A DNA stretch of 62,277 bases, the filler included, from Platydemus manokwari (lineage: Eukaryota), in the NCBI GenBank assembly GCA_037951405.1. It is 5 parts of 5 records of this genome, joined end to end, with 100 filler letters (N's around TTAATTAATTAA, not from the genome) between each part and the next. Parts side by side here need not be neighbours in the genome. Positions count along the whole stretch, not along the records: positions 42,722 to 62,277 come from JBBMOY011789171.1; 4 more parts are not named here. The stretch is one strand, 5' to 3'. The notes below the pieces were generated by a model, which saw nothing but the letters and a program-made list of their open reading frames with translations, was not told where the DNA came from and made no database searches. The translations under genes and the position numbers were made by a program. Each line of letters begins with the position of its first letter. Positions within the stretch are counted from its first letter, which is position 1. Shown here piece by piece: positions 1-62,277 of this stretch.

Positions 1-1527
1 TATGTTGCTAATTTTAGCATATGTACAGCATAGGTTACTATTTTTAGCCTATGTGTCTATTTATGGCAACAAGTGTGTTTATTTTAGTTTTACGTACACC
101 GTTGTATCTATTTTTAGATTTGAATGTGATTTTACTCAATGACCTTGATGTTGATTAATTTTGGTGCAATTAAACAAATTTAGATATTTTATGAATATTT
201 GCGGTATTTTTGAAAAAAAGTTTTATATTAATTTATTCCTATTTTTAGTTAGTTTGGTTTGCTCAAAATGGCCTGGTTAGTTCCCCACAATTCTAACTAC
301 CAGTCTTTTATGGCTGTTAATTTCTGTCGCTGTTTTTCCTTTCGAGTGTTTATCCTGCTATGAGTTCGTAATCGACTTTTTGCTTTTCAATGTAGTTAGG
401 ATCGCTAAAATAGACTATTTGATTTCATTATGTACATAATTATAACTTTTAGTATTTAGTGTTATCAAACATTTTATATAAGTGATTGACTAACTGAATT
501 AAATTATTGTGCTATTTTTACATACGAGCTTATAATAGATTGGATACCGAGTATTTTAACTTTAATAAACTCGTTTCGATTTAGAAATATTCTAATAGGT
601 TAAATAAAAACTAATGTATGCACCATTTAGCAACGTAACTTTCACATGTCTAACTATACAAATGACTCTAAGTCCTAGTTCCTGATAATAATTAGTGATG
701 AGTCCAATATTCGTTTGCATAGCTCAATCACTCCCATAAGAAAAAGCTATTCAATTTTCTTCTATAGATGCATCGGACCTTGAAATATTGGACTTCTAGT
801 TATTTTGAAATCATGTAACGTCAACGTTCGTTCTTACCAAATTAAATTTTGACATCATAAAGATCTGAGAATATTGGTGTCTTAATTTCCAAATCTCACT
901 GTGTTTGACCAACTGACATACTAAAATACCTATCTAATGCAGTTATCATCCATAAATTCTGCTTTTAAATCTGAGGAATCGATTGTGTTGATCTCTGGCA
1001 GTCGAACCCTAAATGCATTCATGATATCTATGTCTCCATTTAATGAGAAGAAAATACCCTTAATAGTTCATTTATTGTTCTTCCAACAACTATAAATTCG
1101 ACGTGATAACTTGGTAATTCTTCGTTTGATTAAAATATTACATCAAAAGTATCTCTTAAATTATTGCTACATTATCAATGTCGTATTTGATTCCGATTTC
1201 GTCATGGATGTAAAAAATACGGAAAATATGGCCTGATGATATCAAACACTTCAATAATAGGCACTCGTTCCACATCAATAACAATGTCCATTTCGGAACA
1301 ACCAAATCACAACTTTTATTAAAATTTTCAGTCAATCTGCCTCATTGTTCATAAAAGTTGATATTCTTTGGTATTCTTTGCTTTCCATTGTTAGGTTTTT
1401 GCATAAGTTCTTGCCGTTACATGAAACTATTCGTTCAACAACGACCTCTTGATGTTTGGCTAAATGTTATATACCATTAGAAAACCCCGTGCTATGCTCT
1501 ACAAGATTAAAGTAACCGTGAAATAGA

Positions 1528-2413
1528 TTGCCAATTCTACAAAAATAGCATTTTTGACATCTTCTTTTAGCCTTTAATTGAAGTAAAAACCAAGTGAAGC
1601 TGCCACAAAAATTTGTGCCGCGTATGGAAAGAACGCTATAGCCGACATAATAGCTCGGGATTGGTTTAAAAGGTTCAAATACGATAATTTCAACCTCAAG
1701 AACCGTCCTAGTGAAACATTTGAAGGGAGATGGCCACCAGACACGCAAAGAATTGGGCGAAAAGGTGATTTGTGATTTTGATGGGTTGATGGGTTTCAAT
1801 CAATAGGTTGATGTTTGGGTCCCGCACGAACTCATCCAAACATAGAAAGAAAAGTGGCTTTCCATTGCTGCTAAAAATATCACTCGATACCAAGGAACCC
1901 TTGGATACAAGCAACGTTTCTTATACAAAATCGTCGCTGGAGACGAGGAATTTCTTTTCTATGTGAATATGAAGTAAAGGAAAGAATGGGTGAGTCCTGG
2001 AGAGAAGCGTTAAGCCAAAGATCAAGAAATATCCGTTCTCTATGAAGTCAATGATATACGTATGGTGGGATTAGAAATGCTTGGAAAGAACATGGCAGAA
2101 GAGAAGAATTTCTATAAAGCCCAATTGAACCGAGTAAATGAAACAATTCAGCTAAAAGATCGTATCCACAAGGCCAGGTGATCCTTCTCCATGACAATGC
2201 ACGACCACACACCGCAAATATTGTCAAGATGGAATCCAAGGGCTCAGTTTGAAGGTCCTTCAACATTCTCCCTAGTACCCAGACCTCAGCCTGACGGATT
2301 ACCACCTGTTCCACTGTCTTTTAAATGAAATAAGTGGTCTTAGTCTCAAAAATCAGGATAATCTTGAGATTTGGCTCAACAACTTCTTCGAAACTCGACT
2401 TAAGGATTTCTAA
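1528..2413 (+). mobile_element. Mariner transposase pseudogene (stops, frameshifts, internal deletions)
   Basis: Manual + strand translation gives HTH-region EAATKICAAYG..DWFKRFK, the mariner motif WVPHEL (1816-1833), IVAGDE, ILLHDNARPHTA and a degenerate YSPDLAPxDYHLF (P*YPDLSLTDYHLF). The minus-strand ORFs in the track here are shadow frames. Confidence 0.92.
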
Positions 2414-5400
2414 CTTCAAAAAATAATCATTTTTGTACATCGATAATTCAATAAATATTGGATCAATAATAAATGTCAAATATTCCAATTTTTGTACAAG
2501 AAAAATAATTAATCAAATAAATGTCAAACCAAAAGTAAATGTCAAAACTGGTGTAAAGATGGGAAAAAGTAAAGAAAAATGAAGGAAAGTACATAATTGA
2601 TTGAAGCGTTATTAATTTTGCTGTTAAAATATATTTATTAAAAGGTCAAACTGCTTATTATATTAAGGTTATTGATTAATAACCAGTCTCCTGTATCTTG
2701 GATCTATCAAGTAGCATTATCCAGGTCTTGCTTGTCATATTTTCGAACATTAAAGTTCAGGATCTCTTGAGTCTTCTCAGGTAGTTACTCCAATAACATT
2801 TTGTGCTGTTATCTTTGTCCACAGTAACAGATAGTAAATTATATATAAAACAGTTCCAAATCCTGAACATTAAAACAAGCAATGAATTGACATTATTTTT
2901 ATTTTAAAGTTTACATTGGCCTTTAAGTATCTAAGCTTTCAGGTAAAGTTATTGAGCAGGGTTACTTTAATACTGAAGTGCTAGAATTTAATCAGTAATA
3001 ATAGGAAATAAATATAAATTTATGTTGCAAATCTATCTGATGACTGTATTTTTAAAAGAAAACTAGAATTTAAAAATTTATATTTTTTACTGAATTTAGC
3101 TATTGAATATTTTAAAGTAGTAGTAGAGTGTTATAATAAAATTTTAAATACTAAAAAACTCCAAATTAGTTAGCCATATATATTTTTTCAATTAATTACT
3201 GATATGATTGTTTATTATTAAAATTTTTTTTATCTGTACATCTCAACATTCTTAGACAACTAAATAAACTTGTTATTGTGGATTTCGACATGTTTCAATG
3301 AGATCAAAACAAAAATATGATTTTTCTAAAAATTTATTTATTTTCAGTAATACAATTTTAATTCCCCAACTAAAAAACCTCTTCTGTTAAATTATTCAAT
3401 TTTCAAAATCCCAGAAACATTCTGATTATCTTTTTAGGGTCAATATTAATAGTAAATTTCATGAAATTCTGCATTATCATTTCTCTAAGACACTCTCTTA
3501 ATAAATTGGTTGGCGTCTTGTTGTGCTTTAATCACTTGATTATAAAAATATATGCGCTTTTTTAAAATACCATTTTGTGGCTGAATTAGATTGTTTTCGT
3601 ATATGTATGTCTTTTTCATGTCTGACCACTCTTTCTACCCTTTAAGATATTTCTGTATTTTTTCCTGTTTGATTTTTATTAAATACTAGTTCACCATGCA
3701 ATCTACATAAGCGTCCATATTGATACTGGGTGTCTAATCTCAGTAATATTTCCTGAATATCTGATAATTATATTATAAAATAAGCTTTAAAGTAACTTAT
3801 TATCTATTGATACGATGTTTGTCTGATACTGGCTAATGGATTCTTCGATCAGTTCATTTTGTTAATGTGTCAATAAACTCGTTATGTGTCTTCTCAAATG
3901 CGACACTATTTCCAATTTTTGAGTGGATATGTACGCTCAAAATTTTCTTCAGAAATATCATATATGTATGACTTGCTTGATTATGAATAGAATTACAAAT
4001 AAGCTTATTGGGTCTATTATGTAGCGAATTGTACAGTACAAGCCGGAATATGGTGTATCAATTTGGTTCCCCATTGAAGCATTGGAGGCGGCATAATTGA
4101 TAATAAGCTGTTCAGACAGTTAAATTTCAACCAAATTTTTAACACATGATTCCAAACTATCGGGTTTCTAATGGATTCAATAGAGACATAGTCAGACAGA
4201 AAGTCAATTTCAATCAATATAAATACCAATCGAGAATTTGTAACCTCGCGTTCGAATAAATCAAAATCGAAAGATACTGCTTTTCAAATCACTGGAGAAA
4301 CAGAAAGTGTTGTTTTCGAGTATCTGACATTTCAAAATAAAAACTACTGTAGCTTGTGTTCATTAGGTAGTGCAGAAAGTATTCAATTTGTTAAGTATTT
4401 TAAAAATTGGTCATTCATATGCTACCAACTTCCCGATTCAGAAAAATTCGAAGCTGTAACCACTATCAGTCATTTATTTATGAAACGGTATCAAAATTTA
4501 ACTCTGAATCAATCACAAGCATTATACATTGATTACGTAACACTAATGTTATTATTTTTTGAATTATTCTACTTACGTTTTAAATTTTTCTTTTTTAACA
4601 AAAGTTTGCATTTCATGATTTTGATTTGACCAAATATCCAACCTAGAAACACGACTTTCAAAACCAGTTCTCGTGCTGCCATATGGTCAAACAAAAATTT
4701 AATTGTATTTTCTATCTTTCATTTTCAACGTTTTTTGTCATGTCATAATAGTGCTATGTATTTCGGTGATGGATTTTATGCTATAAAATCCGATCAGCTA
4801 ATCTAACCTAGAAAGTGTAAGAAAAATTATTGGTATATGATAAATAGCAAAATTATATATAAATTTATGCGCGCAATATATACGGGTTGACAAATCTCGC
4901 CACTGATCACTCTAATATCTTTAGTCTAAGCATTAACACACACACTAAGACTCGTTGACAAATAATGAACAAGGTAGACTACTACTGATTTCAAATTATT
5001 TATTATTTTGATTGATTCGATTTTGAGTGTGAAATACATGATTGATTTCAACCTTGTCAACAATAATTAATTGTAAATAAAATTGTTTAATTTCAAATCT
5101 AAAATTAAAAATATTTGTAATAAATAAAGTTAATTTGAGATTTAAATATATTATACATTGCATGATCTTATATCTATTTGACTCAAGATTATATTCGATT
5201 AAGATGGTTGTTGTTTTAAATAAATGATAATAAATAAAATTAAGAATTTGACCTTGCACGATTTTAATATTTATTTATTAACCATCTAATTTGTCTGAAA
5301 TTTGAATATAGGTCAACTTAAATTTAGAATTTACTATAGGTGTTCGAACACTTTCGATTGTCTTTGAAAATTTAAAATGATATAAGGTTAAGTTGGAAAT

Positions 5401-7401
5401 CTTTCGGTTCTAAAAACACTGACAACTCGTATTATTTAATGATTTTAAATGTGAGGTGTTTTTTTATCTACAAAATGAAACTTGAATAAATACTTGAAAA
5501 ATGTTATTTAATTGAAATCATAAAAACCTATCAACTGAATTAGATTCATCTATTAGAATCATACAATTATAACAATTATGATAACGTTAACAATTCGAAG
5601 TGAATGTATTATCTCGAAACTGATGTTCATGGCGAAATTCACGAAATTGATTCTATAATAAAACATGCCTAGCTCAATCATTTTTATTGATAATTCAGTT
5701 GGTTCAGGAAGGACGTTTGTTTGCACTGATGCTTAATTCAGATAACAGGAAATGTTTTTACGAGGTTATTTTACGACCTAAAACATTTTACGATGATATT
5801 GACAGGAATATTATTTTAAGTTATAAATAGTTACACTTCATTATAATATATTTTATAAAAAATTATTTTTTCAAGGTAAACAATTTAGGTTTTTTCTATT
5901 TTTTCTGTTTATATACTCGAAAGCCGTTTAATGTCCATACTGCCTTACAAGAGGAACCAGTCATTTTATTTAATAAACTAAATTAAAATATCTAAAATAC
6001 AGATATTTAATCTAGTTCGTTATCAATCTCCACAGTACATATAGAACATCGTTGAAATATAAAGCTAATTTCTTTGTTGAAGTGAACTCAGATAGTCTCA
6101 GAACTTATGTTATTTCAAAGGGCTTATTTAACAATGAATTTTTGAAATTGTTTCCATTATTTTCTTCAAAAATGCTTGAATTTTTAAAATTTCTCTGCCA
6201 TATTAAAATGAAACTTATAGCAAAAACACAATTTATTAAGTTAAAATAACTTGACCAGTATAATTGAAGATGCAAATAACTTTGGTCTAAAATAAATTCT
6301 CCGAAATGGAGAATTTAAGATTCACTCACAGAGTACTTGAATAGAGCAGTCGAAATAGGTTAGCTAATGATGATATTAATTGATCCATAAGTCACTAATA
6401 AATAATGTTACAATTTTTCTCATGAACAATGTGAACAATGAACTTGTTAACAATAGATTAGTGTTTTGAGATTAACGCAATCAGTAAACCGTAGATAATA
6501 AACAAAAATCAACGCGCTTCTGTTAATAAAATAAATAGAACTTAGTTGATATAATTCTCCTTGAAAATTTTTGTACCAATGAGCCTGTGTCGAAAATCTG
6601 TATAAACACTTAAGTAAAGCATTCGCATTGGCCATTTTAAAACTAACCAAGTGTTGCGCATACCAAAATCAATCAAAAGGGTCACAAGAACCATGGATAA
6701 ATCCTAAAAATGGTCAATGCATGCAATCATGATAAACATACGTGCCAGTAATCAATCTTAATTTTTTAAATGAAGTATATGTTGAATATAGGCTACTGGC
6801 TAATTAGATCTTTATATATATATATATATTTAAAATTACCAAAGTTAGCAAAAATTCACTAGTTTTATTCATAGTAAAAATGCAATGAAATGGAGTAGAA
6901 AAGAAATTAAAACAAGCGATAAATTCATATTGGAGAATGTGACATGTTTTGGTGAAATTGAATAAAATCTACAAGATTAATTTACATCAAGGAATGAAAA
7001 ACTAAAAATCTAGATTAAAAAAATATGAATTTGACTAAGTAGGAGAGCACTAATGAATGATTTGTTTATTATTACTTATACCCTATTAAATAGACGTTGG
7101 TATTGTCAAATTTAATGAATTAATCAAACCATCAAAATTTAATGGAGACATCTACTTAACTGAAAATAATTTATGCTGTGTGAAAATCAAGCTAAAAATA
7201 GATACATTGTTTTAATGGCATTTCGATTTTCATGCTTATTCTCATATATCGATATAAATATCCTCTTTACATCAACTATTGAGCATTAAAGAGTAGGAGA
7301 CTATTGAAACTATCTAATCAAGAATATCATTTGACAACAACGTTATTGGCTCTCCATAACAAGAAATAAAAGCGAACAACAGTTATCGGTACAGCATAAC
7401 G

Positions 7402-8389
7402 ATGATTTTTTTAATAAATACTTATCTTGGCGATTCACTTTGTTTTGTAATCATTCGCTATATTATTATAGCACTTTATTTTCTACTGAATTTCAATTTA
7501 CTGGCATTTATTTCAAAGCATAACATTGCCTCAAAAACAGCAACGATTCTCATCAAAACAGAAACCATTTTAAATATTTTGGTACTCATCGCCCTTGTTC
7601 CAACACAGTTCAAAGAAAATTCATCTTTTCAAACAAATAGCACGGTGTATCTGACTTTTTATTGTTATTTCATGTACAATGAGCCATTGTTATGGATTTT
7701 TCTGAGTATAAGTATTTACTTGATTGTTTCTCTAACGATCGATAGATTCATCTGTATCGTTTTTTCCGATATACTACAGAAGTCGAAAATCTTTCGAGGT
7801 TTATATCTATATTATATTTGCAGTCATGTGTGGATTAGTAAATGGAAACGAAAGTAATTTCCAAATGATAATTGGATCATCAACATTTAATGACATCAAA
7901 AATAATCGAACCAGCTTCTACTCGTGCAATATTCGGAGGTCTCAATTCAATACATTCATGTTTCTGGTGACATATTCTTCAGTACCAGTGGTTACAATAT
8001 TCTTTTTTAATGCGTATTCAATATATTCTCTTCACCGGAGCTCGAAAACCAAAGTGAACTTGAACAATAAATCAATAAATAATACCAGGAAAAAAATAGT
8101 CACCCGATTTATAGTGGCCAATTTCATTTCCAATATAACTTATGGTATTATTCTGGCGTCAGATTCAACGTTTAACACATTATATAACATAGGCCACATA
8201 TCACCGAGCTTGTATACTTATTATTTATATTATTGCCCCTATACATCAGCATGTCTTACAGCTGTGAATCCATTGGTATGTTTGATCCTATTTAAAAACT
8301 TTCGAAGATATTCGTTTAAAATCTTCAGGTTGTTGATTATCGATTTGAAAGTAAAATTATTAAAAATATATCGCAAATCAAAACGATAA
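7402..8389 (+). CDS. Intronless class A (rhodopsin-like) 7TM GPCR, orphan; frame split by one extra T at 7760-7765 (sequencing error or young pseudogene)
   Basis: Hydrophobic TM pattern. TM3 end LTIDRFICIVF; removing one T gives the canonical ICL2 DRFICIVFPIYYRS running into the 7826 ORF frame. TM5 YSSVPVVTIFFFN; TM7/H8 AVNPLVCLILFKNFRR. Confidence 0.8.
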
Positions 8390-9176
8390 TATATTAATAA
8401 TAATATATTACTAACTGATTACTGAATTAATTTGTTGGTTTTACATTTTATTTATAAAATATAATTTGTCCAAATTATATTTCTATTGTTCTTTGTGTTG
8501 TTCTGAAATTTTTGATACTGTCAGTCAAACTGTTTGAATAATGTTAGATCGAAATGTATTGGGTAAAACACTAAATAATTATTTACAAATAAACAATATC
8601 TCAGGATGTTTTTATGAAGATATTTGATGAACTTGTTTCAAATATTAATCCAAAATGAAATCAAGTTTCTGATTAAAGTTAAGAAAAGGGTACTTTGACC
8701 TACTTTTGTTGTGATGAATTTTCTTGCATAAGATAATTTATAACTTAATTTTATATATCACTGCTATGTTTAATTTATTCGTATAATTCAGTTAATATCT
8801 CATTTTTTAAGATGTCTACAAGTGACAAAACTTAGTTTTAAAACAAAGTTCCCATTCTAATCACAACATCTCTATATGATTATTTGAGTTTTTAAATTTA
8901 ATTTTTTATAATTATAAATCGAGTTAGTTAATTACAGATTTGTTTAATAATATCATTGGTTATTTTTATAAAATAATCATAAAAATTGAGAGTATCTTTC
9001 AATTTGCTTCTAATGTTAAGAAATATTTGGGCTTAAGCTAAAAAAAAGGAACCTTTGACCCAATTTTAAAGTAATGACTTTTTGTGAGTTTTTTATATTA
9101 AAATTTATTTGTAATCATTTTTTAATGAAATTTTTACATAAAATTCAATTTTAGATTTATAACCAAAATTGAACTC

Positions 9177-9276
9177 NNNNNNNNNNNNNNNNNNNNNNNN
9201 NNNNNNNNNNNNNNNNNNNNTTAATTAATTAANNNNNNNNNNNNNNNNNNNNNNNNNNNNNNNNNNNNNNNNNNNN
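9177..9276. other. Assembly gap (N44-TTAATTAATTAA-N44)
   Basis: The same 100-nt construct occurs four times; the linker places stops in all six frames. Confidence 0.98.
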
Positions 9277-9298
9277 GGATGTGTTGCGCAAATATATG

Positions 9299-9300
<2 letters not shown>

Positions 9301-9326
<26 letters not shown>
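9301..9326. repeat. (CA)13 microsatellite
   Basis: Directly visible next to the gap. Confidence 0.97.
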
Positions 9327-9329
<3 letters not shown>

Positions 9330-9770
9330 CACAGCCAAAATATCGAGTCATAACAAAAATCATAATATAAATATCAAATTAATATATTAACAATTCATTT
9401 CACTTATTCGAAGCCTCAAATTCAGGAATGTAAAACAACACTTTAATATTGCAGGAAATAAAATAAAATAATTGCTACTTTGCACTCGAAATTAAATTCC
9501 TAAAATTTAACTTTATTGATTTTTTGTATTAAATGAAAAAAATTTACAAGTCGGTACAAACCGGTGTAAACTCTTAAATTAATAATCAGAAAAAATTAAT
9601 TGCAGCTTGATTCATTTTTAACGGTAACAAAAAGATAAATAAACATCTCAGTTTCTATGTAGAAATATTTTTCCATTAAAAATAAAATAGACATTTAGAA
9701 AAATTCGATAACGAAAGAATAATAATGAAAATGAATGAAATGAAGTATAATTTATAGAATGATTTTAAAT

Positions 9771-9868
9771 TGACTCATGAATTAACGAAGTGTAAAACCC
9801 TAGATTGAATAGTAAAGATTTTGTATTATAACGTCACTGCCATTATGACGTCAATAATAGTGACCAAT
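9771..9868 (+). promoter_or_regulatory. Putative immediate-early enhancer upstream of the EGR-like gene: AP-1, half-CRE, full CRE, CCAAT
   Basis: TGACTCA 9771-9777, ACGTCA 9831-9836, TGACGTCA 9846-9853, CCAAT 9864-9868, all within 100 bp and about 1 kb upstream of the ATG. Confidence 0.5.
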
Positions 9869-10711
9869 CAGATTGTAAATTCCACTTGATTATACATATG
9901 TATATGTATAATGTATCTTTAAAATATCTTTTTTGTTTTATGAAACTCCATAAAGACAAATAAATTCATTAAAAATTAACTATAAACTGATTCCAATTGT
10001 GTGTTAAGGAATCTTTATTAAAATTTAAACCAGTTTTGGATTTTTTAAAAATGTAAATTTCATAATGGAGATGATAGGTTTTAGATTGCTCTAGATAATT
10101 TATAAAACTACCACAGATTTTTTCCAATATATCTTTAAATTATACTAGTTTGAAAGCTAGCTTAATTTCAAAAGAATCAGCGAATTTGTCTCATATCCTT
10201 GATGTTTTTTGAATATATTTTATCTAAATCAGCTTAAATTGTTGCCCGGAATCAGTTAAAATAATATAAATATTTTCTCCGTCCTTGACAAAAGCCAGGT
10301 AAATGATTTCTTAAAACTGATCAACAACGGAACATAAAAACAATAAAATATAAATATAAGATTCGACTTCTAAAAAGATGTTGGTCTGACACGAGACATC
10401 TATTCTCAAAATTATTTAGAAAAATATTTAGACGTGACATGACAATTTTAGCCTTTATTTGAGTTTAATTGACAAAATCTAAATTTAGTAACATTTTGTA
10501 TGAAATGAAAGCCTCAACTTTGACAATTATTTCTCGATCATATGATTTAGTATACCATAATTGTAATTATTGATTTTAGGTTCTGAAATAACCAAAATTT
10601 TTCAGAATTATAATTTTTTAATACAAATATAATAATATAATTTTATAAATCCATTACTCAAGGTTTTAGAAAAATGATTAATGCTTGACTTTCTTTATTA
10701 GTAGAGTGAAA

Positions 10712-10795
10712 TCTGATTGGTTCTCCAACTAGCGTCACGAATTTATTTTTAGCAACAGCTTGATGTAATAAATATGTCGATATATATATGGTAAC
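10712..10795 (+). promoter_or_regulatory. Putative proximal promoter of the EGR-like gene
   Basis: Inverted CCAAT (GATTGG), half-CRE (CGTCA), ATF/CEBP-like TGATGTAA and a TATATATA run 50-125 bp before the ATG at 10840. Confidence 0.4.
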
Positions 10796-10839
10796 GAAAT
10801 TTGTTTTTAATATTATAAATCACAAATTACTAAACGAAA

Positions 10840-11481
10840 ATGGTGAGAAATATTCAGAAATTAACATTGCCAGTTAAAATCGACAAATTTGAATTTGACA
10901 ATATTCAAACTGGTTACACTCCTTTACCGGGCATACATGAATCCTTATATCTGATTGACACGGGGAATTGGATTAATTTAAAAACGCCTTCGCCAATGGA
11001 TTTTAATGATATTGAGTTTTATTTAATTTATGGTAAGTTTCACTTTTTAATATAAATTAAAAGTTAATAAATGTTAATAGGTTCAGATGAAGACAATAAA
11101 AGATTTACAAAATTCGTGCCAAGGTCATCAATTTCTGATTCGTCTAAATCAGGAAATAGATCTCATTTTTCTATAAGTCGTTGTTCTAGTCCATCATCAG
11201 AAATGAATTCTAAAAGTCAAATCAGAATCAAACAATTTTCTTGCAGTAGTTGTAAAAAAGCATTTTATCGCCGTGATGAATTGAAAAGACATGAAAGAAT
11301 TCACAGCGGTGAACGCCCTTTAGCATGCAGTTATTGTGAAAAGAGATTCATGAGATCTGATCATTTATCAACCCATATTCGAATTCATACTGGAGAAAAA
11401 CCGTATAGTTGCATTTATTGTTCAAGAAATTTCAGTAGATCAGATGAAAGATTAAGACACGTCAGACAAAACCATTCATGA
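10840..11481 (+). CDS. egr: EGR-family C2H2 zinc-finger transcription factor, about 197 aa; exons 10840-11032 and 11081-11481
   Basis: Three fingers with EGR recognition helices RRDELKRH / RSDHLSTH / RSDERLRH and SGERP/TGEKP linkers. A 48-nt phase-1 GTAAG...TAG intron joins the two track ORFs in frame. Confidence 0.93.
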
Positions 11482-14099
11482 GTGATAACATTATATTTTG
11501 AAGATTCAAGAACATATTTTATTATTTGATGAAATCTTTATTTTTTATTTAATTGCGATTTTGAACATGTTTCTTTGTATTTTATTTATTAATATAACCC
11601 TAACCCATCTTAGTCTTATTTTTGGTATTTTAAATTAACTTTTTGCTAACATACTTTAAACAATCGTTATTGAATATATAAAAATAATTGAAAAAAAGAA
11701 TTTTCAATAAAGCTGATAAAGCAATTATCTTGATTCCACAATATCAGATTTTGTTTAACTTAAATTATGTTATTCGCTGACTAACTGATATTGATCTTAA
11801 TACAATATTTACATTAAATCTAGATAATAAGTAATTTTTATTTTTGAACTTTTTTATTACTCCATTCATCAAAGAACTTCAAATGATTTTTCAAACGATA
11901 GACCAATTTCATTTTAATAAAGTATCAATGCTGTAGTTGAGTAAGTTATGTAGATAATCGATATCCATTGAGATGAGTCCTCTATTGATACATCATGGTA
12001 ATATCCACATATGTTTAATAAATAATTAGAAAGGATTTGGACGATTTTAGTCTATTCAAAGACTAAGAATAATTACTGCAAGTAATGCTTGTTAATATTA
12101 TTTCTGAAACATTGAACTAATTCGTTCCAAAACGGGTAAACAGAATTGCTATATTGACAGTCAGCGAATTTCTGACTGGAAATGATTTATTTATAAAGCT
12201 GATTCAAGTGTGTGTGGTTAAAATTAACACATCCCAGTGTGAATATGCATATTTGGATAGTCTATTCGCTGGTAGATAGTCTATAGTGGTCGGATACTTT
12301 ATCAAATGATTATTTGCCTTTAAAAATAGTTAATTTTGATGTTTAAATTAAATATTTTTAATACAGTAGAACTCGGTCAATATCAACTCTTGCTTAACGC
12401 TATTTTAATTTAAATTCAGTCACCATTTGCTATTGACCATCACTATTTTACTTGCTTAATATTAATAATCATGAAAAATTATTAAAATTAAGAAAGTTAA
12501 TTTTTTGAAATTCTTAATTTAGCTTTAACAAATGTTGAATTTAAATTATCTTCCGAAATTTATTGTAAATAAATGATACAGCATTCCCCCTCCTAACCAC
12601 CACTTTTGGGGGAATTGGAAAAATGTGGCGTTTAAGAGGAATTTATTTATAAGAAATATTATAAAGAAGAATAATGAAACGAACTTTTTATTTTTTATCA
12701 TCCAATTGTCTAGTGTGCAAATACTTTTATTCTTCATTCAAGGCTTTTGAGACTTGATTCAGTCCTTCGATAGCTATATAAGCCGGATTATTCAGTTGAG
12801 AAGAGCACATAAAATGTAGAGACAAGAAATTTAACATATTAATTTCGAAGATGAGAGAACACTTCACCAGTTAGAAGCGTCAGGAGCAATTTTCAGAAAA
12901 AGGAATCTTGTTTGAAATACAGAATCACCATTTAATTACAGATCCGCATAGTATTTGAACAACTTTCATGTAATGTTTTGTCAAGAGTTGAATCCGTTCC
13001 ATGTTTTCCTAATCAATCCAAAATCATCGTTTTAGTTTCATTTCTTTCTATATGTTGTCAATAAAACGATGAATTCCGTTTTCGAATTTTTCTTATCAGT
13101 TAGTCACCGCACGCCCCACCGTTTCTGTTTATGTAGAGCGAATGAGAACAAGAAAAAAATAAAATCTTTTGGTTATTTTGATTAATTTAGGTTTTAGAAT
13201 ATTAGAATTTATTTATTTTACTCTTCGTCTACTTTAATGTTTTATTATTATTTTCAAAATATAGGTAATCTACTCGTATTAAACGAACCGCAACCGAAAT
13301 TTAAAATGTAAATTATTAAAAAGCGAAACACACAAAGCCTGTAAGCAAAATGTAACAATATTTATAAACTTTATTTATAAAAATTACTTCAAAACAAATT
13401 ATTAACCGATAAACACTAAAATAATCATAAAACGATGTAAATTTTTTTCGAAAAATCTAGAGACCAATACCCTCCTAAAACAATTTGTAATTAAATAATT
13501 CTCAAAATAGATGGAATAAATTAATAATTCCAAAAATAGAGCTAAGGATGGATAGGAGTTTAAATAAATAAATAAAATACAATAATAAATGAAAAAATGA
13601 CTAACTTGAGTAATGGAAAAGAACAATGTAAAAAGAAGATATGACTCAGAAATACGTCCATAAATTATTTTAGAAAAAAGCTCACGATTATTAATAAATA
13701 TTTTTATAATTATAATTAAAAGTGCCTCGGGGCCCGCTCAACCACTCTTTCAATAAAGCTAAACTTGTTTATACAGTTGCCGGATTATTAATTATCAACT
13801 ATAGTAAATTCTTAAAAAGGAACTTGCAGCTCTCCGCACAGCATCTAATAAGTTCAACATCAATACAATAGCGATTAAATAATTCATTCTAAATAATTCA
13901 CCTGGATATTTGTTATTATTTGTTATCATTTCTTATTCACATTTGATATTTGCTATTTGTAATTCATATTTATTTTCATATTATTGTAACTTGATATTGA
14001 TAGGTTAATTATATACTCCTAATTCATTTATTTACATTTAAATTATTTTTTATCATTTCTTTACTGAGCCTTTGGAGTCCGGCATAAATCAAGTAAAAT

Positions 14100-14502
14100 A
14101 TTACGAGCCAAAACCATTCTGAAAACCAATACAACCAAACAACTGATGTGCTCTCCGACTTGATCATTTAGAATGAAGTAAAATAATAATAACGTACAAC
14201 CTAATGAATATGCTAAAATCAATCTTAATGCAAATGTTCCACTGAACATTCCAATACCAAATATAAATCCAAATGTAAAAATGAACATTACCCTCGGACC
14301 GATTTCAAGAATTTATGACAGAATATTACCAATATTACCTCAGAATATTAAAACACTCTTGAATTCACATATAGATGATGATTTCGAACATTTAATCTAC
14401 GAAGCTCGAGTTTCCGAAGCTAGTTTAGGACATAATGAATTTTCACACGAAATAAACGAGAATAAGCCTCACAATAAATGACAGAATAATAAAAAAGGGC
14501 AA

Positions 14503-14568
<66 letters not shown>

Positions 14569-17500
14569 GGCAATAATAATACCAATAATAAAAATAATAG
14601 AAGAAATTTACGTTCCAAAAAATACCTCCGTACAGGACATTGAACTAATGATTGCAAATCAATCAAAGACATTAATGGAAATCCAATTAAATGTTATAAA
14701 TGTGGTTTAACAAACCACTTAATAAGCCAATGTAAGTGCAATAACTTACAATGCGACAAACGTGCAAAGTAGGTCACAACGGATCTGTGTACATATCCAA
14801 ATCTACTAATGAAGCAAAACACGACATGGAAAATATGAAAGGCCGAATTAAATGTTTCTCATGAGCACAATTTGGCCATATAGGCCGATCGTGTCCAAAC
14901 CTTAACGAGGATAATCAACCACAGGGTCAACATACAACGCCAAAAAAATTTTGAATAGCACTTGACTATAGTTACGAGGAAAAGCTTTCTAGACTTATAC
15001 AGACGAACGTATTCGTCTAGAAACTGTAACTTCATAATCTTTAATTAAAATAAAACTAAATCACCTAACGAGAGGAAAACGGTAGACATTATATAATTAT
15101 TAAATGATTATCAATTAAACTCTTTGGTCATAGCCACCCGTATCACAATAAGAAAAAATAGTTACACTAAGGCCAAAGTTGCTGATATCTCTTTGATCTC
15201 AATAACCAATAAATTTCTCATAGCCAAAGTAGCTAATACAGAAAAAGGTAAAAATATGATATCTTTTCGTTATAGTAACCGACAAATCTCTCTAGGTTGT
15301 AGCCGCCGCTGTAAAAAATAGACAAATATCTCATGGCCAAAGCTACCGATACAATAATAGAGAAAGTATTCACCTGCACAGTCGATGATACAATTTGCAA
15401 ATAGGAATCAAGCTATAGTAGTTACTAATTTAGCCGATATAGTCGTCTCTACACAGGCCATAGTAGTCAATCGAGATCATCACACCTTAAATAATCAACG
15501 GGATTGTTCAGACGCCAAACTTGAAATTCTCGTGATCAAGCTGGATAAATCGGTACATATACTTAATAATACCGAGTCACTGAGAGCACTCAACACAGAA
15601 AACATTCTGGTCACAATAGAGATGACACAGGCAGAAAAGCAAGCATTGCTGCAATTACACACAGATGAAGAAAATGAGTTATCACAAAAGATAATTAATC
15701 GAACTAAAATATTACAAATGCTCGAAACCACAATCTTCATTACAGCACCAATAGAAATATTAGAGCTAGCAAAAATGAAAAGCGAGCATCTTTACTAGCC
15801 ACCTAATTATACAAACCTACAATGTATAAGTATGAAATTCAACTCTTACTCCGTCGGAACGGTTACGATATACGTAATAGTAGCAAGGTCCAAGAGCTAA
15901 TAACGGTACTCTTAAAAGCACTGCAATACGGTAGAAGTTGGTCAAATCACTATACGGTATTCAAAAAAACTAAGAAACAGAAAAATATCAAGCAACCAAG
16001 AGATCAATTTGTCATTGCAGCATGGGGAATACCCATAGACGATGGTGAATATCTCATCAATAAAAGATGCCTACCATGTTATACAACCTCAATTCAGTTT
16101 ATAGCTGTGCCAACAATCTACAATGAATCTTGTACAAAAGTAGCACTCAATTATGTAGTTAATAAAATGATACAAGCCACCAGGCTTAACGATAATGGAT
16201 TAAATGACACTGTCAATAGAATGACTGGATAGAATGGTTGGATCCAACTCAACGGTGGTTTGGAAAATTTCGTTCAAACTAACTCCAATCCAATGGGAGT
16301 ATTAGGAGTATTGGGAGGATTGACTGAAGGATTTATGGGTACATTACTAAAACTCGTACTAATTTTTGGGTTAATTAATAAGACTTCTATGCTTACCGCA
16401 TATGGTTGTGCCAAGCTTGAAATATCAACCATGTACTCACTCTTAGATTTGATAGGTTTTCCAGCCATACATCCATGCAGAGTCACTAGAGGACTAAAAG
16501 TAAATCTATACATTCTTGAAAGTACATTTATCGAACAATAATTACATAATGCTGAGTTACTTGAGCCGTTTTCGAGTACTACTGCCGAGCATTCAGTAAG
16601 ACATTCTATGATATAAAAATTATACATAGAAATATAAAAATCTCCCCAGAAAACTGTAATTAAGCCTGTGATATGGAAAAACTTCGAATAACAAATGAAC
16701 TACAATTCACAATTATGATAACTTATTCACTGGTCATCACTTTAACAACGCAACTGACAGAATCACTTACCAAATCTGGTGAAGCTTCTAAGTTTTTGGA
16801 AATTTCGTGGCAGAATGCACAGGCATCCATTTCATGTTTATGATTCTATATGCAATAGTAAAACAAGTAATTGCTGTTTATATCCTCTACAGATTCTTCG
16901 GATGTGACAGAAAACTATTCTTAGGAACATGTCCAACATTAGAAAATCACATAATCCGTTAAGAATCAAAATTTGTCTAGAAATTCTTGAAAGAACAGCT
17001 AAATGTCGTAAGGGAAAACCGATCTTCCAATGATGAATCTAATATATACTACAGTGGAAACCAAGATTATAGTCCGCAAACCTCAAAAATGAGTGAAATT
17101 ATCTACAAAAGATGCAAAATGTACTACTAGAATCCATGCAATGTGAAGCACTACTCGAAATCCGGCAGAAATGGCACAATACAATGATGCCACAGCACCA
17201 GTACAATATCCAGTTCAAAAATTAGGAAATATCAAACAAACATTTGATAATAATTCAATAATCTCCTATTACTTTGATAAGAATCAAAATGATCATTAAA
17301 TAATGGTAGGAGATAAAGCGATGATAGCGAATCGCACATGTATAAAAGGAATCTCACGAAAACTAACCCAGCCTTACAACGGACCACACATAGTCGAAAG
17401 AACTCTTAATACGAATCTCATAATCAGACTAGTAAGAAAAGTATGGAAGATCCTATCTGGGTACATGTCGACAGATGTAAAAAATATGAAGAATATAAAA

Positions 17501-17610
17501 AGGAAACGCAACCGGATCAAAATCCATCCACCAGTCAAAACTATCAAAACTAAACTATTAACGCACAAGGTTCAAATCAATCCAGATAATCACTCAGATC
17601 GCAAATGATC
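14100..17610 (+). mobile_element. Degenerate, internally deleted Gypsy-like LTR retroelement: gag with tandem CCHC knuckles, coiled-coil region, Bcl-2-like segment, chuvirus-type glycoprotein remnant, integrase C-terminal GPY/F region
   Basis: Knuckles CYKCGLTNHLISQC (14692-14733) and CFS*AQFGHIGRSC plus two decayed ones; WIQLNGGLENFV (16239-16274); LTAYGC..YSLLDL; integrase tail VGDKAMI..RKLTQPYNGPHIV..WVHVDRCKKY (17303-17490). No RT or RNase H seen and no LTRs identified. Confidence 0.8.
14503..14565 (+). repeat. (AAT)21 microsatellite encoding poly-Asn in the gag frame
   Basis: In frame with the 14281 ORF (offset 222), just before the zinc knuckles. Confidence 0.95.
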
Positions 17611-18631
17611 ATTATGACATTACTTAGCTAACTGTAAGATATATACAAAGCCCATCAACTGAGTCCGAAGTGGGGAGAATTTTGGATAACAGTAAAAAAT
17701 TCCTTACTACAACAAAAAAAGTTACATTCTTACAATCAAAAAAGCTATTGTCACAAAGTAACATACCTTCGACAATCAACAACCAAATAAAAAGATAACG
17801 GTCACCATGCAACAATCGTGTTATATCAAAAATAACCATAGAATAACTGATAATAATAAGGTAATTATCCAATCAAAATCTTATTAAGATAACAGATGAG
17901 AGACGATACATCTATCTCAAAAAGGAATGCAGTCGTTATAATTTAATAAGAATTAAGATAATAGATGAAGAGAGCCACCCTTCACACTTTCTATTACAAG
18001 GCAGTAATCAGACTAAATTACAATATGAAAGACATTAATGTGAACAATACATAATGATCATTACATATACAATGATCAACACTCCAGATATAACTCACAA
18101 GCAAGAAAGACATATTATTAACGCCACATTTAAATGTGAATGAGGCACGACAAAATCCACTACCACATGCTCTGCATGATACAATTAAATCACAAATAAT
18201 GGGGAAACTATCACCTCAATTATGGTCACTCATCAAAAAGATAAAACAAAGGACTTAGAAAAACAAAAATTAATCGATATAGTTTTTAATAGATGACGGC
18301 TTATCTATGAAGAGGAGGAACAATATAATAGAAACAATGAGGTACAAACACCTGTTCAACTAATTACTACAAATTTATGAGAAAATGTTGTGTTAATTAA
18401 TGAGGCAGAAGTAATGATAGCTCTGGTAGCAGCATCAATTATACTATTAGCCATAGTCTTACCGTTCCTAACAATATAAATAAGCAAATGCAAAAAGAAC
18501 AGACAATGTATAGGACTCCCAAGTAGATCTTATACAGTCACTTCATTATAACAATTAAGATTAAAATTATTATCTATATTTATCATGGCATCATATTTAT
18601 ATGGCATCATCATAACTTGAATACAGGTTAC

Positions 18632-18881
18632 TATTAGGGTGAACCAAAAGTTCTTTCCGATTTTCTACATCATTTTGTCCAATTGCTTTTTTACCAAATG
18701 AAGATGTNNNNNNNNNNNNNNNNNNNNNNNNNNNNNNNNNNNNNNNNNNNNTTAATTAATTAANNNNNNNNNNNNNNNNNNNNNNNNNNNNNNNNNNNNN
18801 NNNNNNNAAGTAGTTTTTAAAAAATTTTGATTTAAAGTTCAATATATAAAAATCGGACATTTCATATGGGACAACCTAATA
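18632..18881. mobile_element. Mariner-like terminal inverted repeats flanking gap 2 (element probably collapsed in the gap)
   Basis: Left TATTAGGGTGAACCAAAAGTTCTTTCCGATTTT versus reverse complement of right end TATTAGGTTGTCCCATATGAAATGTCCGATTTT. Imperfect match, so it may be two different elements. Confidence 0.5.
18708..18807. other. Assembly gap (N44-TTAATTAATTAA-N44)
   Basis: Directly visible. Confidence 0.98.
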
Positions 18882-19079
18882 TATGCATAAATACATACAT
18901 ACCTATCTATACGACACCTAAAGAATAAATCGATTTAATTGCTTTCTTTCGAAATTAAAATTCTAAATTAAATTTGCTAAAATTAAGTGAGGAACATTTT
19001 TATTGGTATTTATTATTACACCATCATCTTGTTAGAAATTTGTTATCCATATTTTTTCTAGCCATATGCTAAAACAAGA

Positions 19080-20165
19080 AGATATACAAATGACATATTT
19101 TGCCGGAGGAATATTGTCGAATCTTCTACTAATAAGTAATTCGGAGTGGAAAACGAAATGTCGTTGTGAGAAATCGTTTTATGAAACTTGCATTGTATGT
19201 ATTAATAATTCTTTAGTTGCGTGAGATGAATTTGGAATATTATATAAACTTCGATAACCATTTTTTTCAGTATTCTGCCGTTGAATCATGGGTGACGCCT
19301 AATTTTCTAATGGCTAGCTATCGATCATTTTTTCCATTTGAAAATCTAATTGCCAATGCTGGATCTTCTCGAGCTATTTTATTGTGGGCACTCTGGGCCA
19401 TTAGGCATACTATGAAAATTGAAAGTATGTTGGCTAGAATTTCTATAAATTTTTATTATGTACATTGATTATTTATTTGGATAAATACTGCCGTGAAATT
19501 TAATAAACATAAGAAAGATAGAATGATAGGTTGGATTTATATTTCTGTTTAACCAGTCTGCTTAAAGTCAAAAATAAGACCATCCTGTATCAGCAAATTG
19601 TGATACCGGCACAGAATTATCTACTTATCGTACTACAGTACTTGAATATTATGCAACATTATTATCATGCTCTTCAAACAAGTGATGAAATCATAGTTTT
19701 TCACAATCTAAATATTGAATTTGAAACGACACAATTAAGCGTTTTGTTACTAACTTAATCCTATTTTCAATAACATGCAGTGTTGAGTATGTCACAATCT
19801 TTGTGCACACTGTTATATCAGGATCTTCGATCGAGTTTGTGTTGGGGCACGTCATATATTTATTGTCATCTATTGAGTATTGAATGTTGAGTGATGAATT
19901 TGGAGTTCGTTGAGTAAAACATCTCCCGGACATAGATAACTGAATTGAATATACCAAAAATGTATAGATTTAGACCTCCGGTGACAAACTGATTGTTCAG
20001 GCTTGAGCATTTGGAGAATGAGAATGGGGGTTCCATTGCTGAAATTTGGCAAAGATTGATTGAGCAAAGTAGGCATTATGGGAATGTTAAGTGTTGTCGC
20101 TGGTGGCATGGTGGAGTTAAGACTTAAAATTTCTAACATATTCCTCTTTTTATATGACTTCACGT
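19080..20165 (-). pseudogene. Decayed Cys-containing, membrane-anchored ORF; possibly an env/glycoprotein fragment of a retroelement
   Basis: Frameshifted minus-strand pieces (QSVCHRR..FSYLCPG; YMTCPNTNSIEDPDITVCTK) followed by hydrophobic ILANILSIFIVCLMA. No diagnostic motif. Confidence 0.3.
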
Positions 20166-23100
20166 AACACAGATTTGTCCTGGAAATAACTTACAGCATT
20201 GTAGGATGGAAACCCGGATATATACACTATATGTGTGTCTATGTGTACTGAGATTTTTCAAACTATCCTTACAATTATTCGTCGAAACACTATAAAATAT
20301 GTATCGATATTTTTACCGAATACCCACTAAAATAGCAAACAAAATTGATTCCATATTTGGATAGATGGATTATGTTACTCTATTATATGTAAAAATAAAT
20401 ATCAATACATGGTATTATCTTCATGAAAATTTTTGTCTAGTGTATAAAATAATTTAAATTGTTTTATATTCTATTTTAAAATCCGACTTACAAGTAAATC
20501 ATCATATGAAGTTAATTTGATTAATAATACATTCATTGTCATACTTGTATAATCAATGAATATTTCACATGACTCCGAATCAAGAGTACTTAAAATCAAA
20601 ATTAGGAACTGTTACCAGTTAAATGTACATCTATATATGTTGGATCTACCTGATATAGAGCACAACAGTACTCGTCACTTATTACTTACAAATATTGTCG
20701 CGTTCGCGTTTATGCTCTAAACTTTCTAAATTGCCAATATTCGGAGATACTATTCACGAATGCGCTATAACTATTAAAAATAAATAATAGCCCGATATCA
20801 CGTAATATCGTTCTTAAAATTTGCTTCTTAGTTAATGGCAGTCTTCAACCAACTGTCATTCCTTTAAATACCGTTTTGCTAGCGACACACTGCACCAAAT
20901 TCTCTGCCACTGGCTTATCATTTTTAAGTCAATAATTTCTTAATTTGGAAATGTATTTATTATTTATAATTTTTACTCTAAATAAACAAACCAAATTGTT
21001 TAAATAATTAATTTCATTGTTTATTTTTAATATTATTTTATAAAATATTTATTTTAGAAATAATTATTTACTTTTGGTTTTTTATTTAGCTTTATCTCAA
21101 AAATATCAAATTCAATTCTTTGAATTTATTTTAGTTAATCATTTTTATTAATAATTTTTATTACTATCTATATCAATACTATTACCACTTCATATTGTCT
21201 TTATTATTTCAAATAATAACGAAAAACCTTAGAATACTTCTAGTACATTTTCTTGATAGTGAATAAATTCTTTATAATTAATATTTTACTGAATAAATGT
21301 GAATCCTGAAGTGCGCATTATTTGGCGAATATTTATGATAGATATTTGTTTCAAATTTCCACTGAATTACTTCCAATATAGTGCATTCTATAACAATTTT
21401 TAGACTTAAAATTATGGACGAGAAAGATTAATAATCATTATAATATCATTTTCATATTCTTATTTTTTCTTATTCAGTACGAGTTCAAATTGTCAAAAAG
21501 CACACTAAATTTAACAATATCAATTATTAGCTTTTAAAGTACTGTCCATTGAACTTGATTTACTAAGATGATACTGGGACGATCTTTTCTGCTGTTCAGC
21601 TAGTGTATCTCAGTTTAAGTATCGAATTTTGTAGTAGTGGTTCTTTTAGTGGTCTGTTTTGATTTTTTCTAAAAACATCATTGAAATAATTTAATTAATC
21701 ATAAAATATGAATTTTTCTCTATGCAATTAAATTATATTTTGAAAGAATTGGCGATTTCGAAATTTCACTTTGATATTCCGCTCAAAACATACAGTTAGA
21801 ATGATTAATTCAAAGATACGTTCCAATACTAATAAAAGGTTTTAAAATGTTAATAAAATTATAAATTCCATTTTATGTTCCATACATATCTAGACATTTA
21901 TTGGAGATTAAAATATGAGATTTCTAATATAATATCTACAGATTTCGGATCTTCACATTGAACTATTGAACTATCATTCGATCTTTCTGTCCATGAGTAC
22001 ATTTATATGCAAATGAATACATACAGTTCCAATTTAGAAACTTATTTAATATTCATGAATTTGTTTTCAAAAATTTGTCTAATAATAATCAATAATGGCG
22101 CAACGGTTATTCAGATATCAAAATTAGAACTCGATGAAAGGTAGCTCTATCAGGGTAGAATAATTTTATTTTCCTAAATATTGATAAATACTCATGTTAC
22201 GATTTTTGAATTAATTGAACTGGTTTACAAAGGTTATTTTACATTTGCAGGGAAAAGATATGCAGCTATTCTAGAGCGCCATCCTCGATTGATTGAATTT
22301 ATTCAAGTGCTTTCAGTGAATTTAAATCCATTGTTCGGTAGAATAAGAACACTGGCTACAGATATCATGACATTGTACTACACTCAGGATCCTACCGATA
22401 CAGATTTAAGCTATCAACTGATGGTGGAATGATATGAGGAAATGTTTGTAGCAAGATTTATGAGAATTTGACTTTAATTGTAAATAAACACACTGTGAGA
22501 CATGTTTAGTTATGTATTTCTTCTGGTTGATAGAGTATATTTTTAATGTTCTTTTAAGCAAGTGTGTAGATACAATTCTCAAAAACGCTTCTATTGTATT
22601 GTGGGTGTTGATTAATTTATAGATTCACAGCAATTACAATCTTAATACCTCCAGTATATTCTGCACTGATTGAAGTTGTAAAAAATTGAAACATTTGATA
22701 AATAAAATAATAAATCTATCACAAATCTATCAAAACAAATTATGTTAATCATGATAAATAAAATATTAATCACAAATTTATTATAAAATATTATAAATTT
22801 AACTTGCTGACCCTAGTTTATTTCGATTTCATATTTCGCTGTGTAAACGGACGGGTGAGATTTTCTAAAAATGAAGTAAAGAGTGATCATCCAGTAATCT
22901 TCTTTAAAATCGTTATCATCTCGATTTATCTGGTTCAAGGCCCTTGGATTGCGCTTGCGACGGAAAAGAAGGGAGCACCGCTAATCAGCAAGCAAGTAAC
23001 ATATAAAATCTCCATTATTTTTAATATTACTGTATTATTAATTCATCAAACATACTTTTACAACTTTAATAGTATCTGAATGCTCTCATTTAATCATAGG

Positions 23101-26100
23101 CGTAATCACCTGCAAAAGAATTAATCATGAATTGCGGAAATCTCATATAGTGAATTGTGTTGAATTTTTTACATGATATTATATTAGATTGCTGTAGTGA
23201 TTGACATCGATTGACAATAACATTATCATCATCTTGTTTTGATATATACACCTGGTCTCCAAAATCAAAATTTATTACATTTTTAAACGGGCCATCTTTT
23301 AAATTAATAAATGTCCTCTTTTAAAAATAATCAGTAGTAATAATAAAATATTTTTAGTCCATCTTTAGTGATTCAATTAACATATATTCTTTTAAAAGTA
23401 TGTTTCAGTAAGCAAATTTCTCCTACTTTTATATCAATATCAGGTACAATTACTAATCTACTAGTACTATTAGTTCTATTACGATACTTTTTTATATAAA
23501 CCAAATATATTTAAAATAATAAGTACAGCTATTTTTATTATATTTTTGTATAGATGATTCTAAATTTTGTAGATTCACATGTCAACTCTTTAGGTGTAAA
23601 ATGTCTAATAATATGACATAATATTTTTGTCAAATCATCATTTTCTATTATTCGTAAACATATATTAAGGATGTCTCAGTTCTAGGTGATATTATCTTGT
23701 TATTTTTAAAAACTTAATCTTATGGTGCTATATGTTAGGCCTCAGATGGTTTAATTTGGTTTCCTGACTTCAGAATGTTTTATGGATTAGTAATGCCTAA
23801 CTCCAGAAGACAGTGTAACAAAATGAGGTAAGCGATTTAAATTATAAATAAAATAAATGATGTAATAATATATATTTCTTCGAGAATAAAATAATTAATG
23901 ATAAACACAAGAAAAATCTAAATAACAATTATCAATAATAATTAACAGATATTGTTTAGCGAATATTATCTAACAAATAACCAGGAGTTGTTTATTGATT
24001 AAATTAATTAATAATACGCCATTGCTCTTTTAAGAGTTTATACGATCCTTCATCGGAGAGCGGCAAGGTCCTTTGATTTATTATAGAGTTTGAACCTAAT
24101 AGTCTGACAACTACAAGGAAAGTTCAAGATTACTTTGGATAAGGTTAAAAATGATTAGAGAGTGTTTGGGCTGGGCCTAAGACACCATTATTAATAATGA
24201 TGATTTTCATTATCATTTTTAAAGTTTAGAAAAATACAAAATAACTTTGCTTGTTGAGACACAATCGGTTTGCTTAGTTTTTTGTGTCTCGATTCACTAA
24301 GTGTCAGGCGCTTATCTAATTCAATTCAAGTTCTGAGTCATACAGTATGAATTGTCTCATGGTCTTTATTTTGTTTCGTTTGGATAGTTCAAAAATTTTA
24401 ATTTGTGAATTCGATAACGGCTGATATGACCAACCAATTCCTAATTGTGCTAATCGAGTTATAGCGTGCGAATAACTGAATCAATAACTTGCTGATTTTC
24501 ATAATCAACTTAGTATGAACTTTTATAATTATTGGGGTCTTTCTGATTTATTTGATTTCTTATGTGCTCGTTTCTTTGTTTTATCGGCCTATCATCTTTT
24601 GCTTTTATCTTTGTATTTTCAGTATCCCATTTTCAGTAACTTTTTTTATTGTACCATTTATATTTTTAATAATTTATCTGTTCTATTTTTAGATTTTATT
24701 TATTATATTTATATCTATTTTGTTATTTCTATTTATCGGAGGGTCTGACTCATTTAATAAACTTTAAAATATTATAATTATATATTTTAATATTGCGAAT
24801 TTTGGGTATTTCTGTACCCAACTGATATAAGTTTGTTAAAAATATTAGAGATAAAACTAAGAATATTTGGTAAATATTAATATATAATTTTATAATCCAG
24901 TGATTCCGAATTTTTATTTTTATTAAAATAACTTATAAATTTAGATGTCTTATTAATAAAGACAAATTTTCATTACCTAAGTCCTTATTTGTTGATCTTT
25001 AAAATTTATAGGAAGTTTCTTAATAACAATTTAATTACTTTAACATGCTCCTTTAGAAATAATAATTTACCAACATCATCCTCCATTATATTTTTAAATT
25101 TAAGATTCCAACAATGCGGGTATATGTGTTTCAAAAATGTTTTATATGCTTTACTATTTATTATAGATCATTGAAATTATTTTATCTGTATTTAATTTAA
25201 CACGAATCACATGACGATTCTAGTTATTTTTTGATCAGGGTACCGTGTATAAACATCTATAGTCCATAATTCAACTTTATTATATGCATAGTATCTCACT
25301 TTATGTGGATCCATTTATATATATTTTTGTTTTTTCAGCCGGTTTCGGAGGCTTTTGGAGGAGATTCAATTTTTATTAATTTGAGACTGGTTCGTCAAAC
25401 AATGATTATCCTTACTATTTGCTTGAGTGTCTCATATGTTACTTTCAGAAAAAGTAGATATTTTTTAATTTTGAGAAATATTTATTGAAGAAATATATTT
25501 TACTCTGTATTTATTTGTTTTAATAATAACTTGTTATTTTATATATTATTTAATAACAACATTTTAGTCGCATAGAGTCAAAAAATTAAAGATATAGAAC
25601 CTTTTTGTAATAAACTTGGATTAGTCATTTTTACAGACACATTTGGAGAAATCTTTGCGCATAATTTTACACAACCCTGATCAACCTATAAAAAATGATG
25701 TAGTTTAGATAGAGATCAAAGATTGTATGATAATTGTGGATTTCTATTTATAATTGAAAATAATATCGTGCGCATTATTGGGAGAAGATATAATACAGAA
25801 TCAGAATTAGCAATTTTGAATATGATGAAGTTTTGGGGGAAATGGATTGGATTCATATGTTATTGATCTATACTCATTTGTTTACTTAAGTATCAGTTAT
25901 TATCTGTGACTGTGTCGAAGTCTAAATGTCTAACATATCTATCTCTAGGCCTTCCCTAATTTATTTAAATGTCTTATAATTTTATCACTGAATCTGTTTT
26001 CTACCTATTTTTTCATTAATATTTAAACATTTATATCATAAGAAATATTTATTTACTCGGGCCTACTTTAATTACTTCAAATTATTTATTATACAAAGTA

Positions 26101-26669
26101 TTAAAATATCAGTGAAAATATAGCTATTGACAAAATTGAAACGTTTATATATGAAAATCATTTTAAGTATGATAAGCTAGAAGATATCAAGAACTCTAAA
26201 ATAAACTTGCTGATACTTGGTTTTCATTGAAATTCAGTATTTTGTTAAAAGTTAACATTGTAAATGGCTTTTATAAATTTAATTATTAACACTATATTAA
26301 CTATTAAATAATTTATTAAACAAAAAATTATACTATGCATAGTAAAGTTTATTTAAAATCCTATTCTTTACTTTAAAAGACTATAATATCAAGTTTTTAA
26401 ATATTAATCATTTATTCAGGCTTTAACAAATATACTACTATTATAAAATTATTATACTACATAATAAATAAGTGGTTTTTAAATTAAGCATCAATCAGAA
26501 AATTTTGAAATTTTATTAATTTACAAATTAAAAAAATTAAAACTCATAGTTGCAGTATAATAAAAAAGATAATATAAATAAAATAAAAATATCACTTATA
26601 GTTTCAAAAGTTTATTAGAATAAAGAAAATTTGTTTAAACCCTTACACATAATCTATTAGATTTCAAAA

Positions 26670-29611
26670 ATGTTGTATATTGTAATATTTTATTTCGCTA
26701 TCATTCTTCATATTGAATGTGTTGATAAACCGAGAGGGATACCATTTTCAAGTTTGAATTTTTTGTCTTATAAGTTATATAATATTTTAACAGAATTATC
26801 ATTTTATCAACCAAATGTTCCATTTAAATGCCTTGATGGGTCTGGTGTTATTAATTGGAACAAAGTAAATGATGATTATTGCGATTGCCGGGATGCTACT
26901 GATGAGCCCGGTACATCGGCTTGTTCAAATGGTGTCTTTCATTGTGATAATAAAGGACATAAATTTGAAAATATTCCCTCATCTCGAGTTAATGATGGAA
27001 TTTGTGATTGCTGTGATGGGCAAGATGAATATTCTGGCATAATTAATTGCACTAACACATGTTGGTAAGGAAAATCTAAATAAAATGGACTAATGTTTGA
27101 TAAAATCATTTAGGGAATTAGGTGCTATAGCTCGAGAGGAAATTAAAAGGCTTAAAGAAGCAGCAGAAAAAGGGAATAAAATTTACAAAGAGTATGTTAA
27201 GGAGGTAAATTTTAATTGTTACTTATTTATATTAAATATATTATTAAAATTAGTATGAAATTTCTGTCGCTGATAAAAAACTCCGACTCGAGACAATTAA
27301 TGAACAATTTAAAGTTCTTAGTGAAGAAAAACTTGCTGCTGAACGAGTTAAGACTGATTCGGAAGCACTAGAGACAGAAGCTAAGCAAGCATATGATGAA
27401 AACTGGAAGAAACTTCAAACTGAAAATCAAACAAAAATGGAATCTTTGAAAATATCCAAAGCATTCAAAGAATTAGATATCGATTCTAATGAAAAGTTGG
27501 CATTTTAAACTGTTAATATTGTCTCAACCATATAATTTGTTAGGATTTCTATTGAAGAATTGCAAAGTCATCATGAATTTGATATTGATCAAAACGGTGA
27601 TGTTTCTCACGAAGAAGCGAAGGTAATTAGTGTATTAACGTTTAATGCAATTAAAAACCCTTTCAAATATTTGGTTTTTCTCAATAACAAAACATTTAAA
27701 CTGTTAGATTATATGTAAAATTTCTGAAAATGAAAAAACTAAAATAATAATTATTAATTTTATATTACATGATAATCACTGATTTATTCAATTATCTATC
27801 CATGAAGATTTTAAAAGAAATTTAATTATTAGTAAATATATACAATTAGATCTATTCTTATAAGAATGACCATTTTTTAAATTTTTCTTTGAATTTTTTT
27901 GATCACAAATTCTGAATTTATTAACCACTACAGATTTTATAAATTTATTTGTTAAAATAATATTTAATTTTATAGTCAAAAAAAAATTATATTTCAATTA
28001 AAATTTTATGAATCAAAGGATTTATGATATAATTATGTGAAAAATTGAAACATCTTTTAATTTATGATTACCATGGTAACAAATAATAAATGTTTTAAAA
28101 TAATCACTTCAATGGTTAACTGATGTTAACTTTAACACCAAACTCTACAATCTGTAAAATGCTTTTCTCCTGTTAAATTTTTAATATTTTTTTATGAATT
28201 GGTTTTAGGAATATTTAAGCGATCACGATTTTGTTGATCAAATTCAATTCGCTGAAATAATTTGGCCTAACATTAAACAAATTTTCAAATTCAAAGAAAG
28301 AGTAGAACACGATGTTAATTCAGAGTTTGACGGTGCAGTACCTGATCCAGTTGATCAAAGCCCAGAAGATGAAAAACACGAAGAAACCGCCCCAGAAGAA
28401 CCAACCAAGACGGAATATGATGAACAGACATTGAAAATCATTGATGGTATAATATTATTGACCAATGATTATGAGTTTATCATAGCATATTTTTCTATCC
28501 AGCTGCTACTGAAGCTCGCAATAAATTCAATGAATTAAATGAGAAATATACGAAATTGGAAAATGAGAAAAAGTTTTTATTATTATTATTATAATATTTA
28601 TTAACATTTATTGATTTTTCTTTCGTAACGATTAATGTCAGCAATAACAGAAACATTCATTGATTAGATAAACAAAAAGCAATTAAATAAATATTTATTT
28701 TGTAGATAAATAAATAAGAAATTATTTTCATTGTTAAAATTGTATTTTATTATTCAATATGCGAGAGAAATATTTCAATAATTGATTAAATCGTTCTGAT
28801 GGACCGTCAAGGGACAATTTTTTATCATTTAGAAATAAGAGATGTAATTCGATAAAAATGGAATTTATTCGCAATGACAATGTTATTTACAAGTATTTAT
28901 GTTGCGTAGAGATTTCCATTTCTTGATATACATATTTGTTCATTTTATATGTTTCTAAAATATCGAATTCATTAAGAGCTCTGGTTGCTATGGCAACGGG
29001 AAGCACATGAATATTGGAAAATCACAGAATATAATAAAAAAAATTCATGTATTTGTTCAAATTGATTCATTTAATGATTTGTTTTGAACTTCTTTAGACA
29101 ATTATGGTGTGTGTGTGTTTTGAAAAATTAATTGATTTTTCAACAAATTTAGATCGATCGAAAATCTTCTCAATATCGATTTCGGTCCAAGTTCAGCATT
29201 TTATAAATTAGCCGAAGATGAGACTTGTTATGAGTTGGTAGATCGGGAATATGTGTACAAATTGTGTCCATTCAAAAAGACGAGCCAATTTCCGAAGGAT
29301 TCCAATTCCGAAACAGAATTGGGTCGATGGGGTCATTGGGCTGGTGAGGAAAATCTCTATTCGACACAGATCTATGATAATGGATTGCCATGTTGGAATG
29401 GGCCAAATCGCAGAACAAAAGTGAAACATTTCAAATGATAAAATGCCCGAATAATTGTGTCTTTCAAATATAGGTCGATATTCGATGTGGTGTGGAAAAT
29501 AAACTGATCGAAGCCTCGGAACCGAGTAGATGTGAATATTTATTCAAATTTGAAACTCCATCAGCATGTAACAAATCGCCCGACGAATATAATGACCATG
29601 ATGAATTGTAG
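26670..29611 (+). CDS. PRKCSH: Glucosidase II beta subunit; exons 26670-26751, 26794-27064, 27114-27204, 27254-27495, 27544-27622, 28209-28446, 28503-28572, 29153-29420, 29474-29611
   Basis: Signal peptide; LDLa-like VNDDYCDCRDATDEPGTSAC and VNDGICDCCDGQDE; EF-hand-like DIDSNEKISIEEL and DIDQNGDVSHEEA; MRH domain YVYKLCPF..CWNGPNR..EPSRCEY; C-terminal HDEL*. All introns GT-AG and phase-compatible. Confidence 0.97.
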
Positions 29612-30769
29612 AGAGAGAGGAGTTTTTGCATTTTTTTGTATTGTGATTTGCAATTGTTCCTGTATTGATTTTCCAAAACAAATTTGGATGTATTTATTGG
29701 AATGACGTCAATCAATTTTTGTTATCATTTATTTTAGTAAAATAAATCTCGTTTATTACAGGGAAATATATGTATTGGATTATTGTGCCGCTAATTCGAT
29801 TATGTTAATATTTGGGTTCTCATAAATAATCAATTATTTCATCCAATAATTTGAGCTAAAAAACGAAAATCATATCAGATAAAAGTTATTGTGAGTATAC
29901 TGTTTACAAAATATCGATTTTAATCAATTGAATTCGGATATCATTAATTTGAGATAATTTGAAGATTTTATTAAAAAATGACGTCATGTGTGTTGTCATT
30001 GGTTAAAATCGGCAAGAAAAATTGAAACTCAAAATTGTCGAAATTAGCACGATTTAATGAATGTGAAACTAAAAATAATATATGATTTTAAACTATTAAT
30101 TAATAAATTACATTAAATATATTAATTATTCAACTCCTTTGAAAAAATAAAAATATTATAAATTTGAGCTGAATTTATAGTATTTGAATATCTTTGAACA
30201 TTTTTTAAAATAAAATTCCAACAAAATTGATTAGTTAAAGTGGCTTTAACATGTCACGCAAAAATTGTCATTAAAATTCCCCAAACCGTTAATTACGATC
30301 AGTAGGGTCGGACATTGGTACACTACGGACTATACTATATATGATAGATGAACCCAATGATATAAGCGCTGATAGAAGGAATAGAAAAGATAATATCACG
30401 AACTACACAATTGATTTTGTTTATCAAATGAACGAGAATAAATAATTAATTTTAACATTTTTAATTAATGAAGTATCACAGAAAACCAACACATTTTATA
30501 ATCTGACTATGTATTTCGAAACGATTTAATTTAGATGTGCCAGGAGCTATAAATAGATTTTAATTTTCCAAAATAATGATCAGATAAAATTTGATGTTGC
30601 GATCTGTTATAATTGATGCTATGGTTGAGATATTGATGAATCTATCCGATATATGATATACAAAACATACAATATGAATAAATATAATACATTTCAATCT
30701 AAGCAAGGACTTTCTGTGTATCAATGTGATGTCCCGAAGATGATAAATAACGACTGTTCGAAACCATAG

Positions 30770-31445
30770 CCATCAAACCCTGAAAGCTAAAGGAGAAAGA
30801 GTTATTTTTGAAAATAGTCAAATATTACTTGGAAATTTTGATGTGGTTAAACGAGGACCAACTTTCGAATTCAAGAACTTCAACATTGGAGAAACCTATG
30901 CTATATTAAAGGACAAGAAGCCTAGTGCCACTGGCAGAAACAGAATTACGTACAAAAACATGATGTTTGCGGACTCGAATACAGAAATTATGACAACAAT
31001 TTTCAACGACTGTCTTGATTCAGAATCAATCAAGGACGAGTGGCAGAAATACTACACGACAATGATTCCCAAGCCGATTAAACAAGGAGAATATGATTAA
31101 GTGAGTTACTCTCGGCCAATTGAACTGCTGAATTGCGCGTATAAAATCTACACCAGCCTTCTGTGTCGACAACTAAACTCTTGGATAAATGCAAATGATC
31201 TTCTACACNNNNNNNNNNNNNNNNNNNNNNNNNNNNNNNNNNNNNNNNNNNNTTAATTAATTAANNNNNNNNNNNNNNNNNNNNNNNNNNNNNNNNNNNN
31301 NNNNNNNNCGAATTACCGGATTCAAGTCAGACAGACAGGTGGAGATTCAATTCCCTCATGCGATAAAATCCAGACGATTAGAGTGACTAAAATTGTGGAG
31401 CGGGCCTTAAGAGGAGGCGAGTAACGTGACTAAATAAATAAACAC
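30770..31445 (+). mobile_element. Non-LTR retrotransposon remnant (RT N-terminal part, RLE-clade-like) spanning gap 3, with probable 3' UTR/(TAAA)n tail
   Basis: SATGRNRITY..IFNDCL..EWQKYYTTMIPK..SRPIELLNCAYKIYTSLLCRQLNSWINANDLL matches RT domains 0-1 of R2/R4/NeSL-type elements. After the gap a GC-richer stretch ends in TAAATAAATAAA. Confidence 0.82.
31209..31308. other. Assembly gap (N44-TTAATTAATTAA-N44)
   Basis: Directly visible. Confidence 0.98.
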
Positions 31446-31479
31446 ATGGTGTTTATTTAAATAATTGATTGGCGGTTGA

Positions 31480-32513
31480 TTGCAGTTTTTTCAAATAAAT
31501 ATTATGACGGAATGTGCTTTTAACTTAATTGTTTCCTTAAAAACTAAGTTAAATACTATAGCTGAAGAAAACCTACATTCTAAACTTTTATTAAATCGAG
31601 GTATTGCCGAATTTTCTAAACCACTATTAGCACCAGTTGTACAAAATCAAGAAAAACAACAACCAGTAATTGAGGAGGGAAAGAATTCCATTAATTAAAA
31701 TTCAAAAGCCATTGTTGAAAAACCACTATTAGCACCAACAACTAACACTTGAAGCCGGAAATAAAGCTATAAATGATGCTGTACAAAAATTTAAAGTTCC
31801 TATTGGACCAAAACCAGGTGATATGAGCCGTAAAAATTTTATTATAAATTCAGAAGCATTTTTCGGATGGGGTGCCACAGGAAAAGGTGATAATATTTTT
31901 CCAAGTTTGAGGGAATTAGTATATAATTGAGTAATTTTTCCAAAAATAATTATTAATGAACGTGAATTTTTAAATATTAAACATGAAAAGAAAAATTATC
32001 TAAATTTATGTGATGGTTCTCTTTTTAAATTAAATGAAAACTTATATAATTTAATACTTGAAGAGTTGATGTAGAAAGACTAAAACACGATGAAAACTTT
32101 CCTGTTAAGGATATAGATGAATATCTAAGGTTTTTAAAGAGCACAGGAATTTCTAATCAACAATTTGGAAAAATTAAATATTTAACAGGTCTTAAACAAG
32201 TAAAAACCAGAATGATTCAAAATGAGCCTGCGTCCGAGGTATCTGGAACAGGATTAAATAATAATAATCGACTAAAGTCGAGTAAACTTGACACCTCGGT
32301 CTTGGGCTTTGCCCAGCCTACGGACATAAGTCTTCAGCACAGCTGGAAAATCCAATAATATTATTTTATGAATTAGGAAAATTATTAGCAGCTAAAAAAG
32401 GAGGAAATAATAATGTTTATAATTCAAAAAATAGTATTTTAATATAATTATATAAATTAGGGTATATGACTAAAGACAGGAAAGACAAATTACTCAAAAA
32501 GTATTTTCATTGA
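31480..32513 (+). pseudogene. Conserved Maverick accessory/core protein gene (decayed)
   Basis: EFSKPLLAP near the N-terminus, a GTGL motif, and C-terminal NPIILFYELGKLLAAKKGGNNNVYN..LYKLGYMTK, matching the Maverick motif dPneL..RL.lL.as..AGN....NEi..I...L...G.I. Confidence 0.7.
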
Positions 32514-32704
32514 ATATCTATAAAAAATTATGAAAGCCAAGGGGAGGAACTTCGTTCAACTTGAATGGAAGGAACTTCGATCAAATTGAATGAAATTCTT
32601 TCCTTTCGAACGGAATTGAACGAAATTCCTTCCCTCCCGTTCAACTCAGACTTGGTCTGACCTTTGGATTTCGTTTAATGAAATTTCATCAAATTTTCTT
32701 TTAA

Positions 32705-33962
32705 ATGATGTCAAAATTAAATAAAATTTCATTAAATGCAAATTATTATAAATTTAAACATGATATTAAAAAAGAAGATTTATATTTTATTAACACTTCA
32801 TCAACTACAGCAACAAATTTAAATAAAGCCTCTGATATTATTTTTGAATCTCAACAAACTTCAAATCCTGTAGATATTTGCCATAGTTTCTTAAGATATG
32901 AAATTGAAATTGAATTTTAAAAAGTGGGAGTTGATAATCATAACATAACTTTAGAGAATAATTTTTTTTCTAATTTATTCAATTCCATGAGATTAACATT
33001 AGGAACACATGAAATTGAAAATATTGAAAGTGTTGGAGAAATATCTGGTATGTTAAATTTTATATTATTAGATCAATCTGATGAAAGAACTGAAGAGTTG
33101 ACATCATGGATTCCGGATCAAACTAAAGAAGATCTAGATAAAGATAATAAAGGATTTAAAAGAAGAAAAGCCTTTTATAATTTAAAAGGTAAATTTACAG
33201 AACAATTCCCATTAAAACGCATATTTGGATTTTTAGAAAGGTATAATAGACTATTATTTTTGATGATGATTAAATTAACCCTAAACAGAGATATAGATGA
33301 TGAGAAAATATTTTACGGGACAAAAGATGAAGGAAAATTAACTATCAAATCATTAGAATTTTGTATGCCTGAATTAACCCTAAGTTCGGAGAGTGAACTT
33401 GAATTATTGCAAAGAATACAAACTGATAAACCAATTCAAGTTAATTACTTAAATAGACTTTCAAATCTAATTGATATTCCAGAGTCACAAACTTATACAT
33501 GGCAAGTAGCTTTATTAAAGACTAGACCGAGATATATTATAATTGGGCTTAAAGATCCTGAAATTAGTTTTACTAAAAATAATTCTAAATTCATTCAAAA
33601 TATTAGAAATGATAAATATATAAAAATCATTAAAAGTTAGATTAAATAGCAGTAACTATCCAGTTAATAAAGTGCAATTTGATATCTCAACAAATAGTCA
33701 AGATGCTCCTTACGATGCTTATCTTAATTTATGTAAAGAATTCAAAAATCACCCTCAATTGAATATGTTAGATTTTCAGAATTTATACACAATATTTTGT
33801 TTCGATGTTAAAGCCCAAGATGAAAAATTAATAGTTAATGGTTGTACAGTACCAATTGAAATTGAAAAATCATCAGATTTTAAATGCCAAGCTTATTGTT
33901 GTATATTGGAAGAAAAATCTGTTGAAATATTAATTCAGAGTGGAAAGATGTTTACAATTTAG
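32705..33962 (+). pseudogene. Double-jelly-roll major capsid protein of Maverick/Polinton type, about 418 aa; one in-frame TAA (32918-32920) and one +1 frameshift (about 33622-33626)
   Basis: Motifs ENNFFSNLFNSMRLTLGTHEIENIESVG, PLKRIFGFLERYNRLL, LTLNR, RPRYIIIG, reconstructed SLKVRLNSSNYP, YDAYLNL, IFCFDVKAQDEKL, AYCCIL. The three track ORFs join into one protein. Confidence 0.87.
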
Positions 33963-34080
33963 GATGTATAAACAGTAATGAAATATAAAATTAAGATTAC
34001 CTTCAAGATGTCTAGTATTTAATAATTATTTAATTTTATATTTATTTTTCAATAAAATATGAAAATTTTATTTCATTAAA

Positions 34081-34540
34081 ATGAATGAAGAAAAACTTTT
34101 AAAACAAATAGTTAAGGGGGGTAAACCTAAAACATTTTATGAGGATAGATAAAAAATAAAAATAACAAAAGAAATGCGTAATAAATAAAAAAACATTTTA
34201 GATAATAAAGAAAATTATAAAAAACAAAAATTTGATGGAGTTTTTCCGTTATTAGCTGCATTACCAGCAATTATAGCATGTGTAAGCGGTCCAGCAGGAA
34301 TTGCAGGGGGAGTTGCAACTGCTGTAAACCAAGAAAAACAAGCTAAGAAAGCTGGTGCGGAGACTTATAAAGTTAAGGAAAGAAGGAATTTCGTGAAGGA
34401 GCTGGTATTTATTTAACTCCTTATGAAGGTAGAGTCTTATATGATTTTATAAAAAATACTAGATATGGAAACTTACCATTTTTCAAACGGATTAAAGGTG
34501 AGGGACTTTATTTATCGAACTCGGACGAATTCCGGTGAAT
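34081..34540 (+). pseudogene. Maverick small virion protein with GxG-type protease-site-like motifs and an amphipathic segment (decayed)
   Basis: KKQKFDGVFPLLAALPAIIACVSGPAGIAGGVATAVNQEKQAK, followed by EGAGIYLTPY and KGEGLYL. Confidence 0.65.
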
Positions 34541-34719
34541 GAAAGCCGCAGTTAAACGGAGTCCGTAGGTCAGACGAAATCCGAGTCTGAGTTCCTTCCC
34601 TTGCATATGAACAATAGTTTAAAAAGTTGATAAAGTTGATAAATCATAAAAATGATAAATTAAAATCGAGGAAAAATTGAGATAGTTTATTAACATTATT
34701 TCTTAAAAATATAGCACGG

Positions 34720-34950
34720 TGATAATATCTATTAGTAAAATATCTGAATGGAAATTTAGTTTTCCAGTGTGTTTATAAGTGTAGTTATAAGTGTTTATAA
34801 TTCTGTATATAATATTAATATATTATATACAGAATTATAAACACTTATAGACATTAAACTAATTTCATGTTCAAATCTTGTATCTAGCCTTAAAGGTACT
34901 GGAAAACTAAATTTCCATTCAGATTTTTTACTACTAGCGAACGAAGTTCC
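34720..34950. pseudogene. Maverick minor capsid (penton) N-terminus, present as an inverted duplication
   Basis: Minus: SSKKSEWKFSFPVPLRLDTRFEHEISLMSISVYNSVYNI. Plus: ISISKISEWKFSFPV...ISVYNSVYNI. Resembles the Maverick penton start (F.pPi.Ld...yEiaL.s...ynsi.NI). Confidence 0.7.
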
Positions 34951-36020
34951 TTCCTTTACGTGAGAAAATAAATTATATATAATTCCACCAGTCATAAATC
35001 ACGTAAAATCACTACTAGTCTAAAAACCTTCTAAAATCCAAAGCCAAATAGTATAAATATTTTAGTAATAGTGCTTGTAAGCGTACAAAGATGCCAGTAT
35101 TCACATATAAACAGTCTAGCAGATAATGATAAATTAGTTAAATTTACAATTCAAACTCAATTTGAGAAAATTTCAATAAGAAACCAGGATACATTACATA
35201 AGGAGTTTGTAGTTAAAGTAAAACGACATGCAAACGTTGCAGGGATACGATGTTGAAAAATAATATGGAAAGGAATTATAAACATCAAGCCAGAAATATA
35301 ATGACAATTAAAACTATAAAAGTGGAGGACTAAAAGTTAAGGAGCTTAATCAGTAACAAATTATCAAAATAGCCTATGATCGTAAATAACCGTGAGCTAC
35401 ACTTCATGACAAAACCATAATATCGTCAACCAGAAGATATTCAGCAAAAAGAATTTTAAGAATGACTCATTCGATAAATAAAAGCGACCAATAACCAACG
35501 AACCAATGAAGGTATTTCTCCATAAAAGCTTTAATCTCATTAGTTAAAGGAGAAGTATTTACAATAATAACTACGATATGAATTTTATTTTGTGCATGAA
35601 ATAAATGTATAAAATACACTGTTGTGGGAATTGGAGCAATTTTTTATTATTGAAGAAGTAAACTGCAAATATCTTTATCTTTTTGTTATGTCATTCTTTT
35701 TATAAAGAAAAAGTTTGAAAAAATTAACAAAAATATATGTAAGGTTTGATGTACTGGTATTTCAAAAGAAGCAAAATTTAAGAATTCAAATATCTTTTGA
35801 AGTGTTCACATACAACTTTAAATGGAATCACACGATGTTGGTAAACAGATCAATGGTAACAAAACGATTAAATAATATCGACATGATAAATGATCTTAAA
35901 TAAAAAATCAAAGAGCAATGTAGCTACTAATATTAAAACAGTCAACATAATAAAGTGTATTTAGAAATTATCGATTTGAATATTAAATATTACATTTGAT
36001 TAACAAAGAAATTTCTCAAT

Positions 36021-38827
36021 TTATCGACGAGATCCCCCTGTAACTTTGCTGCGACTATTTGCTCGTTTATTTGAACTACTTGAATTTTGCATGTTGGCAG
36101 TATTAAGATAATCAACATTTCCAACTGCTGTGGATAGTAGTTCCAAAATAGCTGTAATATTTGGATTAAAATTAAAATCAATATTGGAATTATTGCTAAT
36201 ATTTGTGAATGGTGTAATCATTCCACTACCACATTGATTGATTAAGCTGACTGCTAAATTAGCAGCCAATAGATTTTGGGTTGGTAAAATCGGCATATTA
36301 TTTGTTGGAATTCTTGATAAAAATAATTGAGTCATTGCAAGCAAGTTATCATTTGAGTGATTCAAATCATTTAAATCTGAAAAACATTCATATATACAAA
36401 TATATGTAGCTATAGATTTTGATTAATATTGAAATGGATTTATCTTAGAAAAACATTGCATAAAATTCAATTTACCGGAATTAGATATATTATAACCACT
36501 TCCTATACCAACAGAATTTCCTGAAACATTTGTTGACAATTGTTGAGATGCTTTCTGCCTTGGGGGAGGAGATTTAGGGCGTAAACGTTCTATTTCATCG
36601 TTATAAGGAACCAAAGTTCCATTTAGATCTTTATTAAAGAAATTATTGTATATTCTACTGTCAAAATTAGACGAAGTCAATTCCGATCCAAGAGTTAACC
36701 ATCCCTTACGAATTAATGCAATTAGTAATTATTTATAATCATTTAAATTACTTGTCGAATAGTACTATCTCTGCCAAATAAATGTAATCGTCTTTTTCCC
36801 AAACAAAAATGCTCAATTATATGAAATATTTCTACCGGTTTATCTTTAATACCATATTTTGGTTCCTCATCTATAATTAAATCAATATCGACATTTGCAT
36901 GTATAAAATCGCCATCAGTACTACGCCTCACCTAAATGATTAAAATTAATTCAATGATTAATTAATTAATTAAATGTGAATAATTGAATAAATGAAAAAT
37001 GAAATTTGTAATAATTATTATCAAAACTGTTGATTGGTCGTCGTTTTTATTGAAATAATAATTTATAATAATTAAAGTAGCTTTTTTAATCAATAAATAC
37101 TGAAAAATCTATATAAGACAAATACAAACTCTATTTATAAAATATAATTTTTAATAATATTAATAATAAATACCAAAAATCATTAAAAATATCTTAATTA
37201 TTTACTAACAGTTCCTTTTATTCCCATTAAACAGTGTTCCTTTGTTCTCTGAAATAAAGCACCCGGTTCTAGATTTTTGTGTCCCGGCTTCTTTTTATTT
37301 GTCTTTATCCAACAAATATCTTCACATCGACGAAATCCCCATTTAGAAAGGCACTATCAACGTTGAAATGAACTGTAATGTTTAAATATTACTTTTCTGC
37401 CTTCATTTAGACCTTCACCACTACCACACCATAACCATATAAATGATCGCTGAGCAGCAATTTGTTCGACTTCCAGTGCTTCGATCTAAATAACAAACAA
37501 ATATGAAACCATTTCTAAGATTTCGTAAATCTAGTAACCTCTGACCATGACCAATATTTATCATAAACTGCTCCATTCATACGATTATACTCTTCTAATG
37601 GTGGTTCAATCAATATTACATCAAATTTGCATTGTAATTCTGTTAATTTAAAACTGGACAAGTCTGCCTTCAAATACATTGGAGTATTTCCGGTATCAGC
37701 AATTAAATTATCTTTTAATCGTATTAATTCTCGAAGTTTTGGATATTCTTCGAAACGATTTTTAAGACCTATAATAAATATTTATTATTTATTTTTAATG
37801 AAATTAAGTACAATTAAAGTATAATTTTAATTTCGATTTTTTTAATATAGATAAAATTGATAATAACAAGAAATCGATATTATTTAAATTCAAAATTCAA
37901 CAGATGATATTTTTTTAAAGAATGAACGATTTTACTAATAATGATTGTTAAATTTGTACAACTAAACATCTTTAACTTAAACAGTAGTTACTACCAGATA
38001 TTCCTTAATATAGAACTAATTAAAATTTCATGAAGTTCCTTAGAGAGTCAAAGAGATTACTTTCGAAATATAACAAAAAACTGCATACATGGCCAATACC
38101 ATTCAGTTTTCTTAACTTAGTTTTAGAATTTCGATGTACAAAATAATTCCTAGAAACACCATAACAAAACAATAAAATGGTTGTGATGAGTTTTGAAATA
38201 AAAACAATTTTAATTATTAAACAAATTTTGCTTAAAATTAAATATAACACGCCAGTGAATAAATCAATCTGAAACAAAATAATATCCTAAAATATTCATT
38301 AAATTAATTTTAACTAGAACACATAAATTATTATACAATATTACCAGTATCACGGATAAAATTTTGAGGCCTTTGTCCAGTATCCACAAAATATTGAGAA
38401 TAGTCATTATGTGGATTTGAGCTTTGAGTACCCTGTAACTTTTTATAACACTATTCTAATATTTAAATTTTACCTTTAAAAAAGCCGTTGAATCAGTATA
38501 TACAGATTCTTCTGTCATGTTTAAATCGTTCATCAAATTCAAATCTTTGGTAATTCTTTTCTTTGGTTGAAATAAACTTTTTATCCTAGGAAATTTTGGT
38601 CTAAACGTTCGTTGTTAAATAAAAACATTAGAATGAAAGTATATACACACTAACAAATTATTTCTTTTCTTCGCTGCCACTTCATCTTCGAATAAATAGC
38701 ACTTACCAAACAGTATATTAATCATTTTTTCATCTTTAAGCCCAAAATATTTTTTGAACATATTCCTTCTCTTAACACGTTTTGACAACACTGAATTTAA
38801 TTTATCTTTGGTAGAATTATCGGACAT
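36021..38827 (-). CDS. METTL14: m6A methyltransferase non-catalytic subunit METTL14; exons 38827-38655, 38600-38474, 38432-38345, 37768-37539, 37485-37393, 37353-37210, 36931-36752, 36704-36476, 36376-36021
   Basis: [62 protein letters not shown] (EPPL marks METTL14, not METTL3 DPPW), [60 protein letters not shown]. The exon 1/2 boundary and last exon are the least certain. Confidence 0.96.
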
Positions 38828-39331
38828 TTATGAAATTTGAAAATTTTATTCTATTTATTACTTGTATATCAGATCAAATAACCAACTAAATTTATTTAAT
38901 AGATTTAATCTGCGGATTAAATAAACAAAACTAAAAAATTTAATAACTGTTTTCGGTATTTAGAATAATAATAGTTTAAGGTGGATGCTCTGCATCATTT
39001 TTAAATTATAAATTTTAATTTTATTACAGCTAGACTTTAAAATCAAAAATAAAATTTCAAATTCAGTAAAATTGCTTACAATGTTTCATTTTAAATGATT
39101 CGATTCAAAATAGCTTTCAAATTTGTTTGATTATGATAATTGTTCCTGTTGTCTAGCTTGATTAACAGTAGTGAATCGTCCAATAACAAATTATTCTTCT
39201 AAATGTCAGCTACTAATATTGACCATGCCTTTTAAAATAATTTTAATATCTGTTTTATGGAGGATTTTCTAATTTTGATTTTCTATTTATATTAGTTTTA
39301 TTTCTATTATATATTTTACATTGTTTTTTAG

Positions 39332-39634
39332 GGCTAAGGTATAGACTACTCTGAACATTGTTTTATCAAACTATTTTTACATTGTTACCATGGTTACCGA
39401 GGTGATTTGGTTAACCTACCCTGAAATTTGTTATTAAAAAAATAATTTTTACCAAATTTTTTTTTACCATATTCCTGCGCCTTTGCTATTAATTGCATGT
39501 CAGGGAGACCGATAAACGTTCTCTCGAAATCATTTGTTAAATATTCATTTATATTCATATTCATAATATGTAGGTCAACTTTTAGATTAAATTAGTTTGA
39601 TAAAACAATGTTCAGAGTAGTCTATACCTTAGCC
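39332..39634. mobile_element. Young 303-bp MITE with 42-bp perfect TIRs and a 9-bp TSD (Merlin- or Mutator-type)
   Basis: TIR GGCTAAGGTATAGACTACTCTGAACATTGTTTTATCAAACTA at both ends. Flanking duplication GTTTTTTAG at 39323-39331 and 39635-39643. Confidence 0.93.
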
Positions 39635-39749
39635 GTTTTTTAGTATTAACTTATGCTATTTTTGTTGTCCTAATTTTTGTAATTACTATTTTAAGTTTCC
39701 TTTTTGCTATACTTATTATTTTAAGTTTTTATTATTCTATTTTTAGATT

Positions 39750-40640
39750 TTATTTTATCGGTATTCTATTTTTATGATTTATTTGTATAAGTTGATAAAG
39801 AGTACTTGAAAATAATAGCCTGAACCGGAAAAGAGATATACCGGAAAGTATGGTATAATATAATCGCTTGTACTCGCTAGAATGTGTCAACTTGCAAGTA
39901 TGGTAACAGTATTCGAGATAGTATTTATACGACCAGGGGTAGTTCATATTTGTGTACGGACCAGTTCCGTTTCTTATTAATCCAACGTTTATAATGAGAT
40001 TGGTCCTAATATTATTAAAGTCATTAGGATTGTGCTTCTTGTAATATATTCATGTAAATTAAGAATAGATATAATTGAAAGTCACCAAAGTTTTGCCATT
40101 CGTACATTTCTATTTCCTCATCTTGATGGAATTAAGTTTCTTCAACAAATTGTCTAAGTCATTCGGTTCTTTTTGAGAATCCATTTCAATTATCATAACG
40201 TCATCATCATCTCCTTTCAAATGCTACTGGTCGATATTTTAATTTTCATTAACTTGTTTCATAGGTTAGAGCTTTTATTGAAGGCATTTACCTTATATTT
40301 TTCAGGGACCATGATTTCCAATGGCACTTTAAATATTTTATTGAATGATTTTCTTCAATTTTTGTTCTTGTACTAATTTGCTTGCATGATTAAATGTTAT
40401 TTAATGCATCAATAAATGTTATTTATCTCTGATTACTATATCATTCTCTAGTTCTGGAGAATCTATCCATTTCAATATTTTTCCTGCATTTTCTAAAATT
40501 CTCCTTTCTTCCTTTCTAATTTTCTTTTCTGCTCGCATTGATTATTCCATTCGCGATCTATCCTTTTTTAGAATTTTATGTGTTTGGATAACTGCTGTTA
40601 TTTCACCAGCTTTGTCATTTTTATTTTGGATATTATTTCC
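39750..40640 (-). pseudogene. Decayed coding-like sequence adjacent to the LTR, probably retroelement-internal
   Basis: Minus frames give stop-interrupted protein-like stretches (NDKAGEITAVIQTHKILKKDRSRME*SMRAEKKIRKEERRILEN..). No family motif recognised. Confidence 0.35.
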
Positions 40641-40762
40641 AGGTATTCTGTAGTATATTTATTTAATTTTGCAATTCTGTCGGGGTTTACTCATTTCTGA
40701 CAATACTGATAGAGATAATTACCGGTCTATAACACCGATTATTTCAGATCGGAAATTTGCTA

Positions 40763-41598
40763 TGTGATGGAAACTTGTTTGGTGATAAATAAATCAATGA
40801 TTTTCCAATTCGACAATATCTGAAACTTCACAGATTAATAGGTTGCTTGTAGATGATACGATAATAAAATACTCTGTTATAATAGTAATTATCAAATGTG
40901 TTATGCATTAAAATTAGAAGAAAGAAGCTTTTGTGCCCTGAAGATTTATCAGTAAATAACAACCACCGGAGGGAACTAAGTGGCGCCCCACTGAGGTATA
41001 GAAACTAAAGAAATGTGATTTTAAAAGTCACAAATTCAGTGACGACTTTGTGAGGTTTAGTATTCACTGACAACAAATCTCCTTTCGGAGAATGATATCA
41101 GATGAATAGGATAATAATTTGAATTTACCATATTAGTTGAAAGCTGAGAAATAATGATCGTTGAATATCTGAGAGTAGCGGATTATTGCGAATAGCGTTG
41201 AGTGTATCTGATTATCACAAATAGCGTTTTTTCGAATTTTTTTAGTGAGCTTCTTCGCTTTGTAGCGAAAATACTGAATTTTACTTCAGTATTTATAGTG
41301 TTTTTGAATTTGGGCGCATGAGTAATTTTATATCCACCGTTGTCATGGAAATTTGCATTTAAATTTGAATTTCTATGACTGTTTCTAATTGCCATGGCAG
41401 CGTGAATTAATAATCATTTTGTCGAAAAAAAATTGTAGTTATTACTAATACAATTGCGCCCACACGCCTACATTTAAATTAATGTAGGTTTTCTGTTTTT
41501 ATTTATTATTACGTAGTTTTTATTTACTATTATTATGCATTATATAGTATTATTGCGTAATTCATGGGCTTGCAGCCTGCATGGGTATTATCCCGACA
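40763..41598 (-). mobile_element. LTR, copy 1 (about 836 bp; solo or 5' LTR)
   Basis: TG...CA termini; colinear and similar along its length to 58961-59925; no adjacent PPT and no clear TSD. Confidence 0.85.
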
Positions 41599-41858
41599 TA
41601 TGTACTGAAATTTATTTTTCTTGTTATGTGGCACTACTATTTTGCCTTTGATCACACTAATTATAAATCTTTCAAACTATATTCATTTATTGCCCAACCT
41701 TATTTCTAGCAATACCATATATTCCCGTATATAGATTGCAAAATATTTAATTGTTTGCCTACTATTCCATCAATTGTATCTATCAGATATCAATACTAAT
41801 TATATGGATTCTTACATTTACGTATTTTCTATCTTTTTATTTTATCCTATTCTTGCAG

Positions 41859-42308
41859 TATTGAGTTAGATAAAGTTCCGCAAAAGAAAAACGGATTTGC
41901 ACCTTGGGACCCATATTTAACTACTTTAAACATTTGTATGTCTACACAAAGATACATGCATAGCAACTCGCCAATTACAGCGGAATTAGATGGTAAACGG
42001 TATTTTGAAAAAGGGGCATAGCCACACAACAACGCACACAGAAGGGTTGACTGACCCCACCATTATGAAAATAGGATCATGGGAAAGCAAAGATCGAATC
42101 AAAATCTGATACAACATGACACAAAACATAACGTTGTTTTGTGGCTGTGCCCCTTTTCAAAATTGCCTTTTACCATCTAGCTCTGCTGTGATTGGCGAGT
42201 TGCTATGCCTGTATGGTTGTGTAGACATACAAATGTTTAAAGTACTTAAACAAGGGTTCTAAGATGAAAATCCGTTTTTCCTTTGCAGAATTTCATCTCG
42301 CTCAACAG
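41859..42308. mobile_element. About 450-bp MITE with roughly 175-bp diverged TIRs
   Basis: 41861-42035 is an imperfect inverted copy of 42131-42305. Partial relatives lie at about 46430-46730 and 51760-52030. Confidence 0.85.
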
Positions 42309-42621
42309 TAGTTTCTCTTTAAAGACATCTTTCAGATTTCCGATGGTGGCACCATGGTGTTTGGATTTTGGGAAATTGACTTCTAAATTGACAATTTATT
42401 TTAAATGAATCTTGATAAAGTGTATAAAAGTAGTTAATTTTTATATTGTAAGATTTTTGGTTTCAATGATAATATTATTTATCGTTTTCATTAATGCTTT
42501 TCAATGTGCAAGATATCTAAATTTATAAGTAAAGAAAAACCTAGTACACTGGTCGCCAAATTTATTTATACCCAGGATAAAATATTAATTGATTACGATA
42601 TTTCTATTAAATTTTATATTA

Positions 42622-42721
42622 NNNNNNNNNNNNNNNNNNNNNNNNNNNNNNNNNNNNNNNNNNNNTTAATTAATTAANNNNNNNNNNNNNNNNNNNNNNN
42701 NNNNNNNNNNNNNNNNNNNNN
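42622..42721. other. Assembly gap (N44-TTAATTAATTAA-N44)
   Basis: Directly visible. Confidence 0.98.
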
Positions 42722-43949
42722 ATGTCTTTTGTCATCTTCATAAATTTATTGGCTTAATTTAGTTATTTGAGATGGTATTATTTATTGAAATCGATGAATA
42801 AAATCATTTGATCGGTTATCTTATAATAAATCGCTTCTTAATGGTGTTAAACCTTATAATATAAGATGGATTTGATTATTGTTCGTATTAATATAATTCT
42901 TATCTAGGGCTGGTAATACATTTTGCATCGTTTTTTAATTGAATAAGAGTTGTGATTTTTAATATTGATTCTCCCCAAATAATCATTTATTATATCTAAT
43001 ACGACATTTTACATTTGAAAGATTGTGATCTTTGTTTGATATAAATTAATATTATTAAGTGCAATAATAAGATGGACGATCAAGCAATTTATTTTTGAAA
43101 TTTCTAATCTACACTTATGAATAATCACATCGAATTTAGGCAATAAAACTATGCGCGTGATTATCAAATGCAAACTAGTGTACGATATTTTTTATGTCTA
43201 ATATGATTTTTGATTCATCATTATTTTTATTTAACACATAAAAAGTCATTAATTGATTTGATTTCTTTTTTGTCTTGTTCTCAATGAGAATTTTTCTTTT
43301 TTTCGAACCCATTGTGGCTGACTATCTTTTATTTAGAGATTTTTCATTTCAAATTTTCTAATACATTTGTATGTTATTCTTGAAACAATTATTAGCAAGC
43401 AAAACAGAAAATTAAATTACTCAATCACTAATCATGAAAATAAATGTAAATGATTATTGATTTTTTTATTAAGTAAATCACTGTAGATTACTAGGTCAAT
43501 TAAGTCGGTAATAATCTTAATATTGCCAATTTACTAAATCACACAAGTGCTTTTTATCAGTTATTTAAGTTGTCAACCATTTAGCGAATCATTACTATTA
43601 GATGATTGGTTAACAAATATTATCGATTTTTATTATTACAATAAATCTTTTTTGGTGATCAATACTATCATTTCATTACGAAAATACAAATACGAAAATT
43701 GAAATTTCAAAAAATTGTTTATCTTTATCAAATTTATTCTTCGACAATTGTTAAATCAAAAAAACCAACAATTAGTTTGTTCTGTAAACAGAAAGTATAA
43801 ATAGTATCTGTTTATGATTGCATTTCTATTGGTTGTAAGATGGTGTGCACACTAACAGCATTCAAATTACTACTGGTAAAATTTATTCCTGTAACAAGAT
43901 TTTCTATTAAGTATTATGTGAAATTTAAACATTTCTTTGTGTTTTACTA

Positions 43950-44577
43950 ATGGTGGTTTATGAAATTATATTATTGACTGGTAAGTTTCTATGTATATAA
44001 AATTATATTGATTATAAAATAAATTATTTTAACTATCAGAAATGATTAATGATTCAATATAAATATATTTTAATGAGCATATTCATATTTAATTTCATAA
44101 TTTCATTTACTTAATTCGTGTATTTTAATTGAGATAAATTAAGTTTCAGTTATGAAAATTAATTTTATAATTCTCTGCAAATTCAGTTATTTCGACATTT
44201 GTTATTTTATGTCTCAAATTCAAAAAGAAAGAAATCATGTTACCCGATGAAGATGAATGTGAAAATCTAATGCGTTACAACGATCCAGCCGGTGAAACAG
44301 ACACGGCTAATTACGATTTGACAAAATTAATCCCAAATTTACCAGGAAAAGTTATAAGTAATCCAGTGGAATGAATTTTTTGAGATTTATTAAATTATTT
44401 CTGTTAGCAACAATATTAGATCCATTTTTGGTCAGTGAAAAAGAATCCGTCGATAATGATGCTCATTACCCCATTGATTATCCATTGGATTATGGTTATG
44501 AAGGTACTGGAAGTGTGATGGATGATGCAAGCGTTATTGGATCAATAAGTGTCTATTCCACAGAGTCAGACACATAG
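43950..44577 (+). CDS. TM + classical-cadherin-type cytoplasmic domain protein, 123 aa, apparently without ectodomain; exons 43950-43980, 44187-44357, 44408-44577
   Basis: Spliced product MVVYEIILLTVISTFVILCLKFKKKEIMLPDEDECENLMRYNDPAGETDTANYDLTKL...SEKESVDNDAHYPIDYPLDYGYEGTGSVMDDASVIGSISVYSTESDT*. Matches the cadherin juxtamembrane (RENi..YddEGGGEeD..YD) and catenin-binding (P.D.l..ydYEG.GS) motifs. Both introns are phase-1 GT-AG. Confidence 0.78.
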
Positions 44578-46429
44578 AGACATGGAAAATATTTTTATCG
44601 AGCTTGCCATCTGATTGATATTTTTAATTTGTGATGATATTTTAGACCTATTTCTCATTTTTATTAAATTTATTTTTTGATTGTTTTTGTTTTAAAATTT
44701 TCACAATCAATCCACTTACTGTTGTCATTCACGTAGCGTAACAGTTAGGTTCTTGGAAAATCCATGTTATATTTAACCCAATGGAATTAAACGTTTTATT
44801 TTTAATTTTAATTATTTTTCGGAACGTAGTCGCCATTATTATAATGACTCGGTTAACATGGTTTCACATAACGATGTTTTCACTAGAAACCGCTTTTATT
44901 GGAGAGAGGCTTGTATATAGCAGCAATACCAATATTTTCTCATCATCTGCTTGCATCAAGTTGTCGATATATTTCAATACATCGAAATCGAAACAGAGTT
45001 AAAAAAAACATGAATGCAGGCCTGATTGTTAGTGTAAAGGTGATATGCGATTGGATTTCATCATAATTGGATCATAAATTTACATTAGCATTAACATTTG
45101 AATTGTTTGATATTCGTCATTGATTATTTAATGATTTTTAATATCGTCATTTGCAATTATTGGAGGTCAGTCTATTTATAAGAAATTTACTTTTAGTAAA
45201 TTAATTGCAAAATCAACAATATGATATTTATAGTTGATAAAATAAAACGATTTCCACATATTCCATTGAAATCGTATAGGTTTAGAAACTCTATTTTTGT
45301 CTACCAAATAACAAGGAAATCAAATTGTTAAACCAGCTTTTCGAAAATACTTTTGCGAGTTAACCGCGGAATTTAAAATAATCATGGTTTTGAAATCGTT
45401 GTATTGAATTTGGATATCTTTCTGGAAATGACAGTTGAAAAGGTTTTTTATAAAATGAGAGGTTTGATATTAAACCGTAGCTATAAAGGCGATGATTTCA
45501 TGTTGAATGATGTATCTGTGTAGAGCAATTGGATTTTGATATGAAGAGGTTTCACGAGATTCTAAATAAAACAGCATAAGTTGTAAAAACTGTTATTATT
45601 GATTATCAGTCAATCTCAATTTGGTGTATGAATTCATTTTTGTTATTACGATAATCATGAATCACACCGTAAAATTAACATATAATATTATGAAGAATAT
45701 TCATGCATATCATAATAAACCTACCGTTTTAACAAAAATTAAAATTACATATATGTTAAGTGTGAGAATTTTTAATTAATTTATATTTGTTAAGATTTAA
45801 TTCAAATTTTATAAAAAATAATATTAATTTGTTTATATAATTATATTTAAATGTATAAATCAAAGTACAAAGTCCAACTAACCATGATGTATGTATCGTT
45901 TTCCAATTGAATGATAGAAAATATTTGATCGTTATTCTGTCTAAACAAATCTAGTATAAATTTTAAATCAAAGTGACCAGATATGATTCAGTTAAACTAG
46001 TGATTCTTTTGAATTACTTAAAAACTAGTTTGACGAATACAACTATTGTTTATTAAAAGCTCGACAATATTTTGAATAAATGCTGTTGTTTGAATATTTG
46101 GGAATTATATGGAAAATTATTAGTGACTGTACTTCTGATCAACAGCTGATTAAGTATTTCGATTTTCAAGCTTATGATATGAAATTATTTATATTTTAAT
46201 TTCGCTCAATTCCTATAAATCTTCGGCAAGAGATTAGTTACAAATTTCAAAATTATTTTTCTACAAAATTCAAAAGGAATTTGTCAGAACCTTAACCCAT
46301 CTTTCCTTGTTTTATATCAAAGTAAGCCAGTGTGCAGTTCTGTCTGTCGATTTTTCAATTACCTTCAAATCACAACATTTTTAATTTTAATACTGTTCGT
46401 TACACATTTACATCGATATTTATATTCGA

Positions 46430-46730
46430 AATCTGTGTGTAACTTTTTGTTTCATATTTTATCATATTTTGATTCGATCTTTGCTTTTCCATGTTCCTAT
46501 TAAACTTTTAAGTTTTTGCATGAGTGAGATTGGTCAATACCTATGAGTATGTTAATGTATGGCTATGCATACTTTTCCAATTGTCGTTTACCATCTAACT
46601 CCACTCTCAATGGCTGATTACTATGCCTGTAAGATTGTATAGGCATGCAAATGCTTAAAGTGCTGAAACAGAGGTTCTAAGGTGCAAATCTGTTTTTCTT
46701 TTGGTAGAATTTTGTCTCACTCAACAATAT
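46430..46730. mobile_element. Partial copy of the 41.9-kb MITE family
   Basis: Shares TTTACCATCTA..TATGCCTGTA..CAAATG.TTAAAGT..GGTTCTAAG..CTCAACA with 42170-42308. Confidence 0.75.
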
Positions 46731-48112
46731 ATATATATTTTCATTACCTATTAACTCCCTTAGATTCTAGACAATTCATAATGAAATCTTTGTTTATTAA
46801 ATTTAATCTAATAAATTTTTGACAAAGTCAATTATGCACATGGATCAAATATTCGGAAAAAATATTCAGTATCCTTACAGTAGCTAATAAATAAATATTT
46901 CAATTCAATGTTGAAATAAATAAATTTTTTGTGATTGTAGAAGTATATGAACTTATGAATAACTTTTAATTCATTTAAAATATACTATTAAAGATTATAT
47001 TCAACTTAAACATTCAACCAGAATAGCTTTGTTGCATTTGCACATTTGATATAAACGAGGTTTTAAAAGTTGCTTTGAAAATTAAATCTTCCAATACATA
47101 AATATGAAATTCAGGAAAACCAACAATACCAATATAAATGTCATGTAAATCTTAGTTTTTGATACACATCCATAAATGCGGATGTTTATATAAATAAATA
47201 TTCAAAATAACCACATTCATCGATCAATAAATTTATTTTGAAATATTATACAACATATAGAATTCGGGTTTTGCTTTGAAGATTTATTTAAAACCCTGTT
47301 ATATTGACAATATTTTAAAATTTCAATTTTGAAATCGTACTTTGGTTGTATATTTTATGAAATTATAACTAATTTATAAATAAGATTTAAAGTTTCTCAT
47401 ATTAACACTAATTTGTTGCCCAATTTTATTTTCATTTATTATTAATCATGTCTTAAATTCAAATCTCGTAATATTTAAATTTGTTTGAACTAGACTAACA
47501 TGGTGGATGCATAAATAATACATTTCTTAAAAGAAGTACCGGATATATAAATAAAATAAAAAAGGTAATCAAGTTAATTTGACTCAATTATTATATCTTT
47601 AAGTAAATTTAATTTTAAAATTGTTAAAATTTTAAGAACATAAATCCTAATTTAAATTTAGTAATAATTTTATTAAGACAAGTGATATCCATTGATTTAT
47701 TAATGTACTAATTATGTTTAAAAATGCTTATGACCAAAATACTAGTTATGTTCTATCATGAGAAAAATTATTTTTCTTATATTAGATTGTCAATCTGTAT
47801 GAAGCCTAGTTATAAGGAAGAAAATTTAGTTTCAGATCTTCAAAATCAGCTTAATTTTTTATCTATTTATGAAATATAAATGTATTAATGACATGATAAT
47901 TTACAAATTGTTATAATTATTGTTATTATTTATAATATGATCTTTTTGTATATAATAATTACGTCCATCTATGGCTTATGGGATGATTTCAAAATTTGTT
48001 ATACTGTTCTTTCTTTAGTTATATTTCTTAGTTTCATAAATTATTATTACTTTGCGGATGTGTACTTTGTTTACTTTTATTTCTTTTCATTTGTCTGATT
48101 TATATAAATATA

Positions 48113-48917
48113 TACAAGGTGTGACAAAGGTAACGCAAAATCTGAAATTAAAATTTAGATTTTATTCAAACAAAACAAAAACGTCACATCAGTGCATGTT
48201 CAAATAGTAATTCAGTCTTCGAAATGAAGAGCGTGGCTGTTCAAACATTTCTACAGCCTTGAAGGCGTCGACTGGCACACCATTTTGCGTAACTGATTGT
48301 CAACTGATTGTACATCAGTTGTGATTGCTGCAGCCAATTCTTCGATTGTTTGGGGGCTTTCGTTCATACTTCAAGTCTTTCAACTTTTCTCAAAAAAAGT
48401 TCATTGGAGTAAGATCAGGGGAATGCAGTAGCCACTAGATCTAATCACACATTCCAATCCACAAAGGTGGGAATTTTGCATTCAACCACTCTTGTACAAT
48501 AATTGCAAAATGTGGTTTTGCTCCGTCGAGGTGAAAACGATTTGTTCACTACGTCGTATTCATTCGGATAGTATTTAAGGCCAGATACTTAGTCAGTGTT
48601 TTCAAACTTCTTTACGAGTCTTTGAATTGTTGATGGTTGAATTATCTTTTTATCTGACTTTATTTAATTGTTGCACTTGTGAAAGTATTGCACGACCTTT
48701 ATACTATCTTCGGTTGATAGTCAAATCTCCATAATCGATGAAATATACGCCAAAAGTTTGCTTTTTTGAATCCAATTTAAGCTTAACACAAGCAATGGAT
48801 TGATAAAACAAATTTGAAATTCAAATCAATTATAAATTCTCAACAATTTTTAAAAGTATGATTGGAACCATAAAATAATCGTTCATAGATTTTGCGCTAC
48901 TTTTGTCACATTCCGTA
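48113..48917 (-). mobile_element. Internally deleted rosa/DD41D-type Tc1/mariner transposon with both TIRs
   Basis: TIRs TACAAGGTGTGACAAAGGTAACGCAAAATCT and reverse complement TACGGAATGTGACAAAAGTAGCGCAAAATCT. Minus strand FHLDGAKPHF..WLNAKFP..WIG..W..HSPDLTPMNFF with 41 residues between catalytic positions 2 and 3; ends HFED*. Confidence 0.9.
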
Positions 48918-51759
48918 TTAATTGATTATTCCTAAATCTTTATTATTTATATTTGGGTATTATCGTCTATTTAATTTTATAATATTTCTTTTTCTTGTTT
49001 ATTAAATAATGTTTACTCTAGTTATGTCATATCGACTTTTTGTTTTTAATCAAGTCATTTAATTAATTATGTATTAATTTTATTATAAGGTCTTAATGTG
49101 CTTAAAACCTGTCGAAATGGCAATTGACATGTTGGTTCGATAAATTTCTCCGACAAAGAGTAGTAGGGGACACTATTAAATTATAACTTATTGAATCGAA
49201 ATCACCAATTGAAATTTCAATAATGGTAAAGTTTATAAAGGCTATATATTTATAAAGAATACGAAGTACGATTAATAGTATTTTGTTTTAAAAGTTTGAT
49301 ATTAAAAGACTCAAAAGTAAACAAATAAGTAAAATATTTATTTTGACTACAAAACTACTCAACAAGATCAGAAAAAATGTGATTACACCAAATGAATTTA
49401 CAAATTTATTGGCGTATAAATTGAATGGCTCTTTGTAGAGAATTTTTGGTTGTTTGTATCTCTTGGTTTCTGCTAATCATGATTTTGCGTTAAATTTTTG
49501 TAAATCCCCCTAACTTTGTTTTGTTTACTGTTTAATGGTGAATTTCCAATATTGTTTAATATTTTGTTTGCTTTTTTATTGTTTATTTATTATCTACTTT
49601 TTATCGTTTCCCATTTTTTCTGTTTTAACAACTTATGCATTTATTATGACAAGTTGCATGTTTCTATGGTTAACTGGTTTATTTATTTTTGGCTTTGGTT
49701 ATATTTGTAAAATGTTGTTTTTAATTTAAAATAATTTGTTTTGACTGCAATGAATTTTAATCTTAATTTTATATCTAATTATGATTATATTTTTTAATGT
49801 CCTTTTGTTTTTATCTTATATTTTGTAACCTATTATTTTTGATTGCTTTTTCTGTATCTTTATAAGATGAGAGTCATTATTTTTAATCATTATCATTAAA
49901 TTTATCGCACAGAATTTCTAAAAGTTATTAGTACAGTTACAACAATGAAACATCAAACAACTGAAATAAAGTATAATTATTACTTTTAAGCACTATTAGT
50001 TATCATATAATTGCTATTTAGGGTATATTTTTTGAGGTAGGCTTTGAACTACTGATTTGCATAACCGACGCTATATAACATTTGGATATGGTTTTTATTT
50101 TATTTGAAGAGGGTATTAAGGTGGCCGATAAAATTGTTAAATTTGTTACTATCAGTGAAGTCATCTGATCGTTTAATACTACTTTTTTAGGTTCAACACT
50201 GGTAACCTAGTTTAGTTAAAATTTGTAAAATATAACATTAATTAACAACTTAAAATTAGCGCAAAGGAATAAGATCCAATTATAGATTAATCACACATAG
50301 TTCCTGAAAAGTTTTAAAAATACTTGATAGAATCTTCTCATACTAGTATACCTTTTACACAAACAAGTTGCTACTTTTAACAATTATATCTTTACAATAT
50401 TTTTACTACTTTACTAATGGCAATTTTAACGCTGAGCTTTATTACCTTCACAAAAATAAAGTGCTAGTTTTCAAAAATGGCAACACTACTGTTTTGTTTT
50501 GGTTTATATACCAATACAAAGTAAATATATTCAATAATTTCTTTTAAAGGTTATTTGCTAATGCAAAATTTATTTTTCTTTATTTTATAAAAATTTCAGA
50601 AAATTCAGTCTTTTACTAATAATGACTTCCCGAGTATGCTTTCTTATTTTGATTTAAAATTACTTTTAAAATACATTTAGTTGTATTTTTTGTAATTATA
50701 AGCTACTTTAATTGGGATTTATTTGTTTTTGCGTTTGAGTTTATTTTGTAATTAAAATTAGCATTTTTGATGTTAACATTTTGCCTATTCAAAATTTTTG
50801 AGATATCAAAATGTCAAACCATAAATGAATAATATTATTATTAAATTATTAATATTTGTTTAATGTATTTAATCATTTTTCTCAACTTGGTAGGTTTTGT
50901 TAAACGTAAATACTGTCTAAAATTTGATAATTTTAGAACTTGTTTAAATTAGTCTAATTTTTTGTAAATTTCCAGAGCCAAAACTCCTGACCCATTTTCC
51001 AAATTCCTAATATGGACATTTTTGAAACTTGATCTTTCTATTTTTGTTGCTATTAATGGTAGTGTGATAATTTTCCATTTTGTTTTTGATATCACTTGCA
51101 TTCCACAATCTCTTGATCTTCAAAAATTTCAGAAATATTCATCTTGGTTTTCTGCCATAACAAATAGTTTCAGAGTATCCAATGTTCGCTCCTTCAAATT
51201 GATAATATCTTGTACATTTTCACGTTTTTGTTTTCATTTATTGAATGCGTCTATGCGAGAAAACTATCGGTGGTTATCTATTATCTGTGGCGATAATATT
51301 TGCGCTTTGAAGTATGAATCAAACATTGATAGGCGAGTACCATCCTGAAAATCTGTACTGGTTTCTAACTTCTCTAATTTCTTTAACTGGATATTTGTTT
51401 CATTGATTCGTACCTAAGTTATTATATATTAAGAAACATCTTTAGAAACACTTGGGATTTAAATTTTTATTTATTTTTTCATTGAATATTTTTGTACAAA
51501 AATAAACATAAATAACTTTTTTGAGTTTGCTAGGTCTTGATTCTGAATAACTAATAATTGCTGATTCCAAAAGTCGAAGGTTGTAAGCTTTATTTCTAAT
51601 TCAGTTACTAATCTTTACGACTCACAAAATAATACAAATACAATCAAACTTGATTTGCAAACGACACTCGTACTACTCAGTACTACGCTAAAATTCGATA
51701 CAATGTCCCAAAAGACGTAAACAAGACTTGGTTTTTTTTACATCGATATTTATACTCAA

Positions 51760-52030
51760 GATCTGTGTAATTTTTGTGTCATATTTGTATCACATCTTGA
51801 TTTGATCTTTACTTTTCCATTTTTCTATTGGGCTTATAAGTTTTTGTATGCGTGGGATTGGTCAATTCTTATGTGTGTTGTTGTGTTGCTATGTCCCTTT
51901 TTCCAATTGTCGTTTAACTAGAGAACAATTACAAGCTATTGAGCTCGTATGAAATGCGGAAATCTTTATTTTATAATTATAAACAAGATCCGCGACTTCT
52001 GGATTCTGTCTTTGAAATCTCACTCAACAA
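51760..52030. mobile_element. Partial copy of the 41.9-kb MITE family
   Basis: Similar to 46430-46730 (ATCTGTGT..GATCTTT.CTTTTCCAT..GATTGGTCAAT..TTTTCCAATTGTCGTTTA..TCTCACTCAACAA). Confidence 0.65.
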
Positions 52031-55000
52031 GTTTGATTTATATGATTTTAATGATAATAGTAACTTCATTTTATCAAAGTTGATTTTAAAATTTTTCAAC
52101 TACAAGGAAATAAATTTGACGATATAATATGTTCATAATTATAAGTAGATAATTTATTTTACCAGTTGATTAATTTTTTTGGATTTTTTTATAATAATTT
52201 TTTTATCTAATCTAATTTTTATTATTTTTTAAATCGGATCTATGATCTAATTTTTTATACGGTTTTCTTTTGTAGTTTTTGTTCAATAAATTTTGATAAT
52301 TAATATTGGTTTGAAATTTTCGATAGTTAATTAAACTTTTTCAAAATATTTCAAATCTAAAGTTCACGAGTTATTTATACATTAAATAAAAACATGTATG
52401 AAACTTTTTATTGGAGTTCAACTTGTTAATATGATGACGTGCGTTAATAAAATTCTACTGACTTCTAATTTTCATTGCATTTACCTAAACATAAATGTGT
52501 AGCTCATTACTCAGTAATGTCGAGTCCGGAACATTCCTATGGAAGTATGGACTTTTGGAATCTGAGACCACTGTTTTAATATTTATATAAATGCAGTTAT
52601 TATAATGGATCAATAATTTAATGAAGTTTTCAATTCGGAAAATACATAACTACACATACACAGGAGTAAACTATGTTGCAAACAATGATATATTATCAAT
52701 TGAAGTCAGTTGAAAGAATCAATGTATTAGTTTTTGAGTTATTACAGAGCTGATTAGCACTTTGGAAGTTACTAAAAGTTTCAGTCGCAAACTTCGGTTT
52801 TATTTACGCAACAGTAATAAGATTGGGTTTTAATGTAATACGTTATAATTAAAAATTTATTTAAACTAATATCAATTTAATCCAGATTTAATTCGATTTT
52901 CCTTAATATTAATGAAATTTTTATATTATTATTGCAACTGTATTTATTTATAGGTATTGGTCGAACATTATTTATTTAATCAATAAAACCGCATTAAATC
53001 TGTTAACTCCTAAAATGAGATTGGACTCATTTTTACATTTTTCTGTTTTAAAATAAGATTATTCATTTATGAATATAATGTTAAAAAATTCAAAAAAATT
53101 AGAAAATACTCAGCATTTCGAAATTATAAAAAATAAATAATGAAATTTCATAATTAGTAGCAGGTCAAATGTCGATAAATAGAAGAAATCGATGTTGAGT
53201 AAAATCAAATACGTAGATTGTAAGATTTCAAATTTGAATACCGATAAGCTCGAGAAATACACGAAGAAATAATAAATTCCATATAACATACAAGACATCA
53301 AAAAATATGCAAAATTAAAGTTCGATAAAGTAAGAGTAAAAAATCTGAATTTTTTATGAAAGTTATGCCAGAGGATAATTAATATTACCAGACTCAAGAA
53401 TAAGTTCAGATTTATAAAATTAGCCTTGAGCATTCCAATTCCCGGGCATTTTCTGTGTTCCTGTGTAACTTACAATTGATTAATATTGTTAATTTCTGAT
53501 TATCCTTTATTGATTCTTGTGAGATATTGTATCAAGATTGTGTTAATTTCTACTTGTCATTCATATTATTAATTTTTGTGCTTAAAAATTTGTGATATGG
53601 ACCTCTACGCATAACAATTTTGTGTGACTAAGATTTCTTTGTGCTTTATGACTGTAATACATAATTTTTCTGTTCTATTGAGTTGATACTGTACTATAAC
53701 GTCCTCTAAATATTTCCTAGAGTTTCTGGAGTGGTTTCTGAATCTGTTATATGGATTATTAATTTATTTCTGTCGATTTTCGTTTTTTTGTAGATAACGT
53801 CCATGCGAATCTCTATTGTAATAGTTTGTAATGTAAAATTGTGTATTTGAATATCTAAATTGTAACAGAAAATTAGTTTGTGTCACATTTATCAATGTTA
53901 TATAATAACTCGAATATAAAAAGATTAAAGCTTTATTTCACGATAGATACAATAAAAAATAATCAAATAATTTATGCAAGACATTTTAAACGTTAGTATA
54001 ACTTGATTATCAAATATTAGTAACCCGAAATGTATAAAAATATCTGAAGGAAAGAGTAATTTAAAGAGCCTATAAATTTTCGCTATTCGGTAAACTTTGT
54101 TGTAATAAGTTACAATTGAATATTTCCCTTATAAATAATTTTATCTGATTTATTATAGATAAAATAAAAGAAATAAAATTATTACTCATCATATTTGGCA
54201 GTTTTAAATCTTAGTTTTAAAAAAGTACTTTCCTAGGCTTATAAATTTTTGTGTTAACCTCTTTGATAACTTGGGTATTTATATTTGATTTTATTATTGA
54301 TCTCAAAGTTGTTTGTTTATTTTTTATTTTGTATGTTGGGACGCTATCCTAGTGACCAATGAATGTTATTTCCATGATTTTCGGAAATTTTGTTTGTTTT
54401 GTTTGTACATTACTTTTATAAGTTCATCGATTTATTTAAATAATCGAGATTTTTCTGGTGTTTGGTTGCTAAAAATTTCGTTTATTTTAAAGATTCATTT
54501 AGACATTGGAAATTTCCGTTAGAAACTATTTATAAACTCTATGTATTCCGAAATACTTTATAATATAATTTACAATATGAAATTACAATGTTATAATGTT
54601 ATCTGCCATGTATTTCATTAAAAAACTATTAATTCAATTTAATAATACATAAAAGATAAAATTTATTTTTTCTTGATTTTCTTCAAAGCGATGTCAATTT
54701 AAACAATATTTACTTTCCTTTCTGATGTTTTTATTGAATGATGAATAAAAACTAATCTACATTTCATAGCACATGTCTACAGTTGTGATCATTCGCTCCT
54801 TTCAACCGATTCTTCTATATTATCCAATCACAGGTACAGGATATTTATACATGGTTCGGACCTAAAATTTTGTTATTTTCTATAAGGTTCAGCAAATACT
54901 ATTCTTTAGAATTATTATTAATACTTTGTTTATTATGTTCACTTCACCGGCTCTGTCTGGTATCCTGGACTTCTATGCTTAATTTGAAGTCTGACTCATG

Positions 55001-55169
55001 AATTATCTCATAATAATTATGAACCTTTGTATTACAATGTTATACTTGTGGTTATGTGTTTACTGTTCAACTTGTACTATGTTATTTCTAAGGGGATTAT
55101 AAATTAACATTTTATCAGTAACACACATTTCTTTTTTCAAGCACAAAGTTGTCATATATTAAAATTTTA

Positions 55170-55570
55170 GAAGAACAGAGCGAATTCAAGTCTTTCTTTT
55201 GAATTTCTCGAACCACCCGGTGTGGTTCTTGCGCCGTATTTCCTTCGTCTGCATCCTCCTTCAGGAGGTCATTGAAGACGGTAGTTGTTTTTTCGCAAAT
55301 TATGATTTGGTCAGTGTCTCGAGCTCTCCATCTTATCGTTCACTCCGGACATTCTTTTCGAAATAACAAAGACCTTTGAAAGAGTCATGGGTTTTAGGGC
55401 TTCCTTTGTTTTTCATATCGTACCTATTGCAGATGGGTTACGGCCATATTCTTTGGTTAGATCATCCAAACACATTCATTTTTCGTACTTTTCTATTATC
55501 TTTTGCTTTGTTTGTATAAACAAAACATCTCTCTTCTTACCACTTTTTCTTATCATTTCTTGGGATCCAT
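55170..55570 (-). mobile_element. Tigger/pogo transposase N-terminal (CENP-B-type HTH) remnant
   Basis: Minus: MDPK..KKRDVLFIQTKQKIIEKYEK*MCLDDLTKEYGRNPSAIGTI*KTKE..IICEKTTTVFNDL..GWFEKFKRKT*IRSV. Confidence 0.85.
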
Positions 55571-58500
55571 AGTTAATAAAAATGTAACATAATTTGACAA
55601 ATTTAAATCTTTATTAAAATCTGAAAACTCATCTATGTAAGCAAAATTAAGTATTATGTATTTTAAAATTTTCACTTTTCGTATCCTCAAATTTCTTTTG
55701 TAACCAGAGGTAATATTTTTTCTAGAAATTTGTTCGTAACCTAAAAATTTCGTGTGTAGAGTCTTTTCTAAGTAGATGTACCACTGTAATATTATAAAAA
55801 ATGTCTGCTTTTGAAATTGTATTACTTTGTTATTTTATATTAATGGAACATGATAATTTAGTTTAGTAAAACATGAAACAAGAACTCGAGATCAGTTCTA
55901 GATCACTAGATTATTTTATTAAAATTAAATCTTTGTGATTAGTTATTAATTAATTATCGTTGTATTGCTTGTTTTTGTTCTGAATCTCACCAGAATAGCT
56001 CTCGTATTTATACTATTTTCCTGATAGGTAATGCTATAAAATTTTTAAAATTATTGTTACTTAAATTCGTAAAATCCTGAAAAATTATAAAACCAATAGT
56101 GTTCAGAGTTCGTATTTGAGAAAAACCTGAATTTTAAATTTATTTTTATGAATAAATACAACGACGGAATTTTGAACTTAATCTATGATTATAAATATTA
56201 AAAATACATACCATCGGTTAAGCTTGTAAAAATTTTAGTTAATGTTTCTAACGGCTGATAGAGGATATGATTAAATTTAGATAATGTAGTAGATTGCGTG
56301 TAATGTTTAGTTTCTAATTATCGACATAAATATATCATAAATTTAATATAATGTAAAGGAATTATTTGTTTTTAATAATACTGTTACTCATGCAGTTATA
56401 AATGATAATATCAAATATCCTATGTAAAGTTGCAGAATTGTGCATTGATGTATATAACAGTGATATCAAGGATGAATCTAACTGTATCCAGATTTTGGTC
56501 AAAAACGATCTTGGACCTATAGTGATAACCGTTAATGGTATCCTACATTCGTAACATTTCTTTAGGTAATTAATGTCTCCTGGATTTATTATCTCGTTAT
56601 GATGTTGCTTCTATTATTTGGAAATGTTTTTTGTGTTTCTTCTTATTTGACGGTAATTTGTTACAATGATTGATTATGTTTTGATTGTCTTTAATACGTA
56701 TAAATATGAAATCCAACCAAAGATACGAAGTTTTAGGTTACAATCGGCATATTTTCATGGAACCATGATTGCTCATGTTGTTGGATGATTAATTTAGAGT
56801 TATGAAATAGTAATTTTCTTTCATTAGATATGTTTGAGCTGCGTGCCTTATATTATTTCAAAATTCTATGGTTAATTTTTTTTATTATTAATTGATCGGT
56901 TTGAATTATATCATAGAATTGAATATCTAAGTGCCATTATCGATTGTTACTAGAAATTTCTACAATTATGCTGATTGTAACTCAAATTTTGAAGTGTTAC
57001 AAGGTGCTGTCTCTGTTTACTCTAAAATCTTTTATTCTAGAATTATATTTCAAATTTTTATTATCTCTTCCAATCTAGAGTAATTAAAATTAACTTTGGT
57101 TTAAATTATCGATGATTTTATGTAATTTGATTTTAGTAATGACTTATTTTATTATGGTTTTGTTGTTCTTTGATCGCGTAAACTTAAACTTAAAATTCGA
57201 AATCTTTTCTCAAATTCTGGTACTTCCGACGGTTATAATAATTTATGAAATATAAACATTTAATCTAATAAAAAAACTGAATAAAAATGTAATATTTGTG
57301 ATAAAATTTGTAAAATATCCAGGGTTATAAAGGCTATTTAAAATCTGTATTACACATCAATAATTATAATATAAATCATAATATTAATAAAGTAATAATT
57401 TAATTAATATGCAAGGTCTGTTATAATTCATACCCTACCGTTATTGTTATTTCAATATCTGACTCTGCTTCTAAAATTGGTTATTCATTAAGAGAAATTA
57501 CTTAAATAGGTTCTATTTAAATCATACCATGCAAGGGTGAACTCTAAATAAAGTTATCGTGAAGTGTAAAATCAATACTGTATAAGGTGTAGGATCATTA
57601 ATCTATTGACTGTAAAGCTATAAGATATAGCTAAGATAAATTAAGATTATTGCAACTACACCAGCTACAATAAATGCAAATTAAACATTACTTTGTAGTT
57701 TTCTGTTGAAATGGCAAAATGCACTGTTTTACCTCTTCTTTTATACAATCTATACGGCTTCGATAATAGATTAGCATCATTAACACTTATATATTTAAAT
57801 TTACATGTATAATTTCATACTCCTATTAATACATCCTTTGATATATAATCCGATATTTATTATTTAGGTTAAAAATGTACAGTTGATTTGTTTTAGCTCT
57901 TACAGCGTTATGTAATTATTTTTGTTCATTAATTTAGTAATGTGCCGCTAAAATTGGCGTTTATTATTTATTTGTCTTTCACCTGGCTTATTTTTCAGCT
58001 ATAATGATCTATTTTTTAGATTTCTTAATTATTGTGAGTTTAGTTTTTATTCAGCTTAAGATCATTTATTATTATCCAAACTAATTATTGTTTAGAATTA
58101 TTTAAAAATGAAACTTGGACTCGGTTTTCGTTTCACGGGAAATAAAAGGGATTTATTAATTATAGTAAAATTCGTCCTAACTATTTTATAAAATGCTGAA
58201 GATTGCGAGATTAGCTGTCTATCTAAAAAATATATAATTATTGAGTGATCCATTATAAATTGCTTAACTCAAAGACTTCTAGAAGTTTTCATATTAATAG
58301 TTTCATGAGATTAGGTTGTAGCTAAATATCTAATTACCACAGAAATTTTTATTTTAAAGGAGCTAAATGTATGAATTGTAGAATTGTTTATATAGTATTT
58401 TATGGCTGAAATTGTACGGGATTTATTATATTTTTTCTTTTCTCACTTTCCTTAAAAAGTTAATGTTTTATGATCAATCCATATTGATAAGTTTGCTGCT

Positions 58501-58960
58501 ATTCAGATTTAATTTATCAAAAGTTCATGTTATGATTAAACAAAAACACCATCTGTTTACTTGGATAATATTATGCTTTATGCGGTAGAAATAAGTTGTT
58601 ATTTCAGCAATAGGTTAATTATACTAGTCTCAATTTTATTTTTGTTTTAGGTCCTTTTAATGGGACTATCATCTCAAAATGTCCTGGATGTATAAACAAA
58701 TTTCTGTAACAGATGTGGTTATTTATACCTCTACTTTACAATCACAACTACACTAGTTATACTACTAGCACTATGCTTTATAGAGCAAATTACTTTTACA
58801 ATATCACAATTGCACTTGTTGCAAGAAATCAGAAACCACACTACAGAAAAACCATGAGTATACTAATACATGGTTCAGACACACTGTATAAACCAAAATA
58901 TATTTGTCCATAAATACCACTATTATTTGGTTGAACATCCTTTAAATCTTATTAATTATA

Positions 58961-59925
58961 TGTTATTGAAACCCGTGGGGTTGGATTATTCGGTGATAAT
59001 TTAATAATAAATCAAGGATTTTTCAATCGATAATTTACTATATTATTAGATGTGAGACCGTGAATTAGAGATTGATCTTTCCATCAATATCTGATACTTC
59101 ACAGATTAATTAGGTTGCACGTATAATATAAATATTAAAAACAATAAAAGTATGATAAAATTCTTTATTATAATAACAATTAGCAAATGTGCAATGCGAA
59201 TATATTTTAGAAAGAGAAGCTTTTCGTACCCTGAAGAGTTTTATCAGTGATGAAAAACCGCCAGAGGGAACTTAATGGCGCCCCACTGTGGTATGAAAAC
59301 TAAAGAAATTTGATTTTAATTCTCAAAAATTCAATTACGACTTTGCGAGTTATTAGTGACTGACAACGAATCTCCTTTCGGAGAATGATATCAGTTGATT
59401 AGTTGAAAAAATTAAGTTTACTATTTGAGAATATATCCGTTGTTGAACAAAGGTTGATCAAAGTGATTTGTCGAACACTGAATATATTCTGAAGTGATTC
59501 TGGAACTTGTTGAAACTCGAATGTATAATAATCGTTGAACGTTGAATAGATATTGAAGTTGTCTTGAAACTCGAATATATGATCCTGTCAGATTAGTTCG
59601 GTTTTGTTGCGAAAATACTGGATTTTACTTTACAGTGATTTGGGATGTGGGCGCATGATTAATATTATACTTAATTTGCTAATTCCTTTAGCAATATCCA
59701 ACGTTGTCATGGCAATTTGATTTTATATTTGAATTTCTATGACTATGCTTATTAATGCCATGGTAACGTGGATTAATAATCATTTTTCGAAATTTTTATG
59801 GCTATTATTAATATATTTTCGCCCACATTCCTAATTTTTAATTAATGTGGGTTTATTATTTATTATTATTGCGTGATATATTATATTATAAGGCTTGCAG
59901 CCTGCGTGGGTCTATTATCCTGACA
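58961..59925 (-). mobile_element. LTR, copy 2 (965 bp); 3' LTR of a minus-strand element running off the window end
   Basis: TG...CA termini; homologous to 40763-41598; immediately preceded on the minus strand by a polypurine tract AAAAGGGGAGAGATA (plus 59926-59940). Confidence 0.9.
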
Positions 59926-60739
59926 TATCTCTCCCCTTTTAAGATTTTCGTCCCGTAAATTAGGACAAAAAAGAGAGGAGGTAGGGTCTCGACAAACTTT
60001 GACATAGAATAGATTAATACAAAACTGAATACGATACTGTTCAAAATAAAATCATGTAAGCACAAAATAACTGTCAATGATAACCAAAAGTAAGATAATG
60101 GTTAATGAATCACAATAGAATAAAGAAAATTGTCACAAATTATGAGTTAATTGTCACGAATCATGATCAGATAGTTTATAGTTTGCAGGTAATATCCTTA
60201 TCTTCTGTCATCCACTGTGTCCTCGTCCTCACCTCCTGTTAGATTCATTGAAACTCGGGATCCTGAAGTTTGGGTTCCGATACTCCAGGAACATGGTTTG
60301 TTTGGTTTTCTTATCAGTATAATGAACGCCTGTTATGCGCCATTCATGGTCGTTCTCTCGAATTACTTTGGCAATTTTATAATGTATCTTGATTTTCTTG
60401 GGGTACAGTTTGTTTGTCTTTTTTGGTATATTTGGGAGAGACCAGATACTTCTTTTTTCGGATGTGATGGTGGTTTGCTGGACGCACTTGGTACGTATTC
60501 CTCGGAGTCCATATCGACTTAAATTTCTTTCTTTTTTCTAATGTTTCTTTTTGTTCATATTGCTTGGGAGACTTGGTACCATAATTGGGTCTAATTTCGT
60601 TAAATCGATTCTAGGTGCAGTGGCCGCATTAATTGTCTGTATTTTTCTCTTGTTGACTTATGGCTTGTTTGGTTTGTTCCTCATTTATGATCAAGTCACC
60701 CATTAGTTCATCTTCTTCGATCTCCATGGTGTTCCCAAT

Positions 60740-61620
60740 CACATTCTACATCTGATCCTGCCATGTGGATTCCAGGTTTAGGTACACCTATCTTATTACT
60801 TTCGCATTGTTTCTGCGATAAGGTCCGAAAGCCTATCTAGAACATAATTAGGCATAAAGGCCCTTCATATCTTGGACTATTTATAGGCTTTGCTGGTAAC
60901 TAAACCTCTACTGCCGATTAGATGATCTGGGTTGATTCCACATGCTTCTAATGCATCCTCTATTTTGTATCCAATAATTACTTTCCCTTGAGTGATTTCC
61001 CTCAGTTTGTGTTGACAGAAGACTTCGTCTCACTGTCCTATAATAACTTTTTCGGTGATGATATCTGATCCGTCGTTCTTCCAATGTCGAATGCGTCGCC
61101 GAGGTGCGACTCTGGAATTCATTATCACTTGTTCCTGGTAGTTTAGCACAGTCATAGCAACTAAGGAATTTTCCGTTTCCTGTCATCCCGTCATGTTCGC
61201 TGTAGCGACCATGACTGCACTAAGGAATAAGATCTTTGTTCATAGTTCGGTTTCGGACATTGGTGGCCTGATAAATGAATGGAAGAGATTCACTTCTTGG
61301 AGTGATATTGGCACATTTGGTGCAGCTGGTGAAAAGGGTACGTATGGTAAATATTCGATGACGAGTGTAGTTGTTGCAATTAGGATTTCTACCTCAGCCT
61401 TGGTCAGTCGCTGATAGCACTCGGTGATTTCTAGGTTTTGAAAGGGAGACATTTTTATGAGTTGGTCGAGTCCACGCATTCATATTGTAATGGGTTCCCC
61501 TGTAGTATGCAAGTGGCGATGTTGACTTGCTCCTACGAGTAATGGAAGTATCCTGTCCATAGCATATTTGCCTGGAAGCTCTACGATAGCGGCGGTAACC
61601 GACCGTGGTCCACGACATCC
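60740..61620 (-). pseudogene. Retroelement accessory ORF containing a REX4/ISG20-like DEDDh exonuclease fold (decayed)
   Basis: Reading through stops in the 61240-61479 frame gives KILFLSAVMVATA..NSLVAMTVLNYQEQVIMNSRVAPRRRIRHWKNDGSDI..CQHKLREITQGKVIIGYKIEDALEACGINP..SRGL, then a frameshifted GIHMAGSD (ExoIII HxxxxD). Confidence 0.7.
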
Positions 61621-62277
61621 GAATTTTAAATTTTTTGGGAGACTTGTTTGGTCTGCGAAATACTTGATGCTGTCTCCTCTCTCGTTCCTGTATAATTAGT
61701 TTGTAATAGGCTCTGCCGGGTACCTTTCGGTATCATATTTGGTTATCTTTTGTGTTGACGTTGAGGGGGAGACAGGTAGGTTGTAGTTTTGGAGTTGAAT
61801 GATATGTTTGTAAGTCTGAAAATACAATTAAATTAATAGGCAAGTAATAGTGTTGTTTCCAACAATATTGTATGCCTGGTTGAACAATAGGTCACCAATA
61901 ATGTTCGTTCAACTATTAGTGATGCCTTTAATGATATAATACGGATATAATACATTAGTCCGCCTGGTAGAACGAGGATCATTAGGGAAGTTCATATGAG
62001 AATTGTGGAGTTTTCGTAACTCGAGAGTTGAGCGGTTCTTTAGCAATCTGACTCCAAAGGATTGCGGATACTAGCACTTACTACTAGCATTTATGCCAAC
62101 TATATAATAACAACACAACGTATATAATAAATATTTATTGATTTATATGACAGGCGTACAAGCTGAATAACGATTAGAGATATACAATCAGTGTACGAGC
62201 TGAATAATAAATAATGAATTATCAAGGGTTCTAAAAGAACAGATTCGATGCTTATCCCTAAAGATGAGGGGTATTGT

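What the first reader, a model, noticed from the sequence alone, without database searches (positions are those of the whole stretch)
43790..44577. Apparent 'headless' cadherin: a 123-aa TM + catenin-binding tail mini-gene
Seen: three exons splice into a TM helix, a basic stop-transfer stretch (KFKKK), a p120-binding-like juxtamembrane motif and a beta-catenin-binding-like core (PIDYPLDYGYEGTGS + Ser-rich). The first coding exon has an in-frame TAA (43926-43928) 24 nt before the ATG (43950) with no AG in between, so no ectodomain exon can be spliced on through this exon. A TATAAA (about 43796) and a possible 36-nt 5'-UTR intron (43876-43911) lie just upstream, and no cadherin repeats were recognised in the 1.2 kb back to the gap. 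The tail also stops early, without the usual terminal WGPxFxxLAxxY motif. Established: engineered ectodomain-deleted cadherins act as dominant negatives and sequester p120/beta-catenin. Inference: a natural membrane-tethered catenin decoy or scaffold that could tune adhesion or Wnt/beta-catenin signalling.
Basis: partly seen in the sequence, partly recalled or inferred. Interest (0 to 1): 0.8.

Follow-up and report, generated by a model that had tools for sequence, protein, structure and literature searches.

The report
Conserved cadherin tail gene without ectodomain
A tiny three-exon gene encodes only a membrane anchor plus a shortened cadherin-type catenin-binding tail, and a distant relative keeps the same start codon, splice sites and early stop under purifying selection, so it looks like a genuine natural "headless" cadherin, though expression and binding are untested.

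Summary
Exons 43950-43980, 44187-44357 and 44408-44577 splice into a 123-aa protein: an N-terminal membrane helix, KFKKK, a cadherin juxtamembrane-like stretch, and a perfect beta-catenin groove-binding motif (D91-x4-Y96-x2-E99-G100) followed by a Ser/acidic cluster.

The only database relative is a 1489-nt genomic contig (L001) from another, GC-richer species. It has the same ATG exon, all four splice sites in the same phase, and a stop two codons later. Amino-acid identity is 78%, differences by codon position are 16/15/79, and pN/pS is about 0.14 with synonymous sites saturated.

Upstream of the ATG, both species have in-frame stops and a frame-breaking indel, but share short non-coding blocks. 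No cadherin repeats occur in the 19.5-kb piece or in L001.

Weak points:
- Pfam PF01049 scores below its cut-off.
- The p120 GGG motif reads PAG.
- The C-terminal third of a normal tail is missing.
- No RNA data exist and the taxon is unknown.
- Sequence upstream of 42722 cannot be seen.

Verdict: probably a real, selected, ectodomain-less cadherin-tail gene. The catenin-tether function is inferred.

The parts
43796..43801 (+). TATAAA, a possible TATA box about 150 nt upstream of the ATG
   Evidence: Read directly. It is not aligned to a TATAAA in L001, which has TATTTATAT about 10 nt further on. Weak evidence.
43806..43852 (+). Conserved non-coding blocks: ATCTGTTTAT (43806-43815), TCTATTGGT with an inverted CCAAT (43825-43833) and TGCACAC (43846-43852). 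Candidate promoter elements.
   Evidence: Pairwise alignment with L001. Introns and flanks are otherwise unalignable although synonymous sites are saturated.
43885..43905 (+). Best-conserved non-coding block, ATTCCTGTAACAAGATTTTCT. Likely a 5'-UTR or core-promoter element.
   Evidence: blastn 43885-43986 vs L001 552-660, E 5.7e-4. A 2-nt indel between the species excludes coding.
43926..43928 (+). In-frame TAA 24 nt before the ATG
   Evidence: No AG occurs between it and the exon-1 donor. L001 has an in-frame TAA at 582-584.
43950..43980 (+). Exon 1 coding part: MVVYEIILLT + G of codon 11 (first half of the membrane helix); donor GTAAGT at 43981
   Evidence: Conserved in L001 624-654 (MVLYDIIFVT, donor GTAGGT). 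The 8 nt differences fall 2/0/6 by codon position (binomial P 0.02).
43981..44186 (+). Intron 1 (206 nt, phase 1)
   Evidence: GT..AG. Not alignable to L001 intron 1 (251 nt).
44187..44357 (+). Exon 2: second half of the TM helix, KFKKK stop-transfer, and the juxtamembrane cadherin-like stretch (LPDEDECENLMRYNDPAGETDTANYDLTKL)
   Evidence: C-cadherin is the top PDB hit. 81-83% identical to P0001 of L001.
44358..44407 (+). Intron 2 (50 nt, phase 1)
   Evidence: Donor A|GTAATC and acceptor TGTTAG|C. The position is conserved in L001 (62 nt).
44408..44577 (+). Exon 3 coding part: beta-catenin groove-binding motif D91-YPLD-Y96-GY-E99-G100, a Ser/Thr-acidic cluster, and stop TAG 44575-44577
   Evidence: Pfam PF01049 E 0.001. 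The motif definition is from PMC13245172. The L001 tail ends 2 codons later.
44600..44625 (+). Short conserved 3'-UTR block (GAGCTTGCCATCTG...ATATTTTT)
   Evidence: Local alignment with L001 1330-1358. Weak evidence.
44663..44668 (+). ATTAAA, a possible polyadenylation signal 86 nt after the stop
   Evidence: Pattern search. Not verified.

Best explanation
This is a self-starting three-exon gene for a 123-aa single-pass membrane protein. It consists only of an N-terminal signal-anchor helix (residues about 2-20), a KFKKK stop-transfer cluster, and a shortened classical-cadherin-type cytoplasmic tail.

Shown:
- The exon structure, the start codon, all four splice sites and the early stop are conserved in a second, strongly diverged species.
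- The reading frame is under purifying selection.
- No ectodomain can be joined through exon 1.

Inferred:
- The helix inserts N-out/C-in. The flanks carry net charge -1 on the N side and +4 on the C side, like microsomal P450 anchors. The tail therefore sits in the cytoplasm in native cadherin orientation with essentially no extracellular part.
- The tail binds a beta-catenin-type armadillo protein through D91 and E99 of the intact D-x4-aromatic-x2-E-G motif, and is tuned by phosphorylation of the following Ser/Thr-acidic cluster.
- It thus acts as a non-adhesive membrane tether or sink for catenin, a genome-encoded equivalent of the E-cadherin CTF1 fragment or of engineered ectodomain-deleted cadherins.
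- Binding is probably weaker or differently regulated than in full cadherins, because the C-terminal helix/cap region is absent and the p120 GGG motif is degenerate.
For: - Gene model and 123-aa product.
- L001 carries the same ATG exon, donor and acceptor positions and phases, and a stop 2 codons later.
- 96/123 residues are identical. Nucleotide differences are 16/15/79 by codon position (P about 2e-16 vs equal thirds). pN is 0.128 vs pS 0.94. Exon 1 alone is 2/0/6.
- Upstream of the ATG there are in-frame stops in both species, a 1-nt indel, and no AG in the window.
- A translated comparison finds only the three exons conserved.
- Conserved non-coding blocks lie just upstream, suggesting a local promoter or 5'UTR.
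- The only PDB matches of the whole product are classical cadherins, collinear from the TM onward; the exon-2 profile again ranks C-cadherin and the E-cadherin tail first.
- PF01049 is the only Pfam hit to the whole product and to exon 3; exon 2 alone gets only weak non-cadherin hits (DUF7625, E about 0.08).
- The beta-catenin motif is matched exactly in both species, as defined in PMC13245172.
- TM hydropathy is 2.4-2.9.
- The locus is single-copy (k-mer depth about 12.6) and the sequence is confirmed by the Logan contig.
Against: - There is no expression evidence at all, since no RNA run holds it.
- There is only one comparison species, and the taxon is unknown.
- The piece ends 1.2 kb upstream of the ATG, and L001 ends 620 nt upstream, so far-upstream exons spliced directly to 44187 cannot be ruled out.
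- Pfam scores (17-19.5 bits) are below the 24-bit cut-off, and the exon-3 profile alone finds no cadherin in PDB.
- The p120 motif has PAG instead of GGG.
- The tail lacks the C-terminal third. From my memory of E-cadherin deletion studies, that part is needed for stable catenin binding.
- The start context is not Kozak-like (pyrimidine at -3 in both species).
Confidence: 0.6

Rival explanations
1. These are the 3'-terminal exons of an ordinary full-length cadherin gene. The main mRNA splices a far-upstream exon (end of the ectodomain plus the first half of the TM, phase 1, beyond 42722) onto 44187. The ATG exon is either an alternative internal first exon giving a minor short isoform, or is not used.
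For: - The piece stops 1.2 kb upstream, and the Logan contig ends 41 nt beyond that.
- The surrounding 17 kb is gene-poor and repeat-bearing, so long introns are plausible in this genome.
- No RNA data exist to exclude it.
- Exon 2 alone carries only half a TM helix, as expected for an internal exon.
Against: - Exon 1 is conserved as coding sequence, with the same ATG and donor, in a species whose synonymous sites are saturated.
- Conserved promoter/UTR-like blocks sit directly upstream.
- The other two introns are only 50-250 nt in both species.
- No EC-repeat coding is detectable in 1.2 kb (window) or 620 nt (L001) upstream.
- A long isoform would need a second copy of the half-TM exon.
Confidence: 0.17
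2. It is a real headless membrane protein, but it no longer binds catenins. The cadherin-derived tail has been repurposed, for example as a phospho-regulated acidic scaffold or a sorting/endocytic adaptor site, after losing the GGG p120 motif and the C-terminal helix.
For: - The p120 groove motif is degenerate (PAG) in both species, and the C-terminal region is absent in both.
- Similarity to cadherin tails is sub-threshold in Pfam.
- The most conserved stretches include lineage-specific ones (KLIPNLPGKVITTILDPFLV) with no counterpart in E/C-cadherin.
Against: - The beta-catenin groove-binding motif D-x4-Y-x2-E-G and the following Ser cluster are exactly retained in both species.
- The JMD flank (ENLMxYND...NYDLxKL) also remains recognisably cadherin-like.
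Confidence: 0.15
3. It is a non-functional remnant: a partial duplicate or decaying 3' fragment of a cadherin gene, or an assembly artefact.
For: - It lies in a gene-poor, AT-rich, repeat-containing region.
- No expression data exist.
- The tail is truncated at both ends relative to a cadherin.
Against: - pN/pS is about 0.14 and differences by codon position are 16/15/79.
- The ORF is intact, with conserved start, splice sites and stop, in two species with saturated synonymous divergence.
- k-mer depth is single-copy and the independent contig has 0 differences.
Confidence: 0.04

Closest known systems
Cytoplasmic domain of classical cadherins (C-/EP-cadherin 1q55, E-cadherin tail 1i7w)
   Same: The order is collinear: TM helix, basic stop-transfer, acidic juxtamembrane stretch ending in YDL(S/T)xL, the beta-catenin motif D-x4-aromatic-x2-E-G, then a Ser-rich acidic cluster.
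   Different: There is no signal peptide and no EC repeats; the protein starts inside the TM helix. GGG is replaced by PAG. The tail stops right after the Ser cluster, so the C-terminal helix/cap (DYDYL..WGxRF..LA..Y) is missing. Pfam scores are below the cut-off.
Engineered ectodomain-deleted cadherins and the natural proteolytic fragment E-cadherin CTF1
   Same: Both are a membrane-tethered cadherin tail without an adhesive part. Such constructs act as dominant negatives and disturb endogenous cadherin localisation (PMC2199905, PMC4133371, listed).
   Different: Those are man-made or produced by cleaving a full-length protein, and they keep the complete tail. Here the form is encoded by its own gene with its own ATG, is conserved between species, and has a shortened tail.
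[quoted passage not shown] 2002/2004, as cited in bioRxiv 10.1101/164012)
   Same: It is a natural case of a classical-cadherin-type cytoplasmic domain without EC repeats.
   Different: BbC keeps a large LamG/EGF ectodomain that still mediates adhesion. The present protein has essentially no extracellular residues.
T-cadherin (CDH13)
   Same: It is a natural 'half' cadherin.
   Different: It is the reciprocal case: an ectodomain on a GPI anchor with no TM or tail (PMC13659743).
Dachsous-type cadherin tails
   Same: They are reported to carry similar p120- and beta-catenin-like motifs (PMC13245172), so the tail's ancestor need not be a type I/III classical cadherin.
   Different: Dachsous proteins are giant, with many EC repeats. 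No Dachsous tail was available here for direct comparison.

Membership tests
Cadherin superfamily / classical cadherin | At least two extracellular cadherin (EC) repeats (criterion used in PMC13245172) | tested here: not met
   An in-frame stop lies before the ATG with no acceptor after it. No DxNDNxPxF, DxDxGxN or LDRE motifs occur in any frame of 42722-62277 or L001. No conserved coding lies upstream. Sequence beyond 42722 is not visible.
Cadherin superfamily / classical cadherin | Single TM helix followed by a basic stop-transfer, with the tail cytoplasmic | tested here: met
   Kyte-Doolittle 19-mer means are 2.4-2.9. KFKKK is conserved in both species. The TM aligns with the C-cadherin TM. 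Topology is inferred from the positive-inside rule.
Cadherin superfamily / classical cadherin | p120-catenin groove-binding motif x-x-[ED]-G-G-G-E | tested here: not met
   The sequence reads Y41-N-D-P-A-G-E47 in both species, so only one of the three glycines is kept. The flanking JMD is still cadherin-like (E 0.007).
Cadherin superfamily / classical cadherin | beta-catenin groove-binding motif D-x-x-x-x-aromatic-x-x-E-G | tested here: met
   D91-Y-P-L-D-Y96-G-Y-E99-G100 is identical in L001. HMMER aligns it to DSLLVFDYEG of C-/E-cadherin.
Cadherin superfamily / classical cadherin | Pfam PF01049 (cadherin cytoplasmic region) at or above the gathering score | tested here: not met
   Scores are 17 bits (whole protein), 19.5 bits (exon 3) and 16.1 bits (P0002), against a cut-off of 24. 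It is the only family hit for the whole product and for the exon-3 pieces; the exon-2 pieces get only weak non-cadherin hits.
Cadherin superfamily / classical cadherin | C-terminal helix/cap region of the catenin-binding domain (DYDYL..WGxRF..LA..Y) | tested here: not met
   The stop comes right after STESD(T). It is conserved within 2 codons in L001. No WG..F or F..LA..Y motif occurs in any frame downstream.
Membrane-tethered catenin sink (works like CTF1 or dominant-negative cadherin) | Physical binding of beta-catenin and/or p120 by the tail | not testable with these tools
Membrane-tethered catenin sink (works like CTF1 or dominant-negative cadherin) | Expressed as a short transcript starting near 43800-43949 | not testable with these tools
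   No RNA run holds the locus. The only holder is a set of DNA-type contigs.

The most novel reading that the evidence does not exclude
An evolutionarily maintained, stand-alone gene encodes a 'born-cleaved' cadherin. It has a membrane anchor plus the minimal beta-catenin-binding core and nothing else. The animal uses it as a natural dominant-negative or buffer that sets the pool of catenin available for junctions versus Wnt signalling, a regulatory device so far known only from engineered constructs and proteolytic fragments.
Probability: 0.35. Interest if true: 0.75.

Novelty: new variant of a known kind. Interest (0 to 1): 0.6.

Why it matters
Ectodomain-deleted cadherins have been a laboratory tool for thirty years, and cleaved tails (CTF1/CTF2) are known signalling intermediates. 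A conserved gene that directly encodes such a molecule would show that animals also use this principle genetically.

It would give a clean natural system for separating the adhesive and catenin-buffering roles of cadherin tails. It would also define experimentally the minimal tail that selection keeps: the TM, the JMD flank, the D-x4-Y-x2-E-G motif and the Ser cluster, without GGG and without the C-terminal helix.

It is also a caution for annotation. A 123-aa, three-exon gene with a 31-nt first coding exon is invisible to most gene finders and absent from protein databases.

Tried and rejected
RNA evidence
- The look-up of sequencing runs found one holder only, not on record as RNA.
- Read laying could therefore only confirm the DNA.

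More relatives
- Word searches with the whole product and with exon-2 and exon-3 profiles found only P0001 and P0002, both on L001.
- The exhaustive HMMER search of 1.84 billion representatives with the exon-2 profile found only P0001 at E <= 0.001. No full-length cadherin with a close JMD is in that library, and no other short homologues.
- Two metagenome scans found nothing.
- Two ESM-Atlas searches gave no usable hit.

- After that, only exact exon translations and database proteins were sent to tools.

Taxon and neighbours
- Rfam found nothing.
- Pfam on 18 candidate ORFs of the piece found nothing significant.
- A paper search for the run accession of L001 found nothing.
- The organism stays unknown.

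Other checks
- The exon-3 profile against PDB gave only noise, with amylase on top at E 0.3.
- A downstream extra exon carrying the WGxxF/LAxxY motif was looked for in all frames and not found. No conserved donor lies before the stop.
- Structure and complex prediction were not run. The tail is expected to be disordered, and no catenin partner sequence was admissible.

Rejected readings
- The pseudogene reading.

Full report
**The sequence.** The piece (42722-62277) is very AT-rich, at 21-31% GC over most of its length.
- ATG is at 43950, and exon 1 runs to 43980 with donor GTAAGT.
- Exon 2 is 44187-44357, after ...TTCAG, with donor A|GTAATC.
- Exon 3 is 44408-44577, after ...GTTAG, ending in TAG at 44575-44577.
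- The spliced CDS is 372 nt, encoding 123 aa.
- The in-frame TAA at 43926-43928 is real, and there is no AG between it and the exon-1 donor. No upstream coding exon can therefore be spliced into exon 1 in frame.
- TATAAA is at 43796-43801.

**The protein.** Residues 2-20 form a strongly hydrophobic helix, with Kyte-Doolittle 19-mer means of 2.4-2.9, followed by KFKKK.

phmmer of the product against all 177,635 distinct PDB sequences returned only two hits, both classical cadherins.
- C-/EP-cadherin 1q55: E 0.0015. The TM+JMD aligns to 714-773 and, collinearly, the catenin-binding core aligns to 807-846.
- E-cadherin tail 1i7w: E 0.09.

A two-species profile of exon 2 again ranks C-cadherin first (E 0.007).

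Pfam gives PF01049 (the cadherin cytoplasmic region) as the only hit for the whole product and for the exon-3 pieces. The exon-2 pieces draw only weak non-cadherin hits (DUF7625, E about 0.08; DIM, E 0.12). The PF01049 scores are below the 24-bit cut-off:
- 17 bits for the whole protein
- 19.5 bits for exon 3 (E 0.001)
- 16.1 bits for the relative's exon 3

The exon-3 profile alone against PDB gives only noise.

So the tail assignment rests on two weak, independent, collinear signals plus motif evidence. PMC13245172 defines the motifs.
- The beta-catenin groove-binding motif is D-x4-aromatic-x2-E-G, whose D674 and E682 contact K435 and K312. The product has D91-YPLD-Y96-GY-E99-G100, an exact match. 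It is aligned by HMMER to DSLLVFDYEG of the solved cadherins.
- The p120 motif is xx[ED]GGGE, with the three glycines critical. The product has YNDPAGE, which does not meet it.

The tail ends right after the Ser/acidic cluster (..YSTESDT*). No WGxxF or LAxxY motif exists in any frame downstream.

**The relative.** The word search found two short Logan ORFs, P0001 and P0002. Both lie on one 1489-nt genomic contig, L001, from a different run and a much GC-richer genome (GC3 of 0.56 vs 0.27).

L001 has the same gene, and all four splice sites sit at the same codon positions and phases.
- ATG exon at 624-654 (MVLYDIIFVT, donor GTAGGT)
- exon 2 at 906-1076
- exon 3 at 1129-1304
- a stop two codons later than in the window

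The products share 96 of 123 residues. The 110 nucleotide differences fall 16/15/79 by codon position (P about 2e-16 against equal thirds). pN is 0.128 and pS is 0.94, i.e. saturated and inflated by the GC shift. The pN/pS ratio is about 0.14.

Exon 1 on its own shows 2/0/6 (P 0.02), so it is coding in the ATG frame. Introns and flanks do not align. A translated comparison of every L001 ORF against the whole piece finds only the three exons.

**Upstream of the ATG.** Both species have in-frame stops: the window at 43926, L001 at 582-584. The two sequences also differ by a 1-nt indel, so this stretch is not coding.

Despite saturated synonymous divergence, several short blocks are conserved:
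- ATCTrTTTAT
- ATTGGT (an inverted CCAAT)
- TGCACAC
- a 21-nt block, 43885-43905
- ATTTCTTT just before the ATG

I read these as promoter or 5'-UTR elements of a local transcription start. That is an inference.

L001 has no GT donor there, and the putative intron interior is the best-conserved non-coding block.

**Sequence quality and context.** The one public run that holds the locus gives a 3141-nt k-mer contig at depth 12.6. It matches 42722-45821 with no difference. The locus is therefore single-copy and the TAA is not an evident error, although that run may be the source of the window.

The remaining 17 kb contains no recognisable gene. It carries two high-copy repeats and a GC-richer block at 60.2-61.8 kb with unassignable ORFs.

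**What could not be done.**
- No RNA run holds the locus, so there is no expression or splice evidence.
- The exhaustive protein search with the exon-2 profile found only P0001.
- Further word searches, two metagenome scans and two Atlas searches added nothing.
- The taxon is therefore unknown. I could not find the lineage's full-length cadherin or further short orthologues.

**Interpretation.** Shown: there is a conserved, selected ORF that starts with Met inside a membrane helix and encodes a cadherin-type tail without any ectodomain.

Inferred:
- N-out/C-in insertion, because the flanks carry -1 on the N side and +4 on the C side.
- Beta-catenin binding through D91 and E99.
- Regulation by phosphorylation of the Ser/Thr-acidic cluster.
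- A role as a non-adhesive catenin tether or sink, like CTF1 or engineered ectodomain-deleted cadherins (PMC2199905, PMC4133371).

The lost GGG motif and the missing C-terminal helix argue that p120 binding is doubtful. From my memory of deletion studies, beta-catenin binding may also be weaker than for a full tail.

The main rival is that exon 2 is also, or mainly, spliced to far-upstream ectodomain exons beyond the piece. Exon-1 conservation and the adjacent conserved non-coding blocks make a self-starting short transcript more likely, but only cDNA can settle it.

**Comparison with what is known.** The nearest natural precedent I found is amphioxus BbC. It lacks cadherin repeats but keeps a LamG/EGF ectodomain. 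T-cadherin is the reciprocal half-molecule. Full-text searches for headless, tail-only or ectodomain-less cadherins found no natural gene of this kind.

It fails the defining test of the cadherin superfamily, because it has no EC repeats. I therefore file it as a cadherin-tail-derived protein, a new variant of a known kind, rather than as a cadherin.

Noticed in passing
window 45670-45940 and 46340-46720: Two short stretches have k-mer depth of 400-3700 against a baseline of about 12.6 in the only run that holds the locus. Many contigs skip 70-134 nt around 46426-46573. These look like high-copy dispersed repeats (MITE-like?) with internal length variants. No tandem structure is present in the window.
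   Followed up: partly
window 60190-61760: A GC-richer block (34-43% vs about 25%) carries several 70-112-aa ORFs on both strands and no Pfam hits. Examples are 61243-61479(-) and 61483-61695(-). It is possibly a degraded mobile element or an unrecognised gene.
   Followed up: partly
window 43914-43919; L001 573-578: Both species have a minimal upstream ATG-stop (ATGTGA in the window, ATGTAA in L001) 35-50 nt before the main ATG. If the transcript starts upstream of it, this may be a start-stop uORF. The two do not align exactly.
   Followed up: no
window 44600-44625; L001 1330-1358: A short conserved block (G A x CTTGCC xx CTG ... ATATTTTT) lies about 25 nt after the stop codon in both species. 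It may be a 3'-UTR regulatory site.
   Followed up: no
window 48192-48590 (- strand): A locally GC-richer stretch has protein-like short ORFs, e.g. 48254-48370(-) SMNESPQTIEELAAAITTDVQSVDNQLRK. It has only weak sub-threshold HTH-type Pfam hits (E 0.014-0.16). It may be an exon of an unidentified gene.
   Followed up: partly
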